A DNA stretch of 27,857 bases, from the IMG/VR virus record IMGVR_UViG_2737471861_000021; one strand, given 5' to 3'. The notes beneath the pieces were generated by a model. It was not told the DNA's origin and did not search any database. It was given only the letters and a program-made list of their open reading frames with translations. Positions 1 to 27,857 of the stretch are shown here, piece after piece (positions within the stretch are counted from its first letter, which is position 1; the number at the start of each line of letters is the position of its first letter). Both the position numbers and the translations under genes were made by a program. This stretch comes from a virus (Duplodnaviria; Heunggongvirae; Uroviricota; Caudoviricetes).

Positions 1-537
1 ATGACCACTATTACCAAAGAACGTATTGAATTGTTCATTAAAAATCCGCTTGAAAACGGGCTTACTCGTGGCGAACAAATGGAACTGGCACGAATTGCAC
101 TGGCATCACTGGGAGCAGAACCTGTAATCCAAACTTACAACTTGCCAGAATTAATCGAAGGCATGGAGGTTTCCATTGATGTAAGCACTTGTGATGCGGA
201 TTTAGGTAATCGCTATTTCGGTACCGTCACCGAGGCGTTAGAACTTGATACTGCCAAGAATGGTTACATCCTCCTGGTTCAGGACGCAGAGCCAAACTTC
301 GATATAAATGGCAACTCTCCGGTAACTCCGGATGGTTGGATAAGCTGTAGTGAGCGAATGCCAGATGATGGTCAGCACGTAATTATTTTATGTGATGGCG
401 CATTCGTTCTTTATGCGCAATATCGAGACGGAGAGTTTTTCGATATTGTCCGCAATGGTGATGAATTTTTCGAAACACAGAGTCGCAATGTAACCGACTG
501 GATGCGGCTACCGGAACCGCCGCAGGAGGTGAAGTGA
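1..537 (+). CDS. Phage early-region protein with a C-terminal DUF551-like domain (Eaa/Ead-like)
   Basis: 178-aa ORF starting at ATG 1. The C-terminal '[23 protein letters not shown]' pattern resembles DUF551 proteins of lambdoid prophage nin regions (recollection). Its stop overlaps the next start (TGATG). Confidence 0.55.
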
Positions 538-878
538 TGGACTATTCACAGTTAAGTGATTTTGAAATTAACAGAATGGTAGGAGACATAATTTTTAAAG
601 GCCTTTGGGCATGTAAACCGGAAACATCAGGGAATAACACCAACAAATGGTATTACGGAAATACTGATACAACTTTTGAGCCATTAAACCCTTTACCTGA
701 CTACTGCAATGATCCGAGCGCCTCATGGCCGATTATTGAGAAACACAGGATTTCTATCTTAGACCAGTTAACTGAATGGTGTGTGGATGCAAAAGACGTA
801 AGACCAATATTTGATACCAGACCTCTCCGAGCCGCCATGATTGTATTTCTCATGATGCAGGAAAATCAGAATGGCTAA
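537..878 (+). CDS. Hypothetical small phage protein (possibly DUF2591-like)
   Basis: ORF track 534..878; the ATG at 537 overlaps the upstream stop and is the likelier start. Translationally coupled within a three-gene string; family assignment is from memory only. Confidence 0.5.
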
Positions 879-1209
879 ATCAGCAGCAGAGCGCAAAGCC
901 GCTCAGAGAGCCAGACAAGCTGCATCTGGTGTGCGTAAGCTGGAAATTGTGCTTGATGCTCAGGAAATTGAAATGCTGGAGCGTAACTGTGCCACGCGTC
1001 GCCCCGGGCGTGCGCCTTACGAATTTGGTGAGTATATAGCGTTACTGATCCGCCAAGATGATGCACGCGTGCACGGGCGTATAAAATCGATCAGCAGAAA
1101 ACGTTGCGGTAAGTGCGGCGAGAGAGTTCCAGTTAATTCATGTCCGTGTAATGGTGACTCACAATGCTGGGTGACTAAAGGCTGGCATGAAACGAAATTA
1201 ATAGTGTGA
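871..1209 (+). CDS. Small basic Cys-rich (putative zinc-finger) protein; candidate regulator
   Basis: 112-aa ORF with a basic N-terminus ([15 protein letters not shown]) and a C-terminal Cys cluster ([21 protein letters not shown]). Last gene before the terminase operon; its stop codon lies inside palindrome copy 1. Confidence 0.5.
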
Positions 1210-1218
1210 CATGTCACG
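1205..1218. repeat. Palindrome TGTGACATGTCACG, copy 1 of 3
   Basis: Read directly from the sequence; overlaps the TGA stop of the 871..1209 gene. Other copies at 3506..3519 and 20739..20752. Confidence 0.7.
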
Positions 1219-1258
1219 AGTAGATTATGCATGATGAATTTGATGGGTTTTGAATACT

Positions 1259-1285
1259 GCCGCCAACTATGGCGGCTTTATTTTG
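1259..1285 (+). terminator. Rho-independent terminator-like hairpin upstream of terS
   Basis: GCCGCCAACTATGGCGGC stem-loop followed by TTTATTTTG. It lies inside the long N-terminal extension of track ORF 1250..1960, which argues that extension is not coding. Confidence 0.5.
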
Positions 1286-1291
1286 CATGGT

Positions 1292-1320
1292 ACTATTACC
1301 ACAACGGTAACTATTACCAC
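1292..1320. repeat. Two 11-bp direct repeats (ACTATTACCAC) spaced 18 bp apart, just upstream of the terS start
   Basis: ACTATTACCAC at 1292-1302 and 1310-1320, seen directly. They produce the odd 'TITTTVTITTVV' translation in the track ORF. Confidence 0.5.
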
Positions 1321-1327
1321 GGTGGTT

Positions 1328-1960
1328 ATGATGCCTGCTGAACCTAAAACCTATAAACGCAAATCAACGCAATTTAAGCCGCTCACAGCAATGCAGGAGG
1401 CTTATTGCCAGTCATACATCAAAACGCCTGAAAACCAGACTCAGGCAGCGATTAACGCAGGATTCTCCCCAAATACAGCGGCAGTTAAAGCCAGTGTCAT
1501 GATGCGCGATGAACGCATTCAAAAACGGATTGCCGAGTTGATGGAGGAGCGCAACAAGCGCCTGCGCGTCAGTGCTGATTATGTCCTGCTGCGCCTGGTG
1601 GAAATCGACCAGATGGACGTGCTGGATATCCTGAACGATGACGGCGGGATGAAGCCGATCGCTGAATGGCCGAAGGTCTGGCGTACCTCTCTCAGTGCTA
1701 TGGATATCGCTACCATCAAGACGACCCAGGCTTCTCTGCAAAAAGAGAATGGCGAGGCGGATCTCTCTGTTGAGGATGTCGAGCATATCCTGAAGAAGGT
1801 GAAATGGCCCGACAAGGTGAAAAACCTCGAGCTCATCGGTAAGCACGTCGACGTTAACGCGTTCAAAGAGCGCCTGGATGTTAATGTGAATGTGACAATT
1901 GCTGATCGCATAGCGGCAGCCAGGAAGCGACTCAAAGAACGTCAGGATGGTAATCAGTGA
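1328..1960 (+). CDS. Terminase small subunit (Terminase_2-like)
   Basis: Internal Met start chosen downstream of the terminator hairpin (track ORF 1250..1960). The 'KPLTAMQEAYCQSYIKTPENQTQAAINAGFSPNTAAVKA' region looks like small-terminase HTH proteins (recollection). Stop overlaps the large-terminase GTG start. Confidence 0.6.
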   Translation: MMPAEPKTYKRKSTQFKPLTAMQEAYCQSYIKTPENQTQAAINAGFSPNTAAVKASVMMRDERIQKRIAELMEERNKRLRVSADYVLLRLVEIDQMDVLDILNDDGGMKPIAEWPKVWRTSLSAMDIATIKTTQASLQKENGEADLSVEDVEHILKKVKWPDKVKNLELIGKHVDVNAFKERLDVNVNVTIADRIAAARKRLKERQDGNQ

Positions 1961-3432
1961 CAGATGCAGCGTTATCTCCTGAAGAGCAGTTAATCGAAGA
2001 TATTGCAGGGTTCACTCACGATCCGCTTGGCTATGCCCTCTATGCGTTCCCTTGGGGGGAAGAGGGGACTGAACTGGCACATGCTACCGGTCCACGTCAG
2101 TGGCAGGCCGATGCGTTCCGAGAGATACGTGATCACCTGCAGAATCCAGAGACGCGCTATCAGCCGCTTATGCTGGCACGCGCTTCTGGTCACGGTATTG
2201 GTAAATCCGCATTCATCTCAATGCTGATCAACTGGGGCATGTCCACTTGCGAGGATTGTAAGGTCGTGGTGACCGCCAACACCGACAACCAGCTACGAAC
2301 GAAGACCTGGCCGGAAATTATCAAGTGGTCGAACCTTGCCATCACGAAAGACTGGTTTACCTGTACCGCTACCGCGATGTACAGCAATGATCCTGGGCAC
2401 GACAAGCGGTGGCGAGCTGACGCAATCCCCTGGTCTGAGCACAACACTGAGGCATTCGCCGGACTACACAACGAGCGCAAACGCATCATCGTGGTATTCG
2501 ATGAAGCGTCGAACATTGCGGATCTGGTGTGGGAAGTTGCTGAGGGGGCGCTAACGGACGAAGACACTGAGATTATCTGGGTGGCGTTCGGAAACCCTAC
2601 ACGTAACACCGGGCGTTTCCGCGAATGTTTCCGCAAATATAAACACCGCTGGAAAACTGCGCAGATTGACAGCCGGACGGTGGAAGGCACCAACAAACAG
2701 CAGTTGCAGAAATGGGTTGATGACTACGGGGAAGACAGCGACTTCGTTAAAATCCGTGTGCGCGGCATATTCCCGGATGCATCTGAATTGCAGTTTATCC
2801 CTACCGGACTTACTGACGAGGCAATGAAACGGGTGGTCACCGCTGCGCAGGTGGCGCATGCTCCGGTGATAATCGGTGTTGACCCGGCATATTCAGGCGT
2901 TGATGACGCGGTGATATACCTGCGGCAGGGGCTACACAGTAAGGTGCTGTGGACTGGCAACAAGACTACCGACGATCTGATTATGGCGAAGCGTATCGCT
3001 GACTTTGAAGACCAGTATCAGGCTGACGCGGTGTTCATCGACTTCGGTTACGGAACAGGTTTGAAGTCAATCGGTGATGGCTGGGGACGTACATGGCAAC
3101 TTGTTCCGTTCGGCGGTGCGTCCACCGATCCCCAGATGCTCAACAAGCGCGGCGAGATGTTCAACTCATGCAAGACATGGCTGAGGCTGGGCGGCATGCT
3201 TGATGACCAGGAAACAGCGGACGACCTGTCGGCGGCAGAGTACAAAGTTCGAGTGGACGGTAAAATCGTTATCGAACCGAAGGAAGATATCAAGGAGCGG
3301 CTTGGGCGTTCTCCTGGTAAAGGCGATGCGCTATTGCTGACGTTTGCCTTCCCTGTGTCGAAGCGTCTGCGAATTCCAGGTCAGCAGAACCAGCAAGGCA
3401 AGGCCATTACAGATTACGATCCCTATGCTTAA
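1957..3432 (+). CDS. Terminase large subunit
   Basis: 491-aa ORF immediately after terS with a GTGA overlap. Size, position and an ATPase-like N-terminus followed by a nuclease-like C-terminus are typical of a large terminase. Confidence 0.8.
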   Translation: MTDAALSPEEQLIEDIAGFTHDPLGYALYAFPWGEEGTELAHATGPRQWQADAFREIRDHLQNPETRYQPLMLARASGHGIGKSAFISMLINWGMSTCEDCKVVVTANTDNQLRTKTWPEIIKWSNLAITKDWFTCTATAMYSNDPGHDKRWRADAIPWSEHNTEAFAGLHNERKRIIVVFDEASNIADLVWEVAEGALTDEDTEIIWVAFGNPTRNTGRFRECFRKYKHRWKTAQIDSRTVEGTNKQQLQKWVDDYGEDSDFVKIRVRGIFPDASELQFIPTGLTDEAMKRVVTAAQVAHAPVIIGVDPAYSGVDDAVIYLRQGLHSKVLWTGNKTTDDLIMAKRIADFEDQYQADAVFIDFGYGTGLKSIGDGWGRTWQLVPFGGASTDPQMLNKRGEMFNSCKTWLRLGGMLDDQETADDLSAAEYKVRVDGKIVIEPKEDIKERLGRSPGKGDALLLTFAFPVSKRLRIPGQQNQQGKAITDYDPYA

Positions 3433-3482
3433 TCCGCTGGTGGGGATAATGTCGTTGATATCCTCTGGTGAGGATAAAACAA

Positions 3483-3507
3483 AGCCAGCTCATAGGCTGG
3501 CTGTTTG
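3483..3507. terminator. Bidirectional terminator hairpin between convergent genes
   Basis: AGCCAGC-tcatag-GCTGGCT stem-loop flanked by an A-run upstream and GTTTG downstream. Sits between terL (+) and the convergent 123-aa gene (-). Confidence 0.5.
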
Positions 3508-3519
3508 TGACATGTCACG
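3506..3519. repeat. Palindrome TGTGACATGTCACG, copy 2 of 3
   Basis: Identical 14-mer to copy 1; 4 bp beyond the stop of the minus-strand 123-aa gene and abutting the terminator hairpin. Confidence 0.7.
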
Positions 3520-3522
3520 GTG

Positions 3523-3894
3523 TTATTGCTCGCTTAACTTCTGCTTCAGCAAGTAACCTTCAAGCATCCAGATTTTGTTTACAGCATTCTGCCGGGCAAT
3601 CTTCCGACCAATTTCTGCATCAAAGTTTTCCGGGCTTGCACAGGCGCTCTCTCCGGTGACGGTGAAGCCGTTGCGCAGCACCAGGACGCAGAACGTCAGC
3701 AGAGAAAGTGATTCGTGCGGCTGGTAGTTTACCTCTCCGCCAGTATGTTTCGCTTTTATGGATTTGCCAAAGGCACCATCTTCTGCTGTGAAATATGCCT
3801 CCTGAGCAATAATGCCTTCGATATGGTCTGGCGTAACGCGCGGTGCCGTTTTGCCTTTCTCAACGATTTCTTTTTCGATTTGCTGGTCGTTCAT
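3523..3894 (-). CDS. Conserved hypothetical phage protein, reverse-oriented cargo gene (possibly N4 gp49/Sf6 gp66-like)
   Basis: 123-aa ORF on the minus strand with a strong RBS (AAGGTGAG) before its ATG. Opposite orientation to all flanking structural genes. Family guess is recollection only. Confidence 0.55.
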   Translation of the reverse strand: MNDQQIEKEIVEKGKTAPRVTPDHIEGIIAQEAYFTAEDGAFGKSIKAKHTGGEVNYQPHESLSLLTFCVLVLRNGFTVTGESACASPENFDAEIGRKIARQNAVNKIWMLEGYLLKQKLSEQ

Positions 3895-3905
3895 AATCTC
3901 ACCTT

Positions 3906-3929
3906 AAAAAAATGCCCGGCGAACCGGGC
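3906..3929 (-). terminator. Hairpin plus U-tract (minus strand) directly abutting the RBS of the 123-aa gene
   Basis: Minus-strand GCCCGG-TTCG-CCGGGC followed by TTTTTTT; the T-run ends at the RBS. Could be a terminator, attenuator or processing site. Confidence 0.4.
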
Positions 3930-4002
3930 GAACTGGAAGCAATGAGTTATGCCTTCCGTGGCTGTACGGGTTTACAGCATGAAGTCATCGCAATGGCGTC
4001 CT

Positions 4003-4049
4003 GCTGTAAAAAGGGCGGTGATAGTCCTTCAAGGGAAACCATCACCGCC
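4003..4049 (-). terminator. Possible terminator hairpin downstream of the tRNA
   Basis: 9-bp stem GGCGGTGAT/ATCACCGCC with a large loop, followed on the minus strand by CTTTTTAC. About 45 nt 3' of the tRNA. Confidence 0.3.
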
Positions 4050-4092
4050 AAGCACCTGGAACTTCTGGCATCACGGTCCTTAGGCGTGATTC

Positions 4093-4169
4093 TGGCGTGG
4101 CATGCAGGATTCGAACCTGCGACCAACCGCTTAGAAGGCGGTTGCTCTGTCCAACTGAGCTAATGCCAC
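4093..4169 (-). tRNA. tRNA-Arg (anticodon UCU)
   Basis: Minus-strand 77-nt sequence GTGGCATTAGCTCAGTTGGACAGAGCAACCGCCTTCTAAGCGGTTGGTCGCAGGTTCGAATCCTGCATGCCACGCCA folded by hand into a cloverleaf: 7-bp acceptor stem, GCTC/GAGC D-stem, anticodon loop CUUCUAA (UCU), GCAGG-TTCGAAT-CCTGC T-arm, encoded CCA. Closely resembles E. coli argU as I recall it. Confidence 0.85.
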
Positions 4170-4596
4170 AACGCTGAGAGCACTTAGCCTGTTAAGGCAC
4201 CACACTTTGTCGCGGCTCCATAAATGCTCTCATCGTTGTACCCTCGTCTCTTCCGAGGCGTCACACCGAATCGCCGGGATGGTGAATCCCCGTGCGCGGA
4301 ATAAAACCGCTCGACTTGCACATTCCGGCTACCTGGTTCGTTTGCCCGAGCAAGGGAGGGTGCCCCTTAAACGTATCCAGACCGCTATCGGCGCATGTGC
4401 CATACGCCGTACTGCTCAAAATAAAAGCTCACTCCACCTGTTCAATTTAACGACAAGCCAGTCAGGTTAGTAACCGGAATGAACTCTTTGGTTACCTGAA
4501 AGGTAATAATTTGTGCGTTAAATGTCAACTATCTACGATAAATAAATCATATGTGGTTAAATTGGTAATAATTTAATTGCGTACGGAGTCATTGAT

Positions 4597-4803
4597 ATGT
4601 GCATGGGTAGCTCACCGTCAGTGCCTGCAACACCAGAAGTTCAGGCAGCACCACAGGAGCAGGATGCCGCCGTTGTTGATGCCCGCGACGAAGAAACTCG
4701 TCGCCGTCGCGCTGCTGCTGGTCGTAGTTCTACGCTGCTTACCGGTTCTCAGGGCGACACATCAACCGCTAATACCAGCGGTAAAACGCTGCTTGGTCAG
4801 TAA
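4597..4803 (+). CDS. Small protein encoded directly upstream of the portal gene (possible minor virion protein)
   Basis: 68-aa ORF with a GGAG RBS. N-terminus 'MCMGSSPS...' and an Ala/Arg-rich middle. The alternative-frame ORF 4577..4816 looks less protein-like. Confidence 0.4.
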   Translation: MCMGSSPSVPATPEVQAAPQEQDAAVVDARDEETRRRRAAAGRSSTLLTGSQGDTSTANTSGKTLLGQ

Positions 4804-4817
4804 CCGGAGTCATTGAA

Positions 4818-6497
4818 ATGGCTGAAACAACTAAAGAGCGATTGAACAAACAGTTCGCACAACTTGAAAGCGAGCGTCAGTCGTTCGAGCCGCACTGGCG
4901 CGAGTTGAGTGATTACATCAACCCGCGTGGTTCCCGCTTTCTGACTTCTGAGGTCAACCGTAACGATCGACGCAATACACGCATTATTGATTCGACCGGG
5001 ACTATGGCGGCGCGCACTCTCGCCAGCGGCATGATGTCAGGCATCACAAGCCCCGCGCGTCCGTGGTTTCGCCTGGCTACGCCAGATCCTGAAATGATGG
5101 ATTATGGCCCTGTTAAGTTGTGGCTTGAGGCGGTGCAGAACCGCATGAACGATATGTTCAATAAGTCGAATCTCTACCAGTCTCTTCCGCAGTTATACGG
5201 AAGCCTCGGCACATACAGCACTGGTGCAATGGCAGTGCTGGAGGATGACGAGGACATCATTCGTACAATGCCATTCCCGATAGGCAGTTACTACCTGGCT
5301 AACTCACCTCGTGGCAGTGTTGACACCTGTTTTCGCAAGTTCTCTATGACTGTTCGTCAGCTTGTTCAGGAGTTCGGGCTAAATAACGTCAGCGAATCCG
5401 TAAAAAGCATGTGGGAAAGCGGCACCTACGAGAAGTGGATCGAAGTGATGCATTCGGTTTACCCGAACATTGACCGCGATACATCGAAGCTGGATAGCAA
5501 GAACAAGCCATTCAAATCGGTTTATTACGAGGTTGGCGGCGATAACGACAAGTTGTTGCGTGAGTCCGGATTCGATGAGTTTCCAATTATGGCTCCGCGC
5601 TGGGAAGTTAACGGCGAAGATGTTTATGGATCATCATGCCCGGGTATGCTGGCGCTTGGACCTGTTAAGGCATTGCAGCTTCTCCAGAAGCGCAAGTCGC
5701 AGTTGATTGATAAAGCCACCAATCCGCCGATGGTTGCTCCGACTTCCCTCAAGAATCAGCGCGCCTCCCTTCTTCCTGGCGACATCACGTATATCGATCA
5801 GATTACTGGTCAGGATGGTTTCAGGCCTGCTTATCTGGTTAACCCCAGTACAGCAGATCTGGTGGCAGACATTCAGGACACTCGCCAAATCATTAACAGC
5901 GCCTACTTTGTCGATCTGTTCATGATGTTGCAGAACATCAATACCCGCTCGATGCCTGTTGAAGCGGTGATCGAAATGAAAGAAGAAAAACTTCTGATGT
6001 TGGGGCCGGTTCTGGAGCGTCTGAACGACGAATGTCTTAATCCTCTCATTGACCGCGCTTTCTCTATGATGGTGCGTAAAAACATGCTGCCGCCACCGCC
6101 TTACGCGATGGAAGGCATGCCCCTGAAGGTCGAATACATTTCCGTCATGGCTCAGGCGCAGAAGTCTATCGGCCTGTCCAGTCTGGCGTCCACGGTTAAC
6201 TTCATTGGTCAACTTGCGCAAGCGAAACCAGAAGCTCTCGACAAACTCAACGTTGATCAGGCGATCGATGCATTCGCTGATATGTCCGGAGTGTCTCCAA
6301 CCGTCATTGTTCCGCAGGAACAGGTTGAGCAGGCTCGCCAGCAACGGGCACAGCAACAACAGCAGCAACAAATGATGGCGATGGGGATGGCGGCGGCACA
6401 GGGTGCCAAGACGCTAAGTGAAGCTAAAACTTCGGATCCGAGTGTTTTGTCAGCTATGGCGAATGCAGTTAGTGGTCAGGGTGGGCAATCACAATGA
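4818..6497 (+). CDS. Portal / head-to-tail connector protein (T7 gp8-like)
   Basis: 559-aa ORF. The C-terminal 'QQQQQQQMMAMGMAAAQGA' tail and overall pattern resemble the T7-type connector (recollection). Positioned after terminase; stop overlaps the next start (ATGA). Confidence 0.85.
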   Translation: MAETTKERLNKQFAQLESERQSFEPHWRELSDYINPRGSRFLTSEVNRNDRRNTRIIDSTGTMAARTLASGMMSGITSPARPWFRLATPDPEMMDYGPVKLWLEAVQNRMNDMFNKSNLYQSLPQLYGSLGTYSTGAMAVLEDDEDIIRTMPFPIGSYYLANSPRGSVDTCFRKFSMTVRQLVQEFGLNNVSESVKSMWESGTYEKWIEVMHSVYPNIDRDTSKLDSKNKPFKSVYYEVGGDNDKLLRESGFDEFPIMAPRWEVNGEDVYGSSCPGMLALGPVKALQLLQKRKSQLIDKATNPPMVAPTSLKNQRASLLPGDITYIDQITGQDGFRPAYLVNPSTADLVADIQDTRQIINSAYFVDLFMMLQNINTRSMPVEAVIEMKEEKLLMLGPVLERLNDECLNPLIDRAFSMMVRKNMLPPPPYAMEGMPLKVEYISVMAQAQKSIGLSSLASTVNFIGQLAQAKPEALDKLNVDQAIDAFADMSGVSPTVIVPQEQVEQARQQRAQQQQQQQMMAMGMAAAQGAKTLSEAKTSDPSVLSAMANAVSGQGGQSQ

Positions 6498-6790
6498 CAG
6501 ATTACGAAGACGATCAACTGAAAGAAGAAAACGACCGTAAGCAACGTGACATGGCACAGCGTGAAATTGATGACATTCGCTTTGTCATGAGCAGTGAACA
6601 GGGGCGTCGAGTTGTCTGGTCGGTGCTGGAGAAAGGCCGTGTGTTTTCCGCTATCTCGCCGATGGACGCTATGGCAATGGCATTTAATGAGGGGCAACGC
6701 AATCTGGCGCTGGAACTGTTTCAGCGCGTTATGGCGCATTGCCCTGAACAGTATTTGAAGATGGCCAAAGAGGCCAGTGAACAGGAGTGA
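6494..6790 (+). CDS. Small head-assembly-associated protein, function unknown
   Basis: 98-aa acidic ORF translationally coupled to both portal and scaffold genes. Confidence 0.5.
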   Translation: MTDYEDDQLKEENDRKQRDMAQREIDDIRFVMSSEQGRRVVWSVLEKGRVFSAISPMDAMAMAFNEGQRNLALELFQRVMAHCPEQYLKMAKEASEQE

Positions 6791-6792
6791 TC

Positions 6793-7488
6793 ATGAATTT
6801 ATTTGAGCGTTTGCTGTATCGCCGTCTTTGCAATGAGCAACCAGTCGATGGTGGAGCAGCTCCGGCTGCGTCAGAACCGTCAGCGCCTGCAGGTGATAAC
6901 CCTGCTCCAGTTGGTGATCCATCACAACAGGAAGGTGATAAGCCACAACCTGTTGCTGATGGCGATAAACCTGCTGATGACAAAAAGCCTGAAAACGATA
7001 AGCAGGATGAAAAAAAGGACGGCGATAAACCAGAGGGTGCGCCTGAGAAGTACGAGTTTCAGGCTGCCGAAGGCGTAGAACTGGATACAGAAGCGTTGAA
7101 GGAATTCGAGCCGGTGGCGCGAGAACTTAACCTGACCAACGAGCAAGCGCAAAAGCTGGTTGATGCTTATCCGAAGATTCTGGCAGGTGTTCAGCAGCGC
7201 CAGGCAGAAGCCTGGCAGAAAACAACCGAGCAGTGGGCTGCGGATGTAAAAGCTGACAAAGAAATCGGTGGCGACAAGTTGATTTCTAACCTTAGCGCCG
7301 CACAGCGTGCGCTTGACCAGTTCGGGACACCTGAACTCAAAGAATATCTGAACACCACCGGGCTGGGTAATCACCCTGATCTGGTCAAAACGTTCGTGAA
7401 AATCGGAAAGGCGATGTCTGAAGATGGCATGGTCACCGGTGGTAATGAAGGCCAGCGTAGTGCGGCCGAAGTGCTCTATGGCAAATAA
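6793..7488 (+). CDS. Scaffolding protein (putative)
   Basis: ATG at 6793 with an AGGAG RBS (track ORF 6787..7488). Low-complexity Pro/Ala/Asp/Lys-rich N-terminal half, helical C-terminal half; sits between portal and major capsid. Confidence 0.55.
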   Translation: MNLFERLLYRRLCNEQPVDGGAAPAASEPSAPAGDNPAPVGDPSQQEGDKPQPVADGDKPADDKKPENDKQDEKKDGDKPEGAPEKYEFQAAEGVELDTEALKEFEPVARELNLTNEQAQKLVDAYPKILAGVQQRQAEAWQKTTEQWAADVKADKEIGGDKLISNLSAAQRALDQFGTPELKEYLNTTGLGNHPDLVKTFVKIGKAMSEDGMVTGGNEGQRSAAEVLYGK

Positions 7489-7496
7489 GAGAGGAA

Positions 7497-8489
7497 ATGA
7501 CAATGGCTGTTAAAGGCTTAACTGCGCTAACGCTGGCTGACTGGGGTAAGCGCGTCGATCCAAACGGGAAAGTCGATAAGATTATCGAGCTTCTCGGTCA
7601 AACTAACCCGATCCTTCAGGATATGCCTTTTGTCGAAGGGAACCTTCCTACCGGACACCGAACCACCATTCGTTCTGGTTTACCTTCAGCTACCTGGCGT
7701 TTGCTGAACTATGGCGTACAGCCAAGCAAATCAACCACAGTGCAGGTAACCGATTCCGTTGGCATGCTGGAAACCTATGCTGAAGTCGATAAGTCACTGG
7801 CTGATCTGAACGGTAATACCGCCGAATTCCGCCTGTCTGAAGACCGCGCATTTATTGAAGCGATGAATCAGCAGATGGCGCAGACACTGTTTTATGGTGA
7901 TTCCAGCGTTAACCCTCAGCAGTTTATGGGACTGTCCTCCCGCTATTCCAGCCTGTCTGCGGGTAATGCTCAGAACATCATTGATGCTGGTGGCACGGGT
8001 ACAGATAACACCTCAATCTGGTTAGTGGTGTGGGGCGAAAACACCGTGCATGGCATCTTCCCGAAAGGGCAGAAGGCTGGCATCCAGATGGAAGATAAAG
8101 GCCAGGTGACACTGGAAGATGCGAATGGCGGCAAGTACGAAGGCTACCGTACCCATTACAAATGGGACAACGGACTTGCTCTGCGTGACTGGCGTTATGT
8201 TGTTCGCATTGCAAACATCGATGTCAGCAATCTTTCAGAACCTTCCTCTGCCGCAAATATTGCGAAGTTGATGGTTAAAGCACTGCATCGCATTCCAAAT
8301 CGTGGCATGGGTCGCCCGGTGTTCTACATGAACCGCACTGTAGGCCAGGCTCTTGATCTGCAATCTCTGGAGAAAACATCTCTGGCGATCAGCGTAAAAG
8401 AGACAGAAGGCGAGTGGTGGACTTCATTCCGTGGTGTACCAATCCGTGAAACTGATGCGCTTCTGGAAACAGAAGCCCGCGTGGTGTAA
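7497..8489 (+). CDS. Major capsid protein
   Basis: 330-aa ORF with a strong RBS, following the scaffold gene and followed by a hairpin. Size and position match the major capsid protein of epsilon15-like or T7-like heads. Confidence 0.75.
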   Translation: MTMAVKGLTALTLADWGKRVDPNGKVDKIIELLGQTNPILQDMPFVEGNLPTGHRTTIRSGLPSATWRLLNYGVQPSKSTTVQVTDSVGMLETYAEVDKSLADLNGNTAEFRLSEDRAFIEAMNQQMAQTLFYGDSSVNPQQFMGLSSRYSSLSAGNAQNIIDAGGTGTDNTSIWLVVWGENTVHGIFPKGQKAGIQMEDKGQVTLEDANGGKYEGYRTHYKWDNGLALRDWRYVVRIANIDVSNLSEPSSAANIAKLMVKALHRIPNRGMGRPVFYMNRTVGQALDLQSLEKTSLAISVKETEGEWWTSFRGVPIRETDALLETEARVV

Positions 8490-8505
8490 CGCCTGTTATT
8501 AACCT

Positions 8506-8525
8506 GTGGGTCGTAACAGACCCAC
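8506..8525 (+). terminator. Stem-loop after the capsid gene (attenuator or stabiliser)
   Basis: GTGGGTC-gtaaca-GACCCAC hairpin about 17 bp after the capsid stop; no clear U-tract. Confidence 0.3.
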
Positions 8526-8540
8526 TAATGGAGAAAGAAG

Positions 8541-8978
8541 ATGATCACCGACAAACTGTTGATGTTCTCCGAAGCTCAGGCGGTTACGAATACCGCGGCT
8601 TCTACTGACGTAATCGATCTCGGTCCAATTGATGGAAACCGTCGCGATATCGGTGTGGGTTACCCGCTTGAGTTTTGGGTGCTGGTTAACGAAGCCGCCA
8701 CGGCAAGTGGTGAGGCAACTGTAAACATCCAGTTGCAGACGAGTGAGAATAACAGCTCATGGACCACTATTTATGATAGTGGCGCACTGGCAAAGACCGC
8801 CCTGGCAGCAGGTAAACGAGTTGTTTCTGCAAAGGTGCCTGCCGGTGTTCAGCGATATCTGCGTGTTAACTACTCCGTCGCAACTGGCCCACTAACGGCC
8901 GGCAAATTCACTGCGGGTATCAGTCTGGATGTTGATGCCAATACGCCGTACCCGATCCGCTCAAAAGTAACTGGTTAA
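8541..8978 (+). CDS. Virion structural protein (possible capsid decoration protein)
   Basis: 145-aa ORF with RBS GGAGAAAG. Position after the major capsid gene; composition suggests a beta-rich fold. Confidence 0.45.
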   Translation: MITDKLLMFSEAQAVTNTAASTDVIDLGPIDGNRRDIGVGYPLEFWVLVNEAATASGEATVNIQLQTSENNSSWTTIYDSGALAKTALAAGKRVVSAKVPAGVQRYLRVNYSVATGPLTAGKFTAGISLDVDANTPYPIRSKVTG

Positions 8979-8988
8979 GGTGATATCG

Positions 8989-9324
8989 ATGTCAGGTGAG
9001 AAACCAAGATACCGCGTTCTGCGCCTCTCTCATATCCATAACACTCTGTGGCCGGAGGGGGCAGAAATCGAATACGAAGGTGAGCCTGGTAGCGCACTGG
9101 AACCTGTTAACGATGCAGCCAGACAGGCAAAAGCAAAGGTAGCAGGAAAGGTGACTATGGCAGCAACCAGCACCAAAATCATCAACGATGTGTCAGATGA
9201 TGGTGAACTGGATAAGCTCCGTGAAGAGTACGAATTGCTCTTTAACGAGAAGCCACACCATAACGCCAAAGCCGAAACGCTCCGCGAGAAGATCGCAGAT
9301 AAGCGTAAAGAACTGGGCGTGTAA
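8989..9324 (+). CDS. Small virion-associated protein, function unknown
   Basis: ATG at 8989 with an AAGGTGA RBS (track ORF 8980..9324); charged and helical C-terminus. Confidence 0.45.
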   Translation: MSGEKPRYRVLRLSHIHNTLWPEGAEIEYEGEPGSALEPVNDAARQAKAKVAGKVTMAATSTKIINDVSDDGELDKLREEYELLFNEKPHHNAKAETLREKIADKRKELGV

Positions 9325-9340
9325 GCCTCGCGAATCAGAC

Positions 9341-9363
9341 AAGGGGCTTCGGCCCCTTTATTG
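9341..9363 (+). terminator. Intra-operon rho-independent terminator or attenuator
   Basis: AAGGGGC-TTCG-GCCCCTT stem with a tetraloop, followed by TATTG. Confidence 0.5.
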
Positions 9364-9374
9364 CAGGAGTGTAT

Positions 9375-9698
9375 ATGGAACTCGTAAACCTCAAAACCGG
9401 CACTGACAGCTACCAGGATGAGAGCGGAGAAACCAGAACTCGCGATGAATACCCGTGGGGGCTGTGCATCACTCTTAATAACGACACATTGAATAAGCTG
9501 AAGGCGCAACCTCAGGGCGTCGGAACAGAAGTGATGATAACTGCAAAGGCTGTTATTCGAGGCCTGTCTGCCAGAGAAACTGACGATGGTGTTAATCGCA
9601 GCGCCGATCTGCAGATCACTGATATGGCGATCGCTCCTGTTTCCGGGGATGTAGAAAAATCAGCGGCTGAAACTCTGTACGGTAACGGAGGTGAGTGA
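9375..9698 (+). CDS. Small structural-module protein, function unknown
   Basis: ATG at 9375 with an AGGAG RBS (track ORF 9369..9698); its stop overlaps the next gene's start. Confidence 0.45.
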   Translation: MELVNLKTGTDSYQDESGETRTRDEYPWGLCITLNNDTLNKLKAQPQGVGTEVMITAKAVIRGLSARETDDGVNRSADLQITDMAIAPVSGDVEKSAAETLYGNGGE

Positions 9699-10303
9699 TG
9701 GCCTCTGTAGTAGAGATCTGTAATCGTGCGCTGTCCAATATTGGCAATAGCCGCAGCATTAACAGCCTGAAGGAAGCCAGCAAGGAAGCGGGGGAATGTT
9801 CGCTGCACTTTGAGGCCTGCCGTGATGCTGTGCTTTCTGATTTTGACTGGAACTTTGCTACCAAACGCGTGGCGCTTGCAGATACGAGCAATCCACCGCC
9901 TGACTGGGAATATGCGTACCAGTACCCGTCAGATTGTCTGCGCATTACTGAAATTATGCTTCCTGGTGTACGCAATCCAACAGCAGCAATGCGCGTTCAG
10001 TACGAAGTTGGTGCAGACACCGACGGAACAGGAAAGTTGATCTACACAGACCAGCCGCAGGCATGGCTCAAGTATGTCTCTCGCGTTTCAGATGTGAACA
10101 TGTTTGATGCCATTTTTATGGAGGCGTTGGCCTGGCGTCTTGCGGCAGCCATTAACATGGCGCTGACTGGGGATGCGGATCTCGGTACATTTGCTCTCAA
10201 TATGTACAATCGCGTGATTCTTAGTGCTGGCTCGCATAGCCAGAATGAATCACAGGAACCACAGCCACCGGTTGACGAGTTTACCATTGCGAGGTTGTCC
10301 TGA
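9698..10303 (+). CDS. Tail adaptor / gatekeeper protein (T7 gp11-like)
   Basis: About 201 aa; N-terminal 'EICNRALSNIGNSRSINSL' resembles the gp11 N-terminus (recollection). Size and position just before the large nozzle-like gene fit. Confidence 0.5.
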   Translation: MASVVEICNRALSNIGNSRSINSLKEASKEAGECSLHFEACRDAVLSDFDWNFATKRVALADTSNPPPDWEYAYQYPSDCLRITEIMLPGVRNPTAAMRVQYEVGADTDGTGKLIYTDQPQAWLKYVSRVSDVNMFDAIFMEALAWRLAAAINMALTGDADLGTFALNMYNRVILSAGSHSQNESQEPQPPVDEFTIARLS

Positions 10304-12774
10304 TGGCTATCAGTTGGATCCAGCCCAGCTTTGCCGGTGGTGAGATTGGACCGTCGTTGTACGGTCGTATCGACATGGCGAAGTACCAGGTGGCATTGCG
10401 CAAGTGCGATAACTTTATCGTGCGGCAGTATGGCGGCGTTGAGAATCGACCTGGTACGCGTTTTGTCGGTGCCGCCAAATACCCAAATCGGAAATGCCGC
10501 CTGATCCCGTTCCAGTTCTCGACGGTTCAGACCTACGCTCTGGAGTTCGGACACCAGTACATGCGCGTTATCAAAGATGGTGCGTTGGTGCTGAACAGCA
10601 GCAATGTTATTTATGAAATTGCCACACCATATACTGAAGCCGATCTGTTCCGAATTAAATTCACGCAAAGCGCCGACGTGCTTACGCTGGTTCATCCGGC
10701 ATACCCGCCGAAAGAGTTGCGCCGCTATGCGCATGACAACTGGCAACTGGTTGATGTGGTAACGAAGAACGGGCCATTTGAAGATATCAATATTGACGAG
10801 TCAGTGACGGTTTATGCCAGCGCCAGCACCGGGACAATTACGTTAACGGCAAGCGCCTCTATTTTTGGCGCGGAGCAAGTAGGCAAATTGTTCTATCTGG
10901 AACAGCCTGCAGTGGATTTAGCACCGGTATGGGAAACCAGTAAGAGTACGTCGATTGGCGATATTCGCCGTGCAGACAGTAACTACTATCGCGCCGTTAC
11001 AGCAGGCAAAACAGGTACTTTGCGCCCTTCGCATACAGAAGGCACATCATGGGATGGCTGGGGCGGATCCGGTGATGATGATACTGGCATTGAGTGGGAG
11101 TATCTGCACAGTGGTTTTGGCATTGCCCGTATCACTGCTGCAAATGGCACTACTGCAACTGCCGAGGTAATTTCCTATATCCCTTCGCAGGTCGTTGGCG
11201 AGGATAATGCCAGCTATAAATGGGCTAAATATGCTTGGAACAGTGTTAATGGCTATCCTGGCACTGTTGTTTATTATCAACAACGTCTTTACTTCGCCGC
11301 ATCGACTGCGTTCCCTCAGACTATCTGGGCCAGCCGTACTGGGGATTATAAGGATTTTGGCAAAAGCAATCCTACGCAGGATGATGACAGAATTATCTAC
11401 ACCTATGCCGGGCGTCAGGTTAATGAGATCCGCCACCTGATTGATGTTGGTTCGCTGGTGGCGCTGACTTCCGGAGGTGAGTACGTCATCACCGGCGACC
11501 AGAACAAAGTATTAACCCCATCATCATTTGCATTCAGCTCTCAGGGATCAAATGGCTCGAGCAATGTCCCACCAATTGCCGTGGCGAATATTGCTCTGTT
11601 CGTCCAGGAGAAAGGCAGTGTTGTCCGTGATCTGGCCTACTCATTCGATGTTGACGGTTATCAGGGGAACGACCTTACTATCCTTGCCAATCATCTTTTT
11701 CAGAAGCACAGAATTGTTGACTGGTGCTTCTCGATTGTCCCTTACTCTAGTGCCTTCTGCATTCGTGATGACGGTAAATTACTGGTGATGACCTATTTGC
11801 GTGATCAGCAGGTTTTTGCATGGGCACCACAATCCAGTACCGGAAAATATGAAAGCACATGCAGTATCAGCGAAGGAAATGAAGATGCGGTGTATTTCGT
11901 CGTTAACCGAACCGTTAACGGGCAAACAGTGAGATACATCGAGAGACTGTCCAGCCGTTTATTTACCAGCGATGAAGATGCTTTCTTTGTTGATTCTGGC
12001 CTTAGCTATGATGGAAGAAATACGTCTGACAGAACGATGATCATCACTGGTGGTTCTGGTGAATGGGATTACCGCGCGGAATATACAATCAGTGTTTCTG
12101 GTGGTGCGTACTTCACCAGTAGTGATGTCGGTGCGCAACTACAGTTCCCTTATACCGGAACTGTTCCTGATACTGGCGATGAAGTGTCAAAAGAATTACG
12201 TTGCGACATTATTTCTGTAACCAGCAATACCGCTGTAGTGGTTCGTGCTAACAGGAACGTCCCGCCATCCCTCAGGAATGTGGCCACCACGAACTGGCAG
12301 ATGGCGCGCCGGACATTTGGAGGCCTGTCTCATCTTGAAGGCCAGACCGTAAACATTCTCTCTGATGCGAACGTGGAACCACAGAAAGTGGTTTCCGGAG
12401 GTGCCGTCACGCTGGAATCTCCGGGGGCTGTAGTGCACATCGGCCTGCCAATAACTGCTGAATTCGAAACACTGGATATCAACATTAACGGACAGGAAAC
12501 GCTGCTGGACAAAAAACAGGTGATCCCCTCCGTTACTCTGGTTGTGAATGCCAGTCGCGGCATCTGGGCGACTACGCCCGGCGGTAAATGGTACGAATAT
12601 CCACAGCGTGAATTCGAGTTCTACGATGATCCTGTTGATGATGCTACCGGAAAAGTAGAAGTGAAACTGGACAGTAACTGGGGCAAAAACGGACGTGTAA
12701 AAATCCGTCAGCTTGATCCGTTGCCGCTGTCTGTTCTTGCCGTTATTCCTCGCCTTACTGTTGGGGGATTCTGA
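10303..12774 (+). CDS. Tail tubular protein B / nozzle (T7 gp12-like)
   Basis: 823-aa ORF after the adaptor gene; size and order match a podovirus nozzle protein. Confidence 0.55.
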   Translation: MAISWIQPSFAGGEIGPSLYGRIDMAKYQVALRKCDNFIVRQYGGVENRPGTRFVGAAKYPNRKCRLIPFQFSTVQTYALEFGHQYMRVIKDGALVLNSSNVIYEIATPYTEADLFRIKFTQSADVLTLVHPAYPPKELRRYAHDNWQLVDVVTKNGPFEDINIDESVTVYASASTGTITLTASASIFGAEQVGKLFYLEQPAVDLAPVWETSKSTSIGDIRRADSNYYRAVTAGKTGTLRPSHTEGTSWDGWGGSGDDDTGIEWEYLHSGFGIARITAANGTTATAEVISYIPSQVVGEDNASYKWAKYAWNSVNGYPGTVVYYQQRLYFAASTAFPQTIWASRTGDYKDFGKSNPTQDDDRIIYTYAGRQVNEIRHLIDVGSLVALTSGGEYVITGDQNKVLTPSSFAFSSQGSNGSSNVPPIAVANIALFVQEKGSVVRDLAYSFDVDGYQGNDLTILANHLFQKHRIVDWCFSIVPYSSAFCIRDDGKLLVMTYLRDQQVFAWAPQSSTGKYESTCSISEGNEDAVYFVVNRTVNGQTVRYIERLSSRLFTSDEDAFFVDSGLSYDGRNTSDRTMIITGGSGEWDYRAEYTISVSGGAYFTSSDVGAQLQFPYTGTVPDTGDEVSKELRCDIISVTSNTAVVVRANRNVPPSLRNVATTNWQMARRTFGGLSHLEGQTVNILSDANVEPQKVVSGGAVTLESPGAVVHIGLPITAEFETLDININGQETLLDKKQVIPSVTLVVNASRGIWATTPGGKWYEYPQREFEFYDDPVDDATGKVEVKLDSNWGKNGRVKIRQLDPLPLSVLAVIPRLTVGGF

Positions 12775-13238
12775 TGATCGATGTTCAAATTATTCCCGCA
12801 ACCGAAGAGCATCTTCAGATGATTTTGCCGGATGTTCGTCAGGCTGATATTGACGAACTGTATGCGGTATCGCTGATGACTACCGAAGATGCGCTGCGTG
12901 TTGGTCTTCGCACTGCGACTATGGCCTGGTCAGGGTTCGCGAACGGAGAACTGGTAACCATGTTTGGTGTATCTCCGGCGTCAATGATCGGTGGCAATGG
13001 TACGCCCTGGCTGGTAGGAACCAGCCGTATTGAAAAATATCAGAAGACATTTCTTCGCCACTGCCGCCCTGTATTGCAGCAGATGCTGGCAGTTTATCCG
13101 CGCCTGGAAAACTACGTCGACGAGCGAAACCATGTTGCCAAAGCATGGCTGCACTGGCTTGGATTCAGGCTTGAAGAAGCCGCGCCTTATGGTGCTCTTG
13201 GTCTTAATTTCCACAGATTTCACATGGAGAGAAAATAA
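12774..13238 (+). CDS. Virion-associated protein, function unknown
   Basis: 154-aa ORF translationally coupled (TGATG) to the nozzle gene. Confidence 0.45.
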   Translation: MIDVQIIPATEEHLQMILPDVRQADIDELYAVSLMTTEDALRVGLRTATMAWSGFANGELVTMFGVSPASMIGGNGTPWLVGTSRIEKYQKTFLRHCRPVLQQMLAVYPRLENYVDERNHVAKAWLHWLGFRLEEAAPYGALGLNFHRFHMERK

Positions 13239-13777
13239 TGTGTAACCCAGCCATCGCTTTGGTTGCCGTCACAGTGGCATCCACAGCCGCGTCAATGTAC
13301 AGCCAGAGCAAGCAGGCAAAATACCAGTCAGCCATAGCTGATCGGAATGCTGAAATTGCTGAAGCTCAGGCACAGGATTCAATCAATCGTGGGAATATTG
13401 AAGCGGATCAGCGTCGTCGTGAAATGCGTCAACGCTCAGGCACTGCGGCGGCCACTATGGGGGCTACCGGTGCGGAATTAAGTAGCGGAACAGCTCTTGA
13501 CGTTTTTGCTGATAATGCTCAGTTCGGCACTCTTGATGCGTTAACGACAGTGAATAATGCTCAGCGTGAGGCATATGGGTATCAGGTTCAGGGAATGAAT
13601 GCTCAGGCACAGGGGGCTGCTGCTCAGTCGGCTGCTAAATCATCGATGACCAGCACTTTGTTAACGGCACCACTAAAAGCATACGGTGCATACCAGATGG
13701 GCGGAGGAACGTGGAGCCCATTCTCTCAGAAGGCTGCGCCGATTTCTGCTGCTGTTGGCACTCCAACCGGTCGATAA
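13238..13777 (+). CDS. Internal virion protein (gp14-like, putative)
   Basis: 179 aa with a hydrophobic N-terminal segment (AIALVAVTVASTAAS) and an Ala/Gln-rich remainder. Sits at the head of the run of large core genes. Confidence 0.45.
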   Translation: MCNPAIALVAVTVASTAASMYSQSKQAKYQSAIADRNAEIAEAQAQDSINRGNIEADQRRREMRQRSGTAAATMGATGAELSSGTALDVFADNAQFGTLDALTTVNNAQREAYGYQVQGMNAQAQGAAAQSAAKSSMTSTLLTAPLKAYGAYQMGGGTWSPFSQKAAPISAAVGTPTGR

Positions 13778-13789
13778 GGGGATAATAAG

Positions 13790-16303
13790 ATGCCAGTTGT
13801 ACCAACAACATCGGGCCGTCAGGTTCAGAGCAGGGGGATTTCGACGCAGGGATTCTCATCGTTTCAGACGCCAAATGTCGGTGATGTACTTGGCGATGTT
13901 GCAGAGCAATATGCAGGTATTATTGCGCAGGCAAAACAGCGTGCGAATGTTGCTATGGCTCAGGATGCTTCTCTTAGCTTAAGCCAGATAAGCAGCGATC
14001 TGCTGAATAACCCTGAAACAGGTTTGCTTAACCTGAAAGGGAAAAATGCTATTGGAAAAGGTCAGGAGTATACGCAGCAGTTTGATGCCCAGGTCGAGCA
14101 ACTGGCTATGTCGCTGCCGGATGAACAGGCTCGTAATGCTTTCATGCAGCAGGCGCAGCAGCAGCGCATTCAGTTCACTACGCAGGCCGGGCGGCACGAG
14201 ATAGGGCAAATAAATGCCTACGAAGAAGGCCAGTTTCAGGCGACGCTGCTGAACAATGGTAAAAATGCCGCAGCATTGTATGGCGACAACGCCGCATACG
14301 TATTGGCTAATAAGCAAACTTTCCAGCAAATTGAGGATTACGGCATTGCGCATGGCTGGAGCGACGAGCAAATCCAGGCCAAGAAAATCGAGTTTAAAGA
14401 GAAGGTTGCTGATGCAGCATTGTCCCAGTGGTCGGCAAACAATGCGACCGCATTCATCCAAAGTAATGGCGAGTTAAGTGATACTGCTGCTGGAGCTCGC
14501 CGTGCTGTAGCAGATAGTGATTCTTCCGAGCGTGCCCGTGGCATACGCAACAATAACCCAGGAAATCTCGAATACAGCAAAACCAATCCGTGGGTAGGCC
14601 AGACCGGTGATGATGGTCGATTTGCTAAATTCGAAACACCTGAACACGGGATTCGTGCATTAGGGCGGAACCTGATGTCGTATCAGAGGCAGGGTATTGA
14701 TACCGTCAGCGAGATAATTAATCGCTGGGCACCGCCTACTGATAAAAATGACACTATGTCGTATATCAAAGCAGTGTGCGAACAACTTGGCGTTTCTGCT
14801 GATGAGCCTCTCGATGCATCTAATCCTGATACCCTGAAGGCGCTTTGTGCAGCCATTATCCATCATGAGAACGGTAGCCAGCCATACAGTGATCAGCAGT
14901 TAACTGCTGGTGTCAGTGCAGCACTTGGTTTATCAACAATTCCAACCAACACCAAACGCTATACCGGTAATGCAGCATTCGATGCGGCATCTCCTGAGGC
15001 GCAGGCAAGTTTTATGCGACAGGCGGATCAACTGCGTCGGCAGCAGCAGGCTGAATATAAAACGATGATTGACAGCCAAGTTCGCGATGCGACATCTGCG
15101 TATATGCGTGGCGTTGAATTTCCTAACCCACCTGGTGAGGCTGATTTTATTGCAGCTTATGGAGTCAGAGAAGGAAACCTGCGATATACCGAGTTCAGAA
15201 ATACGCAAATCGCCGGACAGTATATAGGCTCTTTCCGCAACATGCCGACAAGCAGCATTACAGCATATGTTGAGCAATTACGCCCGGATACTGGTGAGAC
15301 AGGGGAGGGGTATGCGGCACGCGCAGCTCTTTATGACAACGTTGTTTCGGCTGCAAATCAGGTGATAAAGCAGCGGCAATCGGATCCTGTGCAGTTCTCT
15401 CTTGCCGCCGGACAGGCAAAGCCTATCGACATGAGCAATAAGGATAACTTTGGACAGAGCGTTGCCTTGCGTGCCGCTCAGGTCAGTGACCTTGCTAAGT
15501 CATATGGCACTCCACTGACGTTCTTTTCCAAAGACGAGGCCAATCAGATCGGTGTTTTCTTTCGTGATGCTCCAGTTTCCCAACAGGCAGCATATCTCGA
15601 TACCATCAGGCAGAGCACTGGTGGTGGGCAGGTGTATATGTCAGCACTACAGCAGATCAGTGCCAACGCTCCATCTGCTGCCGTTGCCGGGATACTGATG
15701 GATAAGCCAGGTGGTATTTTGGCAGAAAAAAACTGGTTTAATCCGGATGTTTCCGTGTCTCCTGAAACCGCTGCGCAGACAATTCTTGCTGGCGCGGCGG
15801 CTCGTAAAGGTACTGATGATGCGAAAGGTATTCCGATGCCTAAAGATGCTGATCTTCGCCTTGAGTTTTCTGACATGGTGAAGGATGCATTTGCTGGTGA
15901 CGCTCAGGGGGCATCAATGGCATACGAGATCGCAAAGGATTATTACGCTGGTGTGATGGCGAAAAAAGGCGTGGTATCAGGCGAAATTGACAATGATGTC
16001 TGGAAACAGGCTGTTAACGTAGCTACAGGTGGCGTGCATGACTATAACGGAATGGGGAATGTCCTTTTGCCGTGGGGAATGTCTGCGGAGCAATTCGATA
16101 AGCAGGTTAATCAGGCTTGGAATGAACAAGTTGTCGGCTCCGGGATAAAAACACCGCCTGGTCAGTATGGTTTGCAAAGTTACGGCGATAGTCAGTACCT
16201 GGTGAAACTTGGTACTGGTTATCTGCTGAAAGATGATGGTTCTCCCGTTGTTCTTAATCTGACACAGAAGCGTCAGAGATTCTCCGGAGATATTCCGCAA
16301 TGA
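13790..16303 (+). CDS. Internal core / ejection protein
   Basis: 837-aa ORF in the core-protein block. Carries a conserved-looking 'GIRNNNPGNLEYSKTNPWVGQ...GRFAKFETPEHGIRA' segment of unassigned function. Confidence 0.6.
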   Translation: MPVVPTTSGRQVQSRGISTQGFSSFQTPNVGDVLGDVAEQYAGIIAQAKQRANVAMAQDASLSLSQISSDLLNNPETGLLNLKGKNAIGKGQEYTQQFDAQVEQLAMSLPDEQARNAFMQQAQQQRIQFTTQAGRHEIGQINAYEEGQFQATLLNNGKNAAALYGDNAAYVLANKQTFQQIEDYGIAHGWSDEQIQAKKIEFKEKVADAALSQWSANNATAFIQSNGELSDTAAGARRAVADSDSSERARGIRNNNPGNLEYSKTNPWVGQTGDDGRFAKFETPEHGIRALGRNLMSYQRQGIDTVSEIINRWAPPTDKNDTMSYIKAVCEQLGVSADEPLDASNPDTLKALCAAIIHHENGSQPYSDQQLTAGVSAALGLSTIPTNTKRYTGNAAFDAASPEAQASFMRQADQLRRQQQAEYKTMIDSQVRDATSAYMRGVEFPNPPGEADFIAAYGVREGNLRYTEFRNTQIAGQYIGSFRNMPTSSITAYVEQLRPDTGETGEGYAARAALYDNVVSAANQVIKQRQSDPVQFSLAAGQAKPIDMSNKDNFGQSVALRAAQVSDLAKSYGTPLTFFSKDEANQIGVFFRDAPVSQQAAYLDTIRQSTGGGQVYMSALQQISANAPSAAVAGILMDKPGGILAEKNWFNPDVSVSPETAAQTILAGAAARKGTDDAKGIPMPKDADLRLEFSDMVKDAFAGDAQGASMAYEIAKDYYAGVMAKKGVVSGEIDNDVWKQAVNVATGGVHDYNGMGNVLLPWGMSAEQFDKQVNQAWNEQVVGSGIKTPPGQYGLQSYGDSQYLVKLGTGYLLKDDGSPVVLNLTQKRQRFSGDIPQ

Positions 16304-18102
16304 GTTACTTTGGCCTTAATCCAGTAAACCAGAATCAGCAGCTTGACGAAGCAGCATCAAATCCAGCTGGCTTTAACAGCGATGTTGGTTTTTTCGACAA
16401 TGCTGTAGGAGCGGCATTGTCTGGTTTGTACTCCGGGCTGGTGGCAAAGCCAGATCAGTTGCTATGGGCAGGGATGGATAAAATCGTATCCCCGATTGCT
16501 CAGTTTGTTAACGAAAACACCTCGCTCAATGACACTTCAGTTTCATACATTGCCGAGCAGAGAAAACTAGCAGAGCAGCAGGTTAAGCGGCTGACGCCTG
16601 ATGCCGCGACAACCGGAACCGCCGGGCAGGTCCTTTATGGGTTGTTCGATATGGGAGGGCAGGCTGTTGTCGGTACAACGCTCGGTGGTCCGGTCGGAGG
16701 TGCTGCGGCGGTAACTTCTCTACAGGGTTTTTCTGAGTTTGAACGGCTGACAGCACAGGGTGTTGATTTCAGGACGGCGCAGGAAGCGGGATTAGTGCAG
16801 GGTATTACTGCTGGTGCCGGAACACTGATCCCTATGAGCCTCGGGTTACGTGCTGGTGGTGCGCTGGCGGAAGGTGTGGCGGCCCAGCTTGCGCGGACGG
16901 GTGAAAGTTCAGTGCGACGCGCCGCAGCAACAGCAGTACGTGCAACGCCAGATATTGCCTATGCCGCAGGTACAAATATTGCGTTCGGTATGGCACAGCG
17001 TGGGCTTACTGCAAAAACGCTTCGTGATGGTGGCTATAGCGAAATGGCTAACCAGTATGATGTGTTGGATCGACAGGCAATTGCTATTGATGCTGTTCTT
17101 GGGGTGGCGTTTGGTGGTGTCGGCAGATTTATGAACTCTCGCGGCGAGTCTACAAGCGCACCAAATTTTTCACCAGTTGATGTTGATGCTGCACTGGCGG
17201 CGAATGCCGCTCATCATGCTGAAATTGATATTGCGCCCGGCGTGCCGATCAACGTGCTTTCGCGCAATTCTCACATTCAGGCTCTGCGAAAAGCTATGTC
17301 TGATGTTAGCCAGGGGAGACCTGTAGACGTTGCCAGCATTGTTGAGTCTGCATCTTTCAGTGAAATTCCTGGGCGCAAGAGTCTGCTGTCTCAGGCAGTT
17401 AATGAGGCTCTGTCATCTGTAGATGATGGAGTAACGGCGCGCGCTATAGAAAATCGGTTGCTTGAAGAACAGGCCGCGCAGCTTTTGCCGCGTGGCGATA
17501 GACAGGTTTACCAGTCTGAAATCGCTAATAGCCAACGAATTATTGAAAATCTCACTGAACAGCGCGCACAAATTCTTGCAGAAGAGCCAACCGGTAGCGG
17601 TAAAGCTTTGTCTCGTGCTCGATCAGATAAACAGGTCAGACTTCGCGATATTGACCAACGAATCCGGCAGGCACAAGAGCGCCTGGAATTTTCCCGTAAC
17701 GCGTTGGCACCGCATGAGCCTGGCGGTCAGTTTTTTGAAGCTCGAGCAGAACTGGCACGACGACAGCAGGCAGAAAGTGAACTTAATGCTCAGGCTGTTT
17801 CATTCTATAAAACAGCAGAGGTCAGGACGCCAGACGAAGTAGCTCCTTTTGAGCCCGGTAAGATATTGCAACAGACAGAACAAAAAATGATGGCAGATCC
17901 GGCAGGAGATATTGATCTGCGTATAGCTGAAGACTCGCTGCTTGAATCACCTGACATGATAATCACCGTGCTGGATGATGATGGTAATCCACAATCGCGC
18001 AGTGCGCGTGAAGTACTGGATGAAGCGAACAGGGAAAGTGAGCAGGCAATACAGGATTCCAGCCTGTTTGATGTCGCTGTGGCGTGTTTCTTGAGGGGTT
18101 AA
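16300..18102 (+). CDS. Internal core / ejection protein
   Basis: 600-aa ORF with an ATGA overlap to the upstream gene; Gly/Ala-rich with a predicted hydrophobic stretch. Confidence 0.6.
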   Translation: MSYFGLNPVNQNQQLDEAASNPAGFNSDVGFFDNAVGAALSGLYSGLVAKPDQLLWAGMDKIVSPIAQFVNENTSLNDTSVSYIAEQRKLAEQQVKRLTPDAATTGTAGQVLYGLFDMGGQAVVGTTLGGPVGGAAAVTSLQGFSEFERLTAQGVDFRTAQEAGLVQGITAGAGTLIPMSLGLRAGGALAEGVAAQLARTGESSVRRAAATAVRATPDIAYAAGTNIAFGMAQRGLTAKTLRDGGYSEMANQYDVLDRQAIAIDAVLGVAFGGVGRFMNSRGESTSAPNFSPVDVDAALAANAAHHAEIDIAPGVPINVLSRNSHIQALRKAMSDVSQGRPVDVASIVESASFSEIPGRKSLLSQAVNEALSSVDDGVTARAIENRLLEEQAAQLLPRGDRQVYQSEIANSQRIIENLTEQRAQILAEEPTGSGKALSRARSDKQVRLRDIDQRIRQAQERLEFSRNALAPHEPGGQFFEARAELARRQQAESELNAQAVSFYKTAEVRTPDEVAPFEPGKILQQTEQKMMADPAGDIDLRIAEDSLLESPDMIITVLDDDGNPQSRSAREVLDEANRESEQAIQDSSLFDVAVACFLRG

Positions 18103-18107
18103 ATTAA

Positions 18108-20582
18108 ATGAGACAGGAATGTATACAGGCGGTTCAGCAGGCGGCGCAGCGCATGTTAACGGCGCGAGAAATACAGAACATTGAAGACCGCATTTATCGA
18201 AATATGCGCTCCATTGCTCGTGATGACCCGATGTCGTGGCGACAACTTTCCGAATCAGATCGGCTATATCGAGCAGCACAATTGGCATCTGAAGAATTAC
18301 AGCGAGAAGCGGCATTAAAGAAACGTCGTGTGGCTCTCACTATAGCCGCGCGTCAGAGATTGGATAAATTTATCAATAGCTATCAAGGGGCTGATGGGAA
18401 ACTTGGCGCTCTTAACCGTACTATAGCTTTTAATGCAGACGGTAAATCTAATTTCCTCTCTGTTGAATCCAGAACAAAAGCCACCCGTGATTATGCATTG
18501 AGTCAATTGCAGGAGGCATTCGAAGCAGTTGATCCTCGCTTTTTTGGTCTGTTTGAAGATGAAGCGGGCGTACGTGACCTGGTATATGAAATGCGGGGGC
18601 AAAATACTGGCAATGCTAAAGCAAGAAAAGGTGCTAAGGCGTGGAGAGAAGTTACAGAGCTGCTGCGCCGCCGGTTTAATGATGCTGGTGGGGACATTGG
18701 CTATCTCGAAAACTGGGGGATCCCTCAACATCATTCTATGGAAAAGGTTGGGGCGGTATCAAAGGATAAGTGGGTTAACGATGTTATAGGTAAGCTGGAT
18801 CGCAAATATTATACCCGAGCCGATGGACAACTGATGAACGATGCCGAGTTGTCTGCATTTCTTGGAGAGGCTTATAACACGATCGCTACTGGTGGGCTGA
18901 ATAAGCTTACTGATACCGGAATGCGAATTTCCGGCGCACGTGCTAACCGTGGTAATGCATCACGACAGATACATTTCAAAGATGCTGATTCCTATCTCCA
19001 ATATCAACAACTTTATGGCGATCGCTCTCTATGGGAAATCATGGTCGGTCACCTGGAAGGTATCAGTAAAGATATTGCTCTGGTGGAAACATATGGTCCA
19101 AACCCCGATCATGTTTTCCGCTCCCTTCTTGATCAGGTTAAGGCAGAAACGGCAACAGCTAACCCGAGTAAAACCGGTAAAGTCGAGCGGCTGGCGAACA
19201 ACACAGAGAATCTGTACAACTTTATTTCCGGAAAGACACAGCCTGTAGCGAATCCGCACATCGCGCGATGGTCTGACAATATCCGCAACTGGCTGGTTGC
19301 CAGCAGACTCGGATCCGCGTTGCTGTCATCGTTCTCTGATCTTGGAACCATGTATCTGTCTGCGAAGGTGACCAACCTTCCGATGAACCAGTTATTCCGC
19401 AACCAGCTTGAAGCTATGGACCCAACGAACCGTACTGAGCTTGCGCGGGCGCGCCGCGCTGGTCTGGCGATGGAATCTCTACTTGGCAGCGTTAACCGCT
19501 GGGCGATGGATAATATGGGGCCGTCTGTGTCTCGTTGGGCTGCAACGGCGGTAATGCGTGCCAGTGGGCTTACAGCATGGTCAGATGCGCACAAGCGCGC
19601 CTATGGCGTAACCATGATGGGAAGCCTGGGAGAAGTAGTGTCACGGACACCAGACCTTCGTAGCCTCGATGACTCTGATTTTCGTATCCTGAAAAGCAAA
19701 GGGATTACTGACACAGACTGGAGCGTATGGAAGTTGGCGCAACAGGAGGACTGGGGGAACGGTAATAATACGATGCTGACACCGGAAAGCATTATGCGTA
19801 TCCCTGATTCAGCAGTTAAACATCTTGGTGAGCCTGAACGCGTGAAATTTGAGGCAATGCGTAAACTGCTCGGTGCCGTAACTGAAGAAGTTGATATGGC
19901 TGTTATTACACCGGGAGCACGTGAGCAACTGATAACCGGTTCTGGTATTCAGCGTGGAACATGGAAAGGTGAATTAACGAGAAGTGTTTTCCTGTTTAAA
20001 TCGTTCCCTATCTCGGTTGTTATGCGTCACTGGTCACGCGCTATGGGTATGCCGTCTGCTGGTGGGCGTGCGGCATATATTGCGACGTTTATTGCCAGTA
20101 CGACCATTCTTGGCGCTTTGTCGCAGCAACTTAACGACCTTGCGTCTGGTCGTAATCCTCGAGAGATGACAGGAGAAGATGCCGCAAAATTCTGGCTTGG
20201 TGCTCTACTGAAAGGTGGTGGCCTTGGCCTTTACGGTGATTTTTTGTTGTCAGATCACACGAGGTACGGAAGCGGTGCGCTGGCATCAATGCTTGGTCCG
20301 GTAGCCGGTCTGGTTGATGACGTAGTGAAGATAGCTCAGGGCATACCACTAAATGCTGTGGAAGGGAAGAACGAGCAGACTGGTGGTGATCTGGTGAAAC
20401 TTGGGAAAGGGCTGATGCCAGGTGCGAATCTCTGGTACTTGAAGGCAGCTCTTGATCACATGATCTTTAACCAGATGCAGGAGTATTTTTCACCAGGCTA
20501 TTTGCGTAAAATGGAGCAACGTTCGAAGAAAGAGTTTAACCAGACATACTGGTGGCGACCACAGGATGTCACTCCGCAATAA
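18108..20582 (+). CDS. Large internal core / ejection protein
   Basis: 824-aa ORF, last large gene of the core block, with hydrophobic segments near the C-terminus. Confidence 0.6.
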   Translation: MRQECIQAVQQAAQRMLTAREIQNIEDRIYRNMRSIARDDPMSWRQLSESDRLYRAAQLASEELQREAALKKRRVALTIAARQRLDKFINSYQGADGKLGALNRTIAFNADGKSNFLSVESRTKATRDYALSQLQEAFEAVDPRFFGLFEDEAGVRDLVYEMRGQNTGNAKARKGAKAWREVTELLRRRFNDAGGDIGYLENWGIPQHHSMEKVGAVSKDKWVNDVIGKLDRKYYTRADGQLMNDAELSAFLGEAYNTIATGGLNKLTDTGMRISGARANRGNASRQIHFKDADSYLQYQQLYGDRSLWEIMVGHLEGISKDIALVETYGPNPDHVFRSLLDQVKAETATANPSKTGKVERLANNTENLYNFISGKTQPVANPHIARWSDNIRNWLVASRLGSALLSSFSDLGTMYLSAKVTNLPMNQLFRNQLEAMDPTNRTELARARRAGLAMESLLGSVNRWAMDNMGPSVSRWAATAVMRASGLTAWSDAHKRAYGVTMMGSLGEVVSRTPDLRSLDDSDFRILKSKGITDTDWSVWKLAQQEDWGNGNNTMLTPESIMRIPDSAVKHLGEPERVKFEAMRKLLGAVTEEVDMAVITPGAREQLITGSGIQRGTWKGELTRSVFLFKSFPISVVMRHWSRAMGMPSAGGRAAYIATFIASTTILGALSQQLNDLASGRNPREMTGEDAAKFWLGALLKGGGLGLYGDFLLSDHTRYGSGALASMLGPVAGLVDDVVKIAQGIPLNAVEGKNEQTGGDLVKLGKGLMPGANLWYLKAALDHMIFNQMQEYFSPGYLRKMEQRSKKEFNQTYWWRPQDVTPQ

Positions 20583-20591
20583 GGATGAGAA

Positions 20592-20732
20592 ATGATTGCT
20601 TTTATTCTTGTTGTATTTGTGCTTGTTGCCCTTGGCGTTATGAATCGTAAATGTATCATTGAAGACGGTGAATTTGCTGTAGCAGTTGTTTTGATATTAT
20701 CTGGTGTAGCAGGGTACATAGGTTTGTCATAG
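20592..20732 (+). CDS. Small hydrophobic membrane protein (46 aa)
   Basis: Not in the ORF track (too short). ATG at 20592, nine nt after the upstream stop with an AAGGATGAG RBS. Translation MIAFILVVFVLVALGVMNRKCIIEDGEFAVAVVLILSGVAGYIGLS has two predicted TM segments. Confidence 0.4.
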   Translation: MIAFILVVFVLVALGVMNRKCIIEDGEFAVAVVLILSGVAGYIGLS

Positions 20733-20738
20733 CTTGAG

Positions 20739-20752
20739 TGTGACATGTCACA
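20739..20752. repeat. Palindrome TGTGACATGTCACA, copy 3 of 3 (perfect 14-bp palindrome)
   Basis: Seen directly; lies between the small membrane ORF stop and the GC hairpin. Confidence 0.7.
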
Positions 20753-20768
20753 GGCCGCTTTCGCGGCC
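20753..20768. terminator. GC-rich hairpin between convergent transcription units
   Basis: GGCCGC-TTTC-GCGGCC stem-loop between the + strand core operon and the minus-strand small gene; U-tract is weak. Confidence 0.35.
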
Positions 20769-20775
20769 CTTAAAT

Positions 20776-21033
20776 TTACCGGATTTGTTTTCGTAATTGT
20801 TCGGCACAATAGTCGAGATGTGTTTGCAGATCCTGCATAGACATCTGTGAGCTGGTGACGTAGTTAATCAGTGCAGTCAGTTCGGCAAGTGGGCCATCGA
20901 CATTAAATCCATCCTTATCGAGATCCCGGAGTAATTTCATCAAGTGCGATCCCTCCACCAGTGACCTGACGCCTCCCGGCGTGTGAATCCTTTCGGTAAA
21001 TCCGTCTTCCAGTGGATAGTGATACTGCTGCAT
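20776..21033 (-). CDS. Small SOS-regulated protein of unknown function (85 aa), reverse-oriented inside the tail module
   Basis: Internal ATG of track ORF 20776..21156 with a GGAGAA RBS. A LexA box lies 22-37 nt upstream of this start. Translation MQQYHYPLEDGFTERIHTPGGVRSLVEGSHLMKLLRDLDKDGFNVDGPLAELTALINYVTSSQMSMQDLQTHLDYCAEQLRKQIR. Confidence 0.5.
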   Translation of the reverse strand: MQQYHYPLEDGFTERIHTPGGVRSLVEGSHLMKLLRDLDKDGFNVDGPLAELTALINYVTSSQMSMQDLQTHLDYCAEQLRKQIR

Positions 21034-21054
21034 CTTATCTTCTCCATGCAATAA

Positions 21055-21070
21055 CTGTATATTTATACAG
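21055..21070 (-). promoter_or_regulatory. LexA (SOS) box
   Basis: CTGTATATTTATACAG is a perfect CTGT-N8-ACAG with an AT-rich spacer. The extended 20-mer AACTGTATATTTATACAGTA closely matches the E. coli consensus TACTGTATATATATACAGTA. It sits just upstream of the minus-strand small gene. Confidence 0.7.
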
Positions 21071-21228
21071 TAGCAAATAATTTGTTTGCTATCCAGCACG
21101 TTTTGCAAATTACCCGAAAGGTAATATCTATTCATATTCACAGTCTTTCTATCCATATGTGGTTTTTCAGGTAATAGAATAACCAGATATGCGGCGCAAC
21201 GGGTGCTGCGACTATCTGGAGATTTAAC

Positions 21229-23418
21229 ATGACGGTCTCAACCGAAGTTGACCACAACGAATACACAGGCAATGGCGTTACGACTTCATTCCCTTATACC
21301 TTTAGGGTTTTCAATGAATCTGATCTGGTAGTGCAGGTGGTTGACCTTGACGAAAATATCGCTGTACTGGCTCTTGATACTGATTACACTGTCACTGGGG
21401 CTGGAGGATATAACGGCGGTAATGTAATTCTGTCGAAGGCGTTAGCTAACGGTTACCAGATTTCTATATCACGAGAGCTCCCGGTTACGCAGGAAACTGA
21501 TTTGCGTAATCAGGGTAAGTTCTTTGCAGAAGTGCATGAGGATGCTTTTGATAAGCTAACGATGCTGATCCAGCAGGTTCGAAGTTGGTTCAGTTTGGCT
21601 CTGCGTAAGCCATCATTTGTTGCTAATTATTATGATGCCTTGAACAATTACATCCGCAATTTACGTGATCCTTCAAGACCTCAAGATGCAGCCACTAAAA
21701 ATTATGTTGATACACAGCTCAGTACTAGCCTCAGGTGCACATTGCGCGTTCAGGAGCAGATTCCGATACTTCCTGACGCTGCCTCCCGTGAAAACAAGAT
21801 GCTTGCTTTCGATAACAATGGTAACCCCATTGTTGTACTTCCTCCATCTGGCTCTGCTTCTGATGTATTGATCGAATTAGCTAAACCAGCAGGCGCAGGG
21901 ATGATTGGTACCAAATCAGGAGATACTGTTCAAGATACGTTGGATGAACTCAATCATAAATCAGGTTATGATAATTCTGATATTTCTTTGTATGGATATA
22001 TATATGGTAGTGGAGAGGACGCTAAGCCTTATGTTCTTGCAGCCATAGGTAAAACAGGGGTTGCGCATATCAGCGGTGATACCACATTATCAAGATTTGA
22101 CTGGCCCCAAGGTGCAAGGATTACCGGAAAAGCAACGATCACATACACAAGGCTACCAAACGTTCCATGTGAACTTGATAGTGAAATACCTGTAAACCAT
22201 TCACTAATGAAAGCTGTATATGTTCATGAGGTATTTGATATCTGCGATATGTTACAAATAAAAACAGCAGGATTTAATACTTTAATTCATTATGGTCAGG
22301 CATGGCGTGATGGTGGAGACATGGAAAAAGCATGTAACGCAGCGGAAGCAATAGGATTGCGTTTGATTTTGGGCGGGCCAATATACGGACAGACAGATAC
22401 GCCATCTTCAGAACTGGACGATAGAGATTGTGTTATAGGATATTATCTATTTGATGAACCTCAAAACCATTCTATATCGGCTTCTGCCCAGGCTACTAGA
22501 ATAAACGCGTTCAAGGCTTTCACTAAAAAGTCGCTATGTATAGCTGATAATGGCATCTTTGCTTTTGATTCACCTACTATTCCGTCAGGGTACGATGGTG
22601 TTGGCTACGATTACATATTCATTGACGCTTACGCATACGCTAATCGAGATTTCGCCACGAATAAAAGAGCGGCAGTGCTATGTTGGGCGGAAATGAAATA
22701 CAAATCCCCAAATTCTAAGCTGATCCCTTGCTTGGGTATGTTTAGCGAACCTTCTGAGTTTTCAGATAAGTCAAAGCAAATATCTTTTGCAAGGAAATTC
22801 TTTGGGATGGGGCCCGGTGATTATGCCGCCTTTGCTTGGGAGAGCAATCTTATTATTGGCACATTCAAAGACATAACTAATGATTCTGACTTTTATAATG
22901 AAGTTTTAAGTTATAATTGCATAACAGAACAAAAACCATACAAAACAGATGTTTATGTGTTTTACACAGATAGAATGGGTGGGGCTATGCAGTTGTACAA
23001 TGACAAGTACAGTTCTGCCGATGTCACACCATTCCAGACTATCAATGCTGGGAGCGCACAAGGTGAGCGTAACACCACATTCAAAAAGGGTGGTATCGCG
23101 GCAAGAAACACCGGAGGCGTGTTTGCTACGAGGATGAAGAACCACGGGTACGTGGCTGTTGAGCTGTATTATTTTAACGGTGCAGATACCGCAAATACTA
23201 CAGCATCAATAACAACTTGCATTGACGATTTTTACACAAACACCCCGCAGCTTACGTTCACGCTCTCAACTACACAAAACGCCTGGATAAACTCTGTGGA
23301 AACAACACCTAATCTCGGTGTTGGTATAAAGATTATCCCAAGCCAATCTTACCAATATAGGTGGAAATTCATATATGGTGGCATAGTTGATTGCTCATGG
23401 AGAGGTGATTCATTTTAA
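21229..23418 (+). CDS. Tailspike / receptor-binding protein
   Basis: 729-aa ORF with a GGAGA RBS. N-terminus 'MTVSTEVDHNEYTGNGVTTSFPYTFRVF...' matches what I recall of the epsilon15-family tailspike head-binding domain. The distal two-thirds is AT-rich and divergent. Confidence 0.8.
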   Translation: MTVSTEVDHNEYTGNGVTTSFPYTFRVFNESDLVVQVVDLDENIAVLALDTDYTVTGAGGYNGGNVILSKALANGYQISISRELPVTQETDLRNQGKFFAEVHEDAFDKLTMLIQQVRSWFSLALRKPSFVANYYDALNNYIRNLRDPSRPQDAATKNYVDTQLSTSLRCTLRVQEQIPILPDAASRENKMLAFDNNGNPIVVLPPSGSASDVLIELAKPAGAGMIGTKSGDTVQDTLDELNHKSGYDNSDISLYGYIYGSGEDAKPYVLAAIGKTGVAHISGDTTLSRFDWPQGARITGKATITYTRLPNVPCELDSEIPVNHSLMKAVYVHEVFDICDMLQIKTAGFNTLIHYGQAWRDGGDMEKACNAAEAIGLRLILGGPIYGQTDTPSSELDDRDCVIGYYLFDEPQNHSISASAQATRINAFKAFTKKSLCIADNGIFAFDSPTIPSGYDGVGYDYIFIDAYAYANRDFATNKRAAVLCWAEMKYKSPNSKLIPCLGMFSEPSEFSDKSKQISFARKFFGMGPGDYAAFAWESNLIIGTFKDITNDSDFYNEVLSYNCITEQKPYKTDVYVFYTDRMGGAMQLYNDKYSSADVTPFQTINAGSAQGERNTTFKKGGIAARNTGGVFATRMKNHGYVAVELYYFNGADTANTTASITTCIDDFYTNTPQLTFTLSTTQNAWINSVETTPNLGVGIKIIPSQSYQYRWKFIYGGIVDCSWRGDSF

Positions 23419-23466
23419 ATGAAAGCGCATTAATCACTACATCCTTCGTGATTAATGCGCTAAAAT

Positions 23467-24585
23467 TTATAATTTTATTCCTTTTCCGTACTTAATTAGT
23501 GGTCGTTCAATAAAAGAAAATGTAAGTGATGATAAAACACACAGTGCTACGAATAGAATTGTTATCATTGGGAGTGAGATATTTAGGTTGTTAATATCAT
23601 ATTTATCTTTAATAAAGGCAAATGAAGGATAGAAAACAACCCCTTGTAAAAGGTAAATGCTGTAAGAGCACTCCCCCAAACGAGTAAATCCCTTTATATT
23701 CAATATACCAAACAAGCTTGCGCCTTTAGCCACGCAAAGCATAAACACTGTGACTATTATCCACGGTCTAGTGCTGTTAAGTGATGGATTTAACAGTACG
23801 AATATAGTCACAGATGCTAACAGCATGAGGTCAGATGTTTTTTTTGATAATGAAATTCTGCATGATAACTCCTTAGATAGGATACCACAGGCGAAAGCAG
23901 AATAATACCAATATGATGCATCTGTAAATGATGGTAGAAAATACATACAAACAAACATAATACCAATTGAAGCTTCAAGTGGCTTGGAACGTAAAAAATA
24001 AATGATTGGTAAAGAGAAGTAGAATCCCCATTCCCACTTTATTGTCCATGTTACACCAGACAACACCAATACAGAATTATTGAATCCATTTATATTAGGT
24101 TTTATGTCAAATACACTTGCGTCAAACCATTTCAACAAATCATCCAAACTAATATTGTTGTGGTTTGTTGACATTAAAATAATATATGATACAGCAATGA
24201 ATGATGAAAGATATGTCATCGGTACGATTCTAAAAAATCTATCTTTATATAAGTTTATCCAGTCAATATTTTTTGATTTACGAATCTTTCCCCAGAAAAG
24301 AAAAGCTGTAATTGAAAAGAAAATCGCTACGCCAAATTTCCCTATTGAATAAATAAAATCAGAATGAGTAGTCCATTTATTTATTGTAAAATAATTAATA
24401 AAATAGTCTGAGTGATGGAACACAACCATGGATGCAAGAATATATCTTAGACCATCAAGATTCCGCTCCCTTGAGTAATCATGATCTTTCCCGTCTATGT
24501 AAGAAAAAACATTAGAGCTAAATAAAAGACCACATATAAAAATTGAACATCCAACCCACAAGTATATGATAACAGAGTCAGTCAT
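23467..24585 (-). CDS. Integral-membrane acyltransferase (acyltransferase family 3; O-antigen acetyltransferase-like)
   Basis: 372-aa polytopic membrane protein with 'LDGLRYILASMVVFHH' near the N-terminus and 'SYSIYLLQGVVFYP...FIERP' near the C-terminus, both typical of Acyltransferase_3 (Oac/OafA-like). Strongly AT-rich relative to the rest of the prophage. Confidence 0.75.
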   Translation of the reverse strand: MTDSVIIYLWVGCSIFICGLLFSSNVFSYIDGKDHDYSRERNLDGLRYILASMVVFHHSDYFINYFTINKWTTHSDFIYSIGKFGVAIFFSITAFLFWGKIRKSKNIDWINLYKDRFFRIVPMTYLSSFIAVSYIILMSTNHNNISLDDLLKWFDASVFDIKPNINGFNNSVLVLSGVTWTIKWEWGFYFSLPIIYFLRSKPLEASIGIMFVCMYFLPSFTDASYWYYSAFACGILSKELSCRISLSKKTSDLMLLASVTIFVLLNPSLNSTRPWIIVTVFMLCVAKGASLFGILNIKGFTRLGECSYSIYLLQGVVFYPSFAFIKDKYDINNLNISLPMITILFVALCVLSSLTFSFIERPLIKYGKGIKL

Positions 24586-24777
24586 TTTTAGTTTCCATAT
24601 TATATTCCAGTATTAGCTGCATGCAGAACCATTTTCCTATGGACGGCAGCATTGTATCACCCAGGGGGTAATTTCGGTAGGGGTATTCTTAGGTAATACA
24701 TATCCATATATGGTTTATTGTGTATGATGTACTCACCAACTAAGGGGGTTCTTTATGCACATTAAACGGTGGTCATA

Positions 24778-25182
24778 ATGGCGCAAATGTTAACCACGGA
24801 AACTATAAATCAGGGTCTTAGCATGAGCGCGCTGATGTCTGTGTTCGCTGGAGTACCGCCAGAGGTGGCTTTAGGAGCTTTGGCTGGGGCGGTAATTTTT
24901 GTTACCTCAGCGGTAGAGTATCACATCCGTCGCCGGGTGCTCCTGTCGATGCTCAGCTTTCTTTGCGGCCTTCTCTTTTACAAACCAGCAGCATCAATTC
25001 TTATCGGCATAGCCAGCCTGATCCCTACCATCACGCAGGACTCTTTTGAAAAAGGGATTGTTTTCTCTGCAGGCGCATTCGTGTCAGCAATTGTCGCTGT
25101 GCGTATTGGTATATGGCTCTATCACCGTTCCGATAATCCACGCGAGTTAATTCCGGGGAGAAAAGACGATGGTAACGTATGA
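24778..25182 (+). CDS. Holin-like membrane protein (class I-like, 3-4 TM)
   Basis: ATG at 24778 (track ORF 24769..25182). Several hydrophobic segments and a charged C-terminus; first gene of the lysis cassette. Confidence 0.5.
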   Translation: MAQMLTTETINQGLSMSALMSVFAGVPPEVALGALAGAVIFVTSAVEYHIRRRVLLSMLSFLCGLLFYKPAASILIGIASLIPTITQDSFEKGIVFSAGAFVSAIVAVRIGIWLYHRSDNPRELIPGRKDDGNV

Positions 25183-25477
25183 GTTTTTTTTGCTTATCAC
25201 CAATGCAGTTATTTGCACTGGCATAGCAATTCGCGTTGTCACATTCCGGCGTAACGGCTCTCAACACCGAAGGTGGGGAGGATGGCTTGCTTATTTCCTG
25301 ATTGTTGCTGCGGCCAGTATTCCTGTTCGTGTCGCCTATGCAATCTGGTTACGTACGCCAATGGCTGTGGATTTATCTGAGGTCATTATCAACGCTGTCA
25401 TGCTAACTGCGGTTATTAAAACGCGCGGTAACGTCGTTCAAATTTTCAAAGTATCGAGGTCTAAACATGGAGATTAA
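25169..25477 (+). CDS. Second small membrane protein of the lysis cassette (holin or antiholin-like)
   Basis: 102 aa with about three TM segments; overlaps the upstream gene and precedes the endolysin. Confidence 0.45.
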
Positions 25478-26096
25478 ACAATTCCAGCGAGCTGCTGGTA
25501 TCAGTGAGTCACTGGCCGCACGCTGGTTCTCGCATATAACTTCTGCGATGAAAGAGTTTGGTATCAGCAAACCAGAAGATCAGGCTATGTTTATTGCTCA
25601 GGTCGGGCATGAGTCTGGAGGCTTCACCCGGTTGCAGGAGAATTTCAACTACAGCGTCAGCGGACTGGCTAACTTTGTTCGGGCTGGGCGTCTCACTCAG
25701 GGACAGGCCAACGCATTGGGGCGACGCGCAGGCGAACCACCATTGCCACTTGAGCGCCAGCGCGCGATCGCAAATCTGGTATACAGCAAACGCATGGGGA
25801 ACAATGCCCCTGGTGATGGCTGGAATTACCGAGGGCGCGGACTTATCCAGATTACCGGTTTGAATAACTATCGTGATTGCGGAAACGGTCTGAAGGTTGA
25901 CCTGCTGGAGAGCCCTGAACTGCTGGCGCAGGACGAATATGCGGCTCGTAGCGCGGCGTGGTTCTTCGCCAGCAAAGGATGCATGAAGTATACCGGCGAT
26001 ATTGCACGTGTAACTCTGATTATCAATGGTGGCCGGAACGGCATCGACGACCGGCGAGCGCGGTACATCACTGCCAGTAAGGTGCTGGCGGTATGA
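25467..26096 (+). CDS. Endolysin, glycoside hydrolase family 19 (chitinase-like) type
   Basis: 209 aa. '[12 protein letters not shown]', '[12 protein letters not shown]' and '[12 protein letters not shown]' are GH19 endolysin signatures; from memory it is very close to the Salmonella phage SPN1S endolysin. Confidence 0.9.
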
Positions 26097-26590
26097 TCTG
26101 GGCATTCGTAAAAGCATACTGGAAACAGTTGCTTATCGTGGCAGTGCTTGCTGTTCTGGTCATATCAGGAGTGGTTGCCTGGAATATACACGGCAGTCGC
26201 CAGTACGATGCCGGGTATGCTCAGGCGAAGGAAGATCAGAAACAGGCTGATGATAAGTTAAGGTCACAGCGTGAGCAGGAGAAAACACAAATTGAACGTG
26301 AAGCACAATCCCGTATCGATGCGGCGCGTGCTGATGCTGAGTATGCTAATTCCGCTGCTGACAGCATGCGCGCCGAGCTTGACAAAACCAGGCGGCTCGC
26401 CGAACACTATACCGGATCTTTCCCCCCTGGCACGCCAGCCAGCAAGGTCATCGGTGTGCTCGCCGACATGCTTGAAGAAAGCAACCGAGTTTACAACGCA
26501 ACAGCAGCTGAGGCTGAAAAGTATCGTATCGCAGGGGAATTCTGCGAGCAGCAATACGATTCACTGAAGAAGCAAAAATCGTGGCACTGA
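26093..26590 (+). CDS. Rz: i-spanin (Rz-like)
   Basis: 165 aa with an N-terminal TM helix ([18 protein letters not shown]) and a charged coiled-coil-like periplasmic domain; directly follows the endolysin with an ATGA overlap. Confidence 0.7.
26319..26567 (+). CDS. Rz1: o-spanin lipoprotein (Rz1-like), embedded in the +1 frame of Rz
   Basis: Internal ATG of track ORF 26271..26567. Signal peptide [17 protein letters not shown] with an LTAC lipobox, followed by a Pro-rich mature region. Lies entirely within Rz in a different frame. Confidence 0.6.
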   Translation: MRRVLMLSMLIPLLTACAPSLTKPGGSPNTIPDLSPLARQPARSSVCSPTCLKKATEFTTQQQLRLKSIVSQGNSASSNTIH

Positions 26591-26716
26591 TTTCCGGTGA
26601 CGGTATATAAAACGGTACGGGAAAAGTTGAGGTTTGTAAAAGTGTTATCACTCAATTGGTTATGGTTGTCGTAAATAATTGAGTGGGAATGATTTTAATC
26701 CCTGCACTATGAATGA

Positions 26717-26749
26717 ACAAAACCCTCTGTTACTACAGAGGGTTTTTTA
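26717..26749. terminator. Strong bidirectional rho-independent terminator
   Basis: AAAA-CCCTCTGT-tact-ACAGAGGG-TTTTTT between the lysis operon (+) and the convergent envelope genes (-). A second hairpin, CTTCAAG-N9-CTTGAAG, lies at 26751-26773. Confidence 0.65.
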
Positions 26750-26786
26750 TCTTCAAGAATCATAGGCTTGAAGTTACTAACATCGA

Positions 26787-27326
26787 TTAATTAAACCAGC
26801 TGTCCGATTTGTTCTCTTCTGCTTTGCCCACGCTTTTCATCAGATCGCGACCGCCTTCAGTCATATTTCTGTTGGCGTCAGCTTCAGATTGCACCACATC
26901 GGTTTGCGCAGCTTTGTGCTTCAGTTCCTGATCGATAAATTCGTTTTCTCGCTTAACGCGGGCTTCTTCTTTTGCCAGCGCCAGTTTTTGTTTCTGAATC
27001 TCTAAGCTGCGTAGCTCATCTTCATAACTTTGATCGCGTTTTTTGTCCGCAGAGGCTTCGGCGTCCAGTTTATCCTGACGAGCTTTCTTATTTGCCGCTG
27101 CCGTTGCCGCTCTTTTGTTAGCGGCGGCCTGGGCATTTGCGCGACGTTGCTTCTCTTGCTGGATTTCCCTGTTGCGCTCCGCGACCCATTCGTCATGCTG
27201 CCTTTGCTCTTCATTTTTACCTTGCTGTTCAGCTTCTGCTACAGCAGAGAGTTGATCCTGCAATGATGAGGCGATAGCCGGATAGCTTAAGGAGGCCAAG
27301 ATGGCGCAAAGAAAAACTTTCTTCAT
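26787..27326 (-). CDS. Secreted/periplasmic coiled-coil protein, function unknown
   Basis: 179 aa with a signal peptide (MKKVFLCAILASLSYPAIASS) and a highly charged Ala/Lys/Glu/Gln-rich helical remainder; RBS present. Confidence 0.6.
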   Translation of the reverse strand: MKKVFLCAILASLSYPAIASSLQDQLSAVAEAEQQGKNEEQRQHDEWVAERNREIQQEKQRRANAQAAANKRAATAAANKKARQDKLDAEASADKKRDQSYEDELRSLEIQKQKLALAKEEARVKRENEFIDQELKHKAAQTDVVQSEADANRNMTEGGRDLMKSVGKAEENKSDSWFN

Positions 27327-27341
27327 GACTCCTCCTGATTA

Positions 27342-27857
27342 TTAGCTCTTTTCAGGACATTTAGTATTTGGCTGAATACGCGTTTCGTTATACGTTGTGG
27401 TAATAACAACGGCTAAACCTGTCGTAAACTGGCACTCTTTACCCACCTGGGTAGAGGTATACACTTTGGTGCCTTCCTTATATGTTAAAGAAACACCTTC
27501 CACTAAGGTTTTATCATTCACCATAGAACCCACTGCCGCGCCTACAGCTCCGCCGCCAACTGCCCCTGCCGTCGTTCCGGAATTGCTGCCAGAACCGACG
27601 TTGTGGCCGATAACACCGCCAGCGACTGCGCCAATAAGCGCGCCGAAGGCTTGTGCGTTCCGTTTATTTTGGGAGTTGTCTACGGCAACTTTTGCGGGAA
27701 GAATGGAAATAATATTAACGGTTTTAGTTTCTTGTTTGGTATTCAGTTGATCGGTTTGATAAACATCGGCGGCATGATCGTCAGCATTTGACTGGCATCC
27801 TGCCAGAGTGAATGACGCTAACATTGCCACAGGCAGAAGACATTTTTTAAATTTCAT
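27342..27857 (-). CDS. Outer-membrane lipoprotein with a glycine-zipper domain (YcfJ/SlyB/17-kDa-antigen-like)
   Basis: 171 aa. Signal peptide plus lipobox (LAGC) and a Gly-zipper segment 'GALIGAVAGGVIGHNVGSG...GGGAVGAAVGS' resembling YcfJ/SlyB-type lipoproteins (recollection). Its start codon is the last triplet of the window. Confidence 0.65.
   Translation of the reverse strand: MKFKKCLLPVAMLASFTLAGCQSNADDHAADVYQTDQLNTKQETKTVNIISILPAKVAVDNSQNKRNAQAFGALIGAVAGGVIGHNVGSGSNSGTTAGAVGGGAVGAAVGSMVNDKTLVEGVSLTYKEGTKVYTSTQVGKECQFTTGLAVVITTTYNETRIQPNTKCPEKS

Follow-up and report, generated by a model that had tools for sequence, protein, structure and literature searches.

The 112-aa protein encoded at positions 871-1209 of the DNA analysed here very probably binds a 12-bp palindrome, GTGAC-N2-GTCAC, one copy of which contains the stop codon of the gene itself, and comparison of phage sequences indicates that gene and palindrome form a co-inherited module. 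The DNA (referred to as the window, 27,857 nt in full length; IMG/VR record IMGVR_UViG_2737471861_000021) is an epsilon15/phiV10-like prophage. We assign the palindrome to this protein because the predicted fold is of the ribbon-helix-helix (RHH) type, the linkage between gene and site is retained down to about 30% protein identity, protein and site vary and decay together, and the gene is the only one that the palindrome-bearing genomes share; the protein is thus a good candidate for the palindrome binder that a preliminary description of this sequence had suggested it to be. The new result, as far as sequence comparison can tell, is the linkage of gene and site across unrelated types of phage.

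Pathogenic E. coli and Salmonella often carry prophages of the epsilon15/phiV10 type, and we know of no identified late-gene switch in these phages. The gene is the best positioned candidate for such a switch, with the three palindromes of the window as defined targets for mutation. The protein family (PHROG 536), previously uncharacterised, can now be defined together with its probable DNA code, and the location of the site in the stop codon makes it easy to annotate both jointly. Homologues of the 112-aa protein include epsilon15 gp49, phiV10 gp55 and TL-2011b gp20; one search returned 720 clusters at 90% identity and another 152 representatives at 50% identity, from morphologically unrelated phages of Enterobacterales, Vibrio, Aeromonas, Shewanella and Pseudomonas. 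Our literature search found no experimental study of any family member and no paper containing the palindrome motif, and the family is not mentioned in the literature found on the epsilon15-like phage group and on RHH or zinc late regulators.

Gene and palindrome in the window and in other phages

The features of the window that bear on the analysis are as follows.

871..1209, plus strand: family gene with a 112-aa product, ATG start, TGA stop at 1207-1209
1206..1217, no strand: palindrome copy 1, GTGACATGTCAC, which holds the TGA stop of the gene; probable cognate site
1259..1284, plus strand: intrinsic-terminator-like hairpin GCCGCCAACTATGGCGGC (GCCGCC-N-GGCGGC at 1259-1276), then TTTATTTT (T-run)
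1331..1960, plus strand: terS (Terminase_2), which opens the packaging/structural operon behind the terminator
3483..3502, minus strand: terminator-like hairpin between terL (plus strand) and the convergent minus-strand gene 3523-3894
3507..3518, no strand: palindrome copy 2, GTGACATGTCAC, 4 nt from hairpin 3483-3502 and 4 nt from the stop of the minus-strand gene
6546..6557, no strand: one-mismatch copy GTGACATGGCAC within a coding region, conserved in TL-2011b and phiV10
20740..20751, no strand: palindrome copy 3, GTGACATGTCAC, 1-2 nt before a hairpin
20753..20768, plus strand: terminator-like hairpin GGCCGCTTTCGCGGCC, end of the structural operon

The 5' end of the gene overlaps the 3' end of NinX (534-878), and the gene is therefore part of the early operon. 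The layout given in the preliminary description, with the gene as the last one before a terminator hairpin and terS and its stop codon embedded in a recurring palindrome, was reproduced in every element: the TGA falls within the palindrome at 1206-1217, the hairpin at 1259-1276, 41 nt past this palindrome, parts the early operon from terS, and the pattern GTGACNNGTCAC has three exact matches in the window where shuffles predict 0.02, a count of three being reached in no shuffle. All three exact copies are intergenic and lie 2-41 nt from a terminator-like hairpin, and copy 3 follows, at 7 nt, the stop codon that closes the structural operon's last small membrane-protein gene. It is uncertain whether the copy at 6546 is a real site. 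The hairpins stand along the late transcription path and are weak in the plus direction in the window; the T-tail of hairpin 3483-3502 is good on the minus strand and weak on the plus strand, and the counterpart of hairpin 20753-20768 in phiV10 and TL-2011b has a proper T-tail.

Several other identities of the palindrome were rejected. A CI/Cro operator was discounted, there being zero copies in the immunity regions of phiV10 and TL-2011b. The CRP/FNR consensus has the spacing TGA-N6-TCA, and the palindrome, with TGA-N4-TCA, was discarded as a site of this type on spacing. An RNA switch formed by palindrome and terminator was dismissed since both fold independently and the palindrome hairpin is weak. 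The GTGACA of palindrome 1 could serve as the -35 element of a promoter (GTGACA-18-CATGAT, 9/12 matches), for which a counterpart was recognised by eye in 66FD and none was seen at copies 2 and 3 or in ZF40 and L218; this promoter is unproven.

The palindrome lies at or in the stop codon of the family gene in the window, 66FD, ZF40 (1 nt past the TAA stop), L008, phiKO2, a Yersinia P2-like phage and the Pseudomonas loci L218, L223 and L214. The linked homologues share 28-77% protein identity and are surrounded by different neighbouring genes. The same genomes carry one to seven further copies of the palindrome, and when arm spacings of 0-5 nt were searched in nine genomes and loci, N2 was the only one found; for a 14-bp palindrome of L005, GGGACCATGGTCCC, no link to the family was established. 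The exact site was present in 75 of 80 close relatives and carried one mismatch in 5 of the 80; these relatives came from a single-protein locus search and all have at least 97% identity, so that they inform on conservation of the site and not on divergence.

Protein and site co-vary. The Pseudomonas loci L214 and L215 have six to eight sites of the pattern (0.08 expected), mostly in the form GTTAC-N2-GTAAC, and their basic helix reads KR..KR.A in place of the conserved RK..QR.R; the stop-codon site of L214 is a GTGAC/GTAAC hybrid. In P0145 the helix is degenerate, the last Cys is lost and the site is degenerate as well. In a phylogenetic profile of the phiV10 ORFs across the seven other genomes that bear the palindrome, the family gene alone had homologues in all seven.

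It could be argued that the palindrome is the target of another factor, of host or phage origin, or a boundary of mosaic recombination, and that the gene merely hitch-hikes with it. Mosaic junctions are indeed found exactly at the 3' edge of the palindrome, with a 70-aa moron inserted directly after it in 20 of the 80 close relatives, and the half-sites equal those of the host matS. Furthermore, among 120 IMG/VR loci picked by a 14-mer palindrome alone, a family member was present within the stretch covered in 32 and missing from it in 88. However, in a collection of this size about 200 chance matches to the 14-mer are expected (a rough estimate) and the loci are partial contigs, which together explain most of the 88. 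No other gene is common to the palindrome-bearing genomes, the site changes and decays along with the protein, and the linkage survives from Escherichia to Pseudomonas in five different terminase/morphotype backgrounds. The true 13-bp matS, GTGAC-N3-GTCAC, is absent from the window even with one mismatch, and its exact form from the nine genomes and loci of the arm-spacing search. We regard this alternative as very improbable.

Predicted fold of the 112-aa protein

The structure was predicted with AlphaFold using the family alignment; a run on the single sequence reached a pLDDT of only 44 and was unusable. The alignment-based model, a monomer with a pLDDT of 92, consists of the following parts, to which the conserved Cys cluster is added.

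Residues ~5-19: basic N-terminal helix (AlphaFold model)
Residues ~20-29: ribbon (AlphaFold model)
Residues 30-42: helix A (AlphaFold model)
Residues 52-75: long helix B (AlphaFold model)
C79, C82, C89/C91, C99: conserved Cys4 knuckle, C-terminal to the RHH part
Residues 100-108: short C-terminal helix (AlphaFold model)

The strand-helix-helix fold of the RHH superfamily is present in the model, and the nearest folds are almost all RHH DNA-binding proteins, MatP among them. Structure prediction, proposed in the preliminary description as a check for a zinc-ribbon or DNA-binding fold, has therefore returned a DNA-binding fold of the RHH type at pLDDT 92, and the basic helical N-terminus and Cys cluster that it had described for this 112-aa protein agree with the ORF and the model. 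The cluster reads C79-x2-C82 ... C89-x-C91 ... C99; C79 and C82 show no variation in an alignment of 58 diverse homologues, more than 90% of them have C99, and one extra Cys always lies 8-10 residues N-terminal to C99. An RHH core followed by a Cys4 knuckle is thus predicted with high confidence.

Database comparisons gave little beyond the family itself. Foldseek against PDB and BFVD yielded nothing significant except a fragment of the same family; Pfam, NCBIfam and PADLOC yielded no significant match for the whole protein, the C-terminal halves or the 58 homologues, and PDB sequences none for the 112-aa protein. Curated RHH models scored below threshold only (RHH_5, E 0.013, in 2 of 58; RHH_1, E 0.071, in 1 of 58; YbfE, E 0.051), and hhalign against CopG gave P 0.009. 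The two-fold symmetry of the site and its co-variation with the protein support, indirectly, that the repeat is probably read by an RHH dimer. In comparison to RHH proteins such as CopG, Arc and MetJ, the phage protein carries additional parts on both sides, a conserved basic helix ahead of the ribbon and, past helix B, a Cys4 knuckle and a helix; its cognate site lies at the 3' end of the gene and not in the promoter of the gene. The possibility of an RHH antitoxin belonging to a toxin-antitoxin pair was rejected, as the downstream genes are unrelated across contexts, except in two N15-like phages, and PADLOC provided zero matches.

The C-terminal half shows a borderline similarity to F-plasmid TraR. 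TraR and DksA bind in the secondary channel of RNA polymerase. A profile search of PDB sequences gave TraR an E value of 0.024-0.035, and hhalign gave P 8e-5 to 3e-4 at a probability of 39-62%, with a score of 24.0 against at most 19.3 for 30 shuffles. Residues 47-106, with a helix, a CxxCG..P zinc motif and a second helix, span nearly all of TraR; DksA was aligned over 11 residues only, at the CxxCG motif. On the other hand, the Cys spacing is CxxC-x17-CxxC in TraR/DksA and CxxC-x6-8-C-x8-9-C in the family, with the fourth Cys placed elsewhere, the acidic DxxDxA tip before the aligned helix is missing from the family, and Pfam zf-dskA_traR is absent among the families listed for the homologues. 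The protein is probably not a member of the TraR family.

The fold also bears on whether the palindrome is read as RNA. The N-terminus is basic and rich in Arg and Lys, in size the protein comes close to lambda N or HK022 Nun, transcription passes through the palindrome just ahead of terminators, and the G-to-T change of L214 leaves the arms complementary; all this would suit an N- or Nun-like protein that binds the transcribed hairpin and alters the adjacent terminator. Nevertheless, N and Nun are disordered while the RHH core is predicted to be well folded, the hairpin is marginal (-2.9 kcal/mol, z -0.5) and has no alternative pairing with the terminators, and the hybrid stop-codon site of L214 would mispair as RNA. 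The arms are conserved beyond what pairing demands and the centre is free, which points to a dimer reading double-stranded DNA. The RNA-based explanation is, in our opinion, highly improbable, and DNA binding is the preferred reading.

Position of the sites and a possible role in transcription

In the window and in Vibrio, Shewanella and Pseudomonas phages, the early genes end with the family gene, after which come a terminator and the late genes, and no Q family (Pfam) is listed for the called genes of those Vibrio, Shewanella and Pseudomonas phages. No recognisable Q, N or Ogr homologue was found in the early regions of epsilon15/phiV10-like prophages, and none of ten other early ORFs scanned in TL-2011b and phiV10 matched an antiterminator PHROG. 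In L218, L223 and K303 the gene precedes a promoter, a leader, terminators and the lysis genes; the palindrome lies ~95 bp upstream of the late transcription start in L218 and L223, with spacings that differ by 4 bp, and is centred ~140 bp upstream of it in K303. In the window the gene is followed by a terminator and no clear late promoter is visible. The gene thus lies immediately upstream of the late operon in the window (terminator only), L218, L223, K303 and L214, but not in ZF40, phiKO2, L005, L008 or the P2-like phage.

Such a position, where it occurs, resembles that of lambdoid Q genes (Q-lambda, Q82, Q21), which are likewise the last early genes just upstream of a terminator or promoter and the late genes; in both cases gene and DNA site lie physically together, and terminator-like hairpins in the late path imply a need for read-through. 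The family resembles no Q family in sequence or fold, and its site is a palindrome in several copies which, where a late promoter is visible, lies ~95-140 bp upstream of the late start. The Q families PF03589, PF06530 and PF06323 matched neither the window protein nor appeared among the families listed for the 58 homologues, and wherever a sigma-70-like late promoter is visible, the palindrome is neither within nor adjoining it, as a Q-type binding element would be. With Ogr/Delta of P2 and P4 the family shares a small four-Cys phage protein and a dyad-symmetric element tied to late genes, but the Cys pattern of Ogr/Delta is CxxC-x22-CxxxxC, against CxxC-x6-8-C-x8-9-C, and there is no homology; hhalign against Ogr gave P 0.17 over 9 residues, with an approximate Ogr query sequence. 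The resemblance to Ogr/Delta or Q factors put forward in the preliminary description was thus not borne out by Pfam, NCBIfam, PDB-sequence or Ogr comparisons.

The explanation that we favour, with a probability of about 0.45 for the whole, is that the protein is a small sequence-specific DNA binder with an RHH core, probably dimeric, a basic helix before this core and a Cys4 zinc knuckle after it, and that the 12-bp palindrome GTGAC-N2-GTCAC is its cognate site. Expressed from the last gene of the early operon, it would occupy the three sites beside intrinsic terminators, which would mark the boundaries of the late path: one ahead of terS, one past terL, and one where the structural genes end and the tailspike and lysis genes follow. 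There it could act as a delayed-early transcription factor on passing RNA polymerase and modulate termination, most likely in favour of read-through into the late genes, a Q-like role performed by an unrelated protein. A role in transcription at unit boundaries is a possibility to which we give nearly even odds; the direction of read-through and a contact with RNA polymerase through the zinc module are conjecture and rather doubtful. Equally tentative, and also new, is the idea of a Q-like antiterminator in which an RHH DNA reader is fused to a TraR-like, RNA-polymerase-binding module.

A number of observations speak against this explanation. Homologues, close and distant ones alike, coexist with Q-like proteins in ZF40, phiKO2 and L005 (PF06323 or Q-like genes), and the P2-like Yersinia phage closes its early operon with the family gene and has a separate gene at the Ogr position; in these phages the family gene is far from the late promoter and the palindrome is nevertheless kept. 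As such phages already possess Q or a P2-type late system, the family cannot be a general late switch. The earlier proposal of a late-gene regulator therefore stands in part: the Q-like position is found in several lineages, while in others the gene accompanies Q or Ogr. Most sites of L214 lie within coding regions of structural genes with no nearby terminator, which fits a genome-wide DNA mark better than a terminator switch. The distance of ~95 bp in L218 and L223, and its variation, argue against a fixed promoter-proximal activator or a Q-binding-element geometry. Palindrome 2 lies downstream of its hairpin for transcription of the plus strand, proximity to terminators may be partly incidental as intergenic space is scarce in phages, and the similarity to TraR is borderline with a displaced fourth Cys.

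The same sites could instead serve as roadblocks or insulators, like the stoperators of mycobacteriophage L5, with the bound protein reinforcing the stops between early, late and moron units. Read along the transcript that ends there, the gene stop comes first, then the palindrome, then the terminator, in every case in the epsilon15-like genomes, including the minus-strand moron at copy 2 and ant in TL-2011b. There are sites between convergent genes, at which antisense read-through would do harm, and several are at most 20 nt from the start of the next gene and downstream of any promoter, a position that is repressing and not activating. Nonetheless, the gene belongs to the early operon of the lytic programme, and blocking transcription just ahead of terS would work against late expression; the boundaries already have intrinsic terminators, these phages have separate CI-type repressors, and the sites in the structural genes of L214 would stop late transcription. 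We consider a roadblock unlikely and retain modulation of termination as the preferred reading.

Similarity to matS and a possible role in organising phage DNA

MatP and matS organise the Ter macrodomain of Enterobacterales and Vibrionales. The matS consensus, GTGAC[AG]N[TC]GTCAC (PMC3603311, PMC8669397), has half-sites identical to those of the family site, and the spacer is 3 bp in matS and 2 bp in all linked family sites. It is conceivable, if improbable, that the protein marks or organises phage DNA as MatP/matS or a plasmid centromere binder does, with any effect on transcription secondary or absent; it would then bind dispersed palindromes and bridge, condense, position or shield the DNA. 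Besides the shared half-sites, this would account for sites that are dispersed, two to eight per genome, in L214 partly within coding regions, for a tight cis-linkage of gene and site as is typical of systems acting on the DNA molecule itself, and for retention of the site where the phage already possesses Q or Ogr.

However, the sites of most phages are strongly intergenic and at boundaries of transcription units, which a pure organiser would not need, and many genomes have just one to three of them. The four-helix bundle (PF06303) and C-terminal coiled coil of MatP are missing, the phage protein having a single helix before the ribbon and a putative zinc knuckle after it instead, and hhalign against MatP was not significant (E 0.1, with a single MatP sequence for which homologues were found almost only in E. 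coli). In ParA-carrying elements, other genes adjoining parA are candidates for its partner. To our knowledge Pseudomonas has no MatP or MukBEF, and the family also occurs there and in Shewanella.

A more specific version, which we think quite unlikely, regards the family as the phage counterpart of MatP/matS with an orthogonal code, the same arms placed 1 bp closer. MatP would then ignore the phage sites and the phage protein the chromosomal matS, so that the phage could mark its own DNA for bridging, positioning, or unloading or stalling of SMC complexes (MukBEF, MksBEF, Wadjet-like). Prophages are reported to avoid true matS (PMC3603311), in agreement with such a code. The DNA-reading head of MatP and the phage family might have a common origin. 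The likeness to matS raises the possibility of cross-talk with chromosome organisation, and a near-matS site with 1 bp less at its centre offers a natural test of half-site spacing in phage versus host recognition.

The gene and its surroundings

The open reading frame at 871-1209 encodes a protein of 112 aa, its stop codon lies within the palindrome GTGAC-N2-GTCAC, and a hairpin and then terS follow, as the preliminary description had stated correctly. Its ATG overlaps the 3' end of the NinX gene, which itself overlaps the DUF551 gene, and therefore it closes an early operon whose genes are translationally packed. Escherichia phage TL-2011b matches the region at 97.7% identity, and phiV10 and further Uetakevirus (epsilon15-like) podophages are also close; counterparts of the gene are TL-2011b gp20, phiV10 gp55 and epsilon15 gp49.

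Features of the window
1-537, DUF551 gene
534-878, NinX gene
871-1209 (+), the gene (112 aa), with its TGA stop at 1207-1209
1206-1217, palindrome copy 1, GTGACATGTCAC
1259-1276, GC-rich hairpin, 41 bases past copy 1, followed by TTTATTTT
1289-1302, direct repeat 1 of the terS leader, GGTACTATTACCAC
1306-1320, direct repeat 2 of the terS leader, GGTAACTATTACCAC
1331, start of terS (Terminase_2), followed by terL
3507-3518, palindrome copy 2
3523-3894 (-), gene
4093-4169 (-), tRNA-Arg, anticodon TCT (Rfam 73 bits; ARAGORN)
6546-6557, one-mismatch copy, GTGACATGGCAC
20740-20751, palindrome copy 3
20776-21156 (-), gene

The pattern GTGACNNGTCAC occurs three times in the window against 0.02 occurrences in shuffles, none of which reached three. 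All three exact copies are intergenic, each adjoining a terminator-like hairpin (at 41, 4 and 1-2 nt). The one-mismatch copy lies within a coding region, in a small gene after the portal gene, and is kept in TL-2011b and phiV10, which may reflect coding constraint or a weaker fourth site.

The leader of about 50 nt between the first hairpin and terS is filled by the two direct repeats (1289-1320). Their pattern is kept in Salmonella phage 66FD as TACTATTACCA ... TAATTATTAC, unlike the sequence from palindrome to terminator, which is not conserved there; the repeats could be a translational operator of terS or a packaging-related site. The two minus-strand genes are convergent with the plus-strand late operon and meet it exactly at copies 2 and 3 in a moron-like layout, and a PADLOC search gave no match for either. 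One of them, 3523-3894, is annotated in the phiV10 record as similar to Sf6 gp66 and forms a small island with the tRNA-Arg gene between terL and the portal gene.

Linkage of the palindrome to the gene

The main result of our analysis is that the palindrome belongs to the gene. Homologues in quite different genomic settings carry GTGAC-N2-GTCAC at their 3' ends.

Homologues with the site at the 3' end (identity to the window protein; 3' end; phage or setting)
66FD; 77%; ATG TGA CATGTCAC; Uetakevirus (epsilon15-like), Salmonella
ZF40 gp22; 66%; TAA t TGTGACATGTCACA; Pectobacterium myovirus
L008; 61%; GCC GTG ACC TGTCACGGC region, TGA inside; early-left operon beside int
Yersinia phage; 42%; GTT GTG A CGCGTCAC; P2-like
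phiKO2 gp45; 37%; GCG TGA CTGGTCACG; N15-like
L223 (Pseudomonas); 33%; CTG TGA CTGGTCACA; last early gene
L218 (Pseudomonas); 31%; CTG TGA CCGGTCACA; last early gene

Across the linked sites the arms are constant while the two central bases vary (AT, CT, TG, GC, CG), and a search of nine genomes and loci for arm spacings of 0-5 nt found N2 alone. Among 80 close relatives the exact site stands at the stop in 75, with one mismatch in the remaining five. When 120 IMG/VR stretches of a few kilobases each were chosen solely for containing TGTGACATGTCACA, 32 encoded a family member within the stretch, in most cases with 1 nt between palindrome and gene end; for a collection of that size we estimate that a 14-mer would occur about 200 times by chance, and on this basis the enrichment is very large.

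A 70-aa reading frame (MPKIRYDLEDMRDN...) has been inserted precisely between the palindrome's 3' edge and the terminator in one close relative (L017, 10357-10569) and in about 19 others (L012-L091), about a quarter of the relatives, and the palindrome thus marks a mosaic junction.

Additional copies are present in every lineage, where 0.01-0.08 would be expected in each genome or locus: 66FD has three, at the positions that they hold in the window (one being GTGACCTGTCAC), ZF40, Vibrio phage K303 and locus L222 have three each, Shewanella locus L216 and L223 two each, and L218 four, including one GTTAC/GTCAC hybrid. Pseudomonas loci L214/L215 have 6-8 pattern sites per 20 kb, mostly GTTAC-N2-GTAAC, and there the protein is about 28% identical, with the helix motif KR..KR.A in place of the otherwise constant RK..QR.R. 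In P0145 (locus L221) the basic motif and the last Cys are lost and the stop-proximal site has decayed to ttCACATGTCAC. By these comparisons, protein and site co-vary and co-decay. Moreover, among phiV10 reading frames of at least 45 aa, this gene alone has a homologue in each of the seven other genomes that bear the palindrome; the integrase ranks next (3/7). The earlier proposal that the protein binds the palindrome is thereby well supported on comparative grounds (linkage, co-variation and profile), and an unrelated binder of the palindrome is unlikely.

In prophage L005 (lambda/N15-like), whose family member is 44% identical, another 14-bp palindrome, GGGACCATGGTCCC, is present in four exact copies, all intergenic, and three one-mismatch copies, none adjoining the family gene (listed positions 7804, 12151 with one mismatch, 13481, 16236 and 16348).

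Predicted fold and site recognition

Pfam, NCBIfam and PADLOC searches with the 112-aa protein gave no significant match. The suggested kinship with Ogr/Delta or Q is not supported. An exhaustive search returned 152 representatives after clustering at 50% identity. When 58 full-length members are aligned, C79 and C82 occur without exception, C99 occurs in more than 90% and one more Cys always lies 8-10 residues N-terminal of it, giving the Cys4 pattern CxxC-x6-8-C-x8-9-C; a basic N-terminal motif, AAxRKxxQRxR, is also conserved. A structure prediction had been proposed as a check for a DNA-binding fold, and the AlphaFold2 model made with the family alignment is confident (pLDDT 92.4), with helices at 5-19, 30-42, 52-75 (a long one) and 100-108, an extended segment at 20-29 and a Cys knuckle ahead of the last helix. 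On this model the core is classified, at the level of fold, as ribbon-helix-helix (RHH), in agreement with a weak CopG alignment over strand and helix A (hhalign P 0.009).

Residues 47-106 align with nearly the entire TraR of the F plasmid, an RNA polymerase binder. The profile gave E 0.024-0.035 for TraR and YbiI among PDB sequences, and hhalign against TraR gave a probability of 39-62% and a score of 24.0 against at most 19.3 in 30 shuffles. However, the fourth zinc ligand is at a different place in the family protein and the DxxDxA tip is missing, so that this borderline similarity of the C-terminal half may be taken as a lead, not as family membership.

The conserved arms of the site seem to pair with the conserved basic helix, and its variable centre with variable ribbon residues. 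MatP reads its site in a like manner, with helix alpha4 and strand beta1 both entering the major groove (PMC8669397). Its host site matS is GTGAC[AG]N[TC]GTCAC, consensus GTGACATTGTCAC (PMC3603311, PMC8669397), and GTGACATGTCAC equals this consensus minus one central base. The window has no true matS even with one mismatch allowed, nor was an exact match present in the nine genomes and loci of the spacing search, in agreement with the report that prophages avoid matS (PMC3603311). The family protein as MatP itself was rejected: MatP's four-helix bundle and coiled coil are both missing, a profile comparison was not significant, and the family reaches Pseudomonas and Shewanella. The likeness thus resides in fold, reading mode and half-site, and common descent is unproven. 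A MatP- or centromere-like role, in which the protein would mark or organise phage DNA, is a serious rival to a transcriptional one.

Overall, we put at about 80% the probability of a dimeric RHH-zinc protein with GTGAC-N2-GTCAC as its DNA site, gene and site being inherited as a unit. RefSeq and PHROG 536 (E 1.5e-54) label the gene "transcriptional regulator"; source names were uninformative for the best 120 of 720 listed homologues and ten distant clusters ("hypothetical protein", "phage protein", once "uncharacterized Zn finger protein"). Our literature search found the motif in no paper and no study of the family in work on epsilon15-like phages or RHH/zinc late regulators; the ZX5 paper on this group's regulators covers repressor, antirepressor and integrase only. 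While RHH-type site-specific DNA-binding proteins are known as a kind, the new elements would be the zinc module of this modelled example, a code resembling that of matS and a predicted cognate site that shares its position with the stop codon of its own gene.

Position before the late genes

The proposed role as late-gene regulator is a reasonable but unproven hypothesis. The gene is the final early gene ahead of a strong terminator and terS in the window, and the last or next-to-last before the lysis-packaging-structural block in K303, L216, L222, L214, L218 and L223. No Q-family match is listed among the called genes of the Pseudomonas and Shewanella loci and L222, no gene is annotated as antiterminator in K303, and a PHROG scan of ten other early reading frames of TL-2011b and phiV10 gave no antiterminator. 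In L218, L223 and K303 the gap is laid out in the classic manner of a late promoter with a leader and then one strong terminator or two. In the two Pseudomonas loci (L218, 6102-6310; L223, about 10450-10660) the promoter is near-consensus, reading TTGACA-N16-18-TATAAG/TAAGAT in L218, and a conserved leader, TTTTGT(C/T)CTAGCGTGGTGA with a -10-like TAGCGT, leads to two strong terminators and the lysis genes. A Q-type late promoter has this layout, but neither contig has a recognisable Q gene.

However, ZF40, phiKO2 and L005 possess their own Q-like proteins, the Ogr position of the Yersinia phage is occupied by a gene, and in these four the family gene lies elsewhere in early operons with the site kept. 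Most L214 sites are within structural genes, the late start of L218 and L223 lies some 95 bp downstream of the site with spacing differing by 4 bp between the two, and by eye no promoter is conserved between palindrome 1 and the terminator in the window and 66FD.

We propose that the family protein would be a delayed-early transcription factor acting at transcription-unit boundaries. Terminator-like hairpins in the late path, one after terL and one before the tailspike/lysis genes, both weak in the plus direction in the window, suggest that some read-through device is needed; in this phage the protein would most probably help RNA polymerase pass them, possibly by a TraR-like contact. Judged from position and anatomy, a transcriptional role is tentative, at slightly under even odds, and read-through specifically is doubtful. 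The opposite sign, a roadblock strengthening the terminators that adjoin the sites, is a serious rival, whereas an RNA-level mechanism is unlikely, as the palindrome, folded as RNA, gives a marginal hairpin and no competition with the terminators.

In K303, L216 and L222 one site is only 11-20 nt upstream of the start codon of terS, where an operator would be expected and not an activator site. The copies in the Vibrio/Shewanella HK97-like group with ParA read GTGACACGTCAC (L219, 35942; L216, 14095; L222, 13026) and lie about 20 nt past a T-run in the HNH-terS gap, the usual location of the cos site in such phages.

Follow-up and report, generated by a model that had tools for sequence, protein, structure and literature searches.

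The window, by which we mean the whole 27,857-nucleotide stretch of DNA that was analysed, is an epsilon15-like (Uetakevirus) prophage, ~95% identical to phiV10, PAS61, TL-2011b and ZX5 and ~80% identical to epsilon15 and SPC32H. Near its left end lies a homologue of epsilon15 gp49 / PhiV10p55, the last gene of the early-right operon, placed directly before terS, and across the stop codon of this gene runs the first of three copies of a short palindrome (Table 1). An exact-match scan recovers the 13-mer TGTGACATGTCAC at 1205-1217, 3506-3518 and 20739-20751, as the first-pass annotation had reported, with copy 3 matched on the minus strand too because its 14-mer is a perfect palindrome. Comparison of the flanks finds nothing common to the three copies beyond the 14 bp, and the functional core is GTGAC-N2-GTCAC. 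The annotated placement at gene 3’ ends holds for every copy by ORF position: site 1 overlaps a stop codon, site 2 ends 3 nt short of the stop codon of ORF 3523-3894 on the minus strand, and site 3 begins 6 nt past the stop of a 46-aa membrane ORF (20592-20732). Copies 2 and 3 do abut GC-rich hairpins, as was also noted at that stage.

Table 1. Palindrome copies in the window and the gene, terminator and hairpins that adjoin them
Feature	Position	Strand	Sequence	Context
Gene for the proposed binding protein	871..1209	+		epsilon15 gp49 / PhiV10p55 family, PHROG 536; 112 aa
Site 1	1205..1218		TGTGACATGTCACG, core GTGAC-AT-GTCAC at 1206-1217	On the TGA stop (1207-1209) of the gp49-family ORF 871-1209
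Intrinsic terminator	1259..1285	+	Stem-loop 1259-1276 plus TTTATTTTG	Early/late junction, 40 nt downstream of site 1; from terminator scan
Post-terL hairpin 3483-3502	3475..3502	-	T-tract TTTGTTTT on the minus strand only	On the plus strand, GTTT and then site 2
Site 2	3506..3519		TGTGACATGTCACG	Between the post-terL hairpin and the stop of the minus-strand cargo gene
Site 3	20739..20752		TGTGACATGTCACA, perfect 14-bp palindrome	Between the last structural-operon gene and the hairpin, ahead of the convergent ant-like gene
Hairpin	20753..20768	+	GGCCGCTTTCGCGGCC	Directly abuts site 3; terminator of the structural operon; clearer T-tract in relatives

The palindrome is real, conserved and non-random. 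The 13-mer has no match in 100 dinucleotide-preserving shuffles of the window, and from the window’s own half-site counts (22 GTGAC, 22 GTCAC) only 0.017 copies of GTGAC-N2-GTCAC are expected, bearing out the earlier view that three copies are unlikely by chance. Degenerate versions behave differently: those with one mismatch occur at chance frequency only, and a window scan allowing up to three mismatches adds just two matches, at 6545 and 22243, which is chance level. The first of these (CGTGACATGGCACA, 6545-6558) differs at two positions and falls within ORF 6494-6790; it is kept in phiV10, PAS61 and TL-2011b, has one half-site broken and is probably just coding sequence.

The palindrome is kept across relatives rather than being absent from the homologous positions in related phages. 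All three sites are found at homologous positions in phiV10, PAS61, epsilon15, SPC32H and BUCT554, though the flanks have diverged to ~80% identity; Kp4865-1 retains sites 1 and 2, while TL-2011b retains site 1 and site 3, the latter beside a different upstream insert, and lacks site 2. Both in a five-phage alignment of the site 2 region (A3) and in another of the site 3 region (A4) the palindrome is the longest invariant block, and in A4 it is invariant even when TL-2011b with its different upstream genes is included. Flanks, spacers and hairpin stems vary in these alignments, the stems showing compensatory changes while the palindrome remains invariant. Comparison of the sequences thus shows the motif to be under strong purifying selection at three fixed positions. 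Relatives with a canonical bidirectional post-terL terminator (T-tracts on both sides) lack the palindrome. Epsilon15-like prophages with the gene and site 1 occur in 637 of the 5,426 complete E. coli genomes; in E. coli PF9285 (NZ_CP038791.1, 1506275-1506734) the region that contains both is 100% identical.

The three sites of the window all stand where a transcription unit ends. After the last early gene comes site 1, with a terminator, a repressor operator and terS beyond it; site 2 is on the far side of the post-terL hairpin, and site 3 comes after the last structural gene. The terminator hairpin beyond site 1 has the same form in epsilon15 and SPC32H, there 23 nt after the site. The post-terL hairpin, read on the minus strand, is preceded by the palindrome and followed by its T-tract, and on the plus strand has no U-tract; at site 3 the minus strand, which carries the ant transcript, has the palindrome instead of a U-tract after the hairpin. 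Adjacency to terminators could be incidental, since intergenic space is scarce. None of the window sites lies at a recognisable promoter. The GTGACA hexamer of site 1 can be read as the -35 element of a late promoter (GTGACA-18-CATGAT, 9 of 12 positions), which was rejected: such matches occur at background frequency (4 found against 4.4 expected), the geometry relative to the hairpin is not conserved in epsilon15, and the arrangement is absent at copies 2 and 3. An operator of the epsilon15-type prophage repressor was likewise discarded, as the annotated epsilon15 operators have a different sequence (ATTACC-N5-GGTAAT). Nor is copy 1 a cos or pac site; the phiV10 record starts within it, but this start is not a physical genome end because the depositors merely cut after the last gene’s stop codon.

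Homologues of the Cys-rich protein encoded at 871-1209 are detected by tblastn in otherwise unrelated phages of Enterobacterales, Vibrio and Aeromonas, including Pectobacterium myovirus ZF40 (~65% identity), Yersinia P2-like phages (~40%), N15/phiKO2-like phage-plasmids (~35%) and Vibrio/Aeromonas phages (~30%), and the palindrome accompanies them. ZF40 carries the identical 14-mer three times, with one copy directly after the homologue’s stop codon. The Yersinia P2-like phage has TGTGACGCGTCACA on the homologue’s stop codon, and phiKO2 has GTGACTGGTCAC three times, again with one copy on the homologue’s stop codon. An earlier scan for related loci with a mixed alignment (A1) returned near-identical relatives only, and ~190 further loci were gathered from viral contigs with distant family members as queries. 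In this broader collection GTGAC-N2-GTCAC lies at the gene’s 3’ end in 189 of 204 family genes, and in 184 of the 204 the offset is identical, the TGA stop of the gene being the TGA of the first half-site. With proteins clustered at 70% identity, the 3’-end site holds in five clusters, including the four largest; the five are 35–65% identical to each other and belong to unrelated genomes, those of epsilon15-like podoviruses, the myovirus ZF40, and Yersinia P2-like and N15/phiKO2-like phages.

The spacing between the half-sites is strict. Three large groups contain 131, 58 and 108 sites with 2-bp spacing against ~1 expected per group, spacings of 0, 1 and 3–8 yield 0–3 sites each and the everted arrangement none, which shows, for these sequences, that the 2-bp spacing alone is enriched. 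The two central bases are specific to the clade, being AT in ZF40 and the epsilon15-like phages, GC in the Yersinia group and TG among the N15-like members, although in BUCT554 they differ within one genome, and inspection by eye of the β-strand residues against the centre dinucleotide gave no clear rule. Viral contigs contain at least 80 loci with TGTGACATGTCACG; 41 of the 80 matches listed are in gp49-family or epsilon15-like contexts, and among the matches listed several other loci have flanks in common with phage types in which the gene is present at another place on the contig. Phage lambda, which lacks the gene, has no site with this spacing. The coupling has exceptions: five small clades (Vibrio K303, L227, L234, L302 and L145) have no site at the gene’s own stop, most of them having sites nearby, and a distant Aeromonas homologue (30% identical) has no site within 8.9 kb. 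Taken across unrelated phages, co-occurrence of the sequences shows the motif to be genetically coupled to the gp49 family, usually sharing the gene’s stop codon.

Away from the stop codon of the family gene, the sites of other phages fall within or beside control genes. A site lies inside a YdaT/cII-like gene, always in the frame that encodes D-M-S, in ZF40 and at loci L226, L227 and L234, and on the TGA stop of YdaS/cro-like genes at L225 and L236. In phages of the L271 type the site, GTGACATGTCAC, covers codons 2–5 of a Phage_antitermQ gene (Pfam E = 1.5e-48), suggesting direct control of Q; in L271 itself, a lambdoid phage type, it occupies ~1238-1253 of the minus-strand Q gene 825-1253 (MRDMSQVLERW), and the family gene lies ~12 kb away on the opposite strand. 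In phiKO2 sites are found inside repA, where the repA operon ends and the anti-repressor operon follows, and 12 nt before the ATG of gp46. In Vibrio K303 the motif lies 19 nt before two ATGs, one of which is that of terS. The Yersinia P2-like phage has a single site, on the gene’s own stop; a terminator 57 nt later ends the early operon, and the late genes beyond are antisense. As in the window, there is no recognisable promoter at the sites examined in other phages, and terminators adjoin sites.

The protein encoded at 871-1209 is labelled ‘hypothetical protein’ by the NCBI pipeline and matches PHROG 536 (‘transcriptional regulator’, E = 1.5e-54), a family that forms 244 clusters (50% identity) in a set of 1.84 billion representatives. 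Searches of Pfam and NCBIfam give no match reaching cut-off for the family, including to any curated ribbon-helix-helix (RHH) model, and two faint matches fall below threshold, one of a Vibrio homologue to RepB-RCR_reg (E = 0.034) and one to PRK11675 ‘LexA regulated protein’ (E = 0.051). Neither the protein nor a profile brought up a meaningful match when searched against PDB sequences. An AlphaFold2 model built from a 32-sequence alignment (mean pLDDT 83.5) has a strand-helix-helix topology, with a basic, arginine-rich N-terminal helix (residues 5–18), an extended segment (19–29), helices at 30–42 and 52–74, and a C-terminal cluster of cysteines (C79, C82, C91/C93 and C99, of which C79, C82 and C99 are invariant or nearly so) that is a probable zinc site. 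An N-terminal strand followed by two helices, with dimerisation giving a two-stranded sheet, is the arrangement that defines the RHH fold, and the protein is accordingly predicted to adopt this DNA-binding fold. Literature searches on the motif, the gene tags, PHROG 536, epsilon15 gp49 and SPC32H found nothing relevant.

A cognate operator is the best-supported reading in view of the coupling between motif and gene, the strictness of the spacing and the predicted RHH fold, and given the co-occurrence and the fold prediction the motif is probably the binding site of the protein encoded at 871-1209. To the whole reading, in which the palindromes are operators of this protein and serve as roadblocks or insulators of transcription, we assign a probability of roughly 0.5. 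Each palindrome would be occupied by a single dimer or by a pair of dimers on two inverted 7-bp half-sites, and the bound protein would then act as a roadblock or insulator on elongating RNA polymerase; we infer action on the elongating enzyme because no site is at a promoter and all are within transcribed stretches or where units end. In the prophage this would reinforce the boundaries between the early operon, terS-terL, the minus-strand cargo gene, the structural operon and ant, especially in the directions where the adjacent hairpins lack a U-tract. The copy on the protein’s own stop codon may in addition provide negative feedback by truncating its own mRNA, as LacI is reported to do when bound at O3, which overlaps the end of lacI so that the blocked mRNA lacks a stop. 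RHH proteins are typically repressors, the sites lie within or at the ends of transcribed regions, and read-through in the P2-like phage is undesirable, and for these reasons the roadblock or insulator is favoured as the mechanism; taken specifically it is tentative, at a little under even odds. One hindrance is that late genes without an apparent sigma-70-like promoter may depend on read-through, which a roadblock would itself impede.

A number of small RHH repressors (P22 Arc/Mnt, CopG, omega of pSM19035, ParG) resemble the proposed pair in predicted fold, in protein size and in having a palindromic target. The 14-mer can even be read as two inverted 7-bp TGTCACA units, reminiscent of the WATCACW heptads recognised by omega. 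These proteins, however, act at promoters or centromeres, whereas the palindrome has no recognisable promoter and one of its sites lies on the gene’s own stop, and the gp49-family protein has an extra Cys-rich C-terminal module. Roadblock repression offers a second analogy, as the operators used by LacI (O3/O2), PurR (in purB) and CcpA or CodY (intragenic) are likewise within or at the 3’ end of transcription units. This analogy, including that of the own-stop site to LacI O3, is one of placement alone. In kind, then, the palindrome and the protein as modelled are a small RHH regulator with a palindromic operator, differing from the known examples in the operon-end and own-stop operators, in the Cys-rich module and in the wide distribution of the gene-plus-site cassette.

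The first-pass annotation had pointed out a resemblance to CRP sites that falls short of a match. This is confirmed: the TGTGA and TCACA pentamers are common to both, but they are separated by 4 bp in the palindrome against 6 bp in a CRP/FNR-type site (TGTGA-N6-TCACA), which was rejected on this ground. The comparison is irrelevant because the spacing is wrong, and the palindrome core moreover extends to GTGAC/GTCAC and tracks a phage gene, not host catabolite control. A closer look-alike is matS, considered below.

The main rival to the operator-roadblock reading is late-gene antitermination, in which the gp49-family protein would join RNA polymerase at the palindromes, as Q does at its binding element, and polymerase from the early-right operon would in this way get past the pre-terS terminator and cross the junctions into the later plus-strand units. 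Its appeal comes from gene order. The gene stands where lambdoid phages have Q, last among the early genes and immediately ahead of terS; no Q homologue is present in epsilon15-like genomes, and the succession of gene, site, terminator and terS parallels the QBE-pR’-tR’ region of lambda, where the regulator is likewise the last early gene and is followed by a DNA site, a terminator and the packaging genes. There is also no apparent sigma-70-like promoter between the terminator and terS or ahead of the portal operon, and on the plus strand a site precedes each of the three late units. The parallel weakens on closer comparison, as the gp49 family has neither homology to Q nor a conserved promoter or pause element at the site. 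A Q-type module in the strict sense was rejected, there being no Q-family protein here (the protein has no Phage_antitermQ or other Pfam match) and the family elsewhere coexisting with true Q genes; ZF40, phiKO2 and the L271-type phage all carry their own Q beside it. Polymerase that passed the single site of the Yersinia P2-like phage would enter the portal and terminase genes in antisense. The promoter-like match at site 1, being at chance frequency and without conserved spacing in epsilon15, does not help this explanation, and the portal and tailspike units share a conserved upstream motif of their own, which suggests separate promoters. Finally, we know of no RHH protein that acts as an antiterminator. 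On balance we regard antitermination as unlikely.

Somewhat less probable again is a DNA site with a role outside transcription, either as a junction for module exchange or as a matS-like site through which host MatP or a phage protein would act in organisation, segregation or packaging. Alignment of relatives, as envisaged in the first-pass annotation, does place variable elements at the palindrome. Site 2 is the boundary between a conserved segment comprising terL and its hairpin and the variable minus-strand cargo genes, which begin exactly at its right edge. Insert slots lie beside the other two sites as well: at site 3 phiV10 has Bro-N and TL-2011b has an arc/ant plus toxin-antitoxin block, and at site 1 both BUCT554 and Kp4865-1 have a LexA-box gene. 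A junction nevertheless leaves unexplained the sites of other phages that lie inside conserved essential or regulatory genes (YdaT/cII-like, repA, Q codons 2–5); a repeat of 12–14 bp is also short for homologous exchange, and three palindromic copies would invite rearrangements.

The matS-like variant draws on identical half-sites, on the presence of MatP-matS among the top structural matches of the predicted model, a likeness confined to the RHH fold, and on the hosts of the phages that carry the family (Enterobacterales, Vibrio and Aeromonas). The 13-bp matS consensus is GTGACRNYGTCAC (GTGAC-RNY-GTCAC), with a 3-bp spacer (PMC6907758). The palindrome spacer is 2 bp in all copies, one base shorter, and in ~3.3 Mb of related loci the 3-bp spacing is essentially absent, occurring once against 302 sites with 2 bp. 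There is no sequence relationship between the proteins either, as hhalign of the family alignment against E. coli MatP, the sequence of which was verified against 4d8j, gives a probability of 0.09%; membership of the matS/MatP system was rejected on these two grounds. MatP has a four-helix bundle and a coiled coil where the phage protein has its C-terminal Cys cluster, and matS organises a chromosomal domain whereas the palindrome belongs to phage operons. Most of these phages, moreover, integrate in the chromosome and lack a partner partition ATPase.

We consider it very unlikely that the element acts as RNA, its transcript forming a small hairpin for a protein or RNase that controls translation, 3’-end stability or processing. 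Some sites in other phages do fall in translation-initiation regions (phiKO2 gp46, Vibrio K303, Q-gene codons 2–5), the window copies are in 3’ UTRs beside terminator hairpins, and the protein’s N-terminal helix is rich in arginine. The palindrome, though, has a folding energy of -2.9 kcal/mol, which does not stand out from shuffles (z = -0.49), and having no T-tract as well it was also rejected as an intrinsic terminator, being merely beside the true terminator hairpins. Both arms are invariant, with no compensatory changes, across clades with ~35% protein identity, and such invariance without covariation points to base-specific recognition of the duplex, in keeping with a predicted fold that binds DNA. 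Nor is there a start codon near site 2, which on one strand is downstream of a hairpin and on the other belongs to a 3’ UTR, and Rfam covariance models at gathering score find no match at the palindrome, giving only a tRNA-Arg in the window. The first-pass annotation had listed a binding site for a phage regulator, an RNA element and a module junction as the possible roles; the first of these is supported, the regulator likely being the Cys-rich gene at copy 1, the second is weak, and the third fails at the intragenic sites. As to chance or passive hitch-hiking, the small copy number per genome might suggest it, but the absence of the palindrome from all shuffles, its invariance at three positions across ~80% identical phages and its recurrence with the same gene family in unrelated phages leave that explanation with a negligible probability.

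Through the comparison of genomes, a protein known only as ‘hypothetical’ and a palindrome without explanation become a specific, putative and testable regulator-operator pair. The pair is found again in podoviruses and myoviruses as well as in P2-like phages and N15-like phage-plasmids, the hosts being gut and marine bacteria, and its sites in other phages fall on key control genes (cro/cII-like, Q, repA and the anti-repressor operon). Operators at operon ends and on the regulator’s own stop codon are unusual. Should the sites indeed act on elongating polymerase, they would constitute a compact natural insulator or switch, useful in synthetic biology and for understanding the timing of prophage genes. 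The single base that separates the motif from matS also makes it a clean system in which to learn how spacing sets RHH specificity. More speculatively, and rather doubtfully, gp49/PHROG 536 may represent an unrecognised class of sequence-specific phage elongation regulators that combine an RHH domain with a Cys cluster and wall off or open unit boundaries, sharing the half-sites of matS at an orthogonal spacing; in epsilon15-like phages this might be the missing early-to-late switch. Late-gene control of epsilon15-like prophages appears undescribed, our search of the literature having found nothing on it.

Several other elements of the window accompany the late units. The plus-strand late units terS, portal operon and tailspike each have at their 5’ end a palindrome of the form TTACC-N5-GGTAA, the type annotated as epsilon15 repressor operators (1296-1310, 4492-4506 and 21110-21124, respectively), so that the prophage repressor may act directly on late units. 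A longer motif, ATATGTGGTT-N5-GGTAATA, is present exactly twice (0.06 expected), at 4549-4570, 48 nt upstream of the first portal-operon gene, and at 21155-21176, 74 nt upstream of the tailspike gene. The portal-operon copy sits in a ~75-bp block that is identical between E. coli and Salmonella relatives, and the motif may be a late promoter or leader element.

The remaining observations concern the minus strand and the insert slots. The cargo slot at 3520-3900 holds the minus-strand gene 3523-3894, of the Sf6 gp66 / N4 gp49 family, and among 80 close relatives it is occupied by at least six different minus-strand genes, all beginning at the edge of site 2; in a few relatives site 2 is point-mutated (GTGATATGTCAC, GTGACATGCCAC). 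Between the cargo gene and the portal operon lie a tRNA-Arg gene (anticodon TCT, 4093-4169, minus strand) and minus-strand terminator-like hairpins at 3914-3929 and 4014-4049. The ant-like gene 20776-21156, the homologue of which is annotated as an anti-repressor in SPC32H, has a LexA-box-like sequence (CTGT-N8-ACAG; TACTGTATATTTATACAGTA at 21056-21075) in its promoter region. In BUCT554 (Enterobacter; L201, 7860-8259) and Kp4865-1 (Klebsiella; L202, ~12709-12790) the interval from site 1 to terS contains an inserted small gene whose strong promoter is overlapped by a LexA box; the insert takes the place of the terminator seen in the window.

Follow-up and report, generated by a model that had tools for sequence, protein, structure and literature searches.

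What lies between the last early gene of an epsilon15/phiV10-like prophage and its terminase genes, and how are those genes kept off and switched on? The question is raised by a hairpin and a repeated 11-bp sequence that stand immediately ahead of terS, the gene for the small terminase subunit, in a 27,857-nucleotide stretch of viral DNA from IMG/VR (IMGVR_UViG_2737471861_000021; this whole stretch is called the window below). The original prediction described a terminator hairpin followed by tandem direct repeats, and offered two functions for them: a read-through (antitermination) checkpoint for late transcription or a terminase-binding, packaging-related site. We arrive at a different reading, to which we give a probability of about three in four from comparison of sequences. 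The junction would be the terminator of the early operon placed back to back with a promoter for terS and terL that is guarded by the lysogeny repressor.

Judged by its identity of 94–96 per cent to Escherichia phages ZX5, TL-2011b, PAS61, and O157 typing phages 9 and 10, the window is a prophage of the genus Uetakevirus (the epsilon15/phiV10-like group). Its genes run in the order DUF551, NinX, a gp49 homologue, terS, terL, a tRNA, portal, and further genes; the immunity region and the rep gene lie outside it. Of 5,426 complete E. coli genomes, about 500 carry the 141-bp terS leader, and the best match over 6 kb in the whole set is about 97 per cent identical. Two samples of relatives were used. 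One was anchored on TerS and comprised eighty loci, with one genome per species. The sixteen closest TerS loci in it span fourteen genera, including Klebsiella, Scandinavium, Citrobacter, Pseudocitrobacter, Erwinia, Superficieibacter, Kluyvera, Pseudescherichia, Buttiauxella, Rahnella, Samsonia, Pantoea, and others. For the other, IMG/VR was scanned with the hairpin sequence, and the 117 hits yielded thirty-eight distinct downstream leaders.

The true start of terS (1331–1960, + strand; Pfam Terminase_2, 1.6e-27) is the ATG at 1331. Phage records start the gene at the equivalent ATG, and the TerS N-terminus that follows from it (MPAEPK..KRKST) is conserved. An open reading frame from TTG 1250 also runs through the hairpin and the repeats and would yield MNTAANYGGFILHGTITTTVTITTVVMMPAEPK. 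The original prediction had judged this Thr/Ile-rich N-terminus of the six-frame ORF implausible, and it was right to do so: the relatives carry in-frame stops 3, 9, 21, or 39 nt upstream of the MPAEPK start, as well as leader indels of 1–2 nt that shift the frame. Given these differences and the conserved MPAEPK, the extension from TTG 1250 is, on comparative grounds, not coding, and the longer ORF is spurious. In one RefSeq E. coli genome, NCBI's automatic pipeline PGAP begins the gene at the TTG that corresponds to 1250. The point has some value for annotation, because a TTG start buries a terminator, a promoter, and two operators, as we interpret them below, inside the coding sequence of a very common prophage.

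The hairpin (GCCGCCAACTATGGCGGC, 1259–1276) has the arms GCCGCC and GGCGGC around AACTAT and is followed directly by the T-tract TTTATTTT at 1277–1284. Seven pairs, six of them G-C and one A-T (A1265–T1270), join 1259–1265 to 1270–1276 and leave a loop of 4 nt (1266–1269). Folded with its flanks, the RNA reaches −15.8 kcal/mol (z = −6.55 against dinucleotide shuffles). The same stem forms from the reverse strand, but the U-tract is missing there, so the element is terminator-like on the + strand only. The whole element, A-rich 5′ flank included (1253–1284, + strand), has every sequence feature of an intrinsic (rho-independent) terminator. The predicted terminator hairpin is thus present just before the ATG at 1331, and the coordinates first given for hairpin and repeats were right to within 1–2 nt. 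The orthologous element of epsilon15, a stem_loop at 39646–39672 of NC_004775.2, is annotated ‘rho-independent terminator’ and reads GCCGCCGACTATGGCGGC-TTTGTTTT where the window has GCCGCCAACTATGGCGGC-TTTATTTT. We consider it very likely that the hairpin and T-tract form an intrinsic terminator closing the early-right operon, at which termination is predicted to be efficient.

What precedes the hairpin is as varied as would be expected for a terminator that closes whatever lies upstream. In the window it stands 50 nt past the stop of the co-oriented gp49 homologue, the last gene of the early-right operon (871–1209, + strand), which encodes 112 aa with a Cys-rich C-terminus and matches PHROG 536 at 1.5e-54. 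Across relatives the terminator is kept behind at least four different gene arrangements. The gp49 homologue is followed by a short remnant in the window and by another short spacer in Salmonella-type phages; in the remaining arrangements it is followed by one of two or three alternative small genes, the stop of which lies 6 nt before the hairpin. This segment, between gp49 and the hairpin, differs between epsilon15 and the window. The window's remnant (1211–1253, + strand) is non-functional and represents what a deletion of about 190 nt in its lineage left of the optional small gene, namely a 5′ end (ATG TCA CGA...) joined to a 3′ end (...GAT GAA TTT GAT GGG TTT TGA). Relatives carry the intact gene, of 75–85 aa, with a product that ends ...YDEFDGL, ...DDEFKLI, or ...EDEFKLE.

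Attenuation by a leader peptide was first suggested by an eight-codon ORF at 1227–1253 (MHDEFDGF, then a stop), which stops 5 nt short of the hairpin and differs among four relatives mostly by synonymous changes. We rejected this candidate: the ORF is the leftover 3′ end of the optional gene, and 1-nt deletions that break it are common in relatives.

Sequence conservation of the hairpin itself is strong. Across nine leader types, pairing holds in 96.8 per cent of the cells of the stem, with one compensatory replacement of G-C by A-U and two wobble changes. Four of the seven stem pairs are constant, and 111 of 500 shuffles score equally well on pairing, which is a weak covariation signal. In Rahnella the loop is different and one G-C pair is exchanged for A-U; in Buttiauxella two changes preserve G-U pairing on the + strand only. 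With a core that is near-invariant and a single compensatory pair, the hairpin may be conserved for a reason besides, or instead of, RNA structure. It is not universal: BUCT554, L013, L015, and a Klebsiella phage have no terminator here and instead carry a UmuD-like gene, controlled by a LexA box, inserted between the gp49 homologue and terS. These phages retain the promoter/operator module that follows.

That module begins 3 nt past the T-tract, between the terminator and terS, with the sequence TGGTACTAT (TGgTACTAT; 1288–1296, + strand). It has the form of an extended −10 sigma-70 element, which we call P_terS, with a predicted start near 1303. The pattern TGnTAnnAT stands in the same register before the first operator (O1, below) in 20 of 22 terS-anchored loci. 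In the thirty-eight IMG/VR leaders, −10 positions 1, 2, 5, and 6 (T, A, A, and T) are invariant and positions 3 and 4 and the base after the TG (−13) vary; the TG was fixed by the search pattern in this set and is an independent observation in the terS-anchored one. The hexamer takes the forms TACTAT, TAGTAT, TACCAT, TATTAT, and TAGAAT, and TATGAT in Rahnella. The conserved TG and −10 positions are those that matter for an extended −10 sigma-70 promoter. A consensus scan for sigma-70 promoters with both hexamers made no call at TGGTACTAT, which it missed because there is no −35 hexamer. TGnTAnnAT taken alone is a low-information pattern. On balance we lean towards TGGTACTAT being a dedicated terS promoter, which would start transcription near 1303 and give a leader of about 28 nt.

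The 11-bp sequence ACTATTACCAC occurs exactly twice, at 1292–1302 and 1310–1320 (+ strand). Such a repeat is unusual, since the whole 27.9-kb window contains no more than two direct-repeat pairs with copies of 11 nt or longer lying within 40 nt of each other. The copies are not tandem, as they had been called, since they are spaced 18 bp from start to start with 7 bp between them. They are better understood through the seven annotated repressor sites of epsilon15, from which we derived the consensus ATTACC-N5-GGTAAT. Two palindromes ahead of terS each match it with one mismatch: O1, ATTACCACAACGGTAAC, at 1295–1311, and O2, ATTACCACGGTGGTTAT, at 1313–1329. The first repeat copy covers the end of the −10 hexamer and the left half-site of O1, and the second contains the left half-site of O2. 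In this alignment, the ‘direct repeat’ is the left half-sites of the two operators plus similar flanks. The flank of the second copy is variable in relatives (ACAATTACCAC in several), which makes the hexamer ATTACC, and not the 11-mer, the conserved unit. O1 overlaps the −10 element by two bases and covers the predicted start site. O2 overlaps the Shine-Dalgarno sequence GGTGG (1321–1325) and ends 2 nt before the terS ATG at 1331.

In epsilon15 both the hairpin and the operators are orthologous in position and sequence to those of the window. The counterpart of the O1 region is a protein_bind feature at 12–27 of NC_004775.2, annotated ‘repressor, lysogeny’; its operator reads ATTACCAAAACGGTAAT, against ATTACCACAACGGTAAC in the window, and both lie 36 nt from the terS ATG. 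O2 has one mismatch in the window versus two in epsilon15, and it is this closer fit to the consensus that makes the window's 11-bp repeat perfect. The RefSeq record of epsilon15 was opened exactly at the early/terS junction, with the terminator as its last feature and the repressor site as its first.

An operator is found just upstream of terS in all sixteen of the closest TerS loci, at 35–38 nt from the ATG in most of them and at 21 nt in Rahnella-type loci, which have one operator only, with the Shine-Dalgarno sequence inside it. None of the sixty-four more distant TerS loci has the motif (5.5 kb scanned in each). All thirty-eight unique IMG/VR leaders share ATTACC and GGTAA without change; the right half-site ends in either C or T, and eleven forms of the five-base spacer occur. 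Fixed half-sites around a free spacer are the pattern expected of a protein-binding palindrome. O2 is the weaker of the two sites: in 33 of the 38 leaders its best match has 1–2 mismatches, and some lineages lack it.

The same motif recurs throughout the window, which has six matches at no more than two mismatches where 0.75 are expected, a count not attained in any of 100 shuffles. The five best of them all fall between genes, in front of terS, the portal operon, the tailspike/antirepressor region, and the lysis genes. One copy, upstream of the gp3/portal operon (4491–4507), is syntenic with epsilon15 2931–2947, which is annotated ‘repressor’. A perfect copy in the divergent antirepressor/tailspike control region (21109–21125) is syntenic with epsilon15 19895–19911, and a copy with one mismatch upstream of the lysis cassette (24656–24672) has syntenic one-mismatch sites in epsilon15, PAT1, Tyrion, and BUCT554. 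An additional motif, CATATGTGGTTT, occurs in the other late units and is missing from the terS leader.

Related genomes extend this picture to the immunity region. At no more than one mismatch, where 0.04–0.07 copies are expected, the five complete relatives epsilon15, ZX5, PAT1, Tyrion, and BUCT554 have 9–12 syntenic copies each, and eight copies each are found in a Klebsiella prophage and in an E. coli prophage whose leader is 100 per cent identical to that of the window. In seven related genomes (the window itself being without an immunity region), the motif flanks the repressor gene on both sides, with two or three copies on its PL side and one or two between it and the cro-like gene. A further operator pair stands ahead of a RuvC/DUF1064 gene. 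Pairs come in two geometries, either adjacent (17–20 bp apart, as at terS and on the PR side of epsilon15) or exactly 62 bp apart, and both would suit a repressor able to occupy two palindromes simultaneously.

The repressors of the five complete relatives fall into two clades with an overall identity of only 43–47 per cent, and in all of them the segment NLVNRW of the N-terminal domain is unchanged. The match of the ZX5 repressor to SPC32H Rep (PDB 5D50) is at 4e-42, so that the relatives' repressors are homologous to the Rep of the SPC32H Rep/Ant lysis-lysogeny switch (Kim and Ryu 2013; Kim et al. 2016). SPC32H Rep is described as a tetramer that binds palindromic sites through DNA-binding domains paired across dimers (PMC9638917). 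In the window, a perfect LexA box lies beside the operator in the antirepressor control region. This box fits the LexA control of ant that Kim and Ryu are said to have described for SPC32H in 2013. The same operator occurs in every relative examined, including the Klebsiella, Enterobacter, Rahnella, and Pantoea prophages, which leaves a test of covariation between repressor specificity and the terS site without power. Given the database annotation of epsilon15 and the comparative evidence, we hold with considerable confidence that the repeat region consists of binding sites for the lysogeny repressor; Rep is predicted to bind at both O1 and O2.

The number and placement of these sites bear directly on the suggestion that the repeats serve packaging. 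The TerS of SPP1 recognizes repeated boxes that lie both within its own gene and ahead of it. If the repeats here were a comparable set of TerS binding sites (pac), their position directly upstream of terS would fit, as would the assignment of this TerS to Terminase_2, the family of the SPP1/SF6 small terminase (3ZQP is cited in the epsilon15 note). It is also here that several GenBank records of relatives begin. A pac site, however, is expected to be unique in the genome, and the hexamer belongs to a palindrome with 8–12 copies per genome that flanks the repressor gene and precedes lysis and tailspike genes. With several copies of the motif in the window and in every relative, the pac reading is unlikely. 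Nor do the record starts coincide: they fall after the gp49 stop, after the T-tract, and at the terS ATG, and being so scattered they look like annotation conventions and not mapped ends. A literature search found no mapping of virion DNA ends for Uetakevirus. The loss of O2 in some relatives also speaks against a packaging role. We therefore replace the predicted terminase-binding or packaging-related site, which we now regard as very improbable, with half-sites of an operator that recurs at least five times in the window and 8–12 times per related genome.

Inverted repeats so close to a start codon could also act as RNA. The transcript of 1210–1345 folds at −42.8 kcal/mol (z = −3.8), and a permissive Rfam scan gave a weak match to rseX over 1198–1283 (E = 0.14), so one might picture a leader hairpin, formed by the inverted repeats, that modulates terS translation, or a small RNA encoded at 1198–1283 that has the terminator hairpin as its end. 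Palindromic protein-binding sites fold as RNA automatically, however, and the variation seen in the leaders is of the wrong kind for an RNA structure, as the spacers (the would-be loops) vary freely and the half-sites are fixed and do not covary. In addition, 1211–1253 is the gene deletion remnant described above and tolerates 1-nt indels. Control at the RNA level accordingly seems to us scarcely probable. The rseX match was rejected at 27.8 bits versus a gathering score of 50, its similarity being mostly in the terminator stem and U-tract; at gathering thresholds, an Rfam scan of the window returned the tRNA at 4096–4169 alone.

A more serious competitor is regulated read-through, in which a phage factor suppresses termination at the hairpin for late transcription. 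The candidate factor is the gp49 homologue, for which epsilon15 gp49 and phrog_536 carry the label ‘transcriptional regulator’, and its candidate site is a 14-bp palindrome, TGTGACATGTCACG (1205–1218), that overlaps the gene's stop codon. Transcription would start in the early-right operon or at a promoter-like sequence, GTGACA-N18-CATGAT, at 1206–1235. The order of elements is then regulator gene, palindrome, terminator, and late genes, and it is well kept: the gp49 homologue lies upstream of the terminator in all sixty-two long IMG/VR loci, with the palindrome at its stop codon in sixty-one (the exception, L190, lost the stop by deletion). Exact or one-mismatch copies of the palindrome also occur beside two other G+C-rich hairpins, at 3506–3519 and 20739–20752, and at 6545, inside a gene. 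Moreover, a plain terminator would not require conservation as strict as that of the hairpin.

Several observations weigh against read-through. Between the hairpin and terS sits the conserved promoter-like element TGGTACTAT. The terminator itself is dispensable, being absent from the four phages named above. The gp49 homologue matched neither Q and antiterminator families nor any entry in Pfam, NCBIfam, or PDB. Its AlphaFold model (21 sequences) has a pLDDT of 57, too poor for a fold search; the start of this low-confidence model, beta-alpha-alpha, is reminiscent of a ribbon-helix-helix protein. As for the upstream start, the promoter match at 1206–1235 (9/12 to consensus) is at chance level, with four such matches found where 6.2 are expected, and the segment belongs to the gene remnant and is not the same in all relatives. 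Many relatives have an entire gene between the palindrome and the terminator, so that the two are not a fixed unit. The lambda PR′-qut-tR′/Q module likewise places a terminator after a regulator gene, where the late genes begin; it differs in that here there is no Q-family protein, no supported promoter just upstream, and a terminator that relatives can do without.

We conclude that regulated read-through is unlikely. The antitermination checkpoint of the original prediction is not needed, given a downstream promoter and a dispensable terminator, and the protein encoded upstream matches no antiterminator family. The narrower proposal that the 14-bp palindrome, TGTGACATGTCAC, is a binding site at which the gp49 homologue tunes termination or read-through at operon ends strikes us as more doubtful still. 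Were it true, gp49 and its palindrome would give this phage genus a previously undescribed way to time its late genes.

The reading we prefer, a terminator back to back with a repressor-guarded promoter, would work as follows. The terminator at 1259–1284 would stop transcription of the early genes, or of an optional inserted gene, before it reached terS. Three bases further on, the TGGTACTAT promoter would start the terS-terL transcript near 1303. In a lysogen, the lysogeny repressor, taken to be a helix-turn-helix tetramer homologous to SPC32H Rep and epsilon15 gp38, would cover the −10 element and start site when bound to O1 and the ribosome-binding site when bound to O2, and the terminase genes would be off. 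Inactivation of Rep by the antirepressor would then free the terS promoter.

Two known systems help to place this arrangement. The likeness to lambda cI at OR and OL lies in a 17-bp palindromic operator over a −10 element and start, with adjacent sites available for cooperative binding. Distant operator pairs could in addition support looping as in lambda, and pairs spaced by 62 bp recur in the relatives. The lambda repressor controls only early promoters, and the lambda late genes depend on Q, whereas the operator copies described here also front the packaging, portal, tailspike, and lysis units. In this they resemble the ‘stoperators’ of mycobacteriophage L5, which Brown and colleagues reportedly described in 1997 as gp71 sites found throughout the genome, asymmetric and dependent on orientation. 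Both phages have many repressor sites in short intergenic regions, among early as well as late genes, and here too elongation could in addition be blocked where a site lies beyond a source of transcription. The sites differ in that those of our phages are palindromic and that the one at terS overlaps a promoter-like element.

The control region ahead of terS is thus genuine, conserved, and ordinary, and its terminator and repressor site are already annotated in epsilon15. For these phages, the design it points to is one in which the lysogeny repressor would act directly where the packaging, portal, tailspike, and lysis units begin. With the repressor placed at terS, this layout would explain why terminase is silent in lysogens.

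PGAP places the start of terS in an E. coli prophage with an identical leader (NZ_CP033635.1; locus 12051-12725, corresponding to window positions 1250-1960) at an upstream TTG, and the resulting CDS takes in the terminator, the inferred promoter, and both operators. In the phage records, terS begins at the ATG that corresponds to 1331. The 5' end of the gene contains a tandem 10-bp repeat (ATAAACGCAA/ATCAACGCAA; 1353-1372), which encodes the conserved KRKST segment of TerS.

Several relatives carry a 109-aa gene between the gp49 homologue and terS, in the place of the terminator. This replacement is found in BUCT554 (7860-8189 and the region upstream), in a Klebsiella prophage (L211, 22140-22469), and in two other relatives that lack the terminator (L013 and L015). 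The gene is labelled UmuD-like in one record and had no match in Pfam; upstream of it are a promoter-like sequence and a LexA box. The window has a perfect LexA box of its own (CTGT-N8-ACAG, 21055-21070). It lies beside the perfect operator at 21109, and both precede an antirepressor-like gene on the minus strand. The Ant system of SPC32H is reportedly under LexA control, and the window's layout fits that system.

The window has several copies of a 14-bp palindrome, TGTGACATGTCAC(G/A), at the ends of operons (1205-1218, 3506-3519, and 20739-20752), and a further copy with one mismatch inside a gene (6545-6558). The first copy and the stop codon of the gp49 homologue overlap, the second lies 4 nt beyond a bidirectional hairpin (3483-3502), and the third directly abuts a G+C hairpin (20753-20768). 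ZX5 and IMG/VR relatives have the same arrangement, and in some relatives an optional small gene starts at the palindrome's central ATG. One IMG/VR variant (L190) has lost the stop codon, the palindrome, and the gene remnant to a deletion that joins the end of the gp49 homologue straight to the hairpin. The palindrome may act as a regulator site or as a sequence marking module boundaries.

Between terL and the portal operon, a minus-strand gene of the N4-gp49/Sf6-gp66 family (3523-3894) and a minus-strand tRNA gene (4096-4169) make up a variable inserted region with terminator-like hairpins on its flanks. At the other end of the window, two minus-strand ORFs follow the Rz-like gene (within 26787-27857), at a position where relatives have an integrase; this stretch is probably the prophage end plus host flank.

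A second conserved motif, CATATGTGGTT(T/A), lies 31-40 nt 3' of the operator before the portal operon, the tailspike gene, and the lysis cassette (4548-4559, 21154-21165, and 24705-24716, on the plus strand in every copy). Full genomes have a copy ahead of the RuvC/DUF1064 gene as well; the terS leader lacks the motif. It may function as part of a late promoter or as an activator element.

Every genome examined has operator pairs whose start points lie exactly 62 bp apart. Epsilon15 has such pairs at 32554/32616 and 35906/35968, ZX5 at 13047/13109 and 16108/16170, and PAT1, Tyrion, BUCT554, and the E. coli and Klebsiella prophages have them likewise. This spacing suggests looping by the tetrameric repressor.

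Follow-up and report, generated by a model that had tools for sequence, protein, structure and literature searches.

A probable leftward accessory unit with an exchangeable acb4 cargo gene and a structured leader RNA between terL and the portal gene of a phiV10-like prophage

A moron is an extra phage gene with its own promoter and terminator that sits between genes adjacent in relatives, and accessory, defense, and anti-defense genes of phages collect at hot spots such as the lambda morons and the P2/P4 hotspots. Phage-borne rare-codon tRNAs are found in the ileZ-argN-argO cluster of Stx phages and in the tRNA clusters of T4 and P1, and phage tRNAs that evade tRNA-cleaving defenses are known in other phages. 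In the Acb4 paper, PF13876 is described as the Acb4 family of anti-CBASS cyclic-dinucleotide sponges, of which SPO1 Acb4 was shown to bind cyclic dinucleotide immune signals and to block CBASS. The same paper reports that 8 of 8 homologues tested bound 3'3'-cGAMP, that homologues from Gram-negative hosts bound 3'3'-cAA too, and that Acb4 is a homotetrameric pinwheel with four interface pockets, with confident AF3 tetramers for eight homologues. Finally, the put RNA of HK022 is a cis-acting, protein-independent processive antiterminator of about 70 nt with two stem-loops.

Here, we analyzed a 27,857-nucleotide stretch (the window) from a phiV10/epsilon15-like (Uetakevirus) Escherichia coli prophage, in which a minus-strand unit is situated between terL, a packaging gene, and the gp3/portal genes. 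The best overall explanation, to which we assign a probability of roughly 70%, is that this locus is a regulated leftward accessory unit with an exchangeable cargo open reading frame (ORF), occupied by acb4 in this phage. In the proposed order, an operator-overlapped candidate promoter would be followed by a leader RNA, a tRNA-Arg(UCU), two terminator-like hairpins, a conserved landing pad, and the cargo ORF.

Position and architecture of the leftward unit

Counting those with one mismatch, the window contains six matches to the operator-like palindrome TTACC-N5-GGTAA, against 0.45 expected. The palindrome precedes several unit starts, including those at 1296/1314 (terS) and at 4492 (gp3/portal), and the reverse unit thus lies at the boundary between two plus-strand units, terS-terL and portal-head, and not within the co-linear plus-strand packaging and head operon of the preliminary description. 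The copy at 4492 to 4506, TTACCTGAAAGGTAA, is invariant across the genus, and the equivalent palindrome is annotated as a repressor binding site in the epsilon15 record. It overlaps the -10 box and the start site of a candidate sigma-70 promoter for the whole leftward unit (4500 to 4528, minus strand), which we read as a -35 box TTGACA (4528 to 4523), a 17-nt spacer, and a -10 box TACCTT (4505 to 4500). The TTGAC of the -35 box is invariant in seven genus members. A consensus promoter scan did not report the candidate, because its -10 box is weak.

Between this leftward promoter and the tRNA lies a conserved pseudoknotted leader RNA of about 265 nt (4170 to 4435, minus strand; core, 4223 to 4435). 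Past the tRNA, a 14-bp hairpin (4049 to 4014) followed by CUUUUU is the first terminator-like site on the minus strand (4008 to 4049; -22.8 kcal/mol, z score -4.2), and an imperfect hairpin with 18-nt arms is found in the tRNA trailer (3971 to 4010, minus strand; -12.8 kcal/mol, z score -2.7). Next comes the GC hairpin GCCCGG-UUCG-CCGGGC (3929 to 3914), continued by AUUUUUUU (3913 to 3906); this terminator-like hairpin and its AU7 tract span 3906 to 3929 on the minus strand (-12.7 kcal/mol, z score -3.3). Directly after the U tract stands the ribosome binding site (RBS) AAGGUGAG (3905 to 3898; read from the minus strand as AAGGTGAG), 3 nt 5' of the ATG at position 3894. The GC hairpin, the AU7 tract, and the RBS constitute the right conserved flank, or landing pad, of the cargo slot. 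The landing pad was found in 56 of 80 phiV10-like loci with at most 3 mismatches in 35, and the equivalent hairpin is annotated as a rho-independent terminator in the epsilon15 record. On the left, the conserved flank is a bidirectional terminator-like hairpin at 3483 to 3502 (-15.1 kcal/mol on the plus strand and -13.0 kcal/mol on the minus strand), which is common to both genes, closing terL on the plus strand and the cargo gene on the minus strand; homology to the other cargo classes reaches about 3519 to 3527.

Several elements of the preliminary description were thus borne out, namely, the minus-strand tRNA-Arg(UCU), the minus-strand 123-aa gene (ORF 3523 to 3894, with an ATG start), the bracketing hairpins, which the folding energies and z scores support, and the hairpin whose U7 tract abuts the RBS.

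The cargo slot and its Acb4-family occupant

In 77 prophage loci whose TerL is at least 99% identical, the distance from terL to the tRNA ranged from 320 to 1481 nt. Alleles of acb4 (72 to 100% identity) occupied 37 of the 77 loci, while the others carried one of four unrelated small-protein families at the same ORF position, or nothing; the other cargo families have the same leader upstream, and the RBS is kept ahead of different cargo genes. In four loci the ORF slot was empty (gap of 1044 nt), with leader, tRNA, and hairpins still in place, and terL and gp3 were never adjacent among the loci compared. Homology broke at the stop codon (about 3519 to 3527) and at the start codon and RBS (about 3887 to 3906), so that what is exchanged extends from the stop codon to the start codon of the cargo gene, between nearly identical flanks. 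This pattern fits recombination in the conserved flanks. As at the lambda moron and P2/P4 hot spots, unrelated small genes are thus swapped at a fixed position with conserved flanks among near-identical phages. Unlike at those sites, a bare stop-to-start ORF is exchanged here, which brings no promoter and relies on an RBS and two terminators already in place.

The preliminary description had taken the tRNA and the ORF to be a single recent moron with its own signals inside a co-linear late operon. Its minus-strand orientation amid plus-strand genes, the hairpins on both sides, and the differing content of the locus among relatives speak for such an insertion, and the notion of accessory cargo at a variable spot was retained. 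What did not hold was a single insert with its own promoter and distinct G+C content. The tRNA and the ORF vary independently, since epsilon15 has acb4 but no tRNA, SPN1S and BUCT711 have the tRNA but no acb4, and in E. coli phages the ORF alone is swapped, with codon-level boundaries, while the tRNA is fixed. A consensus scan of the tRNA-to-ORF interval found no promoter-like site directly upstream of the ORF, whose RBS is instead abutted by a terminator hairpin, and the G+C content of acb4 (0.492) is not distinct from that of the window (0.487). Moreover, among 5426 complete E. coli genomes, 223 have the gene with the same gap. Phages phiV10 and epsilon15 share the conserved arrangement, which is annotated in both and in E. 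coli genomes of RefSeq, where the tRNA/ORF pair is already marked. This conservation, together with a published function for the protein family, largely matches the outcome that the preliminary description had itself named as refuting, and leaves the one-moron explanation largely refuted and, in our estimate, improbable.

By sequence and predicted fold, the 123-aa product of acb4 (3523 to 3894, minus strand), for which no obvious role had been seen, is a member of the Acb4 family. It matched PF13876 (Phage_gp49_66 / Acb4) in Pfam over profile positions 1 to 82 of 82 with 119.5 bits against a cutoff of 27 (E value, 8.6e-35), and 120 of 120 listed homologues carried the same domain. The AF2 model, a monomer prediction with a pLDDT of 84, comprises the elements H-H-E-H-H-E-E-H. 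When it was compared to the PDB with Foldseek, the top 13 matches were all chains of 9e4w, SPO1 Acb4 (probability, 1.00; target-normalized TM, 0.60 to 0.69), and these chains were the sole matches with an E value of 0.004 or less; phmmer against PDB sequences returned 9e4w with an E value of 0.006. NCBIfam and PADLOC searches with the protein gave no match.

SPO1 Acb4, likewise a small phage protein of the same Pfam family and the only significant PDB match, has the same predicted fold of helices, a three-stranded sheet, and a long C-terminal helix. Identity is about 21 to 26%, and the protein studied here is longer (123 versus 96 aa); it has an additional N-terminal segment and, at residues 38 to 62, a variable insert. 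The adenine-pocket residues are conserved, while the guanine and phosphate contacts are replaced: F77, F91, and I95 correspond to F48, F62, and I66 of SPO1, N63, a backbone contact, became D92, V56 became C, and the remaining replacements are K36 to L, E49 to T, Y57 to A, T70 to I, and K81 to M. With identity at just 3 of the 10 positions that contact the ligand in SPO1 Acb4, ligand specificity cannot be read from them.

Closer relatives occur at the same locus and in the same orientation in phiV10 (gp03, Q287B5; 89% identity) and epsilon15 (gp50, A0AR14; 73% identity), the C-terminal 60 residues of phiV10 gp03 being identical save one residue. The allele is a mosaic whose N terminus, MNDQQIEKEIVEKGKTAPR, resembles Sf6 gp66, and the allele that matched it best in the phage collection is that of an Stx2a-converting phage (97.6%). 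Table S3 of the Acb4 paper lists orthologues from phiV10, epsilon15, Sf6, and N4, among them phiV10 gp03, epsilon15 gp50, and Sf6 gp66, as Acb4 homologues. Across 45 relatives, the C-terminal half is nearly invariant and the alleles differ mostly at residues 38 to 62.

By analogy with SPO1 Acb4 and the eight tested homologues, it is likely that the 123-aa protein oligomerizes and sequesters 3'3'-cGAMP, and probably 3'3'-c-di-AMP too. Its oligomer would thereby withdraw cyclic-dinucleotide immune signals and keep CBASS effectors inactive. Alternatively, the protein may have no CBASS target, its altered pocket serving another nucleotide signal (c-di-AMP only, or a Thoeris or type III CRISPR signal), or it may retain an ancestral dsRBD-like RNA binding. 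The loss of the guanine-specific and phosphate contacts of SPO1 Acb4, the concentration of allele differences within residues 38 to 62, and the structural relationship of the family to dsRNA-binding domains, noted in the Acb4 paper, all point that way. We nevertheless regard this alternative as unlikely, because the eight homologues reported there to bind 3'3'-cGAMP are diverse, because the adenine-pocket residues F62, I66, and N63 are retained (N63 as D, at a backbone contact), and because the C-terminal half is so nearly invariant.

The other occupants of the slot belong only to PHROGs without an assigned function, have no Pfam domain except for one sub-threshold coiled-coil match, and have no significant sequence relatives in the PDB. 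The label "anti-defense slot" is thus unproven, acb4 being the one member on which it rests. A guard system is reported to sense Acb4, and the turnover of cargo may reflect host-specific costs and benefits, such as guard systems triggered by Acb4.

The tRNA-Arg(UCU)

ARAGORN found a single tRNA in the window, a tRNA-Arg of 77 nt with an encoded CCA end (4093 to 4169, minus strand; anticodon tct), which scored 73.3 bits with the Rfam tRNA model RF00005 against a gathering score of 29. The tRNA was present in 76 of the 77 phiV10-like loci, its distance from the portal start being fixed at 648 nt, and its variants differ chiefly in the D-loop. The identity elements of E. coli ArgRS are A20 and C35. 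The anticodon U34-C35-U36 includes C35, the gene ends in GCCA, and the D-loop AGUUGGACA appears to put an A at position 20 in standard numbering.

The UCU anticodon confirms a decoder of AGA/AGG, and these codons reach 9.6 per 1000 in the window compared to 2.3 per 1000 in 36 host genes (odds ratio, 4.2; p = 6e-13), with a concentration in tail, tailspike, and accessory genes. This four-fold excess is consistent with codon supply. On balance, we favor a tRNA that supplies AGA decoding, and AGG decoding by wobble, for the AGR-rich tail, tailspike, and accessory genes. A mainly counter-defensive tRNA, that is, a replacement escaping host anticodon nucleases directed against tRNA-Arg, would suit its anti-defense neighbor, its near fixation in E. 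coli phiV10-like phages, and acceptor and anticodon stems that differ from those of host argU (64 of 77 positions identical to what we take to be the argU sequence). However, the anticodon loop CUUCUAA is presumably the same in argU, the AGR enrichment is a simpler and sufficient reason, and no Arg(UCU)-specific defense nuclease was linked here to these hosts; we thus give counter-defense little credence.

A close parallel is the Stx-phage ileZ-argN-argO cluster, in which an AGA/AGG-reading tRNA-Arg is likewise carried by a temperate E. coli phage with AGR-rich genes of its own; argO is about 84% identical to the present tRNA over the core. In contrast to the tRNAs of Stx phages, T4, and P1, this one is single, belongs to the leftward unit that separates terL from portal, is fused to a structured leader, and is not upstream of toxin or late genes.

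The leader RNA and the route to acb4 expression

The leader is a structured RNA of 200 to 265 nt with five helices. In 44 diverse copies, 95.7% of cells were paired, compared to 28 to 46% when the partners were slid, and 13 pairs had changed on both sides, so that covariation supports the structure strongly. The covariance model gave a match of 166 bits. Compensatory helix pairs include GAGAGCGCAC/GUGCGCUC and GAUGAUGGCU/AGUCAUC, in which no shuffled partner pairs as well as the own one. RNAalifold pairs GCACAU with the AUGUGC of an invariant 19-mer; both of these strands are invariant, whereas the competing local hairpin has covariation. The distal stem and the conserved tail CGUUGUGG extend to the 5' end of the tRNA. 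With one copy per genome, the leader also occurs in lambdoid early-left leaders, in the P1 ban operon, and in Stx phages, and mEp460 has the same order of promoter, RNA, terminator, and gene. The tRNA was the only match of Rfam 15 in the window, which gave no leader family, and an E-value scan of 3400 to 4900 against Rfam gave chance-level matches only. An exact-sequence literature search with the invariant 19-mer returned no paper, and literature searches for a P1 ban-leader RNA or put-like RNAs returned nothing relevant.

Several other readings of the leader were rejected. Its 3' strand UGCUCUUUCC recalls a boxA/nut element, the rrn boxA being UGCUCUUUAACAA, but this strand co-varies with its partner and is thus constrained as a helix. 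A "DSPSWRYGVTPRKRRGCNDESI" reading frame recurs in the region, but compensatory base-pair changes, non-triplet indels, and the lack of a conserved start disfavor coding, and we treat the leader as non-coding. An obligatory linkage to tRNAs was dismissed, as only 7 of 44 copies abut one. Homology to HK022 put RNA was not supported either: in the HK022 immunity region covariance model R1 found nothing (best score, 4.5 bits; E value, 0.25). The position is similar, put lying just 3' of a repressor-controlled early promoter and 5' of terminators before early genes, but the leader, with its five helices and pseudoknot, is much larger than the two stem-loops of put, and HK022 has both putL and putR where the leader is present in a single copy per genome.

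Since the scan left acb4 without a promoter-like site on its side of the tRNA, polymerase that starts at the candidate promoter at 4500 to 4528 must traverse two terminator-like hairpins to reach it. The leader RNA might let polymerase from this operator-controlled promoter pass both hairpins, in which case acb4 would be expressed solely from that promoter; we consider this read-through, and the coupling of acb4 to the operator that it implies, possible but doubtful. More speculative still is the proposal that the leader represents an undescribed class of cis-acting RNAs of temperate enterobacterial phages, a protein-independent processive antiterminator that is put-like but unrelated to put. 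Under that proposal, only transcripts from repressor-controlled early promoters would get past the terminators by which early and accessory genes, the acb4 slot among them, are insulated. Antitermination is possibly the role of the leader, and the architecture is compatible with it. On the sense strand, 29 of 42 loci had downstream terminator-like sites, compared to 11 of 42 on the antisense strand, but since 25 of 42 upstream sense regions had such sites too, this enrichment is weak evidence.

It is also conceivable, and a tentative alternative that we take seriously, that the hairpins just end a leader-tRNA transcript, that acb4 is expressed by leak-through or from a weak unrecognized promoter, and that the leader is a stand-alone processed RNA, that is, a regulatory or sponge sRNA or a host-factor-binding RNA whose 3' end is freed by RNase P at the tRNA, and not an antiterminator. 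In the window, BUCT711, and L132, the conserved tail joins the 5' end of the tRNA without a gap, and in P1 it lies 14 nt after trnI. In addition, epsilon15 has lost the leader core and the tRNA (the equivalent of 4375 to 4043 is missing) and has kept acb4 with its hairpin, so the leader is not strictly required. The lack of similarity to put and the modest terminator enrichment agree with such a processed RNA. Against it, a conserved, selected ORF that stands behind two terminator-like hairpins without a promoter-like site of its own needs read-through, in lambdoid phages the RNA heads the early-left transcript, with a strong terminator separating it from the first gene, and a tRNA abuts few of the leader copies.

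The function of the Acb4 family, its phiV10 and epsilon15 homologues, and the RefSeq annotation of the locus are already known; the ORF-exact exchange of cargo and the conserved leader RNA go beyond that annotation. A "hypothetical" 123-aa gene of phiV10-like prophages is thus clarified as an Acb4-family gene for a predicted immune-signal sponge, and there is a real codon demand for the tRNA to meet. The exact swapping of ORFs at a fixed landing pad nominates PHROGs 4846, 27507, 3163, and 4780 as candidate counter-defense or accessory proteins, which share their position with a known sponge family and are directly testable, and the presence or absence of acb4 is the kind of variation that one would predict were guard systems to penalize carriers of a sponge. 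The leader itself is a well-supported structured RNA of model phages (P1, lambdoid, and Stx), absent from Rfam 15 and the literature searched. Control of terminator read-through by this RNA, if real, would account for the expression of early operons in whose examined records no N-like gene is recognized, as well as for that of the cargo slot.

Layout and probable control region of the reverse unit

The window is a prophage of the phiV10/epsilon15 type (Uetakevirus); across terL-portal it shares 97% identity with phiV10. ARAGORN placed its sole tRNA, a tRNA-Arg with anticodon tct, at 4093-4169 (-), and the 123-aa ORF, here called acb4, was read at 3523-3894 (-), in agreement with the preliminary description. 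Its account of the hairpin was equally accurate: on the minus strand, GCCCGG-UUCG-CCGGGC (3929-3914), AUUUUUUU, the RBS AAGGUGAG and the ATG of acb4 follow in succession, an arrangement that we refer to as the landing pad. The pairing of tRNA and ORF is real but ordinary, both genes having been annotated previously: the ORF is gp03 in phiV10 and gp50 in epsilon15, the tRNA-Arg is annotated in O157 typing phages, and RefSeq lists the two as "Gp49 family protein" and "tRNA-Arg". Of 5426 complete E. coli genomes, 223 carry the entire terL-gp3 gap at a coverage of at least 80%. The phiV10 gene phiV10p04, a "hypothetical protein" corresponding to 3912-4163 (+), runs antisense over the tRNA and trailer and is probably spurious.

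A promoter scan gave no promoter-like site from the tRNA to acb4. On the minus strand, the sole good candidate precedes the tRNA (TTGACA at 4528-4523, 17 nt, TACCTT at 4505-4500), in an AT-rich stretch (G+C 0.335) that is near-invariant genus-wide. The palindrome TTACCTGAAAGGTAA (4492-4506) overlaps the -10 element and start site of this candidate, and its equivalent in epsilon15 is annotated as a repressor site, one of two there. The pattern TTACC-N5-GGTAA occurs six times in the window, three times exactly and three times with one mismatch, versus 0.45 expected: before terS (1296-1310 and 1314-1328), at the candidate promoter (4492-4506), before the tailspike gene (21110-21124), and at 24657-24671 and 24902-24916. 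These sites look like dispersed operators for one phage regulator, at the heads of transcription units. Because they occur at several places, the plus-strand late genes would form several units with the reverse unit at a boundary, and not the single co-linear packaging/head operon proposed before. Two more minus-strand genes, 20776-21156 (-) and 23467-24585 (-), lie within the plus-strand late region, each with an operator-like palindrome beside it.

Any acb4 transcript starting at the candidate promoter would have to traverse the tRNA and then two terminator-like hairpins, the first of 14 bp (-22.8 kcal/mol, with CUUUUU after it) and the second the U7 hairpin of the landing pad (-12.7 kcal/mol).

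A structured leader RNA

The interval between candidate promoter and tRNA, 320 nt, GC-rich and unannotated, contains a structured RNA (4170-4435, -), here termed the leader RNA. It is new: the Rfam 15 search returned no matching family, and the literature search no paper containing its invariant 19-mer, GGTAGCCGGAATGTGCAAG. Copies of about 200 to 265 nt were located in P1 (locus L090, 2501-2669), mEp460 (locus L091, 3001-3240) and locus L088 (4001-4244). At 70 to 84% identity it is found in lambdoid phages (mEp460, cdtI, Stx2c and Stx2a phages, CPS-53-like prophages), where it separates the early-left genes from a cI-like repressor gene; in P1, P7, D6 and SJ46 it lies between trnI and ban, within the C1-controlled ban operon. 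All copies are in sense orientation and almost never annotated. Scans with GGTAGCCGGAATGTGCAAG and a 16-nt subsequence extended the distribution to Kosakonia, Citrobacter, Klebsiella, Kluyvera, Enterobacter, Buttiauxella, Erwinia and others; clustering at 93% identity gave 53 groups, of which one is a chance match. In mEp460, the "hypothetical protein" mEp460_037 (2943-3311, -) is antisense over the RNA and probably spurious.

Covariation among 44 representatives strongly supports the predicted structure. Five helices, including a pseudoknot CACC/GGUG (AACC/GGUU in five copies), were paired in 95.7% of cells versus 28 to 46% with the partners slid, and 13 pairs had changes in both partners. 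On four of five measures no shuffle out of 500 reached the observed value; on the fifth, two did. The distal stem ends in a conserved tail, CGUUGUGG, which in the window abuts the first base of the tRNA. The covariance model matched the window once (166 bits) and had no match in the put region of HK022, the leader RNA showing no similarity to that antiterminator RNA. In a phiV10-like locus without the tRNA (L059, about 7027-7371), the distal domain is the Citrobacter/Klebsiella version, ending in GUUGUGGUGAAU (compare L098 and L132), and in other loci the leader/tRNA junction coincides with a shared GTGG, a hint that this microhomology served for recombination.

The order in mEp460 (cI, terminator, promoter, RNA, strong terminator, first early gene) follows the same logic as the promoter-RNA-terminator-gene arrangement of the window. 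Together with the terminator-like sites after the RNA, found downstream in 29 of 42 loci (sense) versus 11 of 42 (antisense), this order indirectly suggests a cis-acting read-through device, whereby the leader RNA may act so that polymerase reads through the terminator-like hairpins. We nevertheless regard antitermination as a tentative and rather doubtful assignment, since the upstream sense regions carry terminator-like sites too (25/42) and acb4 is retained in epsilon15 despite the loss of the RNA core and the tRNA. The leader may equally well be a stand-alone RNA released by processing. The leader RNA adjoins the unit and probably governs it. The epsilon15 deletion (window 4043-4375 compared with about 2690-2771 of epsilon15) is a natural variant that retains the terminator hairpin; its remnant of the first leader hairpin (2688-2771) partially overlaps an annotated RNase III site (2720-2819).

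tRNA-Arg and its probable role in codon supply

The tRNA call was upheld by the Rfam tRNA model (73.3 bits) as well as by ARAGORN: the gene has the expected cloverleaf, U34-C35-U36, an encoded CCA and, in our own numbering, an A at D-loop position 20. Variation between loci is almost confined to the D-loop. It is identical at 64 of 77 positions to what we take to be the sequence of E. coli argU, and its closest relatives outside the genus, among the matches listed, are other phage tRNA-Arg genes.

AGA (5.9 per 1000 codons) and AGG (3.7) are more frequent in the window than in a set of 36 host genes, where they stand at 1.7 and 0.6 (odds ratio 4.2, p 6e-13). They cluster in accessory genes and in those of the tail and tailspike, and are near-zero in head genes, with one in about 1370 codons of portal, protease, capsid and neighbouring genes (4818-8978). 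Within the rich stretch (10303-24585) they are frequent in tail genes and account for 15 of 27 arginine codons of the tailspike gene and 6 of 11 in the minus-strand gene 23467-24585. Given this enrichment, codon supply is the most economical role for the tRNA.

Acb4 and exchange of the cargo ORF

The 123-aa protein, previously credited with no obvious role, matches Pfam PF13876 (Phage_gp49_66; E 8.6e-35) and PHROG 322. PF13876 corresponds to Acb4, a family whose anti-CBASS function has been published: the SPO1 protein, a tetramer, acts as a sponge that sequesters 3'3'-cGAMP and related CBASS signals, all eight diverse homologs tested bound 3'3'-cGAMP, homologs from phages of Gram-negative hosts additionally bound 3'3'-c-di-AMP, and the phiV10, epsilon15, Sf6 and N4 proteins are in Table S3 (Acb4 paper). 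The AlphaFold2 model (pLDDT 84) had no PDB matches other than chains of SPO1 Acb4 (probability 1.00, target-normalised TM 0.60-0.69). In the alignment to SPO1 Acb4, the adenine-pocket residues F62, I66 and N63 (as D) and the stacking F48 are retained; substitutions affect the guanine-specific K36 and E49 as well as Y57, T70 and K81, which contact the phosphates. Family membership is firm, and there are good grounds to predict a sponge with the family mechanism. The allele is mosaic, Sf6 gp66-like at the N-terminus (residues 1-30 compared with 60-123) and phiV10 gp03-like in the remainder. Its best match in the phage collection, at 97.6%, is in a Stx2a-converting phage, an indication that unrelated temperate phages exchange acb4 alleles.

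The tRNA and acb4 are separable across the genus: epsilon15 has acb4 without the tRNA, SPN1S and BUCT711 have the tRNA with other genes, and Tyrion and a Klebsiella prophage have neither. Each thus varies alone, and they are not one insert. The terL-portal slot of Tyrion, an Enterobacter phage, holds an Rfam int-alpA RNA (2605-2669, -) that exceeds the gathering score at 44 bits and is flanked by a DUF551 gene and gp53.

We surveyed 80 IMG/VR loci with TerL at least 99% identical, 77 of which extend to the portal gene. The tRNA was present in 76 of these 77, at a constant 648 nt from the portal start, and the terL-to-tRNA distance ranged from 320 to 1481 nt. The cargo slot, the exchangeable ORF position between terL and the tRNA, held acb4 in 37 loci (several alleles, 72-100% identity), a protein of about 140 aa in 17 (PHROG 4846), a transmembrane and coiled-coil protein of about 250 aa in about 11 (PHROG 4780), and elsewhere proteins of 110 aa (PHROG 27507) or 115 aa (PHROG 3163) or a 99-aa orphan; it was empty in four. 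Loci L008, L019, L053, L030 and L081 exemplify unrelated cargo at the exact position of the acb4 ORF. Homology to the window ends close to 3519-3527, at the stop codon of the cargo, and returns near 3887-3906, at the start codon/RBS. Different cargoes share the hairpin-U7-RBS pad, which 56 of the 80 loci carry with no more than 3 of 35 positions mismatched. A second, less common variable segment (about 4036-4223) contains the tRNA. This codon-exact exchange at a fixed pad is new, and the picture of a single moron of unknown function gives way to a cargo ORF exchanged alone, with a protein family of published function.

Searches with the alternative cargoes (the four PHROGs and the orphan) returned no recognisable function. 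According to a recent abstract, Acb4-encoding phages trigger a guard system, and costs of this type may drive cargo turnover. The four unrelated families and the 99-aa orphan are candidate counter-defence or accessory proteins.

What the first reader, a model, noticed from the sequence alone, without database searches (positions are those of the whole stretch)
4170..4596. About 430 bp with no plausible ORF upstream of the portal operon, containing partial duplications of the downstream RBS region
No convincing coding frame on either strand. The motif CGGAGTCATTGA(T/A)ATG precedes both the 68-aa ORF (4597) and the portal gene (4818), and a degenerate third copy (TTAGTAACCGGAATGAACTC, about 4466-4485) sits further upstream. 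The 3' part is AT-rich and promoter-like. It could hold the tRNA promoter, the late-operon promoter, a small RNA, or duplication scars.
Basis: seen in the sequence. Interest (0 to 1): 0.4.

Follow-up and report, generated by a model that had tools for sequence, protein, structure and literature searches.

The report
Conserved structured leader RNA in phages
The "empty" 430 bp is mostly the gene for a previously unannotated, highly conserved, pseudoknotted RNA, read on the opposite strand; the same RNA sits at the start of early operons in many E. coli-group phages (P1, Shiga-toxin phages, phiV10) and probably lets RNA polymerase read through terminators.

Summary
In detail: 4170-4596 has no conserved ORF, and the RBS-region repeats are real. 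They are a side issue.

The window is a phiV10-like Uetakevirus. On the minus strand, 4230-4413 encodes a ~184-nt RNA with five helices, a covarying pseudoknot and a candidate second one. It is extended by a long stem (4168-4239) that abuts tRNA-Arg. A conserved sigma-70-type promoter lies upstream (TTGACA-N17-TACCTT, 4528-4499).

In a 61-sequence alignment 98.4% of the proposed pairs form, against 27-43% when the partners are slid. Twelve pairs show compensatory changes.

The RNA matches no Rfam 15 family and is unannotated in every record examined. It is nevertheless present in 1071 of 5426 complete E. coli genomes, and was found only in Enterobacterales. It occurs:
- just downstream of pL/oL in lambdoid prophages without an N-like first gene, including Stx2 phages, mEp460 and cdtI;
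- upstream of ban in P1/P7;
- in Uetakeviruses, ahead of strong terminators that directly precede a variable accessory gene.

Best reading (about 0.45): a cis-acting processive antiterminator, like HK022 put in function but not homologous to it.

4492-4596 is a conserved divergent promoter/operator region.

The parts
4230..4413 (-). Core of the conserved structured RNA, 184 nt here and 158-190 nt in relatives. Helices in window coordinates: P1 4404-4409/4389-4394; P2a 4381-4384/4326-4329; P2b 4378-4380/4333-4335, enclosing a variable three-way insert; P3 variable hairpin near 4296-4310; P4 4287-4290/4276-4279, with 7-nt loop UUCACCA; pseudoknot PK2 4281-4284 (CACC) with 4264-4267 (GGUG); P5 4254-4258/4242-4246, with loop GAAGAGA; candidate pseudoknot PK1 4395-4400 (GCACAU) with 4318-4323 (AUGUGC), inside the 19-mer GGUAGCCGGAAUGUGCAAG (4314-4332), which is identical in nearly all copies seen.
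   Evidence: Covariance model R1 scores 150.9 bits, E = 7e-51; it is the only hit in the window. Covariation. Rfam: nothing at E <= 10. G-U pairs are frequent at five positions, so the fold exists only on this strand.
4168..4239 (-). P6: a long stem (arms 4221-4239 and 4168-4186) with a variable internal insert. It forms the 3' extension of the RNA, and its base overlaps the first two bases of the tRNA.
   Evidence: Inverted repeat I1: 19 nt, 89% complementary. The same stem, with different inserts and compensatory arm changes (e.g. L184 GAUGGC/GUCAUC against GAGAGC/GCUCUC), appears in many relatives. It is absent in the P1/P7 type.
4423..4488 (-). P0: predicted 5' leader hairpin between the transcription start and the core. 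It is weakly supported. The arm motif GGAGUG(A/C)GCUU is shared with the Klebsiella, Tyrion, PAT1 and E15 relatives.
   Evidence: Fold -22.9 kcal/mol, z = -1.9. Partial conservation.
4499..4528 (-). Sigma-70-type promoter for the minus-strand unit: -35 TTGACA (4528-4523), 17-nt spacer, -10 TACCTT (4504-4499). The inferred start is near 4491-4497.
   Evidence: Both hexamers and the spacing are conserved in six Uetakeviruses while the spacer varies. Read from the sequence. The generic scan did not list it because the -10 matches only 3 of 6. The start site is inferred.
4492..4506 (.). Perfect palindrome TTACCTGAAAGGTAA overlapping the -10 hexamer and the start site. It looks like an operator.
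   Evidence: Conserved in all six relatives. TTACC-N5-GGTAA, allowing one mismatch, occurs 6 times in the window against 0.45 expected, including TTACCCGAAAGGTAA at 21110.
4548..4570 (+). Plus-strand promoter-like motif CATATGTGGTT-N5-GGTAATA, 27 nt upstream of the 68-aa ORF and portal operon.
   Evidence: Exactly two copies in the window, at 4548 and 21154, each upstream of a plus-strand structural gene; 0.02 expected. Invariant in six relatives. Its function is inferred.
4584..4599 (+). Translation-initiation region of the 68-aa ORF (SD GGAG, spacer, ATG). It is repeated at 4805-4820 before the portal gene.
4465..4478 (+). The 'third copy' GGTTAGTAACCGGA (compare 4795-4808). On the minus strand, 4470-4481 (CAUUCCGGUUAC) is complementary to the invariant core segment GUAGCCGGAAUG (4321-4332).
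   Evidence: D2, I8. Not conserved outside the phiV10 lineage.
4093..4169 (-). tRNA-Arg(UCU), co-oriented with the RNA and immediately downstream of it. It is an optional passenger.
   Evidence: A tRNA is adjacent in only a subset of element copies.
4014..4049 (-). Terminator-like hairpin T1: 14 pairs followed by CUUUUU.
   Evidence: Conserved in the Klebsiella and Salmonella relatives.
3907..3929 (-). Strong intrinsic terminator T2, GCCCGGUUCGCCGGGC + AUUUUUUU. It ends at the SD (AAGGUGAG) of the accessory gene.
   Evidence: An equivalent hairpin followed by AUUUUUUUA(A/G) stands before the accessory gene in all six Uetakeviruses, with a different stem in the Salmonella phages.
3523..3894 (-). 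Accessory ('cargo') gene, 123 aa, Phage_gp49_66 family. It is the only protein-coding gene of the minus-strand unit.
   Evidence: PF13876, E = 8.6e-35. The same slot holds a Tad2-like protein in the Klebsiella phage and unrelated ORFs in Tyrion and PAT1.

Best explanation
SHOWN. Region 4170-4596 has two parts.
(a) 4492-4596 is a conserved divergent promoter/operator region.
(b) 4168-4491 is the 5' leader of a minus-strand transcription unit. Its order is: promoter, P0 hairpin, 184-nt pseudoknotted core, P6 stem, tRNA-Arg, terminator T1, terminator T2, accessory gene.
The core belongs to a previously unannotated RNA family shared by three unrelated groups of enterobacterial phages. In all of them it lies in the sense orientation within early or accessory operons.

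INFERRED. The nascent RNA folds and acts in cis on the RNA polymerase that made it, alone or with host factors. This makes the polymerase resistant to the terminators downstream, that is, processive antitermination. It would allow expression of the accessory gene here, of the early-left operon in lambdoid phages without an N-like first gene, and of ban in P1/P7.
The tRNA would be made whether or not antitermination occurs.
The operator-like palindrome over the -10 hexamer suggests the unit is repressed in the lysogen.

Confidence. That this is a real conserved structured RNA on the minus strand: about 0.95. That its mechanism is processive antitermination: the figure given below.
For: Structure:
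- In the 61-sequence alignment, 98.4% of 1930 pair cells are paired, against 27-43% when the 3' partners are slid.
- Twelve pairs change on both sides (129 cells); 0 of 500 shuffles reach this.
- P1, P2b, P4, P5 and PK2 covary. PK2 switches CACC/GGUG to AACC/GGUU in at least three lineages. P6 covaries.
- Frequent G-U pairs fix the strand.

Distribution:
- More than 120 IMG/VR contigs.
- 1071 of 5426 E. coli genomes, never annotated.
- 88 phage records, including P1, P7, D6, SJ46, Stx2a/Stx2c phages, mEp460 and cdtI.
- Among species genomes, confirmed hits only in Enterobacterales.

Position:
- In lambdoid prophages the order is repressor gene, terminator, TTGACC-N17 promoter, element.
- In mEp460 the operator TTGC-N7-GCAA found at oR occurs twice just upstream of the element.
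- The first pL gene of mEp460 is acidic and not N-like.

Terminators between the element and its cargo:
- T1 and T2 in the window.
- A hairpin followed by AUUUUUUUA(A/G) abuts the accessory gene's RBS region in all six Uetakeviruses, despite different stems and different cargo.
- There is a 7-GC-pair, U7 terminator 123 nt after the element in L039.
- There is a hairpin plus UCUUUUU terminator before the first pL gene in mEp460.

Leader rather than independent RNA gene:
- The cargo varies while the leader is conserved.
- The element has no terminator of its own in P7, L011 or L175.
- Its distance to the next ORF is about 85 to 600 nt, which argues against control of translation.
Against: - There is no experimental evidence of any kind: no transcript mapping and no read-through assay.
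- In my own scan the overall density of terminator-like hairpins downstream in sense (1.47 per kb) is hardly higher than in antisense (1.28 per kb). The argument therefore rests on particular conserved terminators, not on enrichment.
- The strict scan finds no terminator between the element and the next genes in L011, L175 or P7.
- Only one copy per phage is usual, and none is found in pR operons, unlike putL/putR or nutL/nutR.
- Salmonella phage E15 has deleted most of the element and the tRNA but keeps T2 and the cargo gene. The element is therefore dispensable for growth, and T2 read-through may not depend on it.
- The generic promoter scan does not detect the window's minus-strand promoter.
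- PK1 and P2a are invariant and so untested by covariation.
Confidence: 0.45

Rival explanations
1. A stable non-coding RNA that acts in trans. The structured core would be cut out of the leader and accumulate, for example by RNase P and RNase E where tRNAs flank it. It would bind a host or defence protein as a decoy, sponge or inhibitor, or regulate host functions. The terminators downstream would then simply set a high ratio of RNA to cargo.
For: - The unpaired segments are extremely conserved (the 19-mer GGUAGCCGGAAUGUGCAAG is identical in nearly all copies aligned), and there is at least one covarying pseudoknot, as in protein-binding or catalytic RNAs.
- tRNAs flank it in phiV10-type and P1-type phages, which would supply processing sites.
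- Terminators follow 100-400 nt downstream in most contexts.
- The neighbouring slot carries accessory genes, including a Tad2-like anti-defence gene, in Uetakeviruses. That is a typical anti-defence neighbourhood.
- It moves between unrelated phages as a module.
Against: - It has no promoter or terminator of its own in P1/P7, where it sits mid-operon 85 nt before ban.
- In lambdoid phages it occupies the pL leader, so the entire early-left operon must be transcribed through it.
- Most copies have no adjacent tRNA.
Confidence: 0.25
2. A sensor, in the manner of a riboswitch or a protein- or tRNA-responsive leader. The core would bind a metabolite, ion or host factor and set how often transcription passes the downstream terminators. 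Early or accessory gene expression would thereby be coupled to the physiological state of the host.
For: - A complex junction-and-pseudoknot architecture with an invariant core, as in ligand-binding aptamers.
- It lies in the 5' leader, upstream of terminators.
- In the phiV10 lineage, an upstream segment (4470-4481) is complementary to the invariant core segment (4321-4332) and could form an alternative pairing (I8).
Against: - No expression platform overlaps the core. The terminators lie 100-400 nt away, separated by variable sequence and even by a tRNA.
- The alternative pairing is not conserved outside one lineage.
- The distribution is limited to phages of Enterobacterales, unlike most riboswitch classes.
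- There is no match to any Rfam riboswitch.
Confidence: 0.12
3. An RNA processing or stability element, or a self-cleaving ribozyme. It would define transcript ends or protect the long untranslated leader from RNases or from Rho, without changing RNA polymerase itself.
For: - The leaders are long and untranslated: about 600 nt here and in mEp460. Such leaders are natural targets for Rho and RNase E, and dense structure protects against both.
- It lies next to tRNAs, which need processing.
Against: - Sequence is conserved far beyond what mere structure needs.
- There is no match to any ribozyme family in Rfam 15 at E <= 10.
- The position relative to the 5' end varies from about 45 to about 200 nt and can be mid-operon.
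Confidence: 0.08
4. Nothing functional beyond promoters. On this view the region would be a spacer with duplication scars, or a decayed protein gene.
For: - Short repeats of the RBS region exist.
- Some records annotate hypothetical ORFs across the element: mEp460 gp37 and Tyrion gp54.
Against: - Compensatory base changes in 12 pairs, and 98.4% pairing across 61 sequences.
- Retention at 70-83% identity in three unrelated phage groups.
- No frame is conserved.
- The annotated ORFs lie on different strands and are not conserved.
Confidence: 0.02

Closest known systems
HK022 put RNAs (putL, putR): cis-acting processive antiterminator RNAs of an N-less lambdoid phage
   Same: - Located just downstream of the early-left promoter of lambdoid phages without an N-like first gene, in the sense orientation and upstream of terminators.
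- No dedicated protein gene travels with it.
- A folded nascent RNA is the proposed effector. For put this is established (PMC9378689).
   Different: - Size and fold differ: about 70 nt and two stem-loops for put (PMC9378689), against 158-190 nt with at least five helices and a covarying pseudoknot here.
- No sequence or model similarity: R1 scores at most 3.7 bits on the HK022 immunity region, and blastn-short finds nothing above chance.
- No second copy in the pR operon.
- It also occurs outside lambdoid phages, in P1-like phages, Uetakeviruses and a Lastavirus.
- Its function is untested.
Lambda N / nut (boxA-boxB) antitermination
   Same: Same place in the genome map, between oL/pL and the first early-left gene, and the same presumed need to pass early terminators.
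   Different: - There is no N-like protein. The first pL ORF of mEp460 is acidic and lacks an arginine-rich motif.
- The RNA is far larger than a nut site.
- A boxA-like string (UGCUCUC/UGCUCUU) exists only as the paired 3' arm of P6, not as single-stranded boxA.
EAR (eps-associated RNA) of Bacillales: a structured RNA within an operon that promotes processive antitermination
   Same: A moderately large, conserved RNA that lies inside or at the head of a long operon. The comparison of architecture and function rests on my own knowledge of EAR, not on a test here. The mid-operon position resembles the P1/P7 case.
   Different: No homology: cmscan against Rfam found nothing in 4170-4500 at E <= 10; that EAR is among the Rfam families is from memory. 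EAR belongs to a different phylum and a chromosomal exopolysaccharide operon, not to phages.
Phage 'morons' and accessory or anti-defence cassettes with their own promoter and terminator
   Same: In the window the whole minus-strand unit is inserted against the direction of the late operon, between terminase and portal. It consists of promoter, RNA, tRNA, terminators and a variable accessory gene. The Klebsiella relative carries a Tad2-like gene there.
   Different: Ordinary morons have no conserved structured leader shared with the early operons of other phage families.

Membership tests
HK022 put RNA | About 70 nt, two stem-loops, and sequence similarity to putL/putR | tested here: not met
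   The element is 158-190 nt with P1-P5 plus a covarying pseudoknot. R1 scores at most 3.7 bits on HK022 20000-32000 with filters off. blastn-short of the HK022 pL-nun leader and the cro-cII region against the window and eight loci gives only chance 10-17-mers.
HK022 put RNA | [quoted passage not shown] | tested here: inconclusive
   The pL position is met in many prophages, and the first pL ORF is not N-like. No pR copy was found; there is usually one place per record. It also occurs in non-lambdoid phages.
HK022 put RNA | Acts in cis on RNA polymerase (beta' zinc-binding domain) to suppress pausing and termination | not testable with these tools
   Needs in vitro transcription, rpoC mutants or reporter assays.
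Any Rfam 15 family (riboswitches, ribozymes, c4, 6S, tmRNA, Y-RNA-like and others) | A match to the family covariance model | tested here: not met
   cmscan of 3500-5200 at E <= 10: only the tRNA passes. Hits inside 4170-4500 are plus-strand eukaryotic models at 13-14 bits. NCBI's annotation pipeline marks nothing at the element in the E. coli records listed.
Lambda-type N/nut system | An N protein with an arginine-rich motif encoded right after pL, together with boxA and a boxB hairpin | tested here: not met
   The first pL ORF of mEp460 is a 120-aa acidic protein (phrog_204, unknown function). The boxA-like string is base-paired within P6. boxB was not searched for systematically.
Type III toxin-antitoxin antitoxin RNA (ToxI-like) | A tandem array of short repeats, then a terminator, then a toxin gene | tested here: not met
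   There are no tandem repeats in 3900-4620. The downstream gene differs between contexts.
tRNA gene leader or promoter only | The element should always accompany a tRNA | tested here: not met
   A tRNA is adjacent only in phiV10/SPN1S/Klebsiella-type and P1-type copies. Most of the 53 loci scanned have none nearby.
Protein-coding gene | A reading frame conserved across homologues | tested here: not met
   The best anchored frame is open in 25 of 59. Lengths mod 3 split 16/29/15.
RfaH ops / JUMPStart | The 12-nt ops element GGCGGTAGnnTG in the non-template strand (consensus from memory) | tested here: not met
   Read from the sequence: the window has CCAGGTAGCCGG, which matches 7 of 12 and lacks the T at position 11. 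The short variants need an indel.

The most novel reading that the evidence does not exclude
This is a new, self-sufficient class of RNA that reprograms the transcribing E. coli RNA polymerase into a terminator-resistant state. It would be the functional counterpart of N/nut and put for a large share of enterobacterial temperate phages, including P1-like phages, Stx2a/Stx2c phages and Uetakeviruses. It spreads horizontally as a portable 'expression module' placed in front of early, accessory and anti-defence genes.
Probability: 0.35. Interest if true: 0.85.

Novelty: new variant of a known kind. Interest (0 to 1): 0.66.

Why it matters
If the RNA is what it appears to be, one of the commonest structured RNAs in E. 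coli prophages has gone unannotated. It is present in about one in five complete genomes, in phage P1 and in Shiga-toxin phages.

It would explain how many lambdoid phages that lack N and put express their early-left operons. It would also explain how accessory and anti-defence genes that sit behind strong terminators get expressed.

It would give a second, structurally unrelated example of RNA-only control of polymerase processivity, suitable for structural work. It would be a compact, portable antitermination part for synthetic biology.

In Stx phages, early-operon read-through bears on induction and toxin output.

Even if the mechanism is different, for example a trans-acting decoy, the family deserves an Rfam entry and experimental study.

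Tried and rejected
- Rfam at a permissive threshold: nothing in the region.
- Homology to HK022 put: rejected by covariance model and blast.
- N/nut: no N-like gene.
- Type III TA antitoxin: no tandem repeats.
- Protein-coding: no conserved frame.
- A tRNA-dependent element: rejected, because most copies have no tRNA.
- ops/RfaH: only GGTAGC is shared.
- Resemblances to 4.5S, 6S and RNase P RNA, recalled from memory: superficial and not pursued.
- Extension of P1 by two pairs: the A-U pair is lost without compensation in 9 of 61 sequences, the P1-phage type. Neither the extension nor PK1 can be decided.
- Testing PK1 by covariation: both strands are identical in every copy where they could be read, apart from single substitutions. 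This includes the more divergent phage copies, and part of the 3' strand was left free in the search pattern.
- Terminator enrichment downstream: the overall sense density is about the same as antisense, so I rely on specific conserved terminators.
- Literature: eight searches, including the sequence strings themselves, found no description of the element. The library lacks most subscription journals, so a prior description cannot be excluded.
- K-12 CPS-53, which carries the homologous yfdPQRST operon: it lacks the element. This may be why K-12 sRNA surveys missed it; the rest of the K-12 genome was not checked separately.

Full report
**What the window is.** The region is 99% identical to Escherichia phage phiV10 and its relatives (Uetakevirus, the epsilon15 group). 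The plus strand carries the terminase genes (large subunit 1957-3432), a 68-aa ORF (4597-4803) and the portal gene (4818-6497; Head-tail_con). Between terminase and portal lies a unit on the opposite strand. It consists of a 123-aa gene (3894 to 3523; Phage_gp49_66, PF13876), two terminator-like hairpins, tRNA-Arg(UCU) (4169 to 4093) and the finding's 427 bp.

**Check of the observation.** The statements are correct.
- No ORF in 4170-4596 is conserved.
- CGGAGTCATTGA(T/A)ATG occurs only at 4584 and 4805; 0.06 is expected by chance.
- GGT(T/C)AGTAACCGGA occurs at 4465 and 4795.
- The two 16-mers are the translation-initiation regions of two adjacent genes. They are also alike in phage Tyrion, where they changed in concert. 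They are unlike in the Salmonella and Klebsiella relatives, so they are a minor, lineage-level feature.

**The main content is a conserved RNA on the minus strand.**
- An alignment with a Klebsiella and a Salmonella relative shows blocks of identity separated by inserts of variable length.
- A sensitive search then showed that 4170-4410 is 83% identical to non-coding DNA in unrelated phages. In lambdoid phages (mEp460, cdtI, Stx2c and Stx2a phages, Ayreon, 2H10) it lies between the repressor gene and the first early-left gene. In P7 it lies between tRNA-Ile and ban. P1, D6, SJ46 and RCS47 carry it too.
- In every case the local direction of transcription corresponds to the window's minus strand.
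- The 19-mer GGTAGCCGGAATGTGCAAG alone retrieved more than 120 IMG/VR contigs.
- The element is in 1071 of 5426 complete E. coli genomes (977 chromosomal and 276 plasmid places), and nothing is annotated over it in the records listed.
- A looser pattern run against one genome per species gave real hits only in Enterobacterales: Kosakonia, Citrobacter, Klebsiella, Enterobacter, Kluyvera, Phytobacter, Pseudescherichia, Pseudocitrobacter, Buttiauxella, Superficieibacter, Erwinia dacicola and Escherichia whittamii. One further strong hit (L180) is on a contig labelled as a Bacillota metagenome bin. The roughly 30 other pattern matches were rejected by the covariance model.

**Structure.** I derived a fold by hand from 24 diverse copies. 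I built covariance model R1 from it and realigned 63 copies.
- On that alignment 98.4% of 1930 pair cells are standard pairs, against 27-43% when the 3' partners are slid by 1-3 columns.
- Twelve pairs change on both sides (129 cells). No shuffle out of 500 reaches this.
- Helices P1, P2b, P4 and P5 covary.
- The loop of P4 (UCACCA) pairs with GGUG eight nucleotides downstream. That pseudoknot covaries (CACC/GGUG to AACC/GGUU) in at least three separate lineages.
- A second possible pseudoknot (GCACAU with AUGUGC) and helix P2a are essentially invariant. They are perfectly complementary but untested.
- A long 3' stem, P6 (window 4168-4239), carries inserts of very different length and shows compensatory arm changes.
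- G-U pairs are frequent at five positions, so the fold exists only on the minus strand.
- The alignment was fitted to the model, which favours the structure somewhat. The hand alignment shows the same substitutions.
- In the window the model hits once: 4230-4413 on the minus strand, 150.9 bits.

**Not a known family.**
- Rfam 15 at E <= 10 gives nothing in the element.
- HK022, the one phage with an RNA-only antiterminator, gives at most 3.7 bits with R1 and no blast similarity. Its put RNAs are about 70 nt with two stem-loops (PMC9378689).
- Eight full-text searches, including the sequence itself, found no description.
- E. coli K-12 carries the homologous yfdPQRST operon in CPS-53 but has lost the element.

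**Anatomy of the remaining 105 bp (4492-4596).** This is the best conserved stretch among six Uetakeviruses.
- On the minus strand it reads TTGACA, 17 nt, TACCTT (4528 to 4499). Both hexamers and the spacing are conserved while the spacer varies. The generic scan misses it because the -10 is weak.
- A perfect palindrome, TTACCTGAAAGGTAA (4492-4506), covers the -10 hexamer and the likely start. Related palindromes occur six times in the window against 0.45 expected.
- On the plus strand, CATATGTGGTT-N5-GGTAATA (4548-4570) recurs only at 21154, upstream of the 729-aa gene. A palindrome of the same kind lies about 45 bp to its left there as well.
- Both places therefore look like copies of one divergent regulatory module.

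**Why antitermination is the best guess.**
- The leader is conserved while what follows varies. The cargo is gp49_66 here and in E15, a Tad2-like protein in the Klebsiella phage, and unrelated ORFs in Tyrion and PAT1. In lambdoid phages it is the whole early-left operon, and in P1/P7 it is ban.
- In all six Uetakeviruses a strong terminator directly precedes the cargo gene's ribosome-binding region (hairpin plus AUUUUUUUA(A/G)). The stem differs between E. coli and Salmonella phages, so the hairpin is maintained as a structure. There is no room for a promoter between it and the gene. The cargo can therefore be expressed only by read-through.
- In lambdoid prophages the order is repressor gene, its terminator, a TTGACC-N17 promoter, then the element 40-200 nt after the start.
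- In mEp460 the operator sequence found at oR occurs twice immediately upstream of the element. The first early-left gene is not N-like. A hairpin plus UCUUUUU terminator lies between the element and that gene. In L039 a terminator with 7 GC pairs and U7 follows the element by 123 nt.
- This is the layout of nutL or putL. A cis-acting, processive effect also fits the variable distance to the next gene and the mid-operon position in P1/P7. No protein gene common to the three phage groups was seen next to it.

**Caveats.**
- Nothing has been measured.
- Terminator-like hairpins are not denser in sense than in antisense overall.
- The strict scan finds no terminator in some contexts.
- There is no pR copy.
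- Phage E15 has deleted everything from the middle of P2 to the middle of T1, tRNA included, yet keeps T2 and its cargo.
- A stable trans-acting RNA, a sensor, or a processing or stability element remain possible. I give them 0.25, 0.12 and 0.08.

**Verdict.** The finding is real and is much more than a spacer. The region holds a divergent promoter/operator and the gene for a widespread, unannotated, pseudoknotted leader RNA. That the RNA exists and which strand it lies on are well supported (about 0.95). Its mechanism is inferred (antitermination, about 0.45).

Noticed in passing
window 21040-21228: This is a second copy of the same bipartite regulatory module: palindrome TTACCCGAAAGGTAA at 21110 and CATATGTGGTTTTTCAGGTAATA at 21154. 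It lies in the divergent region between a 126-aa minus-strand ORF and the 729-aa plus-strand gene. A perfect LexA-box-like palindrome, CTGTATATTTATACAG (21056-21071), lies just to its left.
   Followed up: partly
window 1296-1328: Two adjacent TTACC-N5-GGT(A/T)A palindromes (TTACCACAACGGTAA and TTACCACGGTGGTTA) lie at the start of the putative small-terminase ORF. Two more stand at 24657 and 24902, near the holin gene. They may be sites for a single phage regulator.
   Followed up: no
window 3523-3894 (-); L002 2468-2989 (-): The gene slot behind the terminators varies among Uetakeviruses. It holds Phage_gp49_66 in phiV10 and E15, a Tad2-like (Thoeris anti-defence 2) domain protein in Klebsiella phage ST512-KPC3phi13.3, and other ORFs in Tyrion and PAT1. 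It looks like an accessory or anti-defence slot.
   Followed up: partly
L130 (Salmonella phage VB_ST_E15) 2824-2913 (-): Only the first ~50 nt of the RNA (P1 and half of P2) remain. They are fused directly to the 3' half of terminator T1. This is a clean deletion of the rest of the element and the tRNA in the epsilon15-type phage.
   Followed up: partly
L024 3988-4156 and 4795-4961 (-): One IMG/VR prophage carries two copies of the element on the same strand, about 640 nt apart. The downstream copy is diverged, for example GGAAGCUGG for GGUAGCCGG and several G-C to G-U changes that keep the pairing.
   Followed up: no
window 4470-4481 versus 4321-4332: In the phiV10 lineage the 5' leader contains CAUUCCGGUUAC, which is complementary over 12 nt (one G-U) to the invariant core segment GUAGCCGGAAUG. 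This could be an alternative pairing, or chance. It is not conserved in other lineages.
   Followed up: partly
L003 (SPN9TCW) and L007 (Stx2a_WGPS2), insert within P6: The P6 insert in these phages contains T-arm-like hairpins (CUGGUUCAAUUCCAG and GUUCGAUUC). They may be remnants of tRNA genes inside the stem. ARAGORN does not call a tRNA there.
   Followed up: no
window 4597-4803 (+): The 68-aa ORF begins MCMGSSPS, a possible lipoprotein-like cysteine. It belongs to phrog_831 (unknown function) and is conserved just before the portal gene in all the Uetakeviruses examined.
   Followed up: no
L187 (E. coli K-12 CPS-53) 9380-9520: Where related prophages have pL and the element, K-12 has a run of CAGATTTTGACGGGT-like direct repeats upstream of yfdP.
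   Followed up: no
L188 (Klebsiella phage SopranoGao, Lastavirus) 1435-1608: A full copy of the element (117.7 bits) lies in a fourth kind of context: after the lysis genes, near one end of a 61-kb genome.
   Followed up: no

Follow-up and report, generated by a model that had tools for sequence, protein, structure and literature searches.

A candidate ejection accessory protein with an N-terminal Met-Cys is encoded directly upstream of the portal gene in an epsilon15/phiV10-like phage

What does the small gene in front of the portal gene of an epsilon15/phiV10-like phage encode, and does its product belong with the small ejection proteins of T7? The small proteins that short-tailed phages eject are not easily recognised from sequence, and it was not until 2024 that those of T7 were located in cryo-EM maps. 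In the window, by which we mean the whole analysed stretch of 27,857 nucleotides, an earlier note had described an open reading frame (ORF) of 68 amino acids starting with MCMGSSPS, and this ORF is confirmed by its ribosome site, by its substitution pattern and by the large family to which it belongs. In detail, the 68 codons extend from an ATG at position 4597 to a TAA at 4801-4803 and encode the product MCMGSSPSVPATPEVQAAPQEQDAAVVDARDEETRRRRAAAGRSSTLLTGSQGDTSTANTSGKTLLGQ, which ends with KTLLGQ. The GGAG of the ribosome site is part of a box with the sequence CGGAGTCATTGA(T/A)ATG, a second copy of which is found ahead of the portal gene at 4805-4820, and the stop codon of the small ORF is separated from the portal start (4818) by 14 nt. 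A comparison with epsilon15 gp3 (88% identity) revealed 30.5 synonymous and 11.5 non-synonymous differences, with dS=1.06 and a dN/dS of 0.076, and therefore the small ORF is a real gene under strong purifying selection.

The sequence in front of this gene is also conserved, as about 105 nt 5' of the ATG are nearly identical in the window, phiV10 and epsilon15, with divergence beyond. A perfect palindrome, TTACCTGAAAGGTAA, occupies positions 4492-4506 of this leader, and its homolog in the epsilon15 record falls inside features labelled 'repressor' and 'IHF'. The late structural operon of this epsilon15/phiV10-type podophage begins with the small ORF, whose position relative to the other features discussed here is summarized in Table 1.

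Table 1. Coordinates of the small ORF, its parts and signals, and of the virion and lysis genes referred to in the text.
Feature	Position	Strand	Remarks
Structural-operon leader, conserved	4492-4596	+	near-invariance across window, phiV10 and epsilon15
Shine-Dalgarno GGAG of the small ORF	4585-4588	+	8 nt ahead of the ATG; read from sequence
Small ORF, 68 aa	4597-4803	+	epsilon15 gp3/phiV10p06 homolog; phrog_831 member; proposed portal-proximal virion/ejection accessory protein
Cys2 codon	4600-4602	+	sole cysteine of the 68-aa protein
Residues 24-40 (AAVVDARDEETRRRRAA)	4666-4716	+	sole predicted helix; acidic, then four arginines
STLLTG, residues 45-50	4729-4746	+	copy one of the (S/K)TLL(T)G motif
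KTLLGQ, residues 63-68, C-terminal	4783-4800	+	best-conserved part of the family
Portal, 559 aa, T7 gp8 family	4818-6497	+	PF12236, E=6e-187
Internal virion protein A, T7 gp13 homolog	12774-13238	+	phrog_308
gp14-type ejection protein, 179 aa	13238-13777	+	profile-profile match to T7-type gp14
Rz-like spanin, lysis cassette	26093-26590		

The window represents a phiV10/epsilon15-like (Uetakevirus) phage or prophage, and its region from 3400 to 6600 is 97% identical to phiV10. The portal carries a Q/M-rich C-terminal barrel segment (..QQQQMMAMGMAAAQG..), and the portals of the window and of T7 match each other's PHROGs. Downstream of the portal gene follow genes for a Bbp19-like protein, a scaffold/protease-like protein, an epsilon15-type capsid protein and tail tube A and B, and after the tail tubes those for a gp13 homolog, a gp14 homolog, larger internal proteins, the tailspike and the lysis cassette. 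phrog_308 is matched by the gp13-type product of the window (12774-13238, E=9e-63) as well as by T7 gp13 itself (E=1e-42). A comparison of the epsilon15-type with the T7-type gp14 profiles gave a probability of 96.4% and E=1.4e-9, with an alignment that begins at Met-Cys. The gp14-type protein of the window starts with MCNPAIALVAV and ends with ..PTGR, T7 gp14 starts with MCWAAAIPIA and ends with ..KTGR, and position 2 holds the single cysteine of the window protein. Judged from these sequence matches, the machine around the small gene is homologous to that of T7 in its portal, gp13 and gp14.

The small protein itself belongs to phrog_831 (E=2.4e-36, residues 1-68 on profile positions 3-70 of 70). 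No function is assigned to this group, and the members phiV10p06 and epsilon15 gp3 are both annotated as 'hypothetical'. Sequence searches with the 68-aa protein returned no Pfam, NCBIfam or PDB match, with no Pfam family at E<=10 and no relative in the PDB, and tblastn with this protein and one distant member against the phage collection found close relatives only. Nevertheless, an HMM built from 22 close homologs identified 1,506 representatives of 50%-identity clusters at E<=1e-3, so that the family is very large and unannotated, with more than 1,500 clusters in temperate epsilon15/BPP-1-type phages. As a representative set we used the 143 newly listed members (P0121-P0263) among the best 150 HMM matches. 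Met-Cys is the start of 114 of these 143 proteins and Cys2 is the sole cysteine in 113 of the 114; in both family alignments (A1, A2) Cys2 is invariant. The family consensus reads MC-[FMLIV]-[GS]-S-x-P..P(Pro-rich)..D..V..ARD.ERRRR.AA.G..STILTG..G....A.T..KTLLG, in which T46, T49 and G53 are nearly invariant in the family alignment and K63, L65 and G67 reach a conservation of at least 90% among 98 divergent members. AlphaFold2 with a 98-sequence alignment places a helix at residues 24-40 and coil or extended tails everywhere else (pLDDT 77, pTM 0.34), and the 68-aa protein is thus predicted to be small and largely disordered with one central Arg-rich helix.

Among the family members, three variants of the N-terminus stand out: Met-Cys followed by a Lys-rich amphipathic segment, a Gly-rich hydrophobic segment, and a short hydrophobic pre-sequence before the cysteine. 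We considered start-calling artefacts as an origin of the pre-sequences and rejected this, since the upstream ATGs have good ribosome sites and there is no in-frame start beside the cysteine. One member with a pre-sequence sits in an integrase/AlpA element without a portal gene.

The position next to the portal gene is a constant feature of the family. Using the portal alignment we gathered 80 IMG/VR loci with portals 100-46% identical to that of the window, and in 75 of them the family HMM detected the small gene as the immediate 5' neighbour of the portal gene. Distant metagenomic family members are also encoded directly 5' of the portal gene, and the same is true for BPP-1 Bbp22. It has been proposed in a 2026 preprint that a small ORF precedes every portal gene of the Autographivirales (10.64898/2026.05.18.726046), and our data extend this rule to temperate epsilon15/BPP-1-type phages. 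A second sample consisted of 80 loci with T7-type portals, which were scanned with HMMs of gp6.7, gp7.3 and the family. The gp6.7 and gp7.3 HMMs match the T7-like genomes of this set. Other members of the set, whose portals share 44-47% identity with T7 gp8, instead encode a Met-Cys/Pro-rich protein of the phrog_831 type at a distance of 4-23 nt from the portal gene, and these loci gave no match to the gp6.7 or gp7.3 HMMs. Both kinds of proteins therefore share one slot in related machines, and the phrog_831 family can replace gp6.7 and gp7.3 beside T7-type portals.

With regard to T7, this slot has to be defined more precisely. The earlier note had assigned the small gene to a gene-6.7-like slot just upstream of the connector gene; the small gene does adjoin the portal gene, but in T7 genes 7, 7.3 and 7.7 separate gene 6.7 from gene 8. 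As T7 gene 6.7 is located four genes from the portal gene, the portal-adjacent slot is that of gene 7.3, the usual neighbour of the portal gene in T7-like phages. The Met-Cys start ascribed to T7 gp6.7 in the earlier note is correct, since the protein begins with MCFSPKIKTPK. The pairwise and HMM comparisons suggested there as a check yielded no similarity of the 68-aa protein beyond this start. BLASTP of the 68-aa protein against T7 gp6.7 gave E=2, and PF17570 (T7-like_gp67; gathering threshold 25 bits), in which T7 gp6.7 scores 98 bits, left the 68-aa protein unmatched. Alignment of the family (A2) with the gp6.7 family (A3) by hhalign covered just the four columns MC(F)(S) at a probability of 16%. 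The global profile score against gp6.7 was 12.4 compared with 2.1±2.1 for 80 column shuffles (z=4.9) with the Met-Cys columns included; without these two columns it dropped to 3.9 (z=0.7), and 17 of the 80 shuffles scored at least as high.

In the whole-genome rank test the family HMM found T7 gp6.7 at a non-significant E=0.08, and the HMM rank tests in T7, phiKMV, BPP-1 and the window revealed no significant cross-family match except Bbp22. At the level of the family there are weak but specific links: PF17570 is the Pfam family touched by most members, with 7 of 141 representatives, all sub-threshold (best E=0.032), and five of 141 members matched phrog_1391 (gp6.7) with a best E=3.4e-5, in alignments covering residues 1-47/60. 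For the 68-aa protein itself, homology to gp6.7 is not demonstrable past the common Met-Cys start.

This common start gains weight when the gp14-type protein is taken into account. For a co-variation table we used 160 loci in which each gp14 N-terminal decamer was counted once, corresponding to about 40 lineages. The small protein and gp14 both start with Met-Cys in 36 lineages, and neither does so in four lineages plus phiKMV and BPP-1 (six in total). Two lineages (L088 and L150) are apparent exceptions and turned out to be start-calling or filter artefacts, with an internal MCELITASAAA in L088 and MCMSQPSAPPPAPP 13 nt from the portal gene in L150. Fisher's exact test yielded p ~7e-6, a value that is only indicative because the lineages are related and not phylogenetically independent. 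All 37 gp14-like proteins and all 37 small proteins that start with Met-Cys carry exactly one cysteine. Where gp14 starts with MSG.., the gp6.7-like ORF starts with MG(G/A)LFSKPK and not with MCFSPK (e.g., MGGLFSKPK beside a gp14 with MSGVVIGVG), and in BPP-1 and in locus L091 the small protein and the gp14-like protein share non-Cys N-termini. Met-Cys is the start of about 2% of ORFs, and cysteine is otherwise depleted in ejection proteins (PMC11445570).

In T7, gp6.7 and gp14 co-assemble on the portal barrel. Structures of gp6.7 are available (PDB 9jyy/9jyz/9jz0; homolog 9vvp Gp17), and in the mature particle the portal barrel is wrapped by residues 2-15 of gp6.7 and residues 4-86 of gp14 (PMC11784390). 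After ejection, 12 copies of gp6.7 and six copies of gp14 make an extended channel in the nozzle (PMC11784390). Taken together, the co-variation of the Met-Cys starts and the co-assembly of gp6.7 and gp14 at the T7 barrel therefore suggest that the small ORF is linked to gp14 in the same manner as gp6.7.

By analogy with T7, we assume with moderate confidence that the small protein is a gp6.7/gp7.3-like ejection accessory protein, which would be packaged beside the portal and would leave the virion at the start of infection. The earlier proposal of a functional analogue of gp6.7 is plausible in the light of the Met-Cys start, the shared slot and the co-variation with gp14, but membership in the gp6.7 family did not hold. 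In such a role the small protein would link the gp14-type protein to the portal barrel and might cover a job that T7 splits between gp6.7, the portal-barrel/gp14 adaptor, and gp7.3. The T7 and phiKMV-type structures, from which we infer the individual steps, suggest that the initial Met would be removed and the Cys-bearing N-terminal peptide would lie on the outside of the C-terminal helical barrel of the portal, beside the N-terminus of the gp14-type protein. Either gp14 with the core stack or DNA might then be kept in place by the Arg-rich helix together with both copies of the (S/K)TLL(T)G motif. At adsorption, the small protein would be ejected together with gp14 and would help to assemble or stabilise the section of the ejection channel at the outer membrane. 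The best portal-core map of epsilon15 that we found has a resolution of about 7 Å.

It is possible, if somewhat doubtful, that the relationship to gp14 goes further, so that the single N-terminal cysteines of the small protein and the gp14-type protein form a conserved functional pair in T7-like and epsilon15-like podophages, for example a disulfide or thiol latch at the barrel, that the small protein is a condensed gp14 relative, and that gp6.7, gp7.3 and epsilon15 gp3 diverged from one ancestral accessory protein. The disulfide of such a latch could be set in the virion or by periplasmic oxidases of the host during ejection, and the latch might retain or release the outer-membrane section of the channel. 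Several weak similarities to gp14 at the level of the family also favour the ejection accessory protein. In 17 of 22 variants, no other non-self ORF of the locus ranked above the small protein in searches with the gp14-like HMM, and hhalign matched residues 29-49 of the small protein locally to positions 54-74 of the gp14-like profile, with a score reached by 1 of 80 shuffles and by 0 of 80 without Met-Cys. Furthermore, gp14-like proteins carry 'STLLTA' or 'KTLLTGG' near the C-terminus, similar to STLLTG. However, the similarity between the small protein and gp14 is far under any homology threshold, with E about 1-10 in 5,539 ORFs, and it may reflect common composition or binding partners. The literature searched contained nothing on epsilon15 gp3, on phage E1004 or on a role of Cys2 of gp6.7 or gp14. 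In any case, the co-varying single cysteines provide a concrete handle on the tethering of the core to the portal and on its release.

A rather unlikely alternative to packaging beside the portal is that the small protein acts as an unpackaged morphogenetic factor, a chaperone- or scaffold-like aid to the portal ring or the core stack at the procapsid vertex, which would be absent from virions. The tight linkage to the portal gene and the first position in the head-assembly operon would suit such a factor, disorder combined with one helix is common among assembly chaperones, and T7 gp7.3 has been described as required to assemble infective particles. A role outside the virion would also agree with the literature searched, in which we found no virion detection of epsilon15 gp3, neither by mass spectrometry nor in structures. 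On the other hand, the nearest studied analogs (T7 gp6.7, gp7.3, PDB 9vvp Gp17 and phiKMV-type gp34) are all virion proteins, and the strict pairing of Cys2 with that of the ejected gp14, in proteins that are otherwise free of cysteine, fits a small protein that travels together with gp14.

We regard it as improbable that the likeness to gp6.7 is coincidental and that the small protein has a role at the DNA or in packaging, as an Arg-rich plug, a binder of the DNA end in the channel or a modulator of the terminase-portal interaction. The RRRR cluster lies within the sole helix, many relatives have the gene between those for the terminase and the portal, and the loss of the gp6.7 profile similarity upon removal of Met-Cys, together with the frequency of this start among ORFs, would be in line with chance. 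However, chance leaves unexplained the invariance of Cys2, its status as the sole cysteine and its joint gain and loss with Cys2 of gp14, and it does not account for the one slot shared by gp6.7-type and phrog_831-type proteins in related genomes. As contact with the channel DNA has also been described for gp7.3, this possibility partly overlaps with the ejection accessory protein that we prefer.

We give hardly any credence to an exported lipoprotein or membrane protein acting in lysis (o-spanin-like) or superinfection exclusion, with a lipidated Cys and a Pro-rich periplasmic tether: a Cys followed by a Pro-rich segment recalls Rz1-type o-spanins, a subfamily has a hydrophobic pre-sequence of 9-14 residues before the Cys (MRRLILSLLLIPVG|C, MKTFILNLLLIPMG|C, MKKVTAIIT|C) behind good upstream ribosome sites, one such gene lies in a satellite-like integrative element and BPP-1 Bbp22 weakly matches spanin PHROGs, but in the 68-aa protein and in the 114 representatives with Met-Cys the cysteine is at position 2 without a signal peptide, so that they cannot be substrates of the Lgt/LspA pathway, an Rz-like spanin is encoded separately in the window, the small gene is part of the head module and not of the lysis/immunity region, and the pre-sequence variants, too, adjoin portal genes and have no canonical lipobox. 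For the 68-aa protein, which has no signal peptide or hydrophobic leader beside a separate spanin, the o-spanin or lipoprotein reading was rejected. The members with pre-sequences, which resemble signal peptides of lipoproteins, and the one such member without a neighbouring portal gene do not fit simply with cytoplasmic packaging.

If the small protein is indeed an ejection accessory protein, the 'hypothetical protein' in front of the portal gene in such prophages could be annotated as 'putative internal virion/ejection accessory protein'. The comparison with known systems starts with T7 gp6.7. Like this protein (88 aa), the small protein (68 aa) is short and has an invariant Met-Cys with a single cysteine, and both sequences run from an S/P/K-rich stretch at the N-terminus through an acidic region into a basic one. 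In the late operon, both genes precede a portal gene of the PF12236 family, and a gp14 with a Met-Cys start is present as well. The prediction of one helix with extended tails resembles the loops and short helices that were resolved for gp6.7 and for the phiKMV-type gp34 'wedge'. In contrast to the 68-aa protein, T7 gp6.7 lacks the (S/K)TLL(T)G motifs and has a Lys-rich tail, and virion location and ejection, which are proposed for the 68-aa protein, have been demonstrated for gp6.7.

With T7 gp7.3 the small protein shares the location of its gene immediately 5' of the portal gene. Portal-preceding ORFs have been described as small and of low complexity, with a layout from P/A/Q-rich to acidic to basic (Ar-KM preprint, 10.64898/2026.05.18.726046), and the 68-aa protein has the same layout as these gp7.3/phiKMV-type ORFs. 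Matches to the gp7.3 family (PF11653, phrog_1320) were not obtained for the 68-aa protein in Pfam; a home-built gp7.3 HMM gave a non-significant 6 bits (E=0.27 among 272 window ORFs), and the profile-profile comparison of the family with gp7.3 was no better than shuffles (z=0.9). Unlike gp7.3, the 68-aa protein has no Lys-rich amphipathic N-terminus, as its N-terminal part is MCMGSSPSVPATPE and its first Lys is K63, and it has no G-G-G-I-N-I/Y end; gp7.3 itself contains no Cys. Lys-rich amphipathic N-termini do occur in the family members P0145, P0154, P0172 and P0261. Five of 141 members, those with Lys-rich N-termini, match phrog_1320 (gp7.3) with a best E=0.002, and the values for P0145, P0172 and P0261 are E=0.002-0.02. 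The gene of P0261 follows a GNAT gene, as does that of phiKMV gp29, a portal-adjacent virion protein that links to gp7.3 and to a PHROG also touched by the 68-aa protein. At the level of sequence, some family members thus resemble gp7.3 as much as gp6.7.

BPP-1 Bbp22, whose gene directly precedes the portal gene bbp21, matches the C-terminal half of the family with its C-terminus SGTMLTGPQGVDQSALTLGKSTLLGQ (family HMM, E=0.001 within the BPP-1 genome) and shares the KTLLGQ-type C-terminal motif. It differs in its length of 135 aa, in the lack of Cys and in its N-terminus, which is hydrophobic and rich in Gly/Ala/Val and leads into a Q-rich, coiled-coil-like region. The likeness to proteins of the gp14/P22 gp7 type comprises Met-Cys with a single Cys and the pattern A-x-D-x-x-R-R-..-G followed by (S/K)TLLT(G/A) in conserved order; the gp14 type, however, is longer by about 110 residues and has a hydrophobic N-terminal helix and a helical hairpin, neither of which is present in the small protein. 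Considering these systems together, we read gp6.7, gp7.3 and the phrog_831 family as fast-evolving variants of one functional class, for which a common ancestry is possible but unproven. The small protein thus belongs to a known kind, the small portal-proximal proteins of podophages, and what is new is that it represents a distinct large family, that this family interchanges with gp6.7 and gp7.3 beside T7-type portals and that its single cysteines are paired with those of gp14.

The Met-Cys start of the gp14-type ejection protein and that of the small portal-proximal protein are present or absent together in about 40 lineages. In BPP-1 the protein encoded upstream of the portal, Bbp22, and the gp14-like Bbp12 have a hydrophobic N-terminus in common (MSGAVTAVAVGAAVGVGAS and MSGATSAVALGASAASMGS, respectively), and N-terminal mimicry of the same kind was found in a second related locus, L091 (MGENNAALGTIL and MGETGGFLAVSA). 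A clear homolog of T7 gp6.7 (E=9e-17) is available as a structure, namely the 74-aa Gp17 in PDB 9vvp (chain S, 16 chains), with the N-terminus MCFSPKISTPK. It appears to be identical to the 'gp17' of phage E1004, going only by the same name and copy number; this 16-copy protein was termed a putative gp7.3-like factor in a 2026 preprint.

Some family members carry a hydrophobic pre-sequence before the conserved Cys. One of them lies on the 7.2-kb L005 contig alongside integrase, AlpA, HTH and replication-initiator-like genes; this contig has neither portal nor capsid genes and thus resembles a phage satellite or another small integrative element. The variants in L019 and L020 are part of ordinary head modules, 5' of PF12236 portals, and their upstream ATG has good ribosome sites; the pre-sequences therefore seem to be genuine. 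They look like short lipoprotein signals and have no canonical lipobox. Some phages with T7-type portals have two tandem Met-Cys small ORFs 5' of the portal gene, for example MCMSRPKIKAQT with MCKSKPKVKSAP and MCVGPFKPKMPK with MCAGPLKPKKKK. Searched within each genome, the family HMM also matches the C-terminal tail of the portal weakly, both in the window (residues 495-521, E=1.1) and in phiKMV (residues 473-505, E=0.05), which is probably compositional.

The ~105 nt 5' of the small ORF (window 4492-4596) are near-invariant between the window, phiV10 and epsilon15, whereas the flanks diverge, and the part with the palindrome is the counterpart of sites that the epsilon15 record labels 'repressor' and 'IHF'. 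Further upstream, between the terminase and the head operon, the PF13876 gene has the look of an inserted moron. The tRNA-Arg gene overlaps a plus-strand ORF (3912-4163, phrog_4647) and is probably the reason for the many Synechococcus phage matches in the DNA search.

Coordinates of the features in the window and in related loci
Feature	Location	Strand	Remark
N4 gp49/Sf6 gp66 family gene (PF13876)	window 3523-3894	-	opposite to flanking late genes
tRNA-Arg (anticodon TCT)	window 4093-4169	-	in 1.1-kb insert between terminase and structural operon
Perfect palindrome TTACCTGAAAGGTAA	window 4492-4506		inside near-invariant stretch
16-nt translation-initiation box CGGAGTCATTGA(T/A)ATG	window 4580-4599 and 4804-4820		before small ORF and before portal gene
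gp14-type ejection protein	window 13238-13777	+	starts MCNPAIALVAV
Family member, pre-sequence MKTFILNLLLIPMG before CFGGSPK	L005 2938-3177		also in L006
Pre-sequence variants MRRLILSLLLIPVG and MKKVTAIIT before Cys	L019 6001-6243; L020 574-792
Bbp22	L010 (BPP-1) 22762-23169	-	upstream of portal
Bbp12	L010 (BPP-1) 14510-15205	-	gp14-like
Tandem Met-Cys small ORFs	L177: ~235 and 14 nt upstream of portal; L158: 251 and 18 nt

The gp14-type protein of the window has Cys2 as its sole cysteine. Its Met-Cys start and its end, ..PTGR, resemble those of T7 gp14, which begins with MCWAAAIPIA and ends with KTGR.

Follow-up and report, generated by a model that had tools for sequence, protein, structure and literature searches.

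A muralytic module is needed to cross peptidoglycan and may sit on the protein in either the gp15 or the gp16 position; in phage T7, gp16 carries an SLT-type (GH23) domain with the residue E37 (PMC8954989). A different type of enzyme has been described in Hafnia phage Enc34, whose ORF39 lyses Gram-negative cells with a permeabilised outer membrane, and whose ORF39deltaC form degrades peptidoglycan in a turbidity assay (PMC8943055). Glu131, Trp79, and Tyr95 of Enc34 were described by the authors as a catalytic signature common to GH73 and GH23 enzymes, and the enzyme was inferred to be a beta-N-acetylglucosaminidase by analogy to GH73, while HPLC analysis of the Enc34 relative M4lys suggested both glucosaminidase and endopeptidase activity (PMC8943055). 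NO16 GP11, another Enc34-like protein, was found in virions, and its homologue, Jorvik Stl, has been reported to degrade peptidoglycan (PMC13552765).

Genome context

The window, the whole stretch of 27,857 nucleotides that was analysed, belongs to a Uetakevirus (epsilon15/phiV10-type) podophage of E. coli, and it is 94-98% identical to phiV10-type phages at the nucleotide level. The gene of interest stands among genes for virion proteins, with a lysis cassette further downstream:

10303..12774, + strand: tail nozzle (T7 gp12-type); phmmer against PDB 8ck1_A "Tail Nozzle", E 2.3e-216; PHROG 376 "tail protein"
12774..13238, + strand: gp13-like internal virion protein; PHROG 308 "internal virion protein", E 9e-63; weak, sub-threshold match to Pfam T7 Gp13
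13238..13777, + strand: gp14-like internal virion (ejection) protein; Pfam PF24072 T7_gp14, E 8e-8, 32.8 bits (cutoff 27); PHROG 418 "internal virion protein"
13790..16303, + strand: epsilon15-gp15-type virion protein of 837 aa that contains the putative muralytic domain (ORF listing; stop codon included)
16300..18102, + strand: epsilon15 gp16-like protein, 600 aa (ORF; PHROG 1145, function unknown)
18108..20582, + strand: 824-aa protein resembling epsilon15 gp17 (PHROG 684 "virion structural protein")
24769..26590, + strand: lysis cassette coding for two holins, an endolysin of family GH19 (25467..26096), and a spanin-like DUF2514 protein (Pfam Phage_holin_8, Phage_holin_3_7, Glyco_hydro_19, and DUF2514; PHROG 181 "endolysin")

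A tail-tubular-A-type protein is also encoded in the window (PHROG 394; epsilon15 gp11 note). The genes for tail tubular proteins A and B, gp13, gp14, and the large internal proteins follow one another in the order of an ejection set, and the order in epsilon15, where the orthologue of the gp13-like protein is annotated as a GNAT-like acetyltransferase, is identical. PDB relatives were found for neither the 600-aa gp16-like protein nor the 824-aa gp17-like protein. The entries for "Epsilon 15" in Table 1 of PMC8954989 (gp11, 229 aa; gp12, 499 aa; gp13, 708 aa) do not match the epsilon15 record and were not used.

The 837-aa protein and its modules

The open reading frame at 13790..16303 (+ strand) has an ATG start codon and codes for 837 aa, as originally predicted; a Shine-Dalgarno sequence (AAGGGG) lies upstream, and the stop codon overlaps the start of the next frame at 16300 through the sequence ATGA, the two genes being translationally coupled. 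The protein is a full-length match to PHROG 992 and is 59% identical overall to epsilon15 gp15 (AAO06078.1). An identical protein is contained in E. coli genomes (P0121, which represents 4,311 member sequences), and a 935-aa form, common in E. coli, has an insert of about 104 aa placed exactly between residues 242 and 249, for which no credible family or structure match was found. An exhaustive representative search with the full-length protein returned 12,776 matches at E<=1e-3, with many representatives homologous over about residues 400-826; two additional word-indexed searches for homologues yielded little beyond near-identical copies from E. coli, and the diversity described here comes from the exhaustive search. 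Neither an export signal nor a hydrophobic transmembrane-like segment was found in the protein, and the membrane-anchored architecture of an Enc34-style endolysin is therefore inapplicable. The protein is divided into the following parts:

13790..13912, + strand: predicted disordered N-terminal tail, residues 1-41 (pLDDT <50 at 1-4 and 7-41 in the full-length model)
13913..14485, + strand: N-terminal module of long alpha-helices, residues 42-232
14486..14533, + strand: flexible linker or module joint, residues 233-248 (pLDDT <50 at 234-245; insert site of the 935-aa variant)
14534..14929, + strand: Enc34-type (PHA02564) lysozyme-like domain, putative peptidoglycan glycosidase, residues 249-380
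14972..15709, + strand: helical middle module, residues 395-640, the first part of a conserved "C-module" (AF2 pLDDT about 90)
15710..16264, + strand: alpha/beta C-terminal domain, residues 641-825, mosaic and variable (AF2 secondary structure)

The full-length AlphaFold model has a mean pLDDT of 84.9 and is low only at residues 1-41, residues 234-245, and the extreme C-terminus, and the Shannon entropy per forty residues is 3.4-4.1 bits along the entire protein. The earlier description of everything outside the motif block as low-complexity was therefore wrong, and this part of the protein is confidently folded. The motif block is the most conserved stretch in the comparison with epsilon15 gp15, to which the identity is 85% over residues 249-392 versus 24% in the C-terminal 300 aa (24-25% over 536-837). 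The C-terminal residues 400-837, however, are 88% identical to those of SPN1S-type phages, and the protein is therefore mosaic. PDB-directed searches returned no solved relative for the flanking modules, including residues 395-640; similarity to T7-type gp15 was found for neither the flanking modules nor the protein as a whole, and the flanking modules showed none to any solved ejection protein.

An Enc34-type lysozyme-like domain

Residues about 249-380 form a lysozyme-like domain of the Enc34 type (PHA02564), the family that the original prediction had left unnamed. The motif block on which that prediction was built (RGIRNNNPGN...) occurs verbatim at residues 250-298 (14537..14683, + strand; exact string match) and makes up the N-terminal part of the domain. 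The block is conserved far beyond chance; residues G251, N254-N256, P257, G258, N259, G287, and R289 show no or almost no variation, and homologues of the block number more than 2,200 in one database. The domain matches the Enc34 endolysin (PDB 7q47), the structurally solved founding member of the family, with a phmmer E of 2.7e-17 as a single sequence and 1.7e-42 as a family profile, and it matches residues 3-146 of Gp29 in PDB 9vvp with E 3.9e-38 and 7e-53, respectively; both matches are confined to the motif block. Gp29 was identified through tblastn as Kayfunavirus gp16, or "internal virion protein D" (e.g., ZCEC02 XXO11343.1), and the module of Kayfunavirus gp16 aligns to the domain with an hhalign probability of 99.9%; a literature search on PDB 9VVP, 8CK1, or Kayfunavirus cryo-EM returned nothing relevant. 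The domain is folded in the all-helical manner that distinguishes the Enc34 catalytic domain, and no match to an SLT/transglycosylase sequence family was found for it.

The whole protein has zero matches in Pfam and NCBIfam, whereas the family profile run against solved structures gave the matches to 7q47 and 9vvp. The empty result is no argument against the domain, because the Enc34-type family has no model in either collection, which also explains why existing records label the protein as "hypothetical", "head protein", or "virion protein".

Alignment to 7q47, with the codons checked, locates the equivalents of the Enc34 signature residues:

14726..14728, + strand: W313, equivalent of Enc34 Trp79, the substrate-positioning aromatic residue
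14762..14764, + strand: Y325, equivalent of Enc34 Tyr95
14867..14869, + strand: E360, equivalent of Enc34 Glu131, the proposed catalytic residue, in a HENG motif

Position 313 is aromatic in 65/65 and 32/32 aligned homologues, position 325 is Tyr in 64/64 and 30/30 non-gap sequences, and position 360 is Glu in 64/64 and 32/32 aligned homologues. The Glu131/Tyr95/Trp79 signature (Enc34 numbering) is intact in the domain, and the combination of Glu and Tyr/aromatic residues is retained in homologues as distant as 23% identity. From its sequence, the domain is predicted to be catalytically active, and the bond that it cleaves would, by analogy, be glucosaminidase-like. The GenBank record of epsilon15 gp15 (AAO06078.1) reads "putative lytic transglycosylase", based on a remote HHpred match to SltB; this annotation denotes a different enzyme class from that suggested by the closest structural relative.

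Proposed role in entry

The 837-aa protein is probably an active Enc34-type glycosidase that is packaged in the virion, delivered through the tail to the periplasm, and used to cut murein for entry rather than for lysis. Entry is indicated by the position of the gene within an operon that runs from the nozzle through the gp13-like and gp14-like proteins to the gp16-like and gp17-like proteins, and by the presence of a holin/GH19-endolysin/spanin cassette of the phage's own; the 837-aa protein is neither encoded together with a holin and spanin nor the sole muralytic enzyme for lysis. It is also indicated by relatives with the same C-module that hold a GH108 or SLT domain in the same slot. The C-module of Ralstonia phage RpY1 gp044 is homologous to residues 409-829 of the protein in the window (27% identity over 420 aa, E 2e-36), and the synteny is the same, but the slot is occupied by GH108 (residues 257-332) and not by an Enc34-type domain; metagenomic relatives with a homologous C-module have GH108 or SLT at about the same position. 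Together with the matches to 7q47 and 9vvp and the intact signature, the synteny, the separate lysis cassette, and the other glycosidase domains found in this slot support the earlier suggestion of a globular enzymatic or peptidoglycan-interacting domain that serves genome delivery. ORF14 of Pseudomonas phage Ab31, a "putative structural lysozyme", contains neither an Enc34-type nor a Pfam domain and was not counted as support.

In the proposed mechanism, the 837-aa protein would be packaged in the virion of the epsilon15/phiV10-type podophage and, at infection, would pass through the tail into the periplasm. There, with Glu360 acting as catalytic acid and the glycan strand held in position by Tyr325 and Trp313, the domain would make a local hole in the murein. 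The helical modules of the protein, together with the gp14-, gp16-, and gp17-like neighbours, may build a trans-envelope DNA conduit, which would reach the inner membrane through this hole. As the flanking modules resemble neither T7 gp15 nor any solved ejection protein, it is their position that suggests a tunnel-forming role.

The status of the protein as an ejected core protein is provisional. The placement as an "internal core protein" in the original prediction can be drawn from gene order, whereas a review assigns the internal core of epsilon15 to gp17; one published list of epsilon15 injection-device proteins, which cites Guichard 2013, seems to group gp15 with the tail hub, and secondary sources place gp15 in the injection apparatus. 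The protein may accordingly be a fixed part of the tail hub or central tube, a place that was put forward for gp15 in earlier studies of epsilon15, with the domain acting in situ from the tail tip, and the lack of both a transmembrane segment and similarity to T7 gp15 would fit such a location. This explanation is nevertheless rather unlikely, since the hub is already accounted for by the T7-type nozzle (8ck1, E 2e-216) and the tail-tubular-A-type protein (PHROG 394), the gene comes after those of the gp13- and gp14-like internal virion proteins in a T7-like order, and the internal ejection protein gp16 of Kayfunavirus bears the same enzyme module. A place in the tail hub would alter the location of the 837-aa protein, not its enzymatic function.

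The domain sits mid-protein between large structural modules, where substrate access is possibly restricted, and it may be catalytically dead or purely peptidoglycan-binding, anchoring the injection apparatus to the murein without cutting it. Pseudoenzymes normally lose their catalytic residues, whereas here the Glu proposed for catalysis does not vary and the Tyr/aromatic signature persists in homologues down to 23% identity; moreover, the same slot is filled by bona fide glycosidases (GH108 and SLT) in homologues, and the Enc34 domain is lytic on its own, which makes a dead or solely binding domain very unlikely, if slightly less so than a lytic function of the protein. That the protein is a second endolysin acting in lysis from within, as might be read from its closest characterised relatives (the endolysins Enc34 ORF39 and Chi-like "lysis protein A") and from the "endolysin" label of the matched PHROGs 1044 and 873, is hardly credible in view of the complete dedicated cassette with a GH19 endolysin 9 kb downstream, the fusion of the domain inside an 837-aa protein of the virion-structure operon, and the absence of an export signal or transmembrane segment.

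Significance

The kind of domain and the orthologue were already known, and the finding is an ordinary one that leaves current understanding unchanged; it is well established that podophage internal proteins carry muralytic modules and that these are shuffled from one protein to another. The practical value lies in annotation, as the protein occurs in thousands of copies in E. coli prophages and also in phiV10/SPN1S-type phages. Naming the domain and the residues W313, Y325, and E360 provides a defined virion-associated peptidoglycan hydrolase, of predicted activity, for O157-targeting phages. The proposed catalytic residue E360 (E360Q) offers a clean way to probe how muralytic activity contributes to podophage entry, and the domain, at about 130 aa, is a compact candidate lysin.

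More speculatively, the epsilon15-gp15 family could be a conserved "carrier" scaffold with a single enzymatic slot in which recombination exchanges domains of at least three glycosidase lineages (Enc34-type, GH108, and SLT), a possibility that we hold only tentatively. Such a scaffold may comprise the N-terminal helical module, the flexible joint, the helical module, and the alpha/beta C-module, which are without solved relatives, and may accept inserts, as in the 935-aa variant. If true, it would be a natural system in which to ask whether Enc34-type domains are glucosaminidases, transglycosylases, or enzymes of dual specificity. If the scaffold forms a periplasmic tunnel, it would represent an ejection architecture that is evolutionarily unrelated to T7 gp15 and in which hydrolase domains would be arranged as a ring on the wall of the tunnel.

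Comparison with known systems

The orthologue in epsilon15 is gp15 (AAO06078.1), with which the gene order is shared, and orthologues are also present in phiV10, SPN1S, ZX5, and E. coli prophages. ORF39 of Hafnia phage Enc34 (7q47) is a 26-kDa protein of the lysis cassette with a C-terminal two-helix transmembrane anchor; in contrast, the domain described here lies within a virion protein of 837 aa that lacks a transmembrane segment, and the endolysin of the phage is a GH19 enzyme. Gp29 of 9vvp, a gp16 "DNA ejectosome component", shares the Enc34-type module with the 837-aa protein, but the module lies at the extreme N-terminus of Kayfunavirus gp16 (residues 2-133 of 1295 aa) and at residues 249-380 here, and the 837-aa protein, which stands in the gp15 position, is unrelated to Kayfunavirus gp16 outside the module. 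The N-terminal lytic transglycosylase of T7 gp16 and the lysozyme activity of gp35 in K1E/K1-5 follow the same logic, in which a muralytic module is carried on an internal or ejection protein.

The Conserved Block as an Enc34-Type Domain

The gene under study, an ATG-started ORF of 837 codons at 13790..16303 (+) in the ORF listing, is preceded by an AAGGGG ribosome-binding site, and its stop shares an ATGA junction with the start of the next ORF. The conserved block singled out in the original prediction is present in this ORF, found letter for letter by exact string match at residues 250–298 (nt 14537–14683). The domain spanning residues 249–380 is a member of the Enc34-type family (named PHA02564 in PMC8943055) with an intact active-site signature, because the equivalents of E360, Y325, and W313 are conserved in the aligned homologues.

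Pfam, one of the checks proposed at the outset, returned no match for the 837-aa protein, nor did NCBIfam; PHROGs place the entire protein in phrog_992, and residues ~157–496 or 245–393 in families labeled "endolysin" or "tail injection transglycosylase". In the PDB sequence search, matches are confined to the block: residues 249–398 align with residues 3–146 of "Gp29", chain L in 9vvp (E 3.9e-38), and residues 249–367 align with the Enc34 endolysin catalytic domain from a Hafnia phage, 7q47 (E 2.7e-17). The proposed structure prediction and Foldseek search were run: an AlphaFold model of residues 230–403, built from a 65-sequence alignment (pLDDT 85.7, core >90), retrieved 7q47 as its sole match (E 3e-11, TM 0.68–0.74).

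The isolated Enc34 domain lyses permeabilized Gram-negative cells, its fold is permuted and only distantly related to the lysozyme alpha-lobe, and its catalytic residue Glu131 has the conserved partners Trp79 and Tyr95, common to GH73/GH23 enzymes (PMC8943055). In the HMMER alignment, Glu131, Trp79, and Tyr95 correspond to E360 (HHENGS), W313 (NRWAPP), and Y325 (DTMSY), a register confirmed by the constant offset of +1 between PDB SEQRES and PMC8943055 numbering at all three residues.

Conservation of the active-site residues in 65 domain homologues and in 32 full-length members (23–50% identical)
E360: Glu in 64/64 non-gap of 65 domain homologues; Glu in 32/32 full-length members
Y325: Tyr in 64/64 domain homologues; Tyr in 30/30 full-length members
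W313: aromatic in 65/65 domain homologues; aromatic in 32/32 full-length members

Architecture of the Remaining Protein

The rest of the protein, originally described as low-complexity, is not so: entropy is 3.4–4.1 bits per 40-residue window (Shannon-type complexity) throughout, and the full-length AlphaFold model is confident (mean pLDDT 84.9, pTM 0.58), with the following divisions.

Residues 1–41: disordered tail
Residues 42–232: long-helix module
Residues 234–245: disordered linker
Residues 249–380: enzymatic domain
Residues 395–640: helical module
Residues 641–825: alpha/beta domain

The linker at residues 234–245 is a recombination joint. The 935-aa variant, the commonest E. coli prophage form, is 97–98% identical to the window protein on both sides of a ~104-aa insert (NPYGGEPKSTKGMVVQGNINLFNRPSVKNEDGTIST...; residues 243–346 of the variant P0164), which lies between window residues 242 and 249 (nt ~14515–14534), precisely at the disordered linker preceding the enzymatic domain. 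Searches of the insert against Pfam and the PDB gave no credible match, and PHROGs gave just a weak match of unknown function. By sequence comparison, the C-terminal ~300 residues are mosaic: residues 536–837 (15395–16303) are ~24% identical to epsilon15 gp15, compared with 69–85% for residues 1–535, and residues 400–837 share 88–90% identity with the proteins of SPN1S, SPC32H, and Tyrion. In the profile search against the PDB, the enzymatic domain alone was matched; because the non-enzymatic modules have no detectable solved relative, "gp15-like" denotes position and not demonstrated homology, and hhalign to T7-type gp15 gave 0.3% probability. No hydrophobic TM-like segment was found in the protein.

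An Interchangeable Enzymatic Slot

An exhaustive representative search yielded 12,776 relatives, of which 324 reached E<=1e-30; many relatives of 830–950 aa align end to end, and others match the C-terminal module only (query ~400–826). Among nine C-module-only relatives scanned with Pfam, GH108 (3/9) or SLT (4/9) lies upstream of the shared module. Ralstonia phage RpY1 gp044, an 879-aa "minor structural protein" whose gene neighborhood matches that of the 837-aa gene, has a C-terminal module homologous to window residues 409–829 (27% identity, E 2e-36), and carries GH108 (residues 257–332) where the window protein has the Enc34-type domain. That one position of a conserved scaffold holds three glycosidase lineages, unrelated to each other or related only very remotely, argues for peptidoglycan cleavage as the job of this slot.

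Pseudomonas phage Ab31 ORF14 (3185–5284), a "putative structural lysozyme" in the same syntenic position, shares part of the helical middle module; scans of it found neither an Enc34-type nor a Pfam domain, and either it holds a fourth muralytic module that goes unrecognized or it was annotated without good grounds.

Genome Context: Entry Versus Lysis

The window belongs to a podophage of the Uetakevirus type (epsilon15/phiV10-like). The 837-aa gene has 94–98% nucleotide identity to Escherichia phages PH444, ZX5, phiV10, and phiv142-3, and ~75% to part of epsilon15; an identical 837-aa protein stands for 4,311 protein sequences found in E. coli genomes. Terminase, portal, protease, major capsid protein, tail-tubular-A-like protein, and nozzle are followed by gp13-like and gp14-like proteins, the 837-aa gene, and two large virion proteins (600 and 824 aa), then by the tailspike, an opposite-strand O-antigen acyltransferase, holins, endolysin, and spanin.

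10303–12774: tail nozzle, 823 aa; near full-length homologue of 8ck1_A "Tail Nozzle" (E 2e-216)
12774–13238: gp13-position protein, 154 aa; PHROG 308 "internal virion protein"; Pfam T7 Gp13 weak (13.6 bits, sub-threshold)
20776–21156 (-): ORF, 125 aa, between structural operon and tailspike; PHROG 450 (function unknown), weak match to an anti-repressor family
21229..23418: tailspike; N-terminal ~240 aa match many PHROG tail-fiber families, the remainder without such matches
23467..24585, opposite strand: Acyl_transf_3 O-antigen acyltransferase, inside the low-G+C region

The 837-aa gene lies within the virion-structure operon, after the nozzle, gp13-like, and gp14-like genes, the last being above the Pfam T7_gp14 threshold and a PHROG "internal virion protein". 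A separate lysis cassette comprises Phage_holin_8, Phage_holin_3_7, a GH19 endolysin (25467..26096), and a DUF2514 spanin-like protein. We read the enzymatic domain as serving entry, not lysis. The Enc34-type module, which occurs in 815 phage records, is mobile as well as widespread: it is the endolysin of Enc34/Chi-like siphophages and "P5" in tailless NO16/PM2-like phages and some microviruses, and is also part of D3112-like Pseudomonas phages and one tape-measure protein. A tblastn search identified 9vvp Gp29 as the 1295-aa gp16 of a Kayfunavirus (labeled "DNA ejectosome component / internal virion protein D"), a podophage ejection protein with the module at its N-terminus. In NO16, the Enc34-like GP11 was found in virions and a role at entry was proposed for it, and its homologue Jorvik Stl degrades peptidoglycan (PMC13552765).

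Several further features of the region were observed. The nozzle is also a weaker homologue of 9efk_M. The epsilon15 orthologue of the gp13-position protein is annotated in its record as a GNAT-fold acetyltransferase by HHpred, a puzzling fold for an internal virion protein. G+C is 0.37–0.42 at 21000–25000 versus ~0.50 elsewhere, and this region resembles a module for host range and serotype conversion that has been exchanged horizontally. The 167-kb and 89-kb records of E. coli O157 typing phages 7 and 8 (KP869105.1 and KP869106.1) hold only the last 385 nt of the 837-aa gene, at the record end and with 97.7% identity, which suggests an assembly join or phiV10-like phage contamination; record PP350014 ("phage PH444", 114.9 kb) likewise includes this ~39-kb phage type.

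Proposed Mechanism and Virion Location

The original prediction of a globular enzymatic or peptidoglycan-interacting domain for genome delivery is supported by the Enc34-type match to 7q47 and 9vvp, the intact signature, and the separate endolysin. The best explanation, and a highly probable one, is a virion-borne Enc34-type glycosidase that would cut murein locally during genome delivery, with E360 as the predicted general acid. The protein, which is probably packaged in the virion and ejected, may use its flanking modules to contribute to, or dock onto, a trans-envelope conduit with the gp14-, gp16-, and gp17-like proteins.

As to the bond that may be cleaved, the Enc34 authors infer beta-N-acetylglucosaminidase activity from GH73 analogy (PMC8943055). 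HPLC of M4lys suggested additional endopeptidase activity. The label that GenBank gives epsilon15 gp15, "putative lytic transglycosylase", goes back to a remote HHpred match to SltB; neither Pfam on the 837-aa protein nor Foldseek on the model of residues 230–403 found an SLT-family match to back it.

In the virion, the protein may lie in the internal core or in the tail hub. Epsilon15 gp15 appears paired with the tail hub in the injection-device protein list of one paper, and the passage of a review on the epsilon15 core assigns that core to gp17; however, clear nozzle and adaptor homologues in the window now account for the tail hub.

Comparison with Known Systems

It is established that internal proteins of podophages can carry muralytic modules and that these move between gp15- and gp16-position proteins (PMC8954989). 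Table 1 of that review credits "Epsilon 15" with ejection proteins of 229 aa (gp11), 499 aa (gp12), and 708 aa (gp13), in disagreement with the epsilon15 GenBank sizes (~201, ~825, and ~154 aa); the tabulated sizes resemble a P22-like phage instead, so that the review leaves the epsilon15 gp15 hydrolase domain uncovered. This kind of protein is already known, as is the Enc34-type family with its characterized structure (7q47), and the orthologue epsilon15 gp15 already carried an annotation as putatively muralytic. What is added is the exact family of a Uetakevirus protein called hypothetical, head, or virion protein in most records, its predicted catalytic residues and its domain boundaries, and a carrier scaffold seen exchanging Enc34-type, GH108, and SLT modules.

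Follow-up and report, generated by a model that had tools for sequence, protein, structure and literature searches.

The small open reading frame that follows the gp17-like gene in this prophage is, judged by its pattern of conservation, a genuine gene under purifying selection, and it stands in a slot where otherwise near-identical phages exchange unrelated genes for small envelope proteins. The gene and the prediction of two transmembrane helices for its product are already public in GenBank, RefSeq, and PHROGs; the analysis of the cassettes and the hairpin that may couple its translation to that of the preceding gene are modest additions to this knowledge. Taken as a whole, the statement that this catalogued gene is expressed late, is translationally coupled, and encodes an accessory inner-membrane protein acting in superinfection exclusion or interference with DNA entry is our preferred but tentative reading, which we hold at somewhat less than an even chance.

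The window (the whole stretch of 27,857 nucleotides analysed here) is an E. coli prophage of the phiV10/epsilon15 type, genus Uetakevirus. Between positions 20300 and 21300 it shares 96% identity with Escherichia phage vB_EcoP_PAS61 and about 80% with the Salmonella phages SPN1S and SPC32H. The upstream gene encodes a protein of 824 residues, of which the C-terminal 424 share 99.5% identity with PhiV10p20 and about 30% with gp17 of epsilon15 and of BcepC6B; PMC4819975 counts epsilon15 gp17 among the homologues of the T7-type internal virion protein IVP-D. Its stop codon (TAA, 20580-20582) and the start codon of the small ORF are separated by nine bases, GGATGAGAA, and the two genes share one reading frame, with TAA GGA TGA GAA between them. 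The layout is exactly as the initial annotation had described it, with a proper ribosome-binding site, a start nine nucleotides after the stop of the 824-aa gene, and a palindrome and hairpin downstream (Table 1). On the right, the cassette is bounded by a convergent gp19-like gene, which lies outside the unit of the small gene. It is an ORF of 126 codons, of which phrog_450 matches only residues 42-126; relatives annotate 258 nucleotides, and its true start is probably an internal methionine (MQQYHYPLEDG...), giving about 85 residues. The C-terminal part of this ORF also shows a weak match to an anti-repressor PHROG. Further downstream follow the tailspike, an O-acetyltransferase, and a lysis cassette, the last with the same components as annotated in phiV10.

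Table 1. Coordinates of the features in and around the 46-aa gene.
Feature	Position in window	Strand	Remarks
824-aa gp17-like internal virion (ejection) protein gene	18108..20582	+	phrog_684 'virion structural protein', E=0
Predicted mRNA hairpin	20576..20614	+	-13.4 kcal/mol, 15 bp
Hairpin 5' arm, GCAAUAAGGAUGAGA	20576-20590	+	covers the gp17-like stop codon and the Shine-Dalgarno sequence
Hairpin loop, 9 nt	20591-20599	+	contains the AUG of the 46-aa ORF
Hairpin 3' arm, UUUUAUUCUUGUUGU	20600-20614	+	codons 4-8 of the 46-aa ORF
Shine-Dalgarno core AAGGA	20581-20585	+	6 nt 5' of the ATG; overlaps the last two bases of the gp17-like stop codon
46-aa ORF, predicted helical-hairpin membrane protein	20592..20732 (stop codon included)	+	ATG at 20592, TAG at 20730-20732; phrog_7892 member, PhiV10p21 orthologue
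Perfect 14-bp palindrome TGTGACATGTCACA	20739..20752	.	core GTGACATGTCAC at 20740-20751; 3' boundary of the cassette
GC-rich hairpin GGCCGC-TTTC-GCGGCC	20753..20768	+	intrinsic-terminator-like, end of the structural operon; terminator scan
Convergent gp19-like gene	20776..21156	-	right boundary of the cassette; ORF and phrog_450
Tailspike	21229-23418		
Lysis cassette	24769-26590		holin phrog_198, holin phrog_217, endolysin, Rz spanin

The product of the gene is MIAFILVVFVLVALGVMNRKCIIEDGEFAVAVVLILSGVAGYIGLS. Hydropathy analysis delineates two hydrophobic stretches, residues 1-17 and 28-46, around the loop NRKCIIEDGE (GRAVY 1.83), and AlphaFold2, given an alignment of 25 sequences, models helices at residues 2-19 and 25-45 with a mean pLDDT of 92; the protein is thus confidently predicted to be a helical hairpin, for which we infer an inner-membrane location. 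The C-terminus, ...GYIGLS, is without charged residues, and a dual-start motif is also absent. Hydropathy, model, and the prediction of two transmembrane helices by the annotators of phiV10 all agree with the short hydrophobic two-helix protein originally proposed, which had, however, been called unannotated, wrongly. In phiV10 the gene is PhiV10p21 (YP_512275.1), described as a putative integral membrane protein with two predicted transmembrane helices and followed by a predicted terminator; in SPN1S it is SPN1S_0020, a 'putative membrane protein'; and further annotations are found in phage PAS61 (WMX19000.1) and, in RefSeq, in E. coli JML285 (WP_040092269.1). The exact protein occurs on 241 contigs, where it is labelled 'hypothetical protein', and its entire length is covered by a match to phrog_7892 (function unknown), residues 1-46 against positions 1-46 of a 46-position profile, with E = 2.5e-31. 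These catalogued forms show no material difference from the protein described here: they have about 90% identity over 46 residues, with a few conservative substitutions only (in the F9/V10 region and at E24), they start 9-10 nucleotides after a gp17-like gene, and PhiV10p21 and SPN1S_0020 are followed by the same palindrome and terminator.

Beyond this family, searches gave no hint of function. When 1.84 billion representative proteins were searched with a profile, only six clusters came back, of 32-48 residues and all belonging to one narrow family, so that there are no remote relatives to lend a function; searches of Pfam, NCBIfam, and PADLOC with the protein gave only sub-threshold noise, the sole Pfam match, DUF5367, lying below threshold. 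The literature covered, on the phiV10 membrane protein, epsilon15 gp18, Uetakevirus superinfection, and phiV10 reporters (the genome and proteome papers of epsilon15 not being part of it), holds nothing on the gene; in the phiV10 reporter phage it was recET that was replaced, and not this gene.

The existence of a short ORF proves nothing in itself, since the 5 kb around it hold 59 ORFs of at least 25 codons; it is conservation that argues for a gene. Homologues of the protein form 48 clusters of 76-91% identity in E. coli, Salmonella, Citrobacter, and Hafnia, and in prophages of all four the ORF is intact and in the same position, in most cases directly 3' of the 824-aa gene and before the palindrome and terminator (the exception, contig L102, is described below). 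Among 19 distinct nucleotide alleles, gathered from phage records, IMG/VR contigs, and assemblies of the same four genera, the Nei-Gojobori method yields pS 0.283, pN 0.077, and a dN/dS of 0.23 in the frame of the ORF, as against 1.16 and 2.05 in the remaining two forward frames. The check on conservation and coding constraint in related prophages that the initial annotation had proposed thus comes out in favour of the gene. The most conserved columns of the family are those of the loop and its flanks, with the short motif MNRK-G/C-II-E/D-DGEF. Even in the divergent allele L085, where the DNA is heavily changed, the hydrophobic first helix, the motif MNRKGIIDDGEF, and the second helix with GVAGY.G are kept.

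One allele departs from this picture. In four IMG/VR loci of the same cassette type (L041, L049, L064, and L069), an insertion of one nucleotide exchanges the last six residues (…GVARVHRFVIT, 48 residues in all); the palindrome carries a point change (GTGACATGCCAC), and the Shine-Dalgarno region, which is AAGGATG in the other loci of this type and GAGG in L085, is weakened to AAGGGTG. This allele may be a decaying copy.

How the gene is distributed becomes apparent from the sequence that follows the gp17-like stop codon in other genomes. In 54 of 318 complete E. coli genomes that contain the gp17-like 3' end, this end continues into the 46-aa ORF. In IMG/VR, 78 loci are informative, with C-terminal halves of gp17 that are 95-100% identical to that of the window; typed by the sequence after the stop, 30 carry the 46-aa gene (type A) and one a variant of it (type A-like), while 38 carry a 57-aa ORF with two transmembrane helices, a GTG or TTG start, and the same 9-nt spacing, together with a 98-aa protein with several transmembrane segments (type B). 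Eight further loci carry a small transmembrane ORF, apparently frameshifted, and a 126-aa lipoprotein (type C), and one carries the lipoprotein alone, nine nucleotides after the stop and with the same AAGGA (type D); this last type is common in Salmonella, and records of the lipoprotein P0078 come from 593 contigs. The GTGACATGTCAC palindrome, with the GGCCGC...GCGGCC hairpin behind it, closes nearly every cassette examined; in some the stop codon lies inside the palindrome, and in the 46-aa gene it lies 7 nt 5' of it. The last 100 residues of gp17 show no covariation with the type of cassette, the same variants (for example N755S) occurring across types A, B, and C. By this comparison the slot is a swappable cassette site for interchangeable genes of envelope proteins.

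Several of the alternative cassettes merit description in their own right. The 57-aa ORF of type B, which starts with GTG nine nucleotides after the gp17-like stop and has AAGGAAG as its Shine-Dalgarno sequence in E. coli 118UI (L004) and PD23 (L006; 2613-2786 in both), is apparently unannotated, although it is intact in 35 of the 38 type-B IMG/VR loci; RefSeq annotates only the downstream 98-aa gene and, in 118UI, a 144-aa fusion with a TTG start that results from an indel of one nucleotide. The 98-aa protein has a match to a holin family that is below the curated cut-off (E 0.027). In E. coli APEC O1 (L005, 2612-2776) and eight identical IMG/VR loci, the small ORF encodes a peptide of 41 residues with one transmembrane helix, with the sequence of a second hydrophobic helix carrying on in a different frame (...ESLLRAAAWFGFVVFGIVLFGRIIK), which suggests either a shared frameshift in a former two-helix gene or a programmed shift. 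The 126-aa lipoprotein (L086, L104) has the lipobox LVGC and conserved cysteines at 102 and 124 and is widespread at the slot in prophages of Salmonella, Klebsiella, Enterobacter, and Proteus; its AlphaFold2 model (pLDDT 84) resembles BamE/SmpA-OmlA weakly (Foldseek, E about 0.2 in the PDB). An attempt to approach the function of the slot through this lipoprotein was uninformative, its homologues being all 'hypothetical' and without a link to known exclusion lipoproteins, and searches of Pfam, NCBIfam, and PADLOC with the other cassette proteins yielded only sub-threshold noise.

In more distant phages the slot holds yet other genes, or none. Epsilon15 has gp18 (NP_848226.1, 64 residues) as the first gene after gp17, with an overlap of 4 nt; like the 46-aa protein it has two hydrophobic helices, and it is followed by the same GTGACATGTCAC palindrome, which here holds its TGA stop, and by a terminator, but it is unrelated in sequence and was not retrieved by the profile search, and the gp17 that it accompanies shares only about 30% identity. 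In Enterobacter phage Tyrion the slot is taken by an unrelated 103-aa protein with two transmembrane helices, and in Proteus prophages by a 99-aa protein, also with two, along with the lipoprotein. On contig L102, whose internal virion protein is about 25% identical to the gp17 of the window, a 45-aa member of the family follows a Tyrion-type gene for a 92-aa protein with two transmembrane helices, an arrangement which indicates that the family travels as a module. At least five unrelated hairpins with two transmembrane helices thus recur as the first gene of the slot, and at least six unrelated small envelope proteins occupy it altogether (hairpins of 46, 57, 64, and about 92-103 residues, the 98-aa multi-spanning protein, and the 126-aa lipoprotein with its weakly BamE-like fold). 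No gene is annotated in the slot of MPK9 and YeP6, where a gene on the reverse strand directly abuts gp17, or of BcepC6B and Ab31, where gp17 is followed by the tail fibre gene. Since it is swapped in near-identical phages and absent from distant ones with a gp17, the 46-aa gene is accessory and not part of the conserved ejection machinery.

The palindrome that closes the cassettes is itself a recurrent element of these genomes. Its core occurs in three exact copies in the window (1206-1217, 3507-3518, and 20740-20751), where 0.07 would be expected, with a further copy at one mismatch (6546-6557); phiV10 (L103) has copies at 2262-2273 and 19493-19504. Each GTGACATGTCAC copy adjoins a hairpin resembling an intrinsic terminator: one lies after the gene for a phrog_536 'transcriptional regulator', with the TGA stop of that gene inside the palindrome, one after a hairpin 3' of a 491-aa ORF (1957-3432) that corresponds in position to the large-terminase gene of phiV10, and one before the hairpin at the operon end. 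The sequence of the palindrome hardly changes even though the bases on either side do, and both epsilon15 and Tyrion retain it. It could serve as a protein-binding site involved in termination or antitermination, or as a recombination boundary at which cassettes are exchanged. Of the hairpin that follows, the stem is kept among relatives and the loop varies; the equivalent element is annotated as a terminator in phiV10, and its U-tract is weak in the window (CTTAAATTTA). In L085, the palindrome comes after a type-A gene of 48 codons and is followed not by the terminator but by AAGGAATATC-ATG and an ORF that starts MNKTALLLIALVPQVV..., which looks like a signal peptide; the palindrome can thus also separate two genes of a cassette.

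Translational coupling to the 824-aa gene, claimed from the outset, is plausible. At the junction, the mRNA is predicted to fold into a hairpin that buries the Shine-Dalgarno sequence in its stem and presents the AUG in its loop. The 15 base pairs constitute both the minimum-free-energy and the centroid structure, with z = -4.1 (-4.13) and none of 200 dinucleotide shuffles as stable, and the same pairing is predicted in most alleles of close relatives, from E. coli, Salmonella, Hafnia, and Citrobacter. On reaching the gp17-like UAA, a terminating ribosome would unwind the stem and expose the Shine-Dalgarno sequence. As the hairpin hides this sequence until ribosomes melt it, translation of the 46-aa gene appears to depend on completion of the gp17-like gene, a coupling that we infer from the folding. 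For the GAGG of L085, too, pairing is predicted; its partner is a downstream segment or the end of gp17, according to which stretch is folded. We considered whether sequestration is a universal feature of the slot and rejected this, as it is strong only in close relatives of type A and in type C; the divergent members L101 and L102, and some other cassette types, show it weakly or not at all.

Among the three roles suggested at the start, virion-associated pilot protein, superinfection exclusion, and holin-like peptide, our best guess is that superinfection exclusion, or else another accessory function in the envelope, fits best. The gene would be the last cistron of the operon for structural and ejection proteins, and hence a late gene; its product, a helical hairpin of 46 residues, would insert into the inner membrane, with the conserved short loop as the likely interaction surface, and would interfere there with DNA entry or formation of the ejection channel by incoming related phages. 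It is the exchange of unrelated small envelope proteins among near-identical temperate phages, next to the ejection genes, that favours exclusion, as this is the pattern of superinfection-exclusion genes. The closest parallel is P22 SieA, an inner-membrane protein that blocks the delivery of DNA via the ejection proteins and of which three sequence types occur, sharing less than 30% identity; mutations that escape SieA map to the ejection proteins gp16 and gp20 (PMC10883804). The sieA gene resembles the 46-aa gene in position, lying directly after the last ejection-protein gene (gene 16) and before mnt/arc/ant and the tailspike, and SieA and the slot proteins are alike as (for the latter, predicted) inner-membrane proteins with several unrelated alleles among related phages. 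SieA differs, however, in having 162-164 residues and three predicted transmembrane segments and in being encoded on the opposite strand with its own annotated promoter and expressed from the prophage, whereas the gene described here has 46 codons, runs in the direction of the late operon, and has no detected promoter; the two proteins show no sequence similarity (BLASTP E = 42), and the 46-aa protein matches no defence family of PADLOC. A comparison by description, and not by homology, can also be drawn to T4 Imm, which blocks DNA injection (PMC11436027). Imm and HK97 gp15 are likewise small phage-encoded membrane proteins whose action against incoming DNA takes place at the inner membrane, although Imm, unlike the 46-aa gene, belongs to the early/middle genes of a virulent phage, and HK97 gp15 is the product of a moron located within the tail operon and expressed from the prophage. 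In our promoter scans, no sigma-70-like site was found upstream of the 46-aa gene on the + strand or of the other cassettes, and promoter-like sites were no commoner than in shuffled sequences. With the gene co-oriented with the late operon and no promoter found, expression in lysogens, which classical exclusion needs, is unsupported; the protein may be made only late in infection and not in lysogens.

Much of the same evidence bears on other functions. Cassette variability and targeting of the envelope would be equally expected of a moron-type gene that serves not in exclusion but in modulating a host transporter, a sensor kinase, or envelope stress, as lysogenic conversion or as an aid late in infection. 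The region nearby carries O-antigen-modifying conversion genes, and the loop, as the most conserved part, suggests a specific protein partner; furthermore, of the hallmarks of morons, the gene has variable presence and a downstream terminator, though not its own promoter. The missing promoter for prophage expression speaks against such a role, as does the location of the slot, which stays with the ejection-gene cluster and is not scattered over the genome; searches of Pfam and NCBIfam, moreover, revealed no similarity to known small regulatory membrane proteins, and we consider this reading unlikely. A further candidate role is that of a helper of the ejection apparatus, either a pilot peptide in the virion or a membrane chaperone or anchor for assembly or insertion of the gp17-like protein. 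Adjacency and apparent coupling would keep the two products in step, and unrelated two-helix hairpins come first after the internal virion protein in epsilon15, Tyrion, types B and C, and the Proteus prophages; this recurrence could also reflect a general biophysical role that is linked to gp17 or to late infection. Phages with near-identical gp17, however, lack the 46-aa gene or have the lipoprotein alone, the cassette type is independent of the gp17 C-terminus, the gp17 homologues of BcepC6B, Ab31, MPK9, and YeP6 do without an annotated gene of this kind, and the L102 member is not adjacent to the gene of its internal virion protein. A peptide of such hydrophobicity is, furthermore, unlikely as a soluble component of the capsid. 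An obligatory pilot protein is thus improbable, as unrelated cassettes replace the gene, and we regard the helper reading in general as distinctly unlikely.

A factor in the timing of lysis, be it holin-, pinholin-, or antiholin-like, is very unlikely. The protein shares with class II holins and pinholins its small size, two transmembrane helices, and presumed late expression, and the 98-aa protein of the alternative cassette has the sub-threshold holin match noted above. The complete lysis cassette, however, lies 4 kb away and already provides two holin-family genes; the charged cytoplasmic tail and the dual start of such proteins are missing, there is no significant match to a holin family (DUF5367 being sub-threshold), and the gene can be replaced by that of a periplasmic lipoprotein. 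The proposal of a holin-like peptide consequently fares poorly. Finally, the peptide itself might be irrelevant, translation of the ORF serving only to affect the terminator, the palindrome, or the stability of the mRNA, as the closeness of the stop codon to the palindrome (and its location inside it in other cassettes) could indicate; or the coding unit might be an antisense ORF of 103 codons (20498-20809), whose frame is open in most close relatives with a dN/dS of 0.28. This is the least credible of the readings, hardly to be entertained given the strong constraint on the amino acids of the sense frame and the loop motif that is invariant in alleles with diverged DNA. The antisense ORF was rejected as a gene: stop codons break it in phiV10 and L085, it extends across the terminator and into the end of gp17, and its low ratio is a by-product of third codon positions shared with the sense frame.

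A more ambitious form of the exclusion reading, which we find rather doubtful, would see in the slot a hypervariable island and in its proteins a new class of late-expressed, translationally coupled exclusion factors aimed at the ejection channel, of which the 46-aa protein would be the smallest injection blocker known. Independently of this, the hairpin predicted to sequester the Shine-Dalgarno sequence would offer a tidy natural example of structural translational coupling. As a lead, the value of the locus lies in a compact and cleanly bounded slot at which closely related prophages swap small envelope proteins, the pattern expected of exclusion between phages; and if a peptide of 46 residues does block the entry of DNA, it would be a minimal tool for understanding how the ejection proteins of podoviruses cross the inner membrane.

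Follow-up and report, generated by a model that had tools for sequence, protein, structure and literature searches.

An SPC32H-type ant gene behind a near-consensus LexA box as the probable SOS switch of a Uetakevirus prophage in Escherichia coli

In the 27,857-nucleotide stretch of viral DNA analyzed here (the window), all large open reading frames (ORFs) between positions 1250 and 23418 lie on the plus strand, with one exception. As the original prediction had pointed out, this small ORF runs against the virion genes. It occupies positions 20776 to 21033 of the minus strand, including the stop codon, codes for 85 amino acids, and is assigned by homology, dN/dS, and synteny to the antirepressor gene ant. 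The gene convergent with it, which ends the ejection/core-protein operon, encodes a 46-aa two-helix membrane protein (20592 to 20732, plus strand; phrog_7892, 2.5e-31). This protein has counterparts in SPC32H_019 and in PhiV10p21, a “putative integral membrane protein”, and serves as a synteny marker outside the switch itself. Between the two genes a terminator scan detected a G+C-rich hairpin, GGCCGC-TTTC-GCGGCC (20753 to 20768), which probably is a terminator common to both; a rho-independent terminator is annotated in ε15 and phiV10 at or near the equivalent place. On its other side, ant is flanked by the divergent tailspike gene (21229 to 23418, plus strand), the counterpart of SPC32H tsp. 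PHROG tail-protein families match the tailspike only over its first ~240 aa, the head-binding domain common to Uetakevirus, and the remainder is a swapped receptor-binding module. Beyond the tailspike lies a gene for a 372-aa acyltransferase-3 (23467 to 24585, minus strand). This enzyme, probably an O-antigen acetylase that mediates serotype conversion, falls short of the ~620 aa of the oac products in SPC32H and PAS61. Of 5426 complete E. coli genomes, 531 (~10%) contain DNA matching the ant locus, where the gene is nearly always labelled “hypothetical protein”, and the tailspike region (21229 to 23418 and 23467 to 24585) is covered to at least 80% in only five complete genomes of this species.

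The resulting gene order (824-aa virion protein, 46-aa protein, ant on the minus strand, tailspike, acyltransferase on the minus strand, holin and endolysin) matches that of SPC32H_018 to SPC32H_027. In the GenBank record of SPC32H, ant is SPC32H_020 (19676 to 19936, minus strand), located between the 46-aa gene and tsp, with oac and the lysis cassette coming next; rep is SPC32H_041, ~14 kb from ant. The gene had been described as wedged between the core-protein operon and the tailspike, and this is confirmed; it is the very slot of SPC32H ant. Like SPC32H, the window has a tRNA-Arg gene (anticodon TCT; 4093 to 4169, minus strand) between the large terminase gene and the portal operon. The DNA around ant is 96% identical to that of Escherichia phage vB_EcoP_PAS61 and 93–94% identical to that of phiV10, both members of Uetakevirus (ε15-like phages). 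A near-identical prophage, with 99.2% identity over the ant locus, resides in an E. coli chromosome where yfgI, yfgH, and yfgG follow right after the Rz-like gene. In the window the Rz-like gene (26093 to 26590) is the last prophage gene, and the two subsequent minus-strand ORFs (26787 to 27326 and 27342 to 27857) have the positions and sizes of the host genes yfgI and yfgH, annotated in that chromosome as DUF5384 and glycine-zipper 2TM proteins, respectively. Hence, attR is expected at approximately 26590 to 26787. Judged from these matches, the window comprises the right arm of an integrated E. coli prophage of the phiV10 type together with the host yfgI/yfgH flank. The near-identical prophage next to yfgI and yfgH also indicates that the window derives from a lysogen, in which control by LexA is meaningful. 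The yfgH-like ORF is labelled “DNA methyltransferase” by PHROGs (phrog_1277), which looks like a mislabelled family.

The ant product begins with MQQYHYPLEDG, encoded from an ATG at 21033. This start is preceded by the ribosome-binding site GGAGAAG (21039 to 21045, minus strand), whose GGAG (21045 to 21042) is placed 8 nt before the ATG and is invariant in all 14 aligned relatives, so that the good ribosome-binding site ascribed to the 85-aa ORF is indeed present. A longer reading of 126 aa from an ATG at 21156 corresponds to the version annotated in phage PAS61. However, nine of the 14 relatives have an in-frame stop codon 6 to 13 codons before the conserved ATG, as do phiV10 and TL-2011b at a distance of 37 codons. 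Since stops thus interrupt the extension in 11 of the 14, and since the LexA box discussed below would fall inside it, we rejected the 126-aa start. PGAP annotates a 258-nt coding sequence in the near-identical E. coli prophage. Comparison with ant of SPC32H yielded pN = 0.081 and pS = 0.645, and the resulting dN/dS ratio of ~0.06 indicates a real gene under strong purifying selection.

What this gene encodes was settled by a search of solved structures. In a phmmer search against the PDB, residues 2 to 83 of 85 matched chain E of entry 5D50, an 86-aa “Anti-repressor protein”, with E = 1.6e-46, and tblastn aligned the ORF with SPC32H Ant at 72 of 82 identical residues (87.8%). The orthologs phiV10p24, ε15 gp19, and homologs in E. 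coli prophages are 84–100% identical to it; the phiV10p24, TL-2011b, and PAS61 proteins fall at 96–100%. By homology, the 85-aa protein is an ortholog of the SPC32H antirepressor Ant. The original prediction had not recognized the protein, which turns out to be a named one with a solved structure, but its first candidate, an SOS-induced antirepressor following the logic of Tum or the Gifsy phages, agrees well with an SPC32H Ant ortholog of 88% identity in the same synteny. Protein family databases are less informative. PHROGs returned a full-length match to phrog_450 (1.1e-47), a family listed there with unknown function, and a weak match to the anti-repressor family phrog_1760 (E = 4.5e-7), which is confined to profile positions 177 to 225 of 232. 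No Pfam or NCBIfam family was assigned to Ant, as the hits to DUF724 (17.5 bits at a cut-off of 38.4) and UpsF were both sub-threshold. An anti-repressor of the Bro-N/KilA-C type was considered and rejected: the match to phrog_1760 is limited to ~50 residues at the C-terminus of that family, and a Pfam search found no Bro-N domain in Ant. In RefSeq E. coli genomes and in most phage records, the homologs of Ant carry the label “hypothetical protein”.

Upstream of ant lies a palindromic, and hence strandless, LexA (SOS) box predicted by matrix score, the 20-mer AACTGTATATTTATACAGTA (21053 to 21072), which reads TACTGTATAAATATACAGTT in the sense of ant. Its core of the form CTGT-N8-ACAG, CTGTATATTTATACAG, spans 21055 to 21070. 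The 20-mer is separated from the ant ATG by 19 nt, and the 16-nt core is located 22 to 37 nt upstream of its A; sequence and coordinates of the almost perfect box are as originally described. The symmetrized position weight matrix (PWM) used for scoring derives from 24 SOS boxes of E. coli known from the literature, and not from a database. In this LexA-box scan, which had been suggested as a check, the box reached 28.1 bits out of a maximum of 29.6 bits for the matrix consensus TACTGTATATATATACAGTA, and thus lies above all 24 training sites (12.7 to 26.6 bits). The second-best score within the window was 9.5 bits, and the top scores of 300 Markov-1 simulated windows averaged 10.5 bits and peaked at 20.9 bits. 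The SOS box is therefore near-consensus, far beyond chance, and the single such site in the window. The bare pattern CTGT-N8-ACAG occurs three times in the window, with 0.43 copies expected, but the copies at 3962 and 8504 were dismissed as LexA sites, for they score at most 9.5 bits and have G+C-rich spacers.

An alignment of the 200 nt upstream of ant illustrates how this box has been maintained. It comprised 14 genomes: the window, PAS61, TL-2011b, phiV10, ε15, SPC32H, 65FD, VB_ST_E15, SPNIS2, Tyrion, BUCT554, and three Klebsiella phages. Eleven of these Uetakevirus genomes contain a perfect CTGT-N8-ACAG (22.3 to 28.2 bits), and in all 11 the distance from box to ATG is constant at 19 nt. 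The box is found at the same position in phages of E. coli, Salmonella, and Enterobacter. Its spacer is variable, however, with five variants among the first nine genomes (ATAAATAT, ATATTTAT, GTATTTAT, ATGTTTAT, and ATAAGCAT) and a sixth in BUCT554. The three Klebsiella phages, whose Ant proteins are 58–63% identical, have a weaker ATGT-N8-ACAG that scores 16.6 to 17.9 bits, values that also occur among genuine SOS boxes of E. coli. Invariant half-sites around a free spacer, in an intergenic region that otherwise diverges, are the signature of a selected protein-binding site. Direct control by LexA within a late structural region had been called unusual. For this lineage it is not, because the arrangement is conserved throughout the genus Uetakevirus, and its slot parallels the immI region (mnt-arc-ant) of P22, where an antirepressor gene likewise separates tailspike gene 9 from the genes for ejection proteins. 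The likeness to P22 is one of placing. P22 Ant, with 300 aa, is unrelated and is controlled by Mnt, Arc, and sar RNA instead of LexA. Furthermore, the P22 c2 repressor is RecA-cleavable, and a P22 ant mutant remains SOS-inducible.

The promoter of ant is less obvious than its operator. A sigma-70 consensus scan of the window detected no promoter on the ant strand. Conservation points to a candidate on the minus strand with a -35 hexamer TGGATA (21095 to 21090), a 17-bp spacer, and a -10 hexamer TACTGT (21072 to 21067), where TGCTGGATAG, 17 bp upstream of TACTGT, forms a conserved block in otherwise variable intergenic DNA. These hexamers are our best guess, and the putative -10 would coincide with the left half of the LexA box. 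On the plus strand upstream of the tailspike gene (21150 to 21185), the blocks CATATG-GGTT and GGTAATAGAAT are invariant across the relatives, with TAGAAT at 21175 to 21180. These blocks are a candidate tailspike promoter, whose weak -35 suggests dependence on an activator or control via the nearby palindrome ATTACC-N5-GGTAAT described below.

Taken together, the window very probably contains the ant gene of an ε15/phiV10-type (Uetakevirus) E. coli prophage with its LexA operator, which would act as an SOS switch through the repressor Rep. In the lysogen, host LexA bound to the SOS box would overlap the -10 and start of the ant promoter and silence the gene, and Rep, which itself would not be inactivated by RecA, would keep the lytic promoters closed. 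Upon DNA damage, activated RecA would trigger self-cleavage of LexA and thereby transcription of ant. Ant would then bind the C-terminal tetramerization domain of Rep and convert the DNA-binding tetramer to dimers, so that Rep would leave its operators and the prophage enter lytic growth. The repression of ant by LexA, the binding of Rep by Ant, and the effect on the tetramer are carried over, by analogy, from experiments with SPC32H. SPC32H produces Ant once LexA has cleaved itself, and the protein blocks the repressor through protein-protein interaction (PMC7380047); a second paper lists SPC32H among phages that activate the lytic cycle via host LexA (PMC9437464), and a third mentions that the C-terminal domain of Rep serves both tetramerization and Ant binding (PMC9986798). 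If the same holds here, Ant explains why the repressor of Uetakevirus phages need not be RecA-cleavable. In the SPC32H work of Kim and Ryu (2013) and Kim et al. (2016), Rep reportedly was not cleaved by RecA, and the authors are said to have remarked on the conservation of Ant and Rep in ε15-like phages.

No Rep was found in the window by tblastn, and synteny with PAS61 would put it ~5 kb beyond the left end. Among phage records, 35 contain Ant and 36 contain Rep, and these are essentially the same genomes (Escherichia 15 with Ant and 16 with Rep, Salmonella 12 and 12, Klebsiella 4 and 4, Enterobacter 3 and 3); each record that contains Ant has a Rep homolog as well. Between SPC32H and the E. 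coli relatives, Rep shares only ~42% identity (~50% in the helix-turn-helix region), whereas Ant is 84–100% identical among Escherichia and Salmonella phages and 88% identical to its SPC32H counterpart. The segment NLVNRW, a putative recognition helix, is shared by the Rep proteins of SPC32H and PAS61. We infer by analogy that the Ant encoded in the window would bind the E. coli Rep despite its 42% identity to the SPC32H protein.

A LexA-controlled Ant system has already been known since 2013, and with a crystal structure. It was reportedly described for SPC32H by Kim and Ryu in 2013 (J Virol 87:11775) and by Kim et al. in 2016 (PNAS), with the structures PDB 5D4Z and 5D50. The locus in the window shares with SPC32H the genus Uetakevirus, the genomic slot, orientation, and ribosome-binding site of ant, the distance from box to ATG, and an operator-like palindrome upstream, and the Ant proteins have 85 aa here and 86 aa in SPC32H. 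Besides the diverged Rep, the differences are the host (E. coli instead of Salmonella) and the strength of the box, which reaches 25.3 bits in SPC32H and 28.1 bits here with the same matrix. The orthologs phiV10p24 and ε15 gp19 are annotated only as “hypothetical protein”, and the main value of the present assignment lies in annotation: such genes have an ortholog whose genetics are defined and whose structure was solved by crystallography. The locus also occurs in STEC backgrounds, for example in O157 and O103 phages, and recognizing ant amounts to recognizing the likely SOS-to-lysis switch of serotype-converting prophages that carry tailspike and O-antigen acetylase genes. Tum of phage 186 and GfoA/GfhA of the Gifsy phages share the logic of a small LexA-controlled antirepressor acting on a non-cleavable repressor (PMC7380047; PMC3121763). 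Their genomic locations differ from that of ant, however, and their mode of repressor inactivation may be other than the breaking of a tetramer by SPC32H Ant. No Tum-like or Gifsy-type family appeared among the Pfam, PHROGs, NCBIfam, and PDB matches of Ant, which we therefore file, by analogy, as working like Tum and GfoA/GfhA and not as a member of their families.

LexA may not be the only regulator at this locus. Between the ant and tailspike promoters, the perfect palindrome ATTACC-N5-GGTAAT (21109 to 21125) is conserved in all 14 relatives and is probably a Rep operator. Its equivalent in ε15 is annotated as protein_bind “repressor, lysogeny” and adjoins an IHF site, although this annotation is itself a prediction. 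SPC32H has eight perfect copies of the palindrome clustered around rep, including three on its left flank; on the right flank, in the rep/042 intergenic region, one perfect copy is accompanied by two near-perfect ones. Allowing at most one mismatch, the window contains five copies with 0.04 expected. The other four, all near-perfect, are located at 1295 to 1311 and 1313 to 1329 (terS), at 4491 to 4507 (portal operon), and at 24656 to 24672 (lysis cassette), so that each copy, including the perfect one at ant/tailspike, stands at the head of a transcription unit. If the palindrome is the Rep operator, Rep would gate the late transcription units directly and might also influence ant. These observations, together with the NLVNRW segment common to both Rep proteins, lend some weight to a dual control of ant by LexA and by Rep bound at 21109 to 21125, in which the production of Ant would reinforce itself as soon as Rep is titrated and Rep would gate the late operons. 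We regard this reading, an extension of the main explanation and not a replacement for it, as conceivable but rather doubtful. With its center ~57 bp ahead of the inferred start of ant, the site is poorly placed for simple repression of this gene, and the palindrome might act for the tailspike promoter alone or serve another phage regulator, such as a late activator.

Somewhat less likely still, though worth considering, is an action of Ant in trans on the diverged Rep proteins of co-resident or superinfecting Uetakeviruses, combined with a positive Rep–ant feedback that makes induction bistable. The idea follows from the conservation of Ant far above that of Rep and from the presence of the locus in about one of ten E. 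coli genomes, owing to which Ant could act in trans. If true, diverged Uetakeviruses would cross-induce each other in the style of the Gifsy phages, and a loop in which Rep represses ant and Ant removes Rep would turn induction into a bistable process that goes beyond a simple read-out of LexA. Cross-induction and the feedback loop would be the only routes to novelty that we see, and ant itself opens no new question.

The remaining explanations depart from the LexA–Ant–Rep switch altogether. The original prediction had also proposed a cell-division or host-physiology effector or a toxin-like moron, and our data offer no support for these candidates. That ant is an SOS-induced moron with such a host-directed function, and no antirepressor at all, is highly improbable: its one basis is that the protein belongs to no Pfam or NCBIfam family and bears the RefSeq label “hypothetical protein”, whereas it is 88% identical to a protein crystallized together with its repressor target, co-occurs with Rep, and weakly matches the C-terminus of the phrog_1760 anti-repressors. 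Finally, the ant–tailspike intergenic region is common to both genes and no textbook ant promoter was detected, but that the box is vestigial or due to chance, or controls the divergent tailspike instead of ant, can be practically discounted, as it outscores all training sites, was never approached in the simulations, keeps its constant 19 nt to the ant ATG in the 11 genomes with a perfect box, and lies 157 nt from the tailspike ATG, beyond the operator palindrome.

Larger anti-repressors of close relatives resemble Ant in part. The phages phiV10, Tyrion, and TL-2011b differ from the window in an additional gene just downstream of ant, which codes for a Bro-N-type “anti-immunity/anti-repressor” protein. 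In phiV10 this gene lies on the minus strand at 2001 to 2680 of the stretch compared, and it has no counterpart in the window. Residues 150 to 180 of phiV10p23 resemble residues 2 to 32 of Ant, a stretch of 31 residues with 45% identity, and a small ORF beside phiV10p23 resembles Ant residues 34 to 75. Given these similarities and the C-terminal location of the phrog_1760 match, Ant resembles a stand-alone copy of the module found at the C-terminus of larger anti-repressors.
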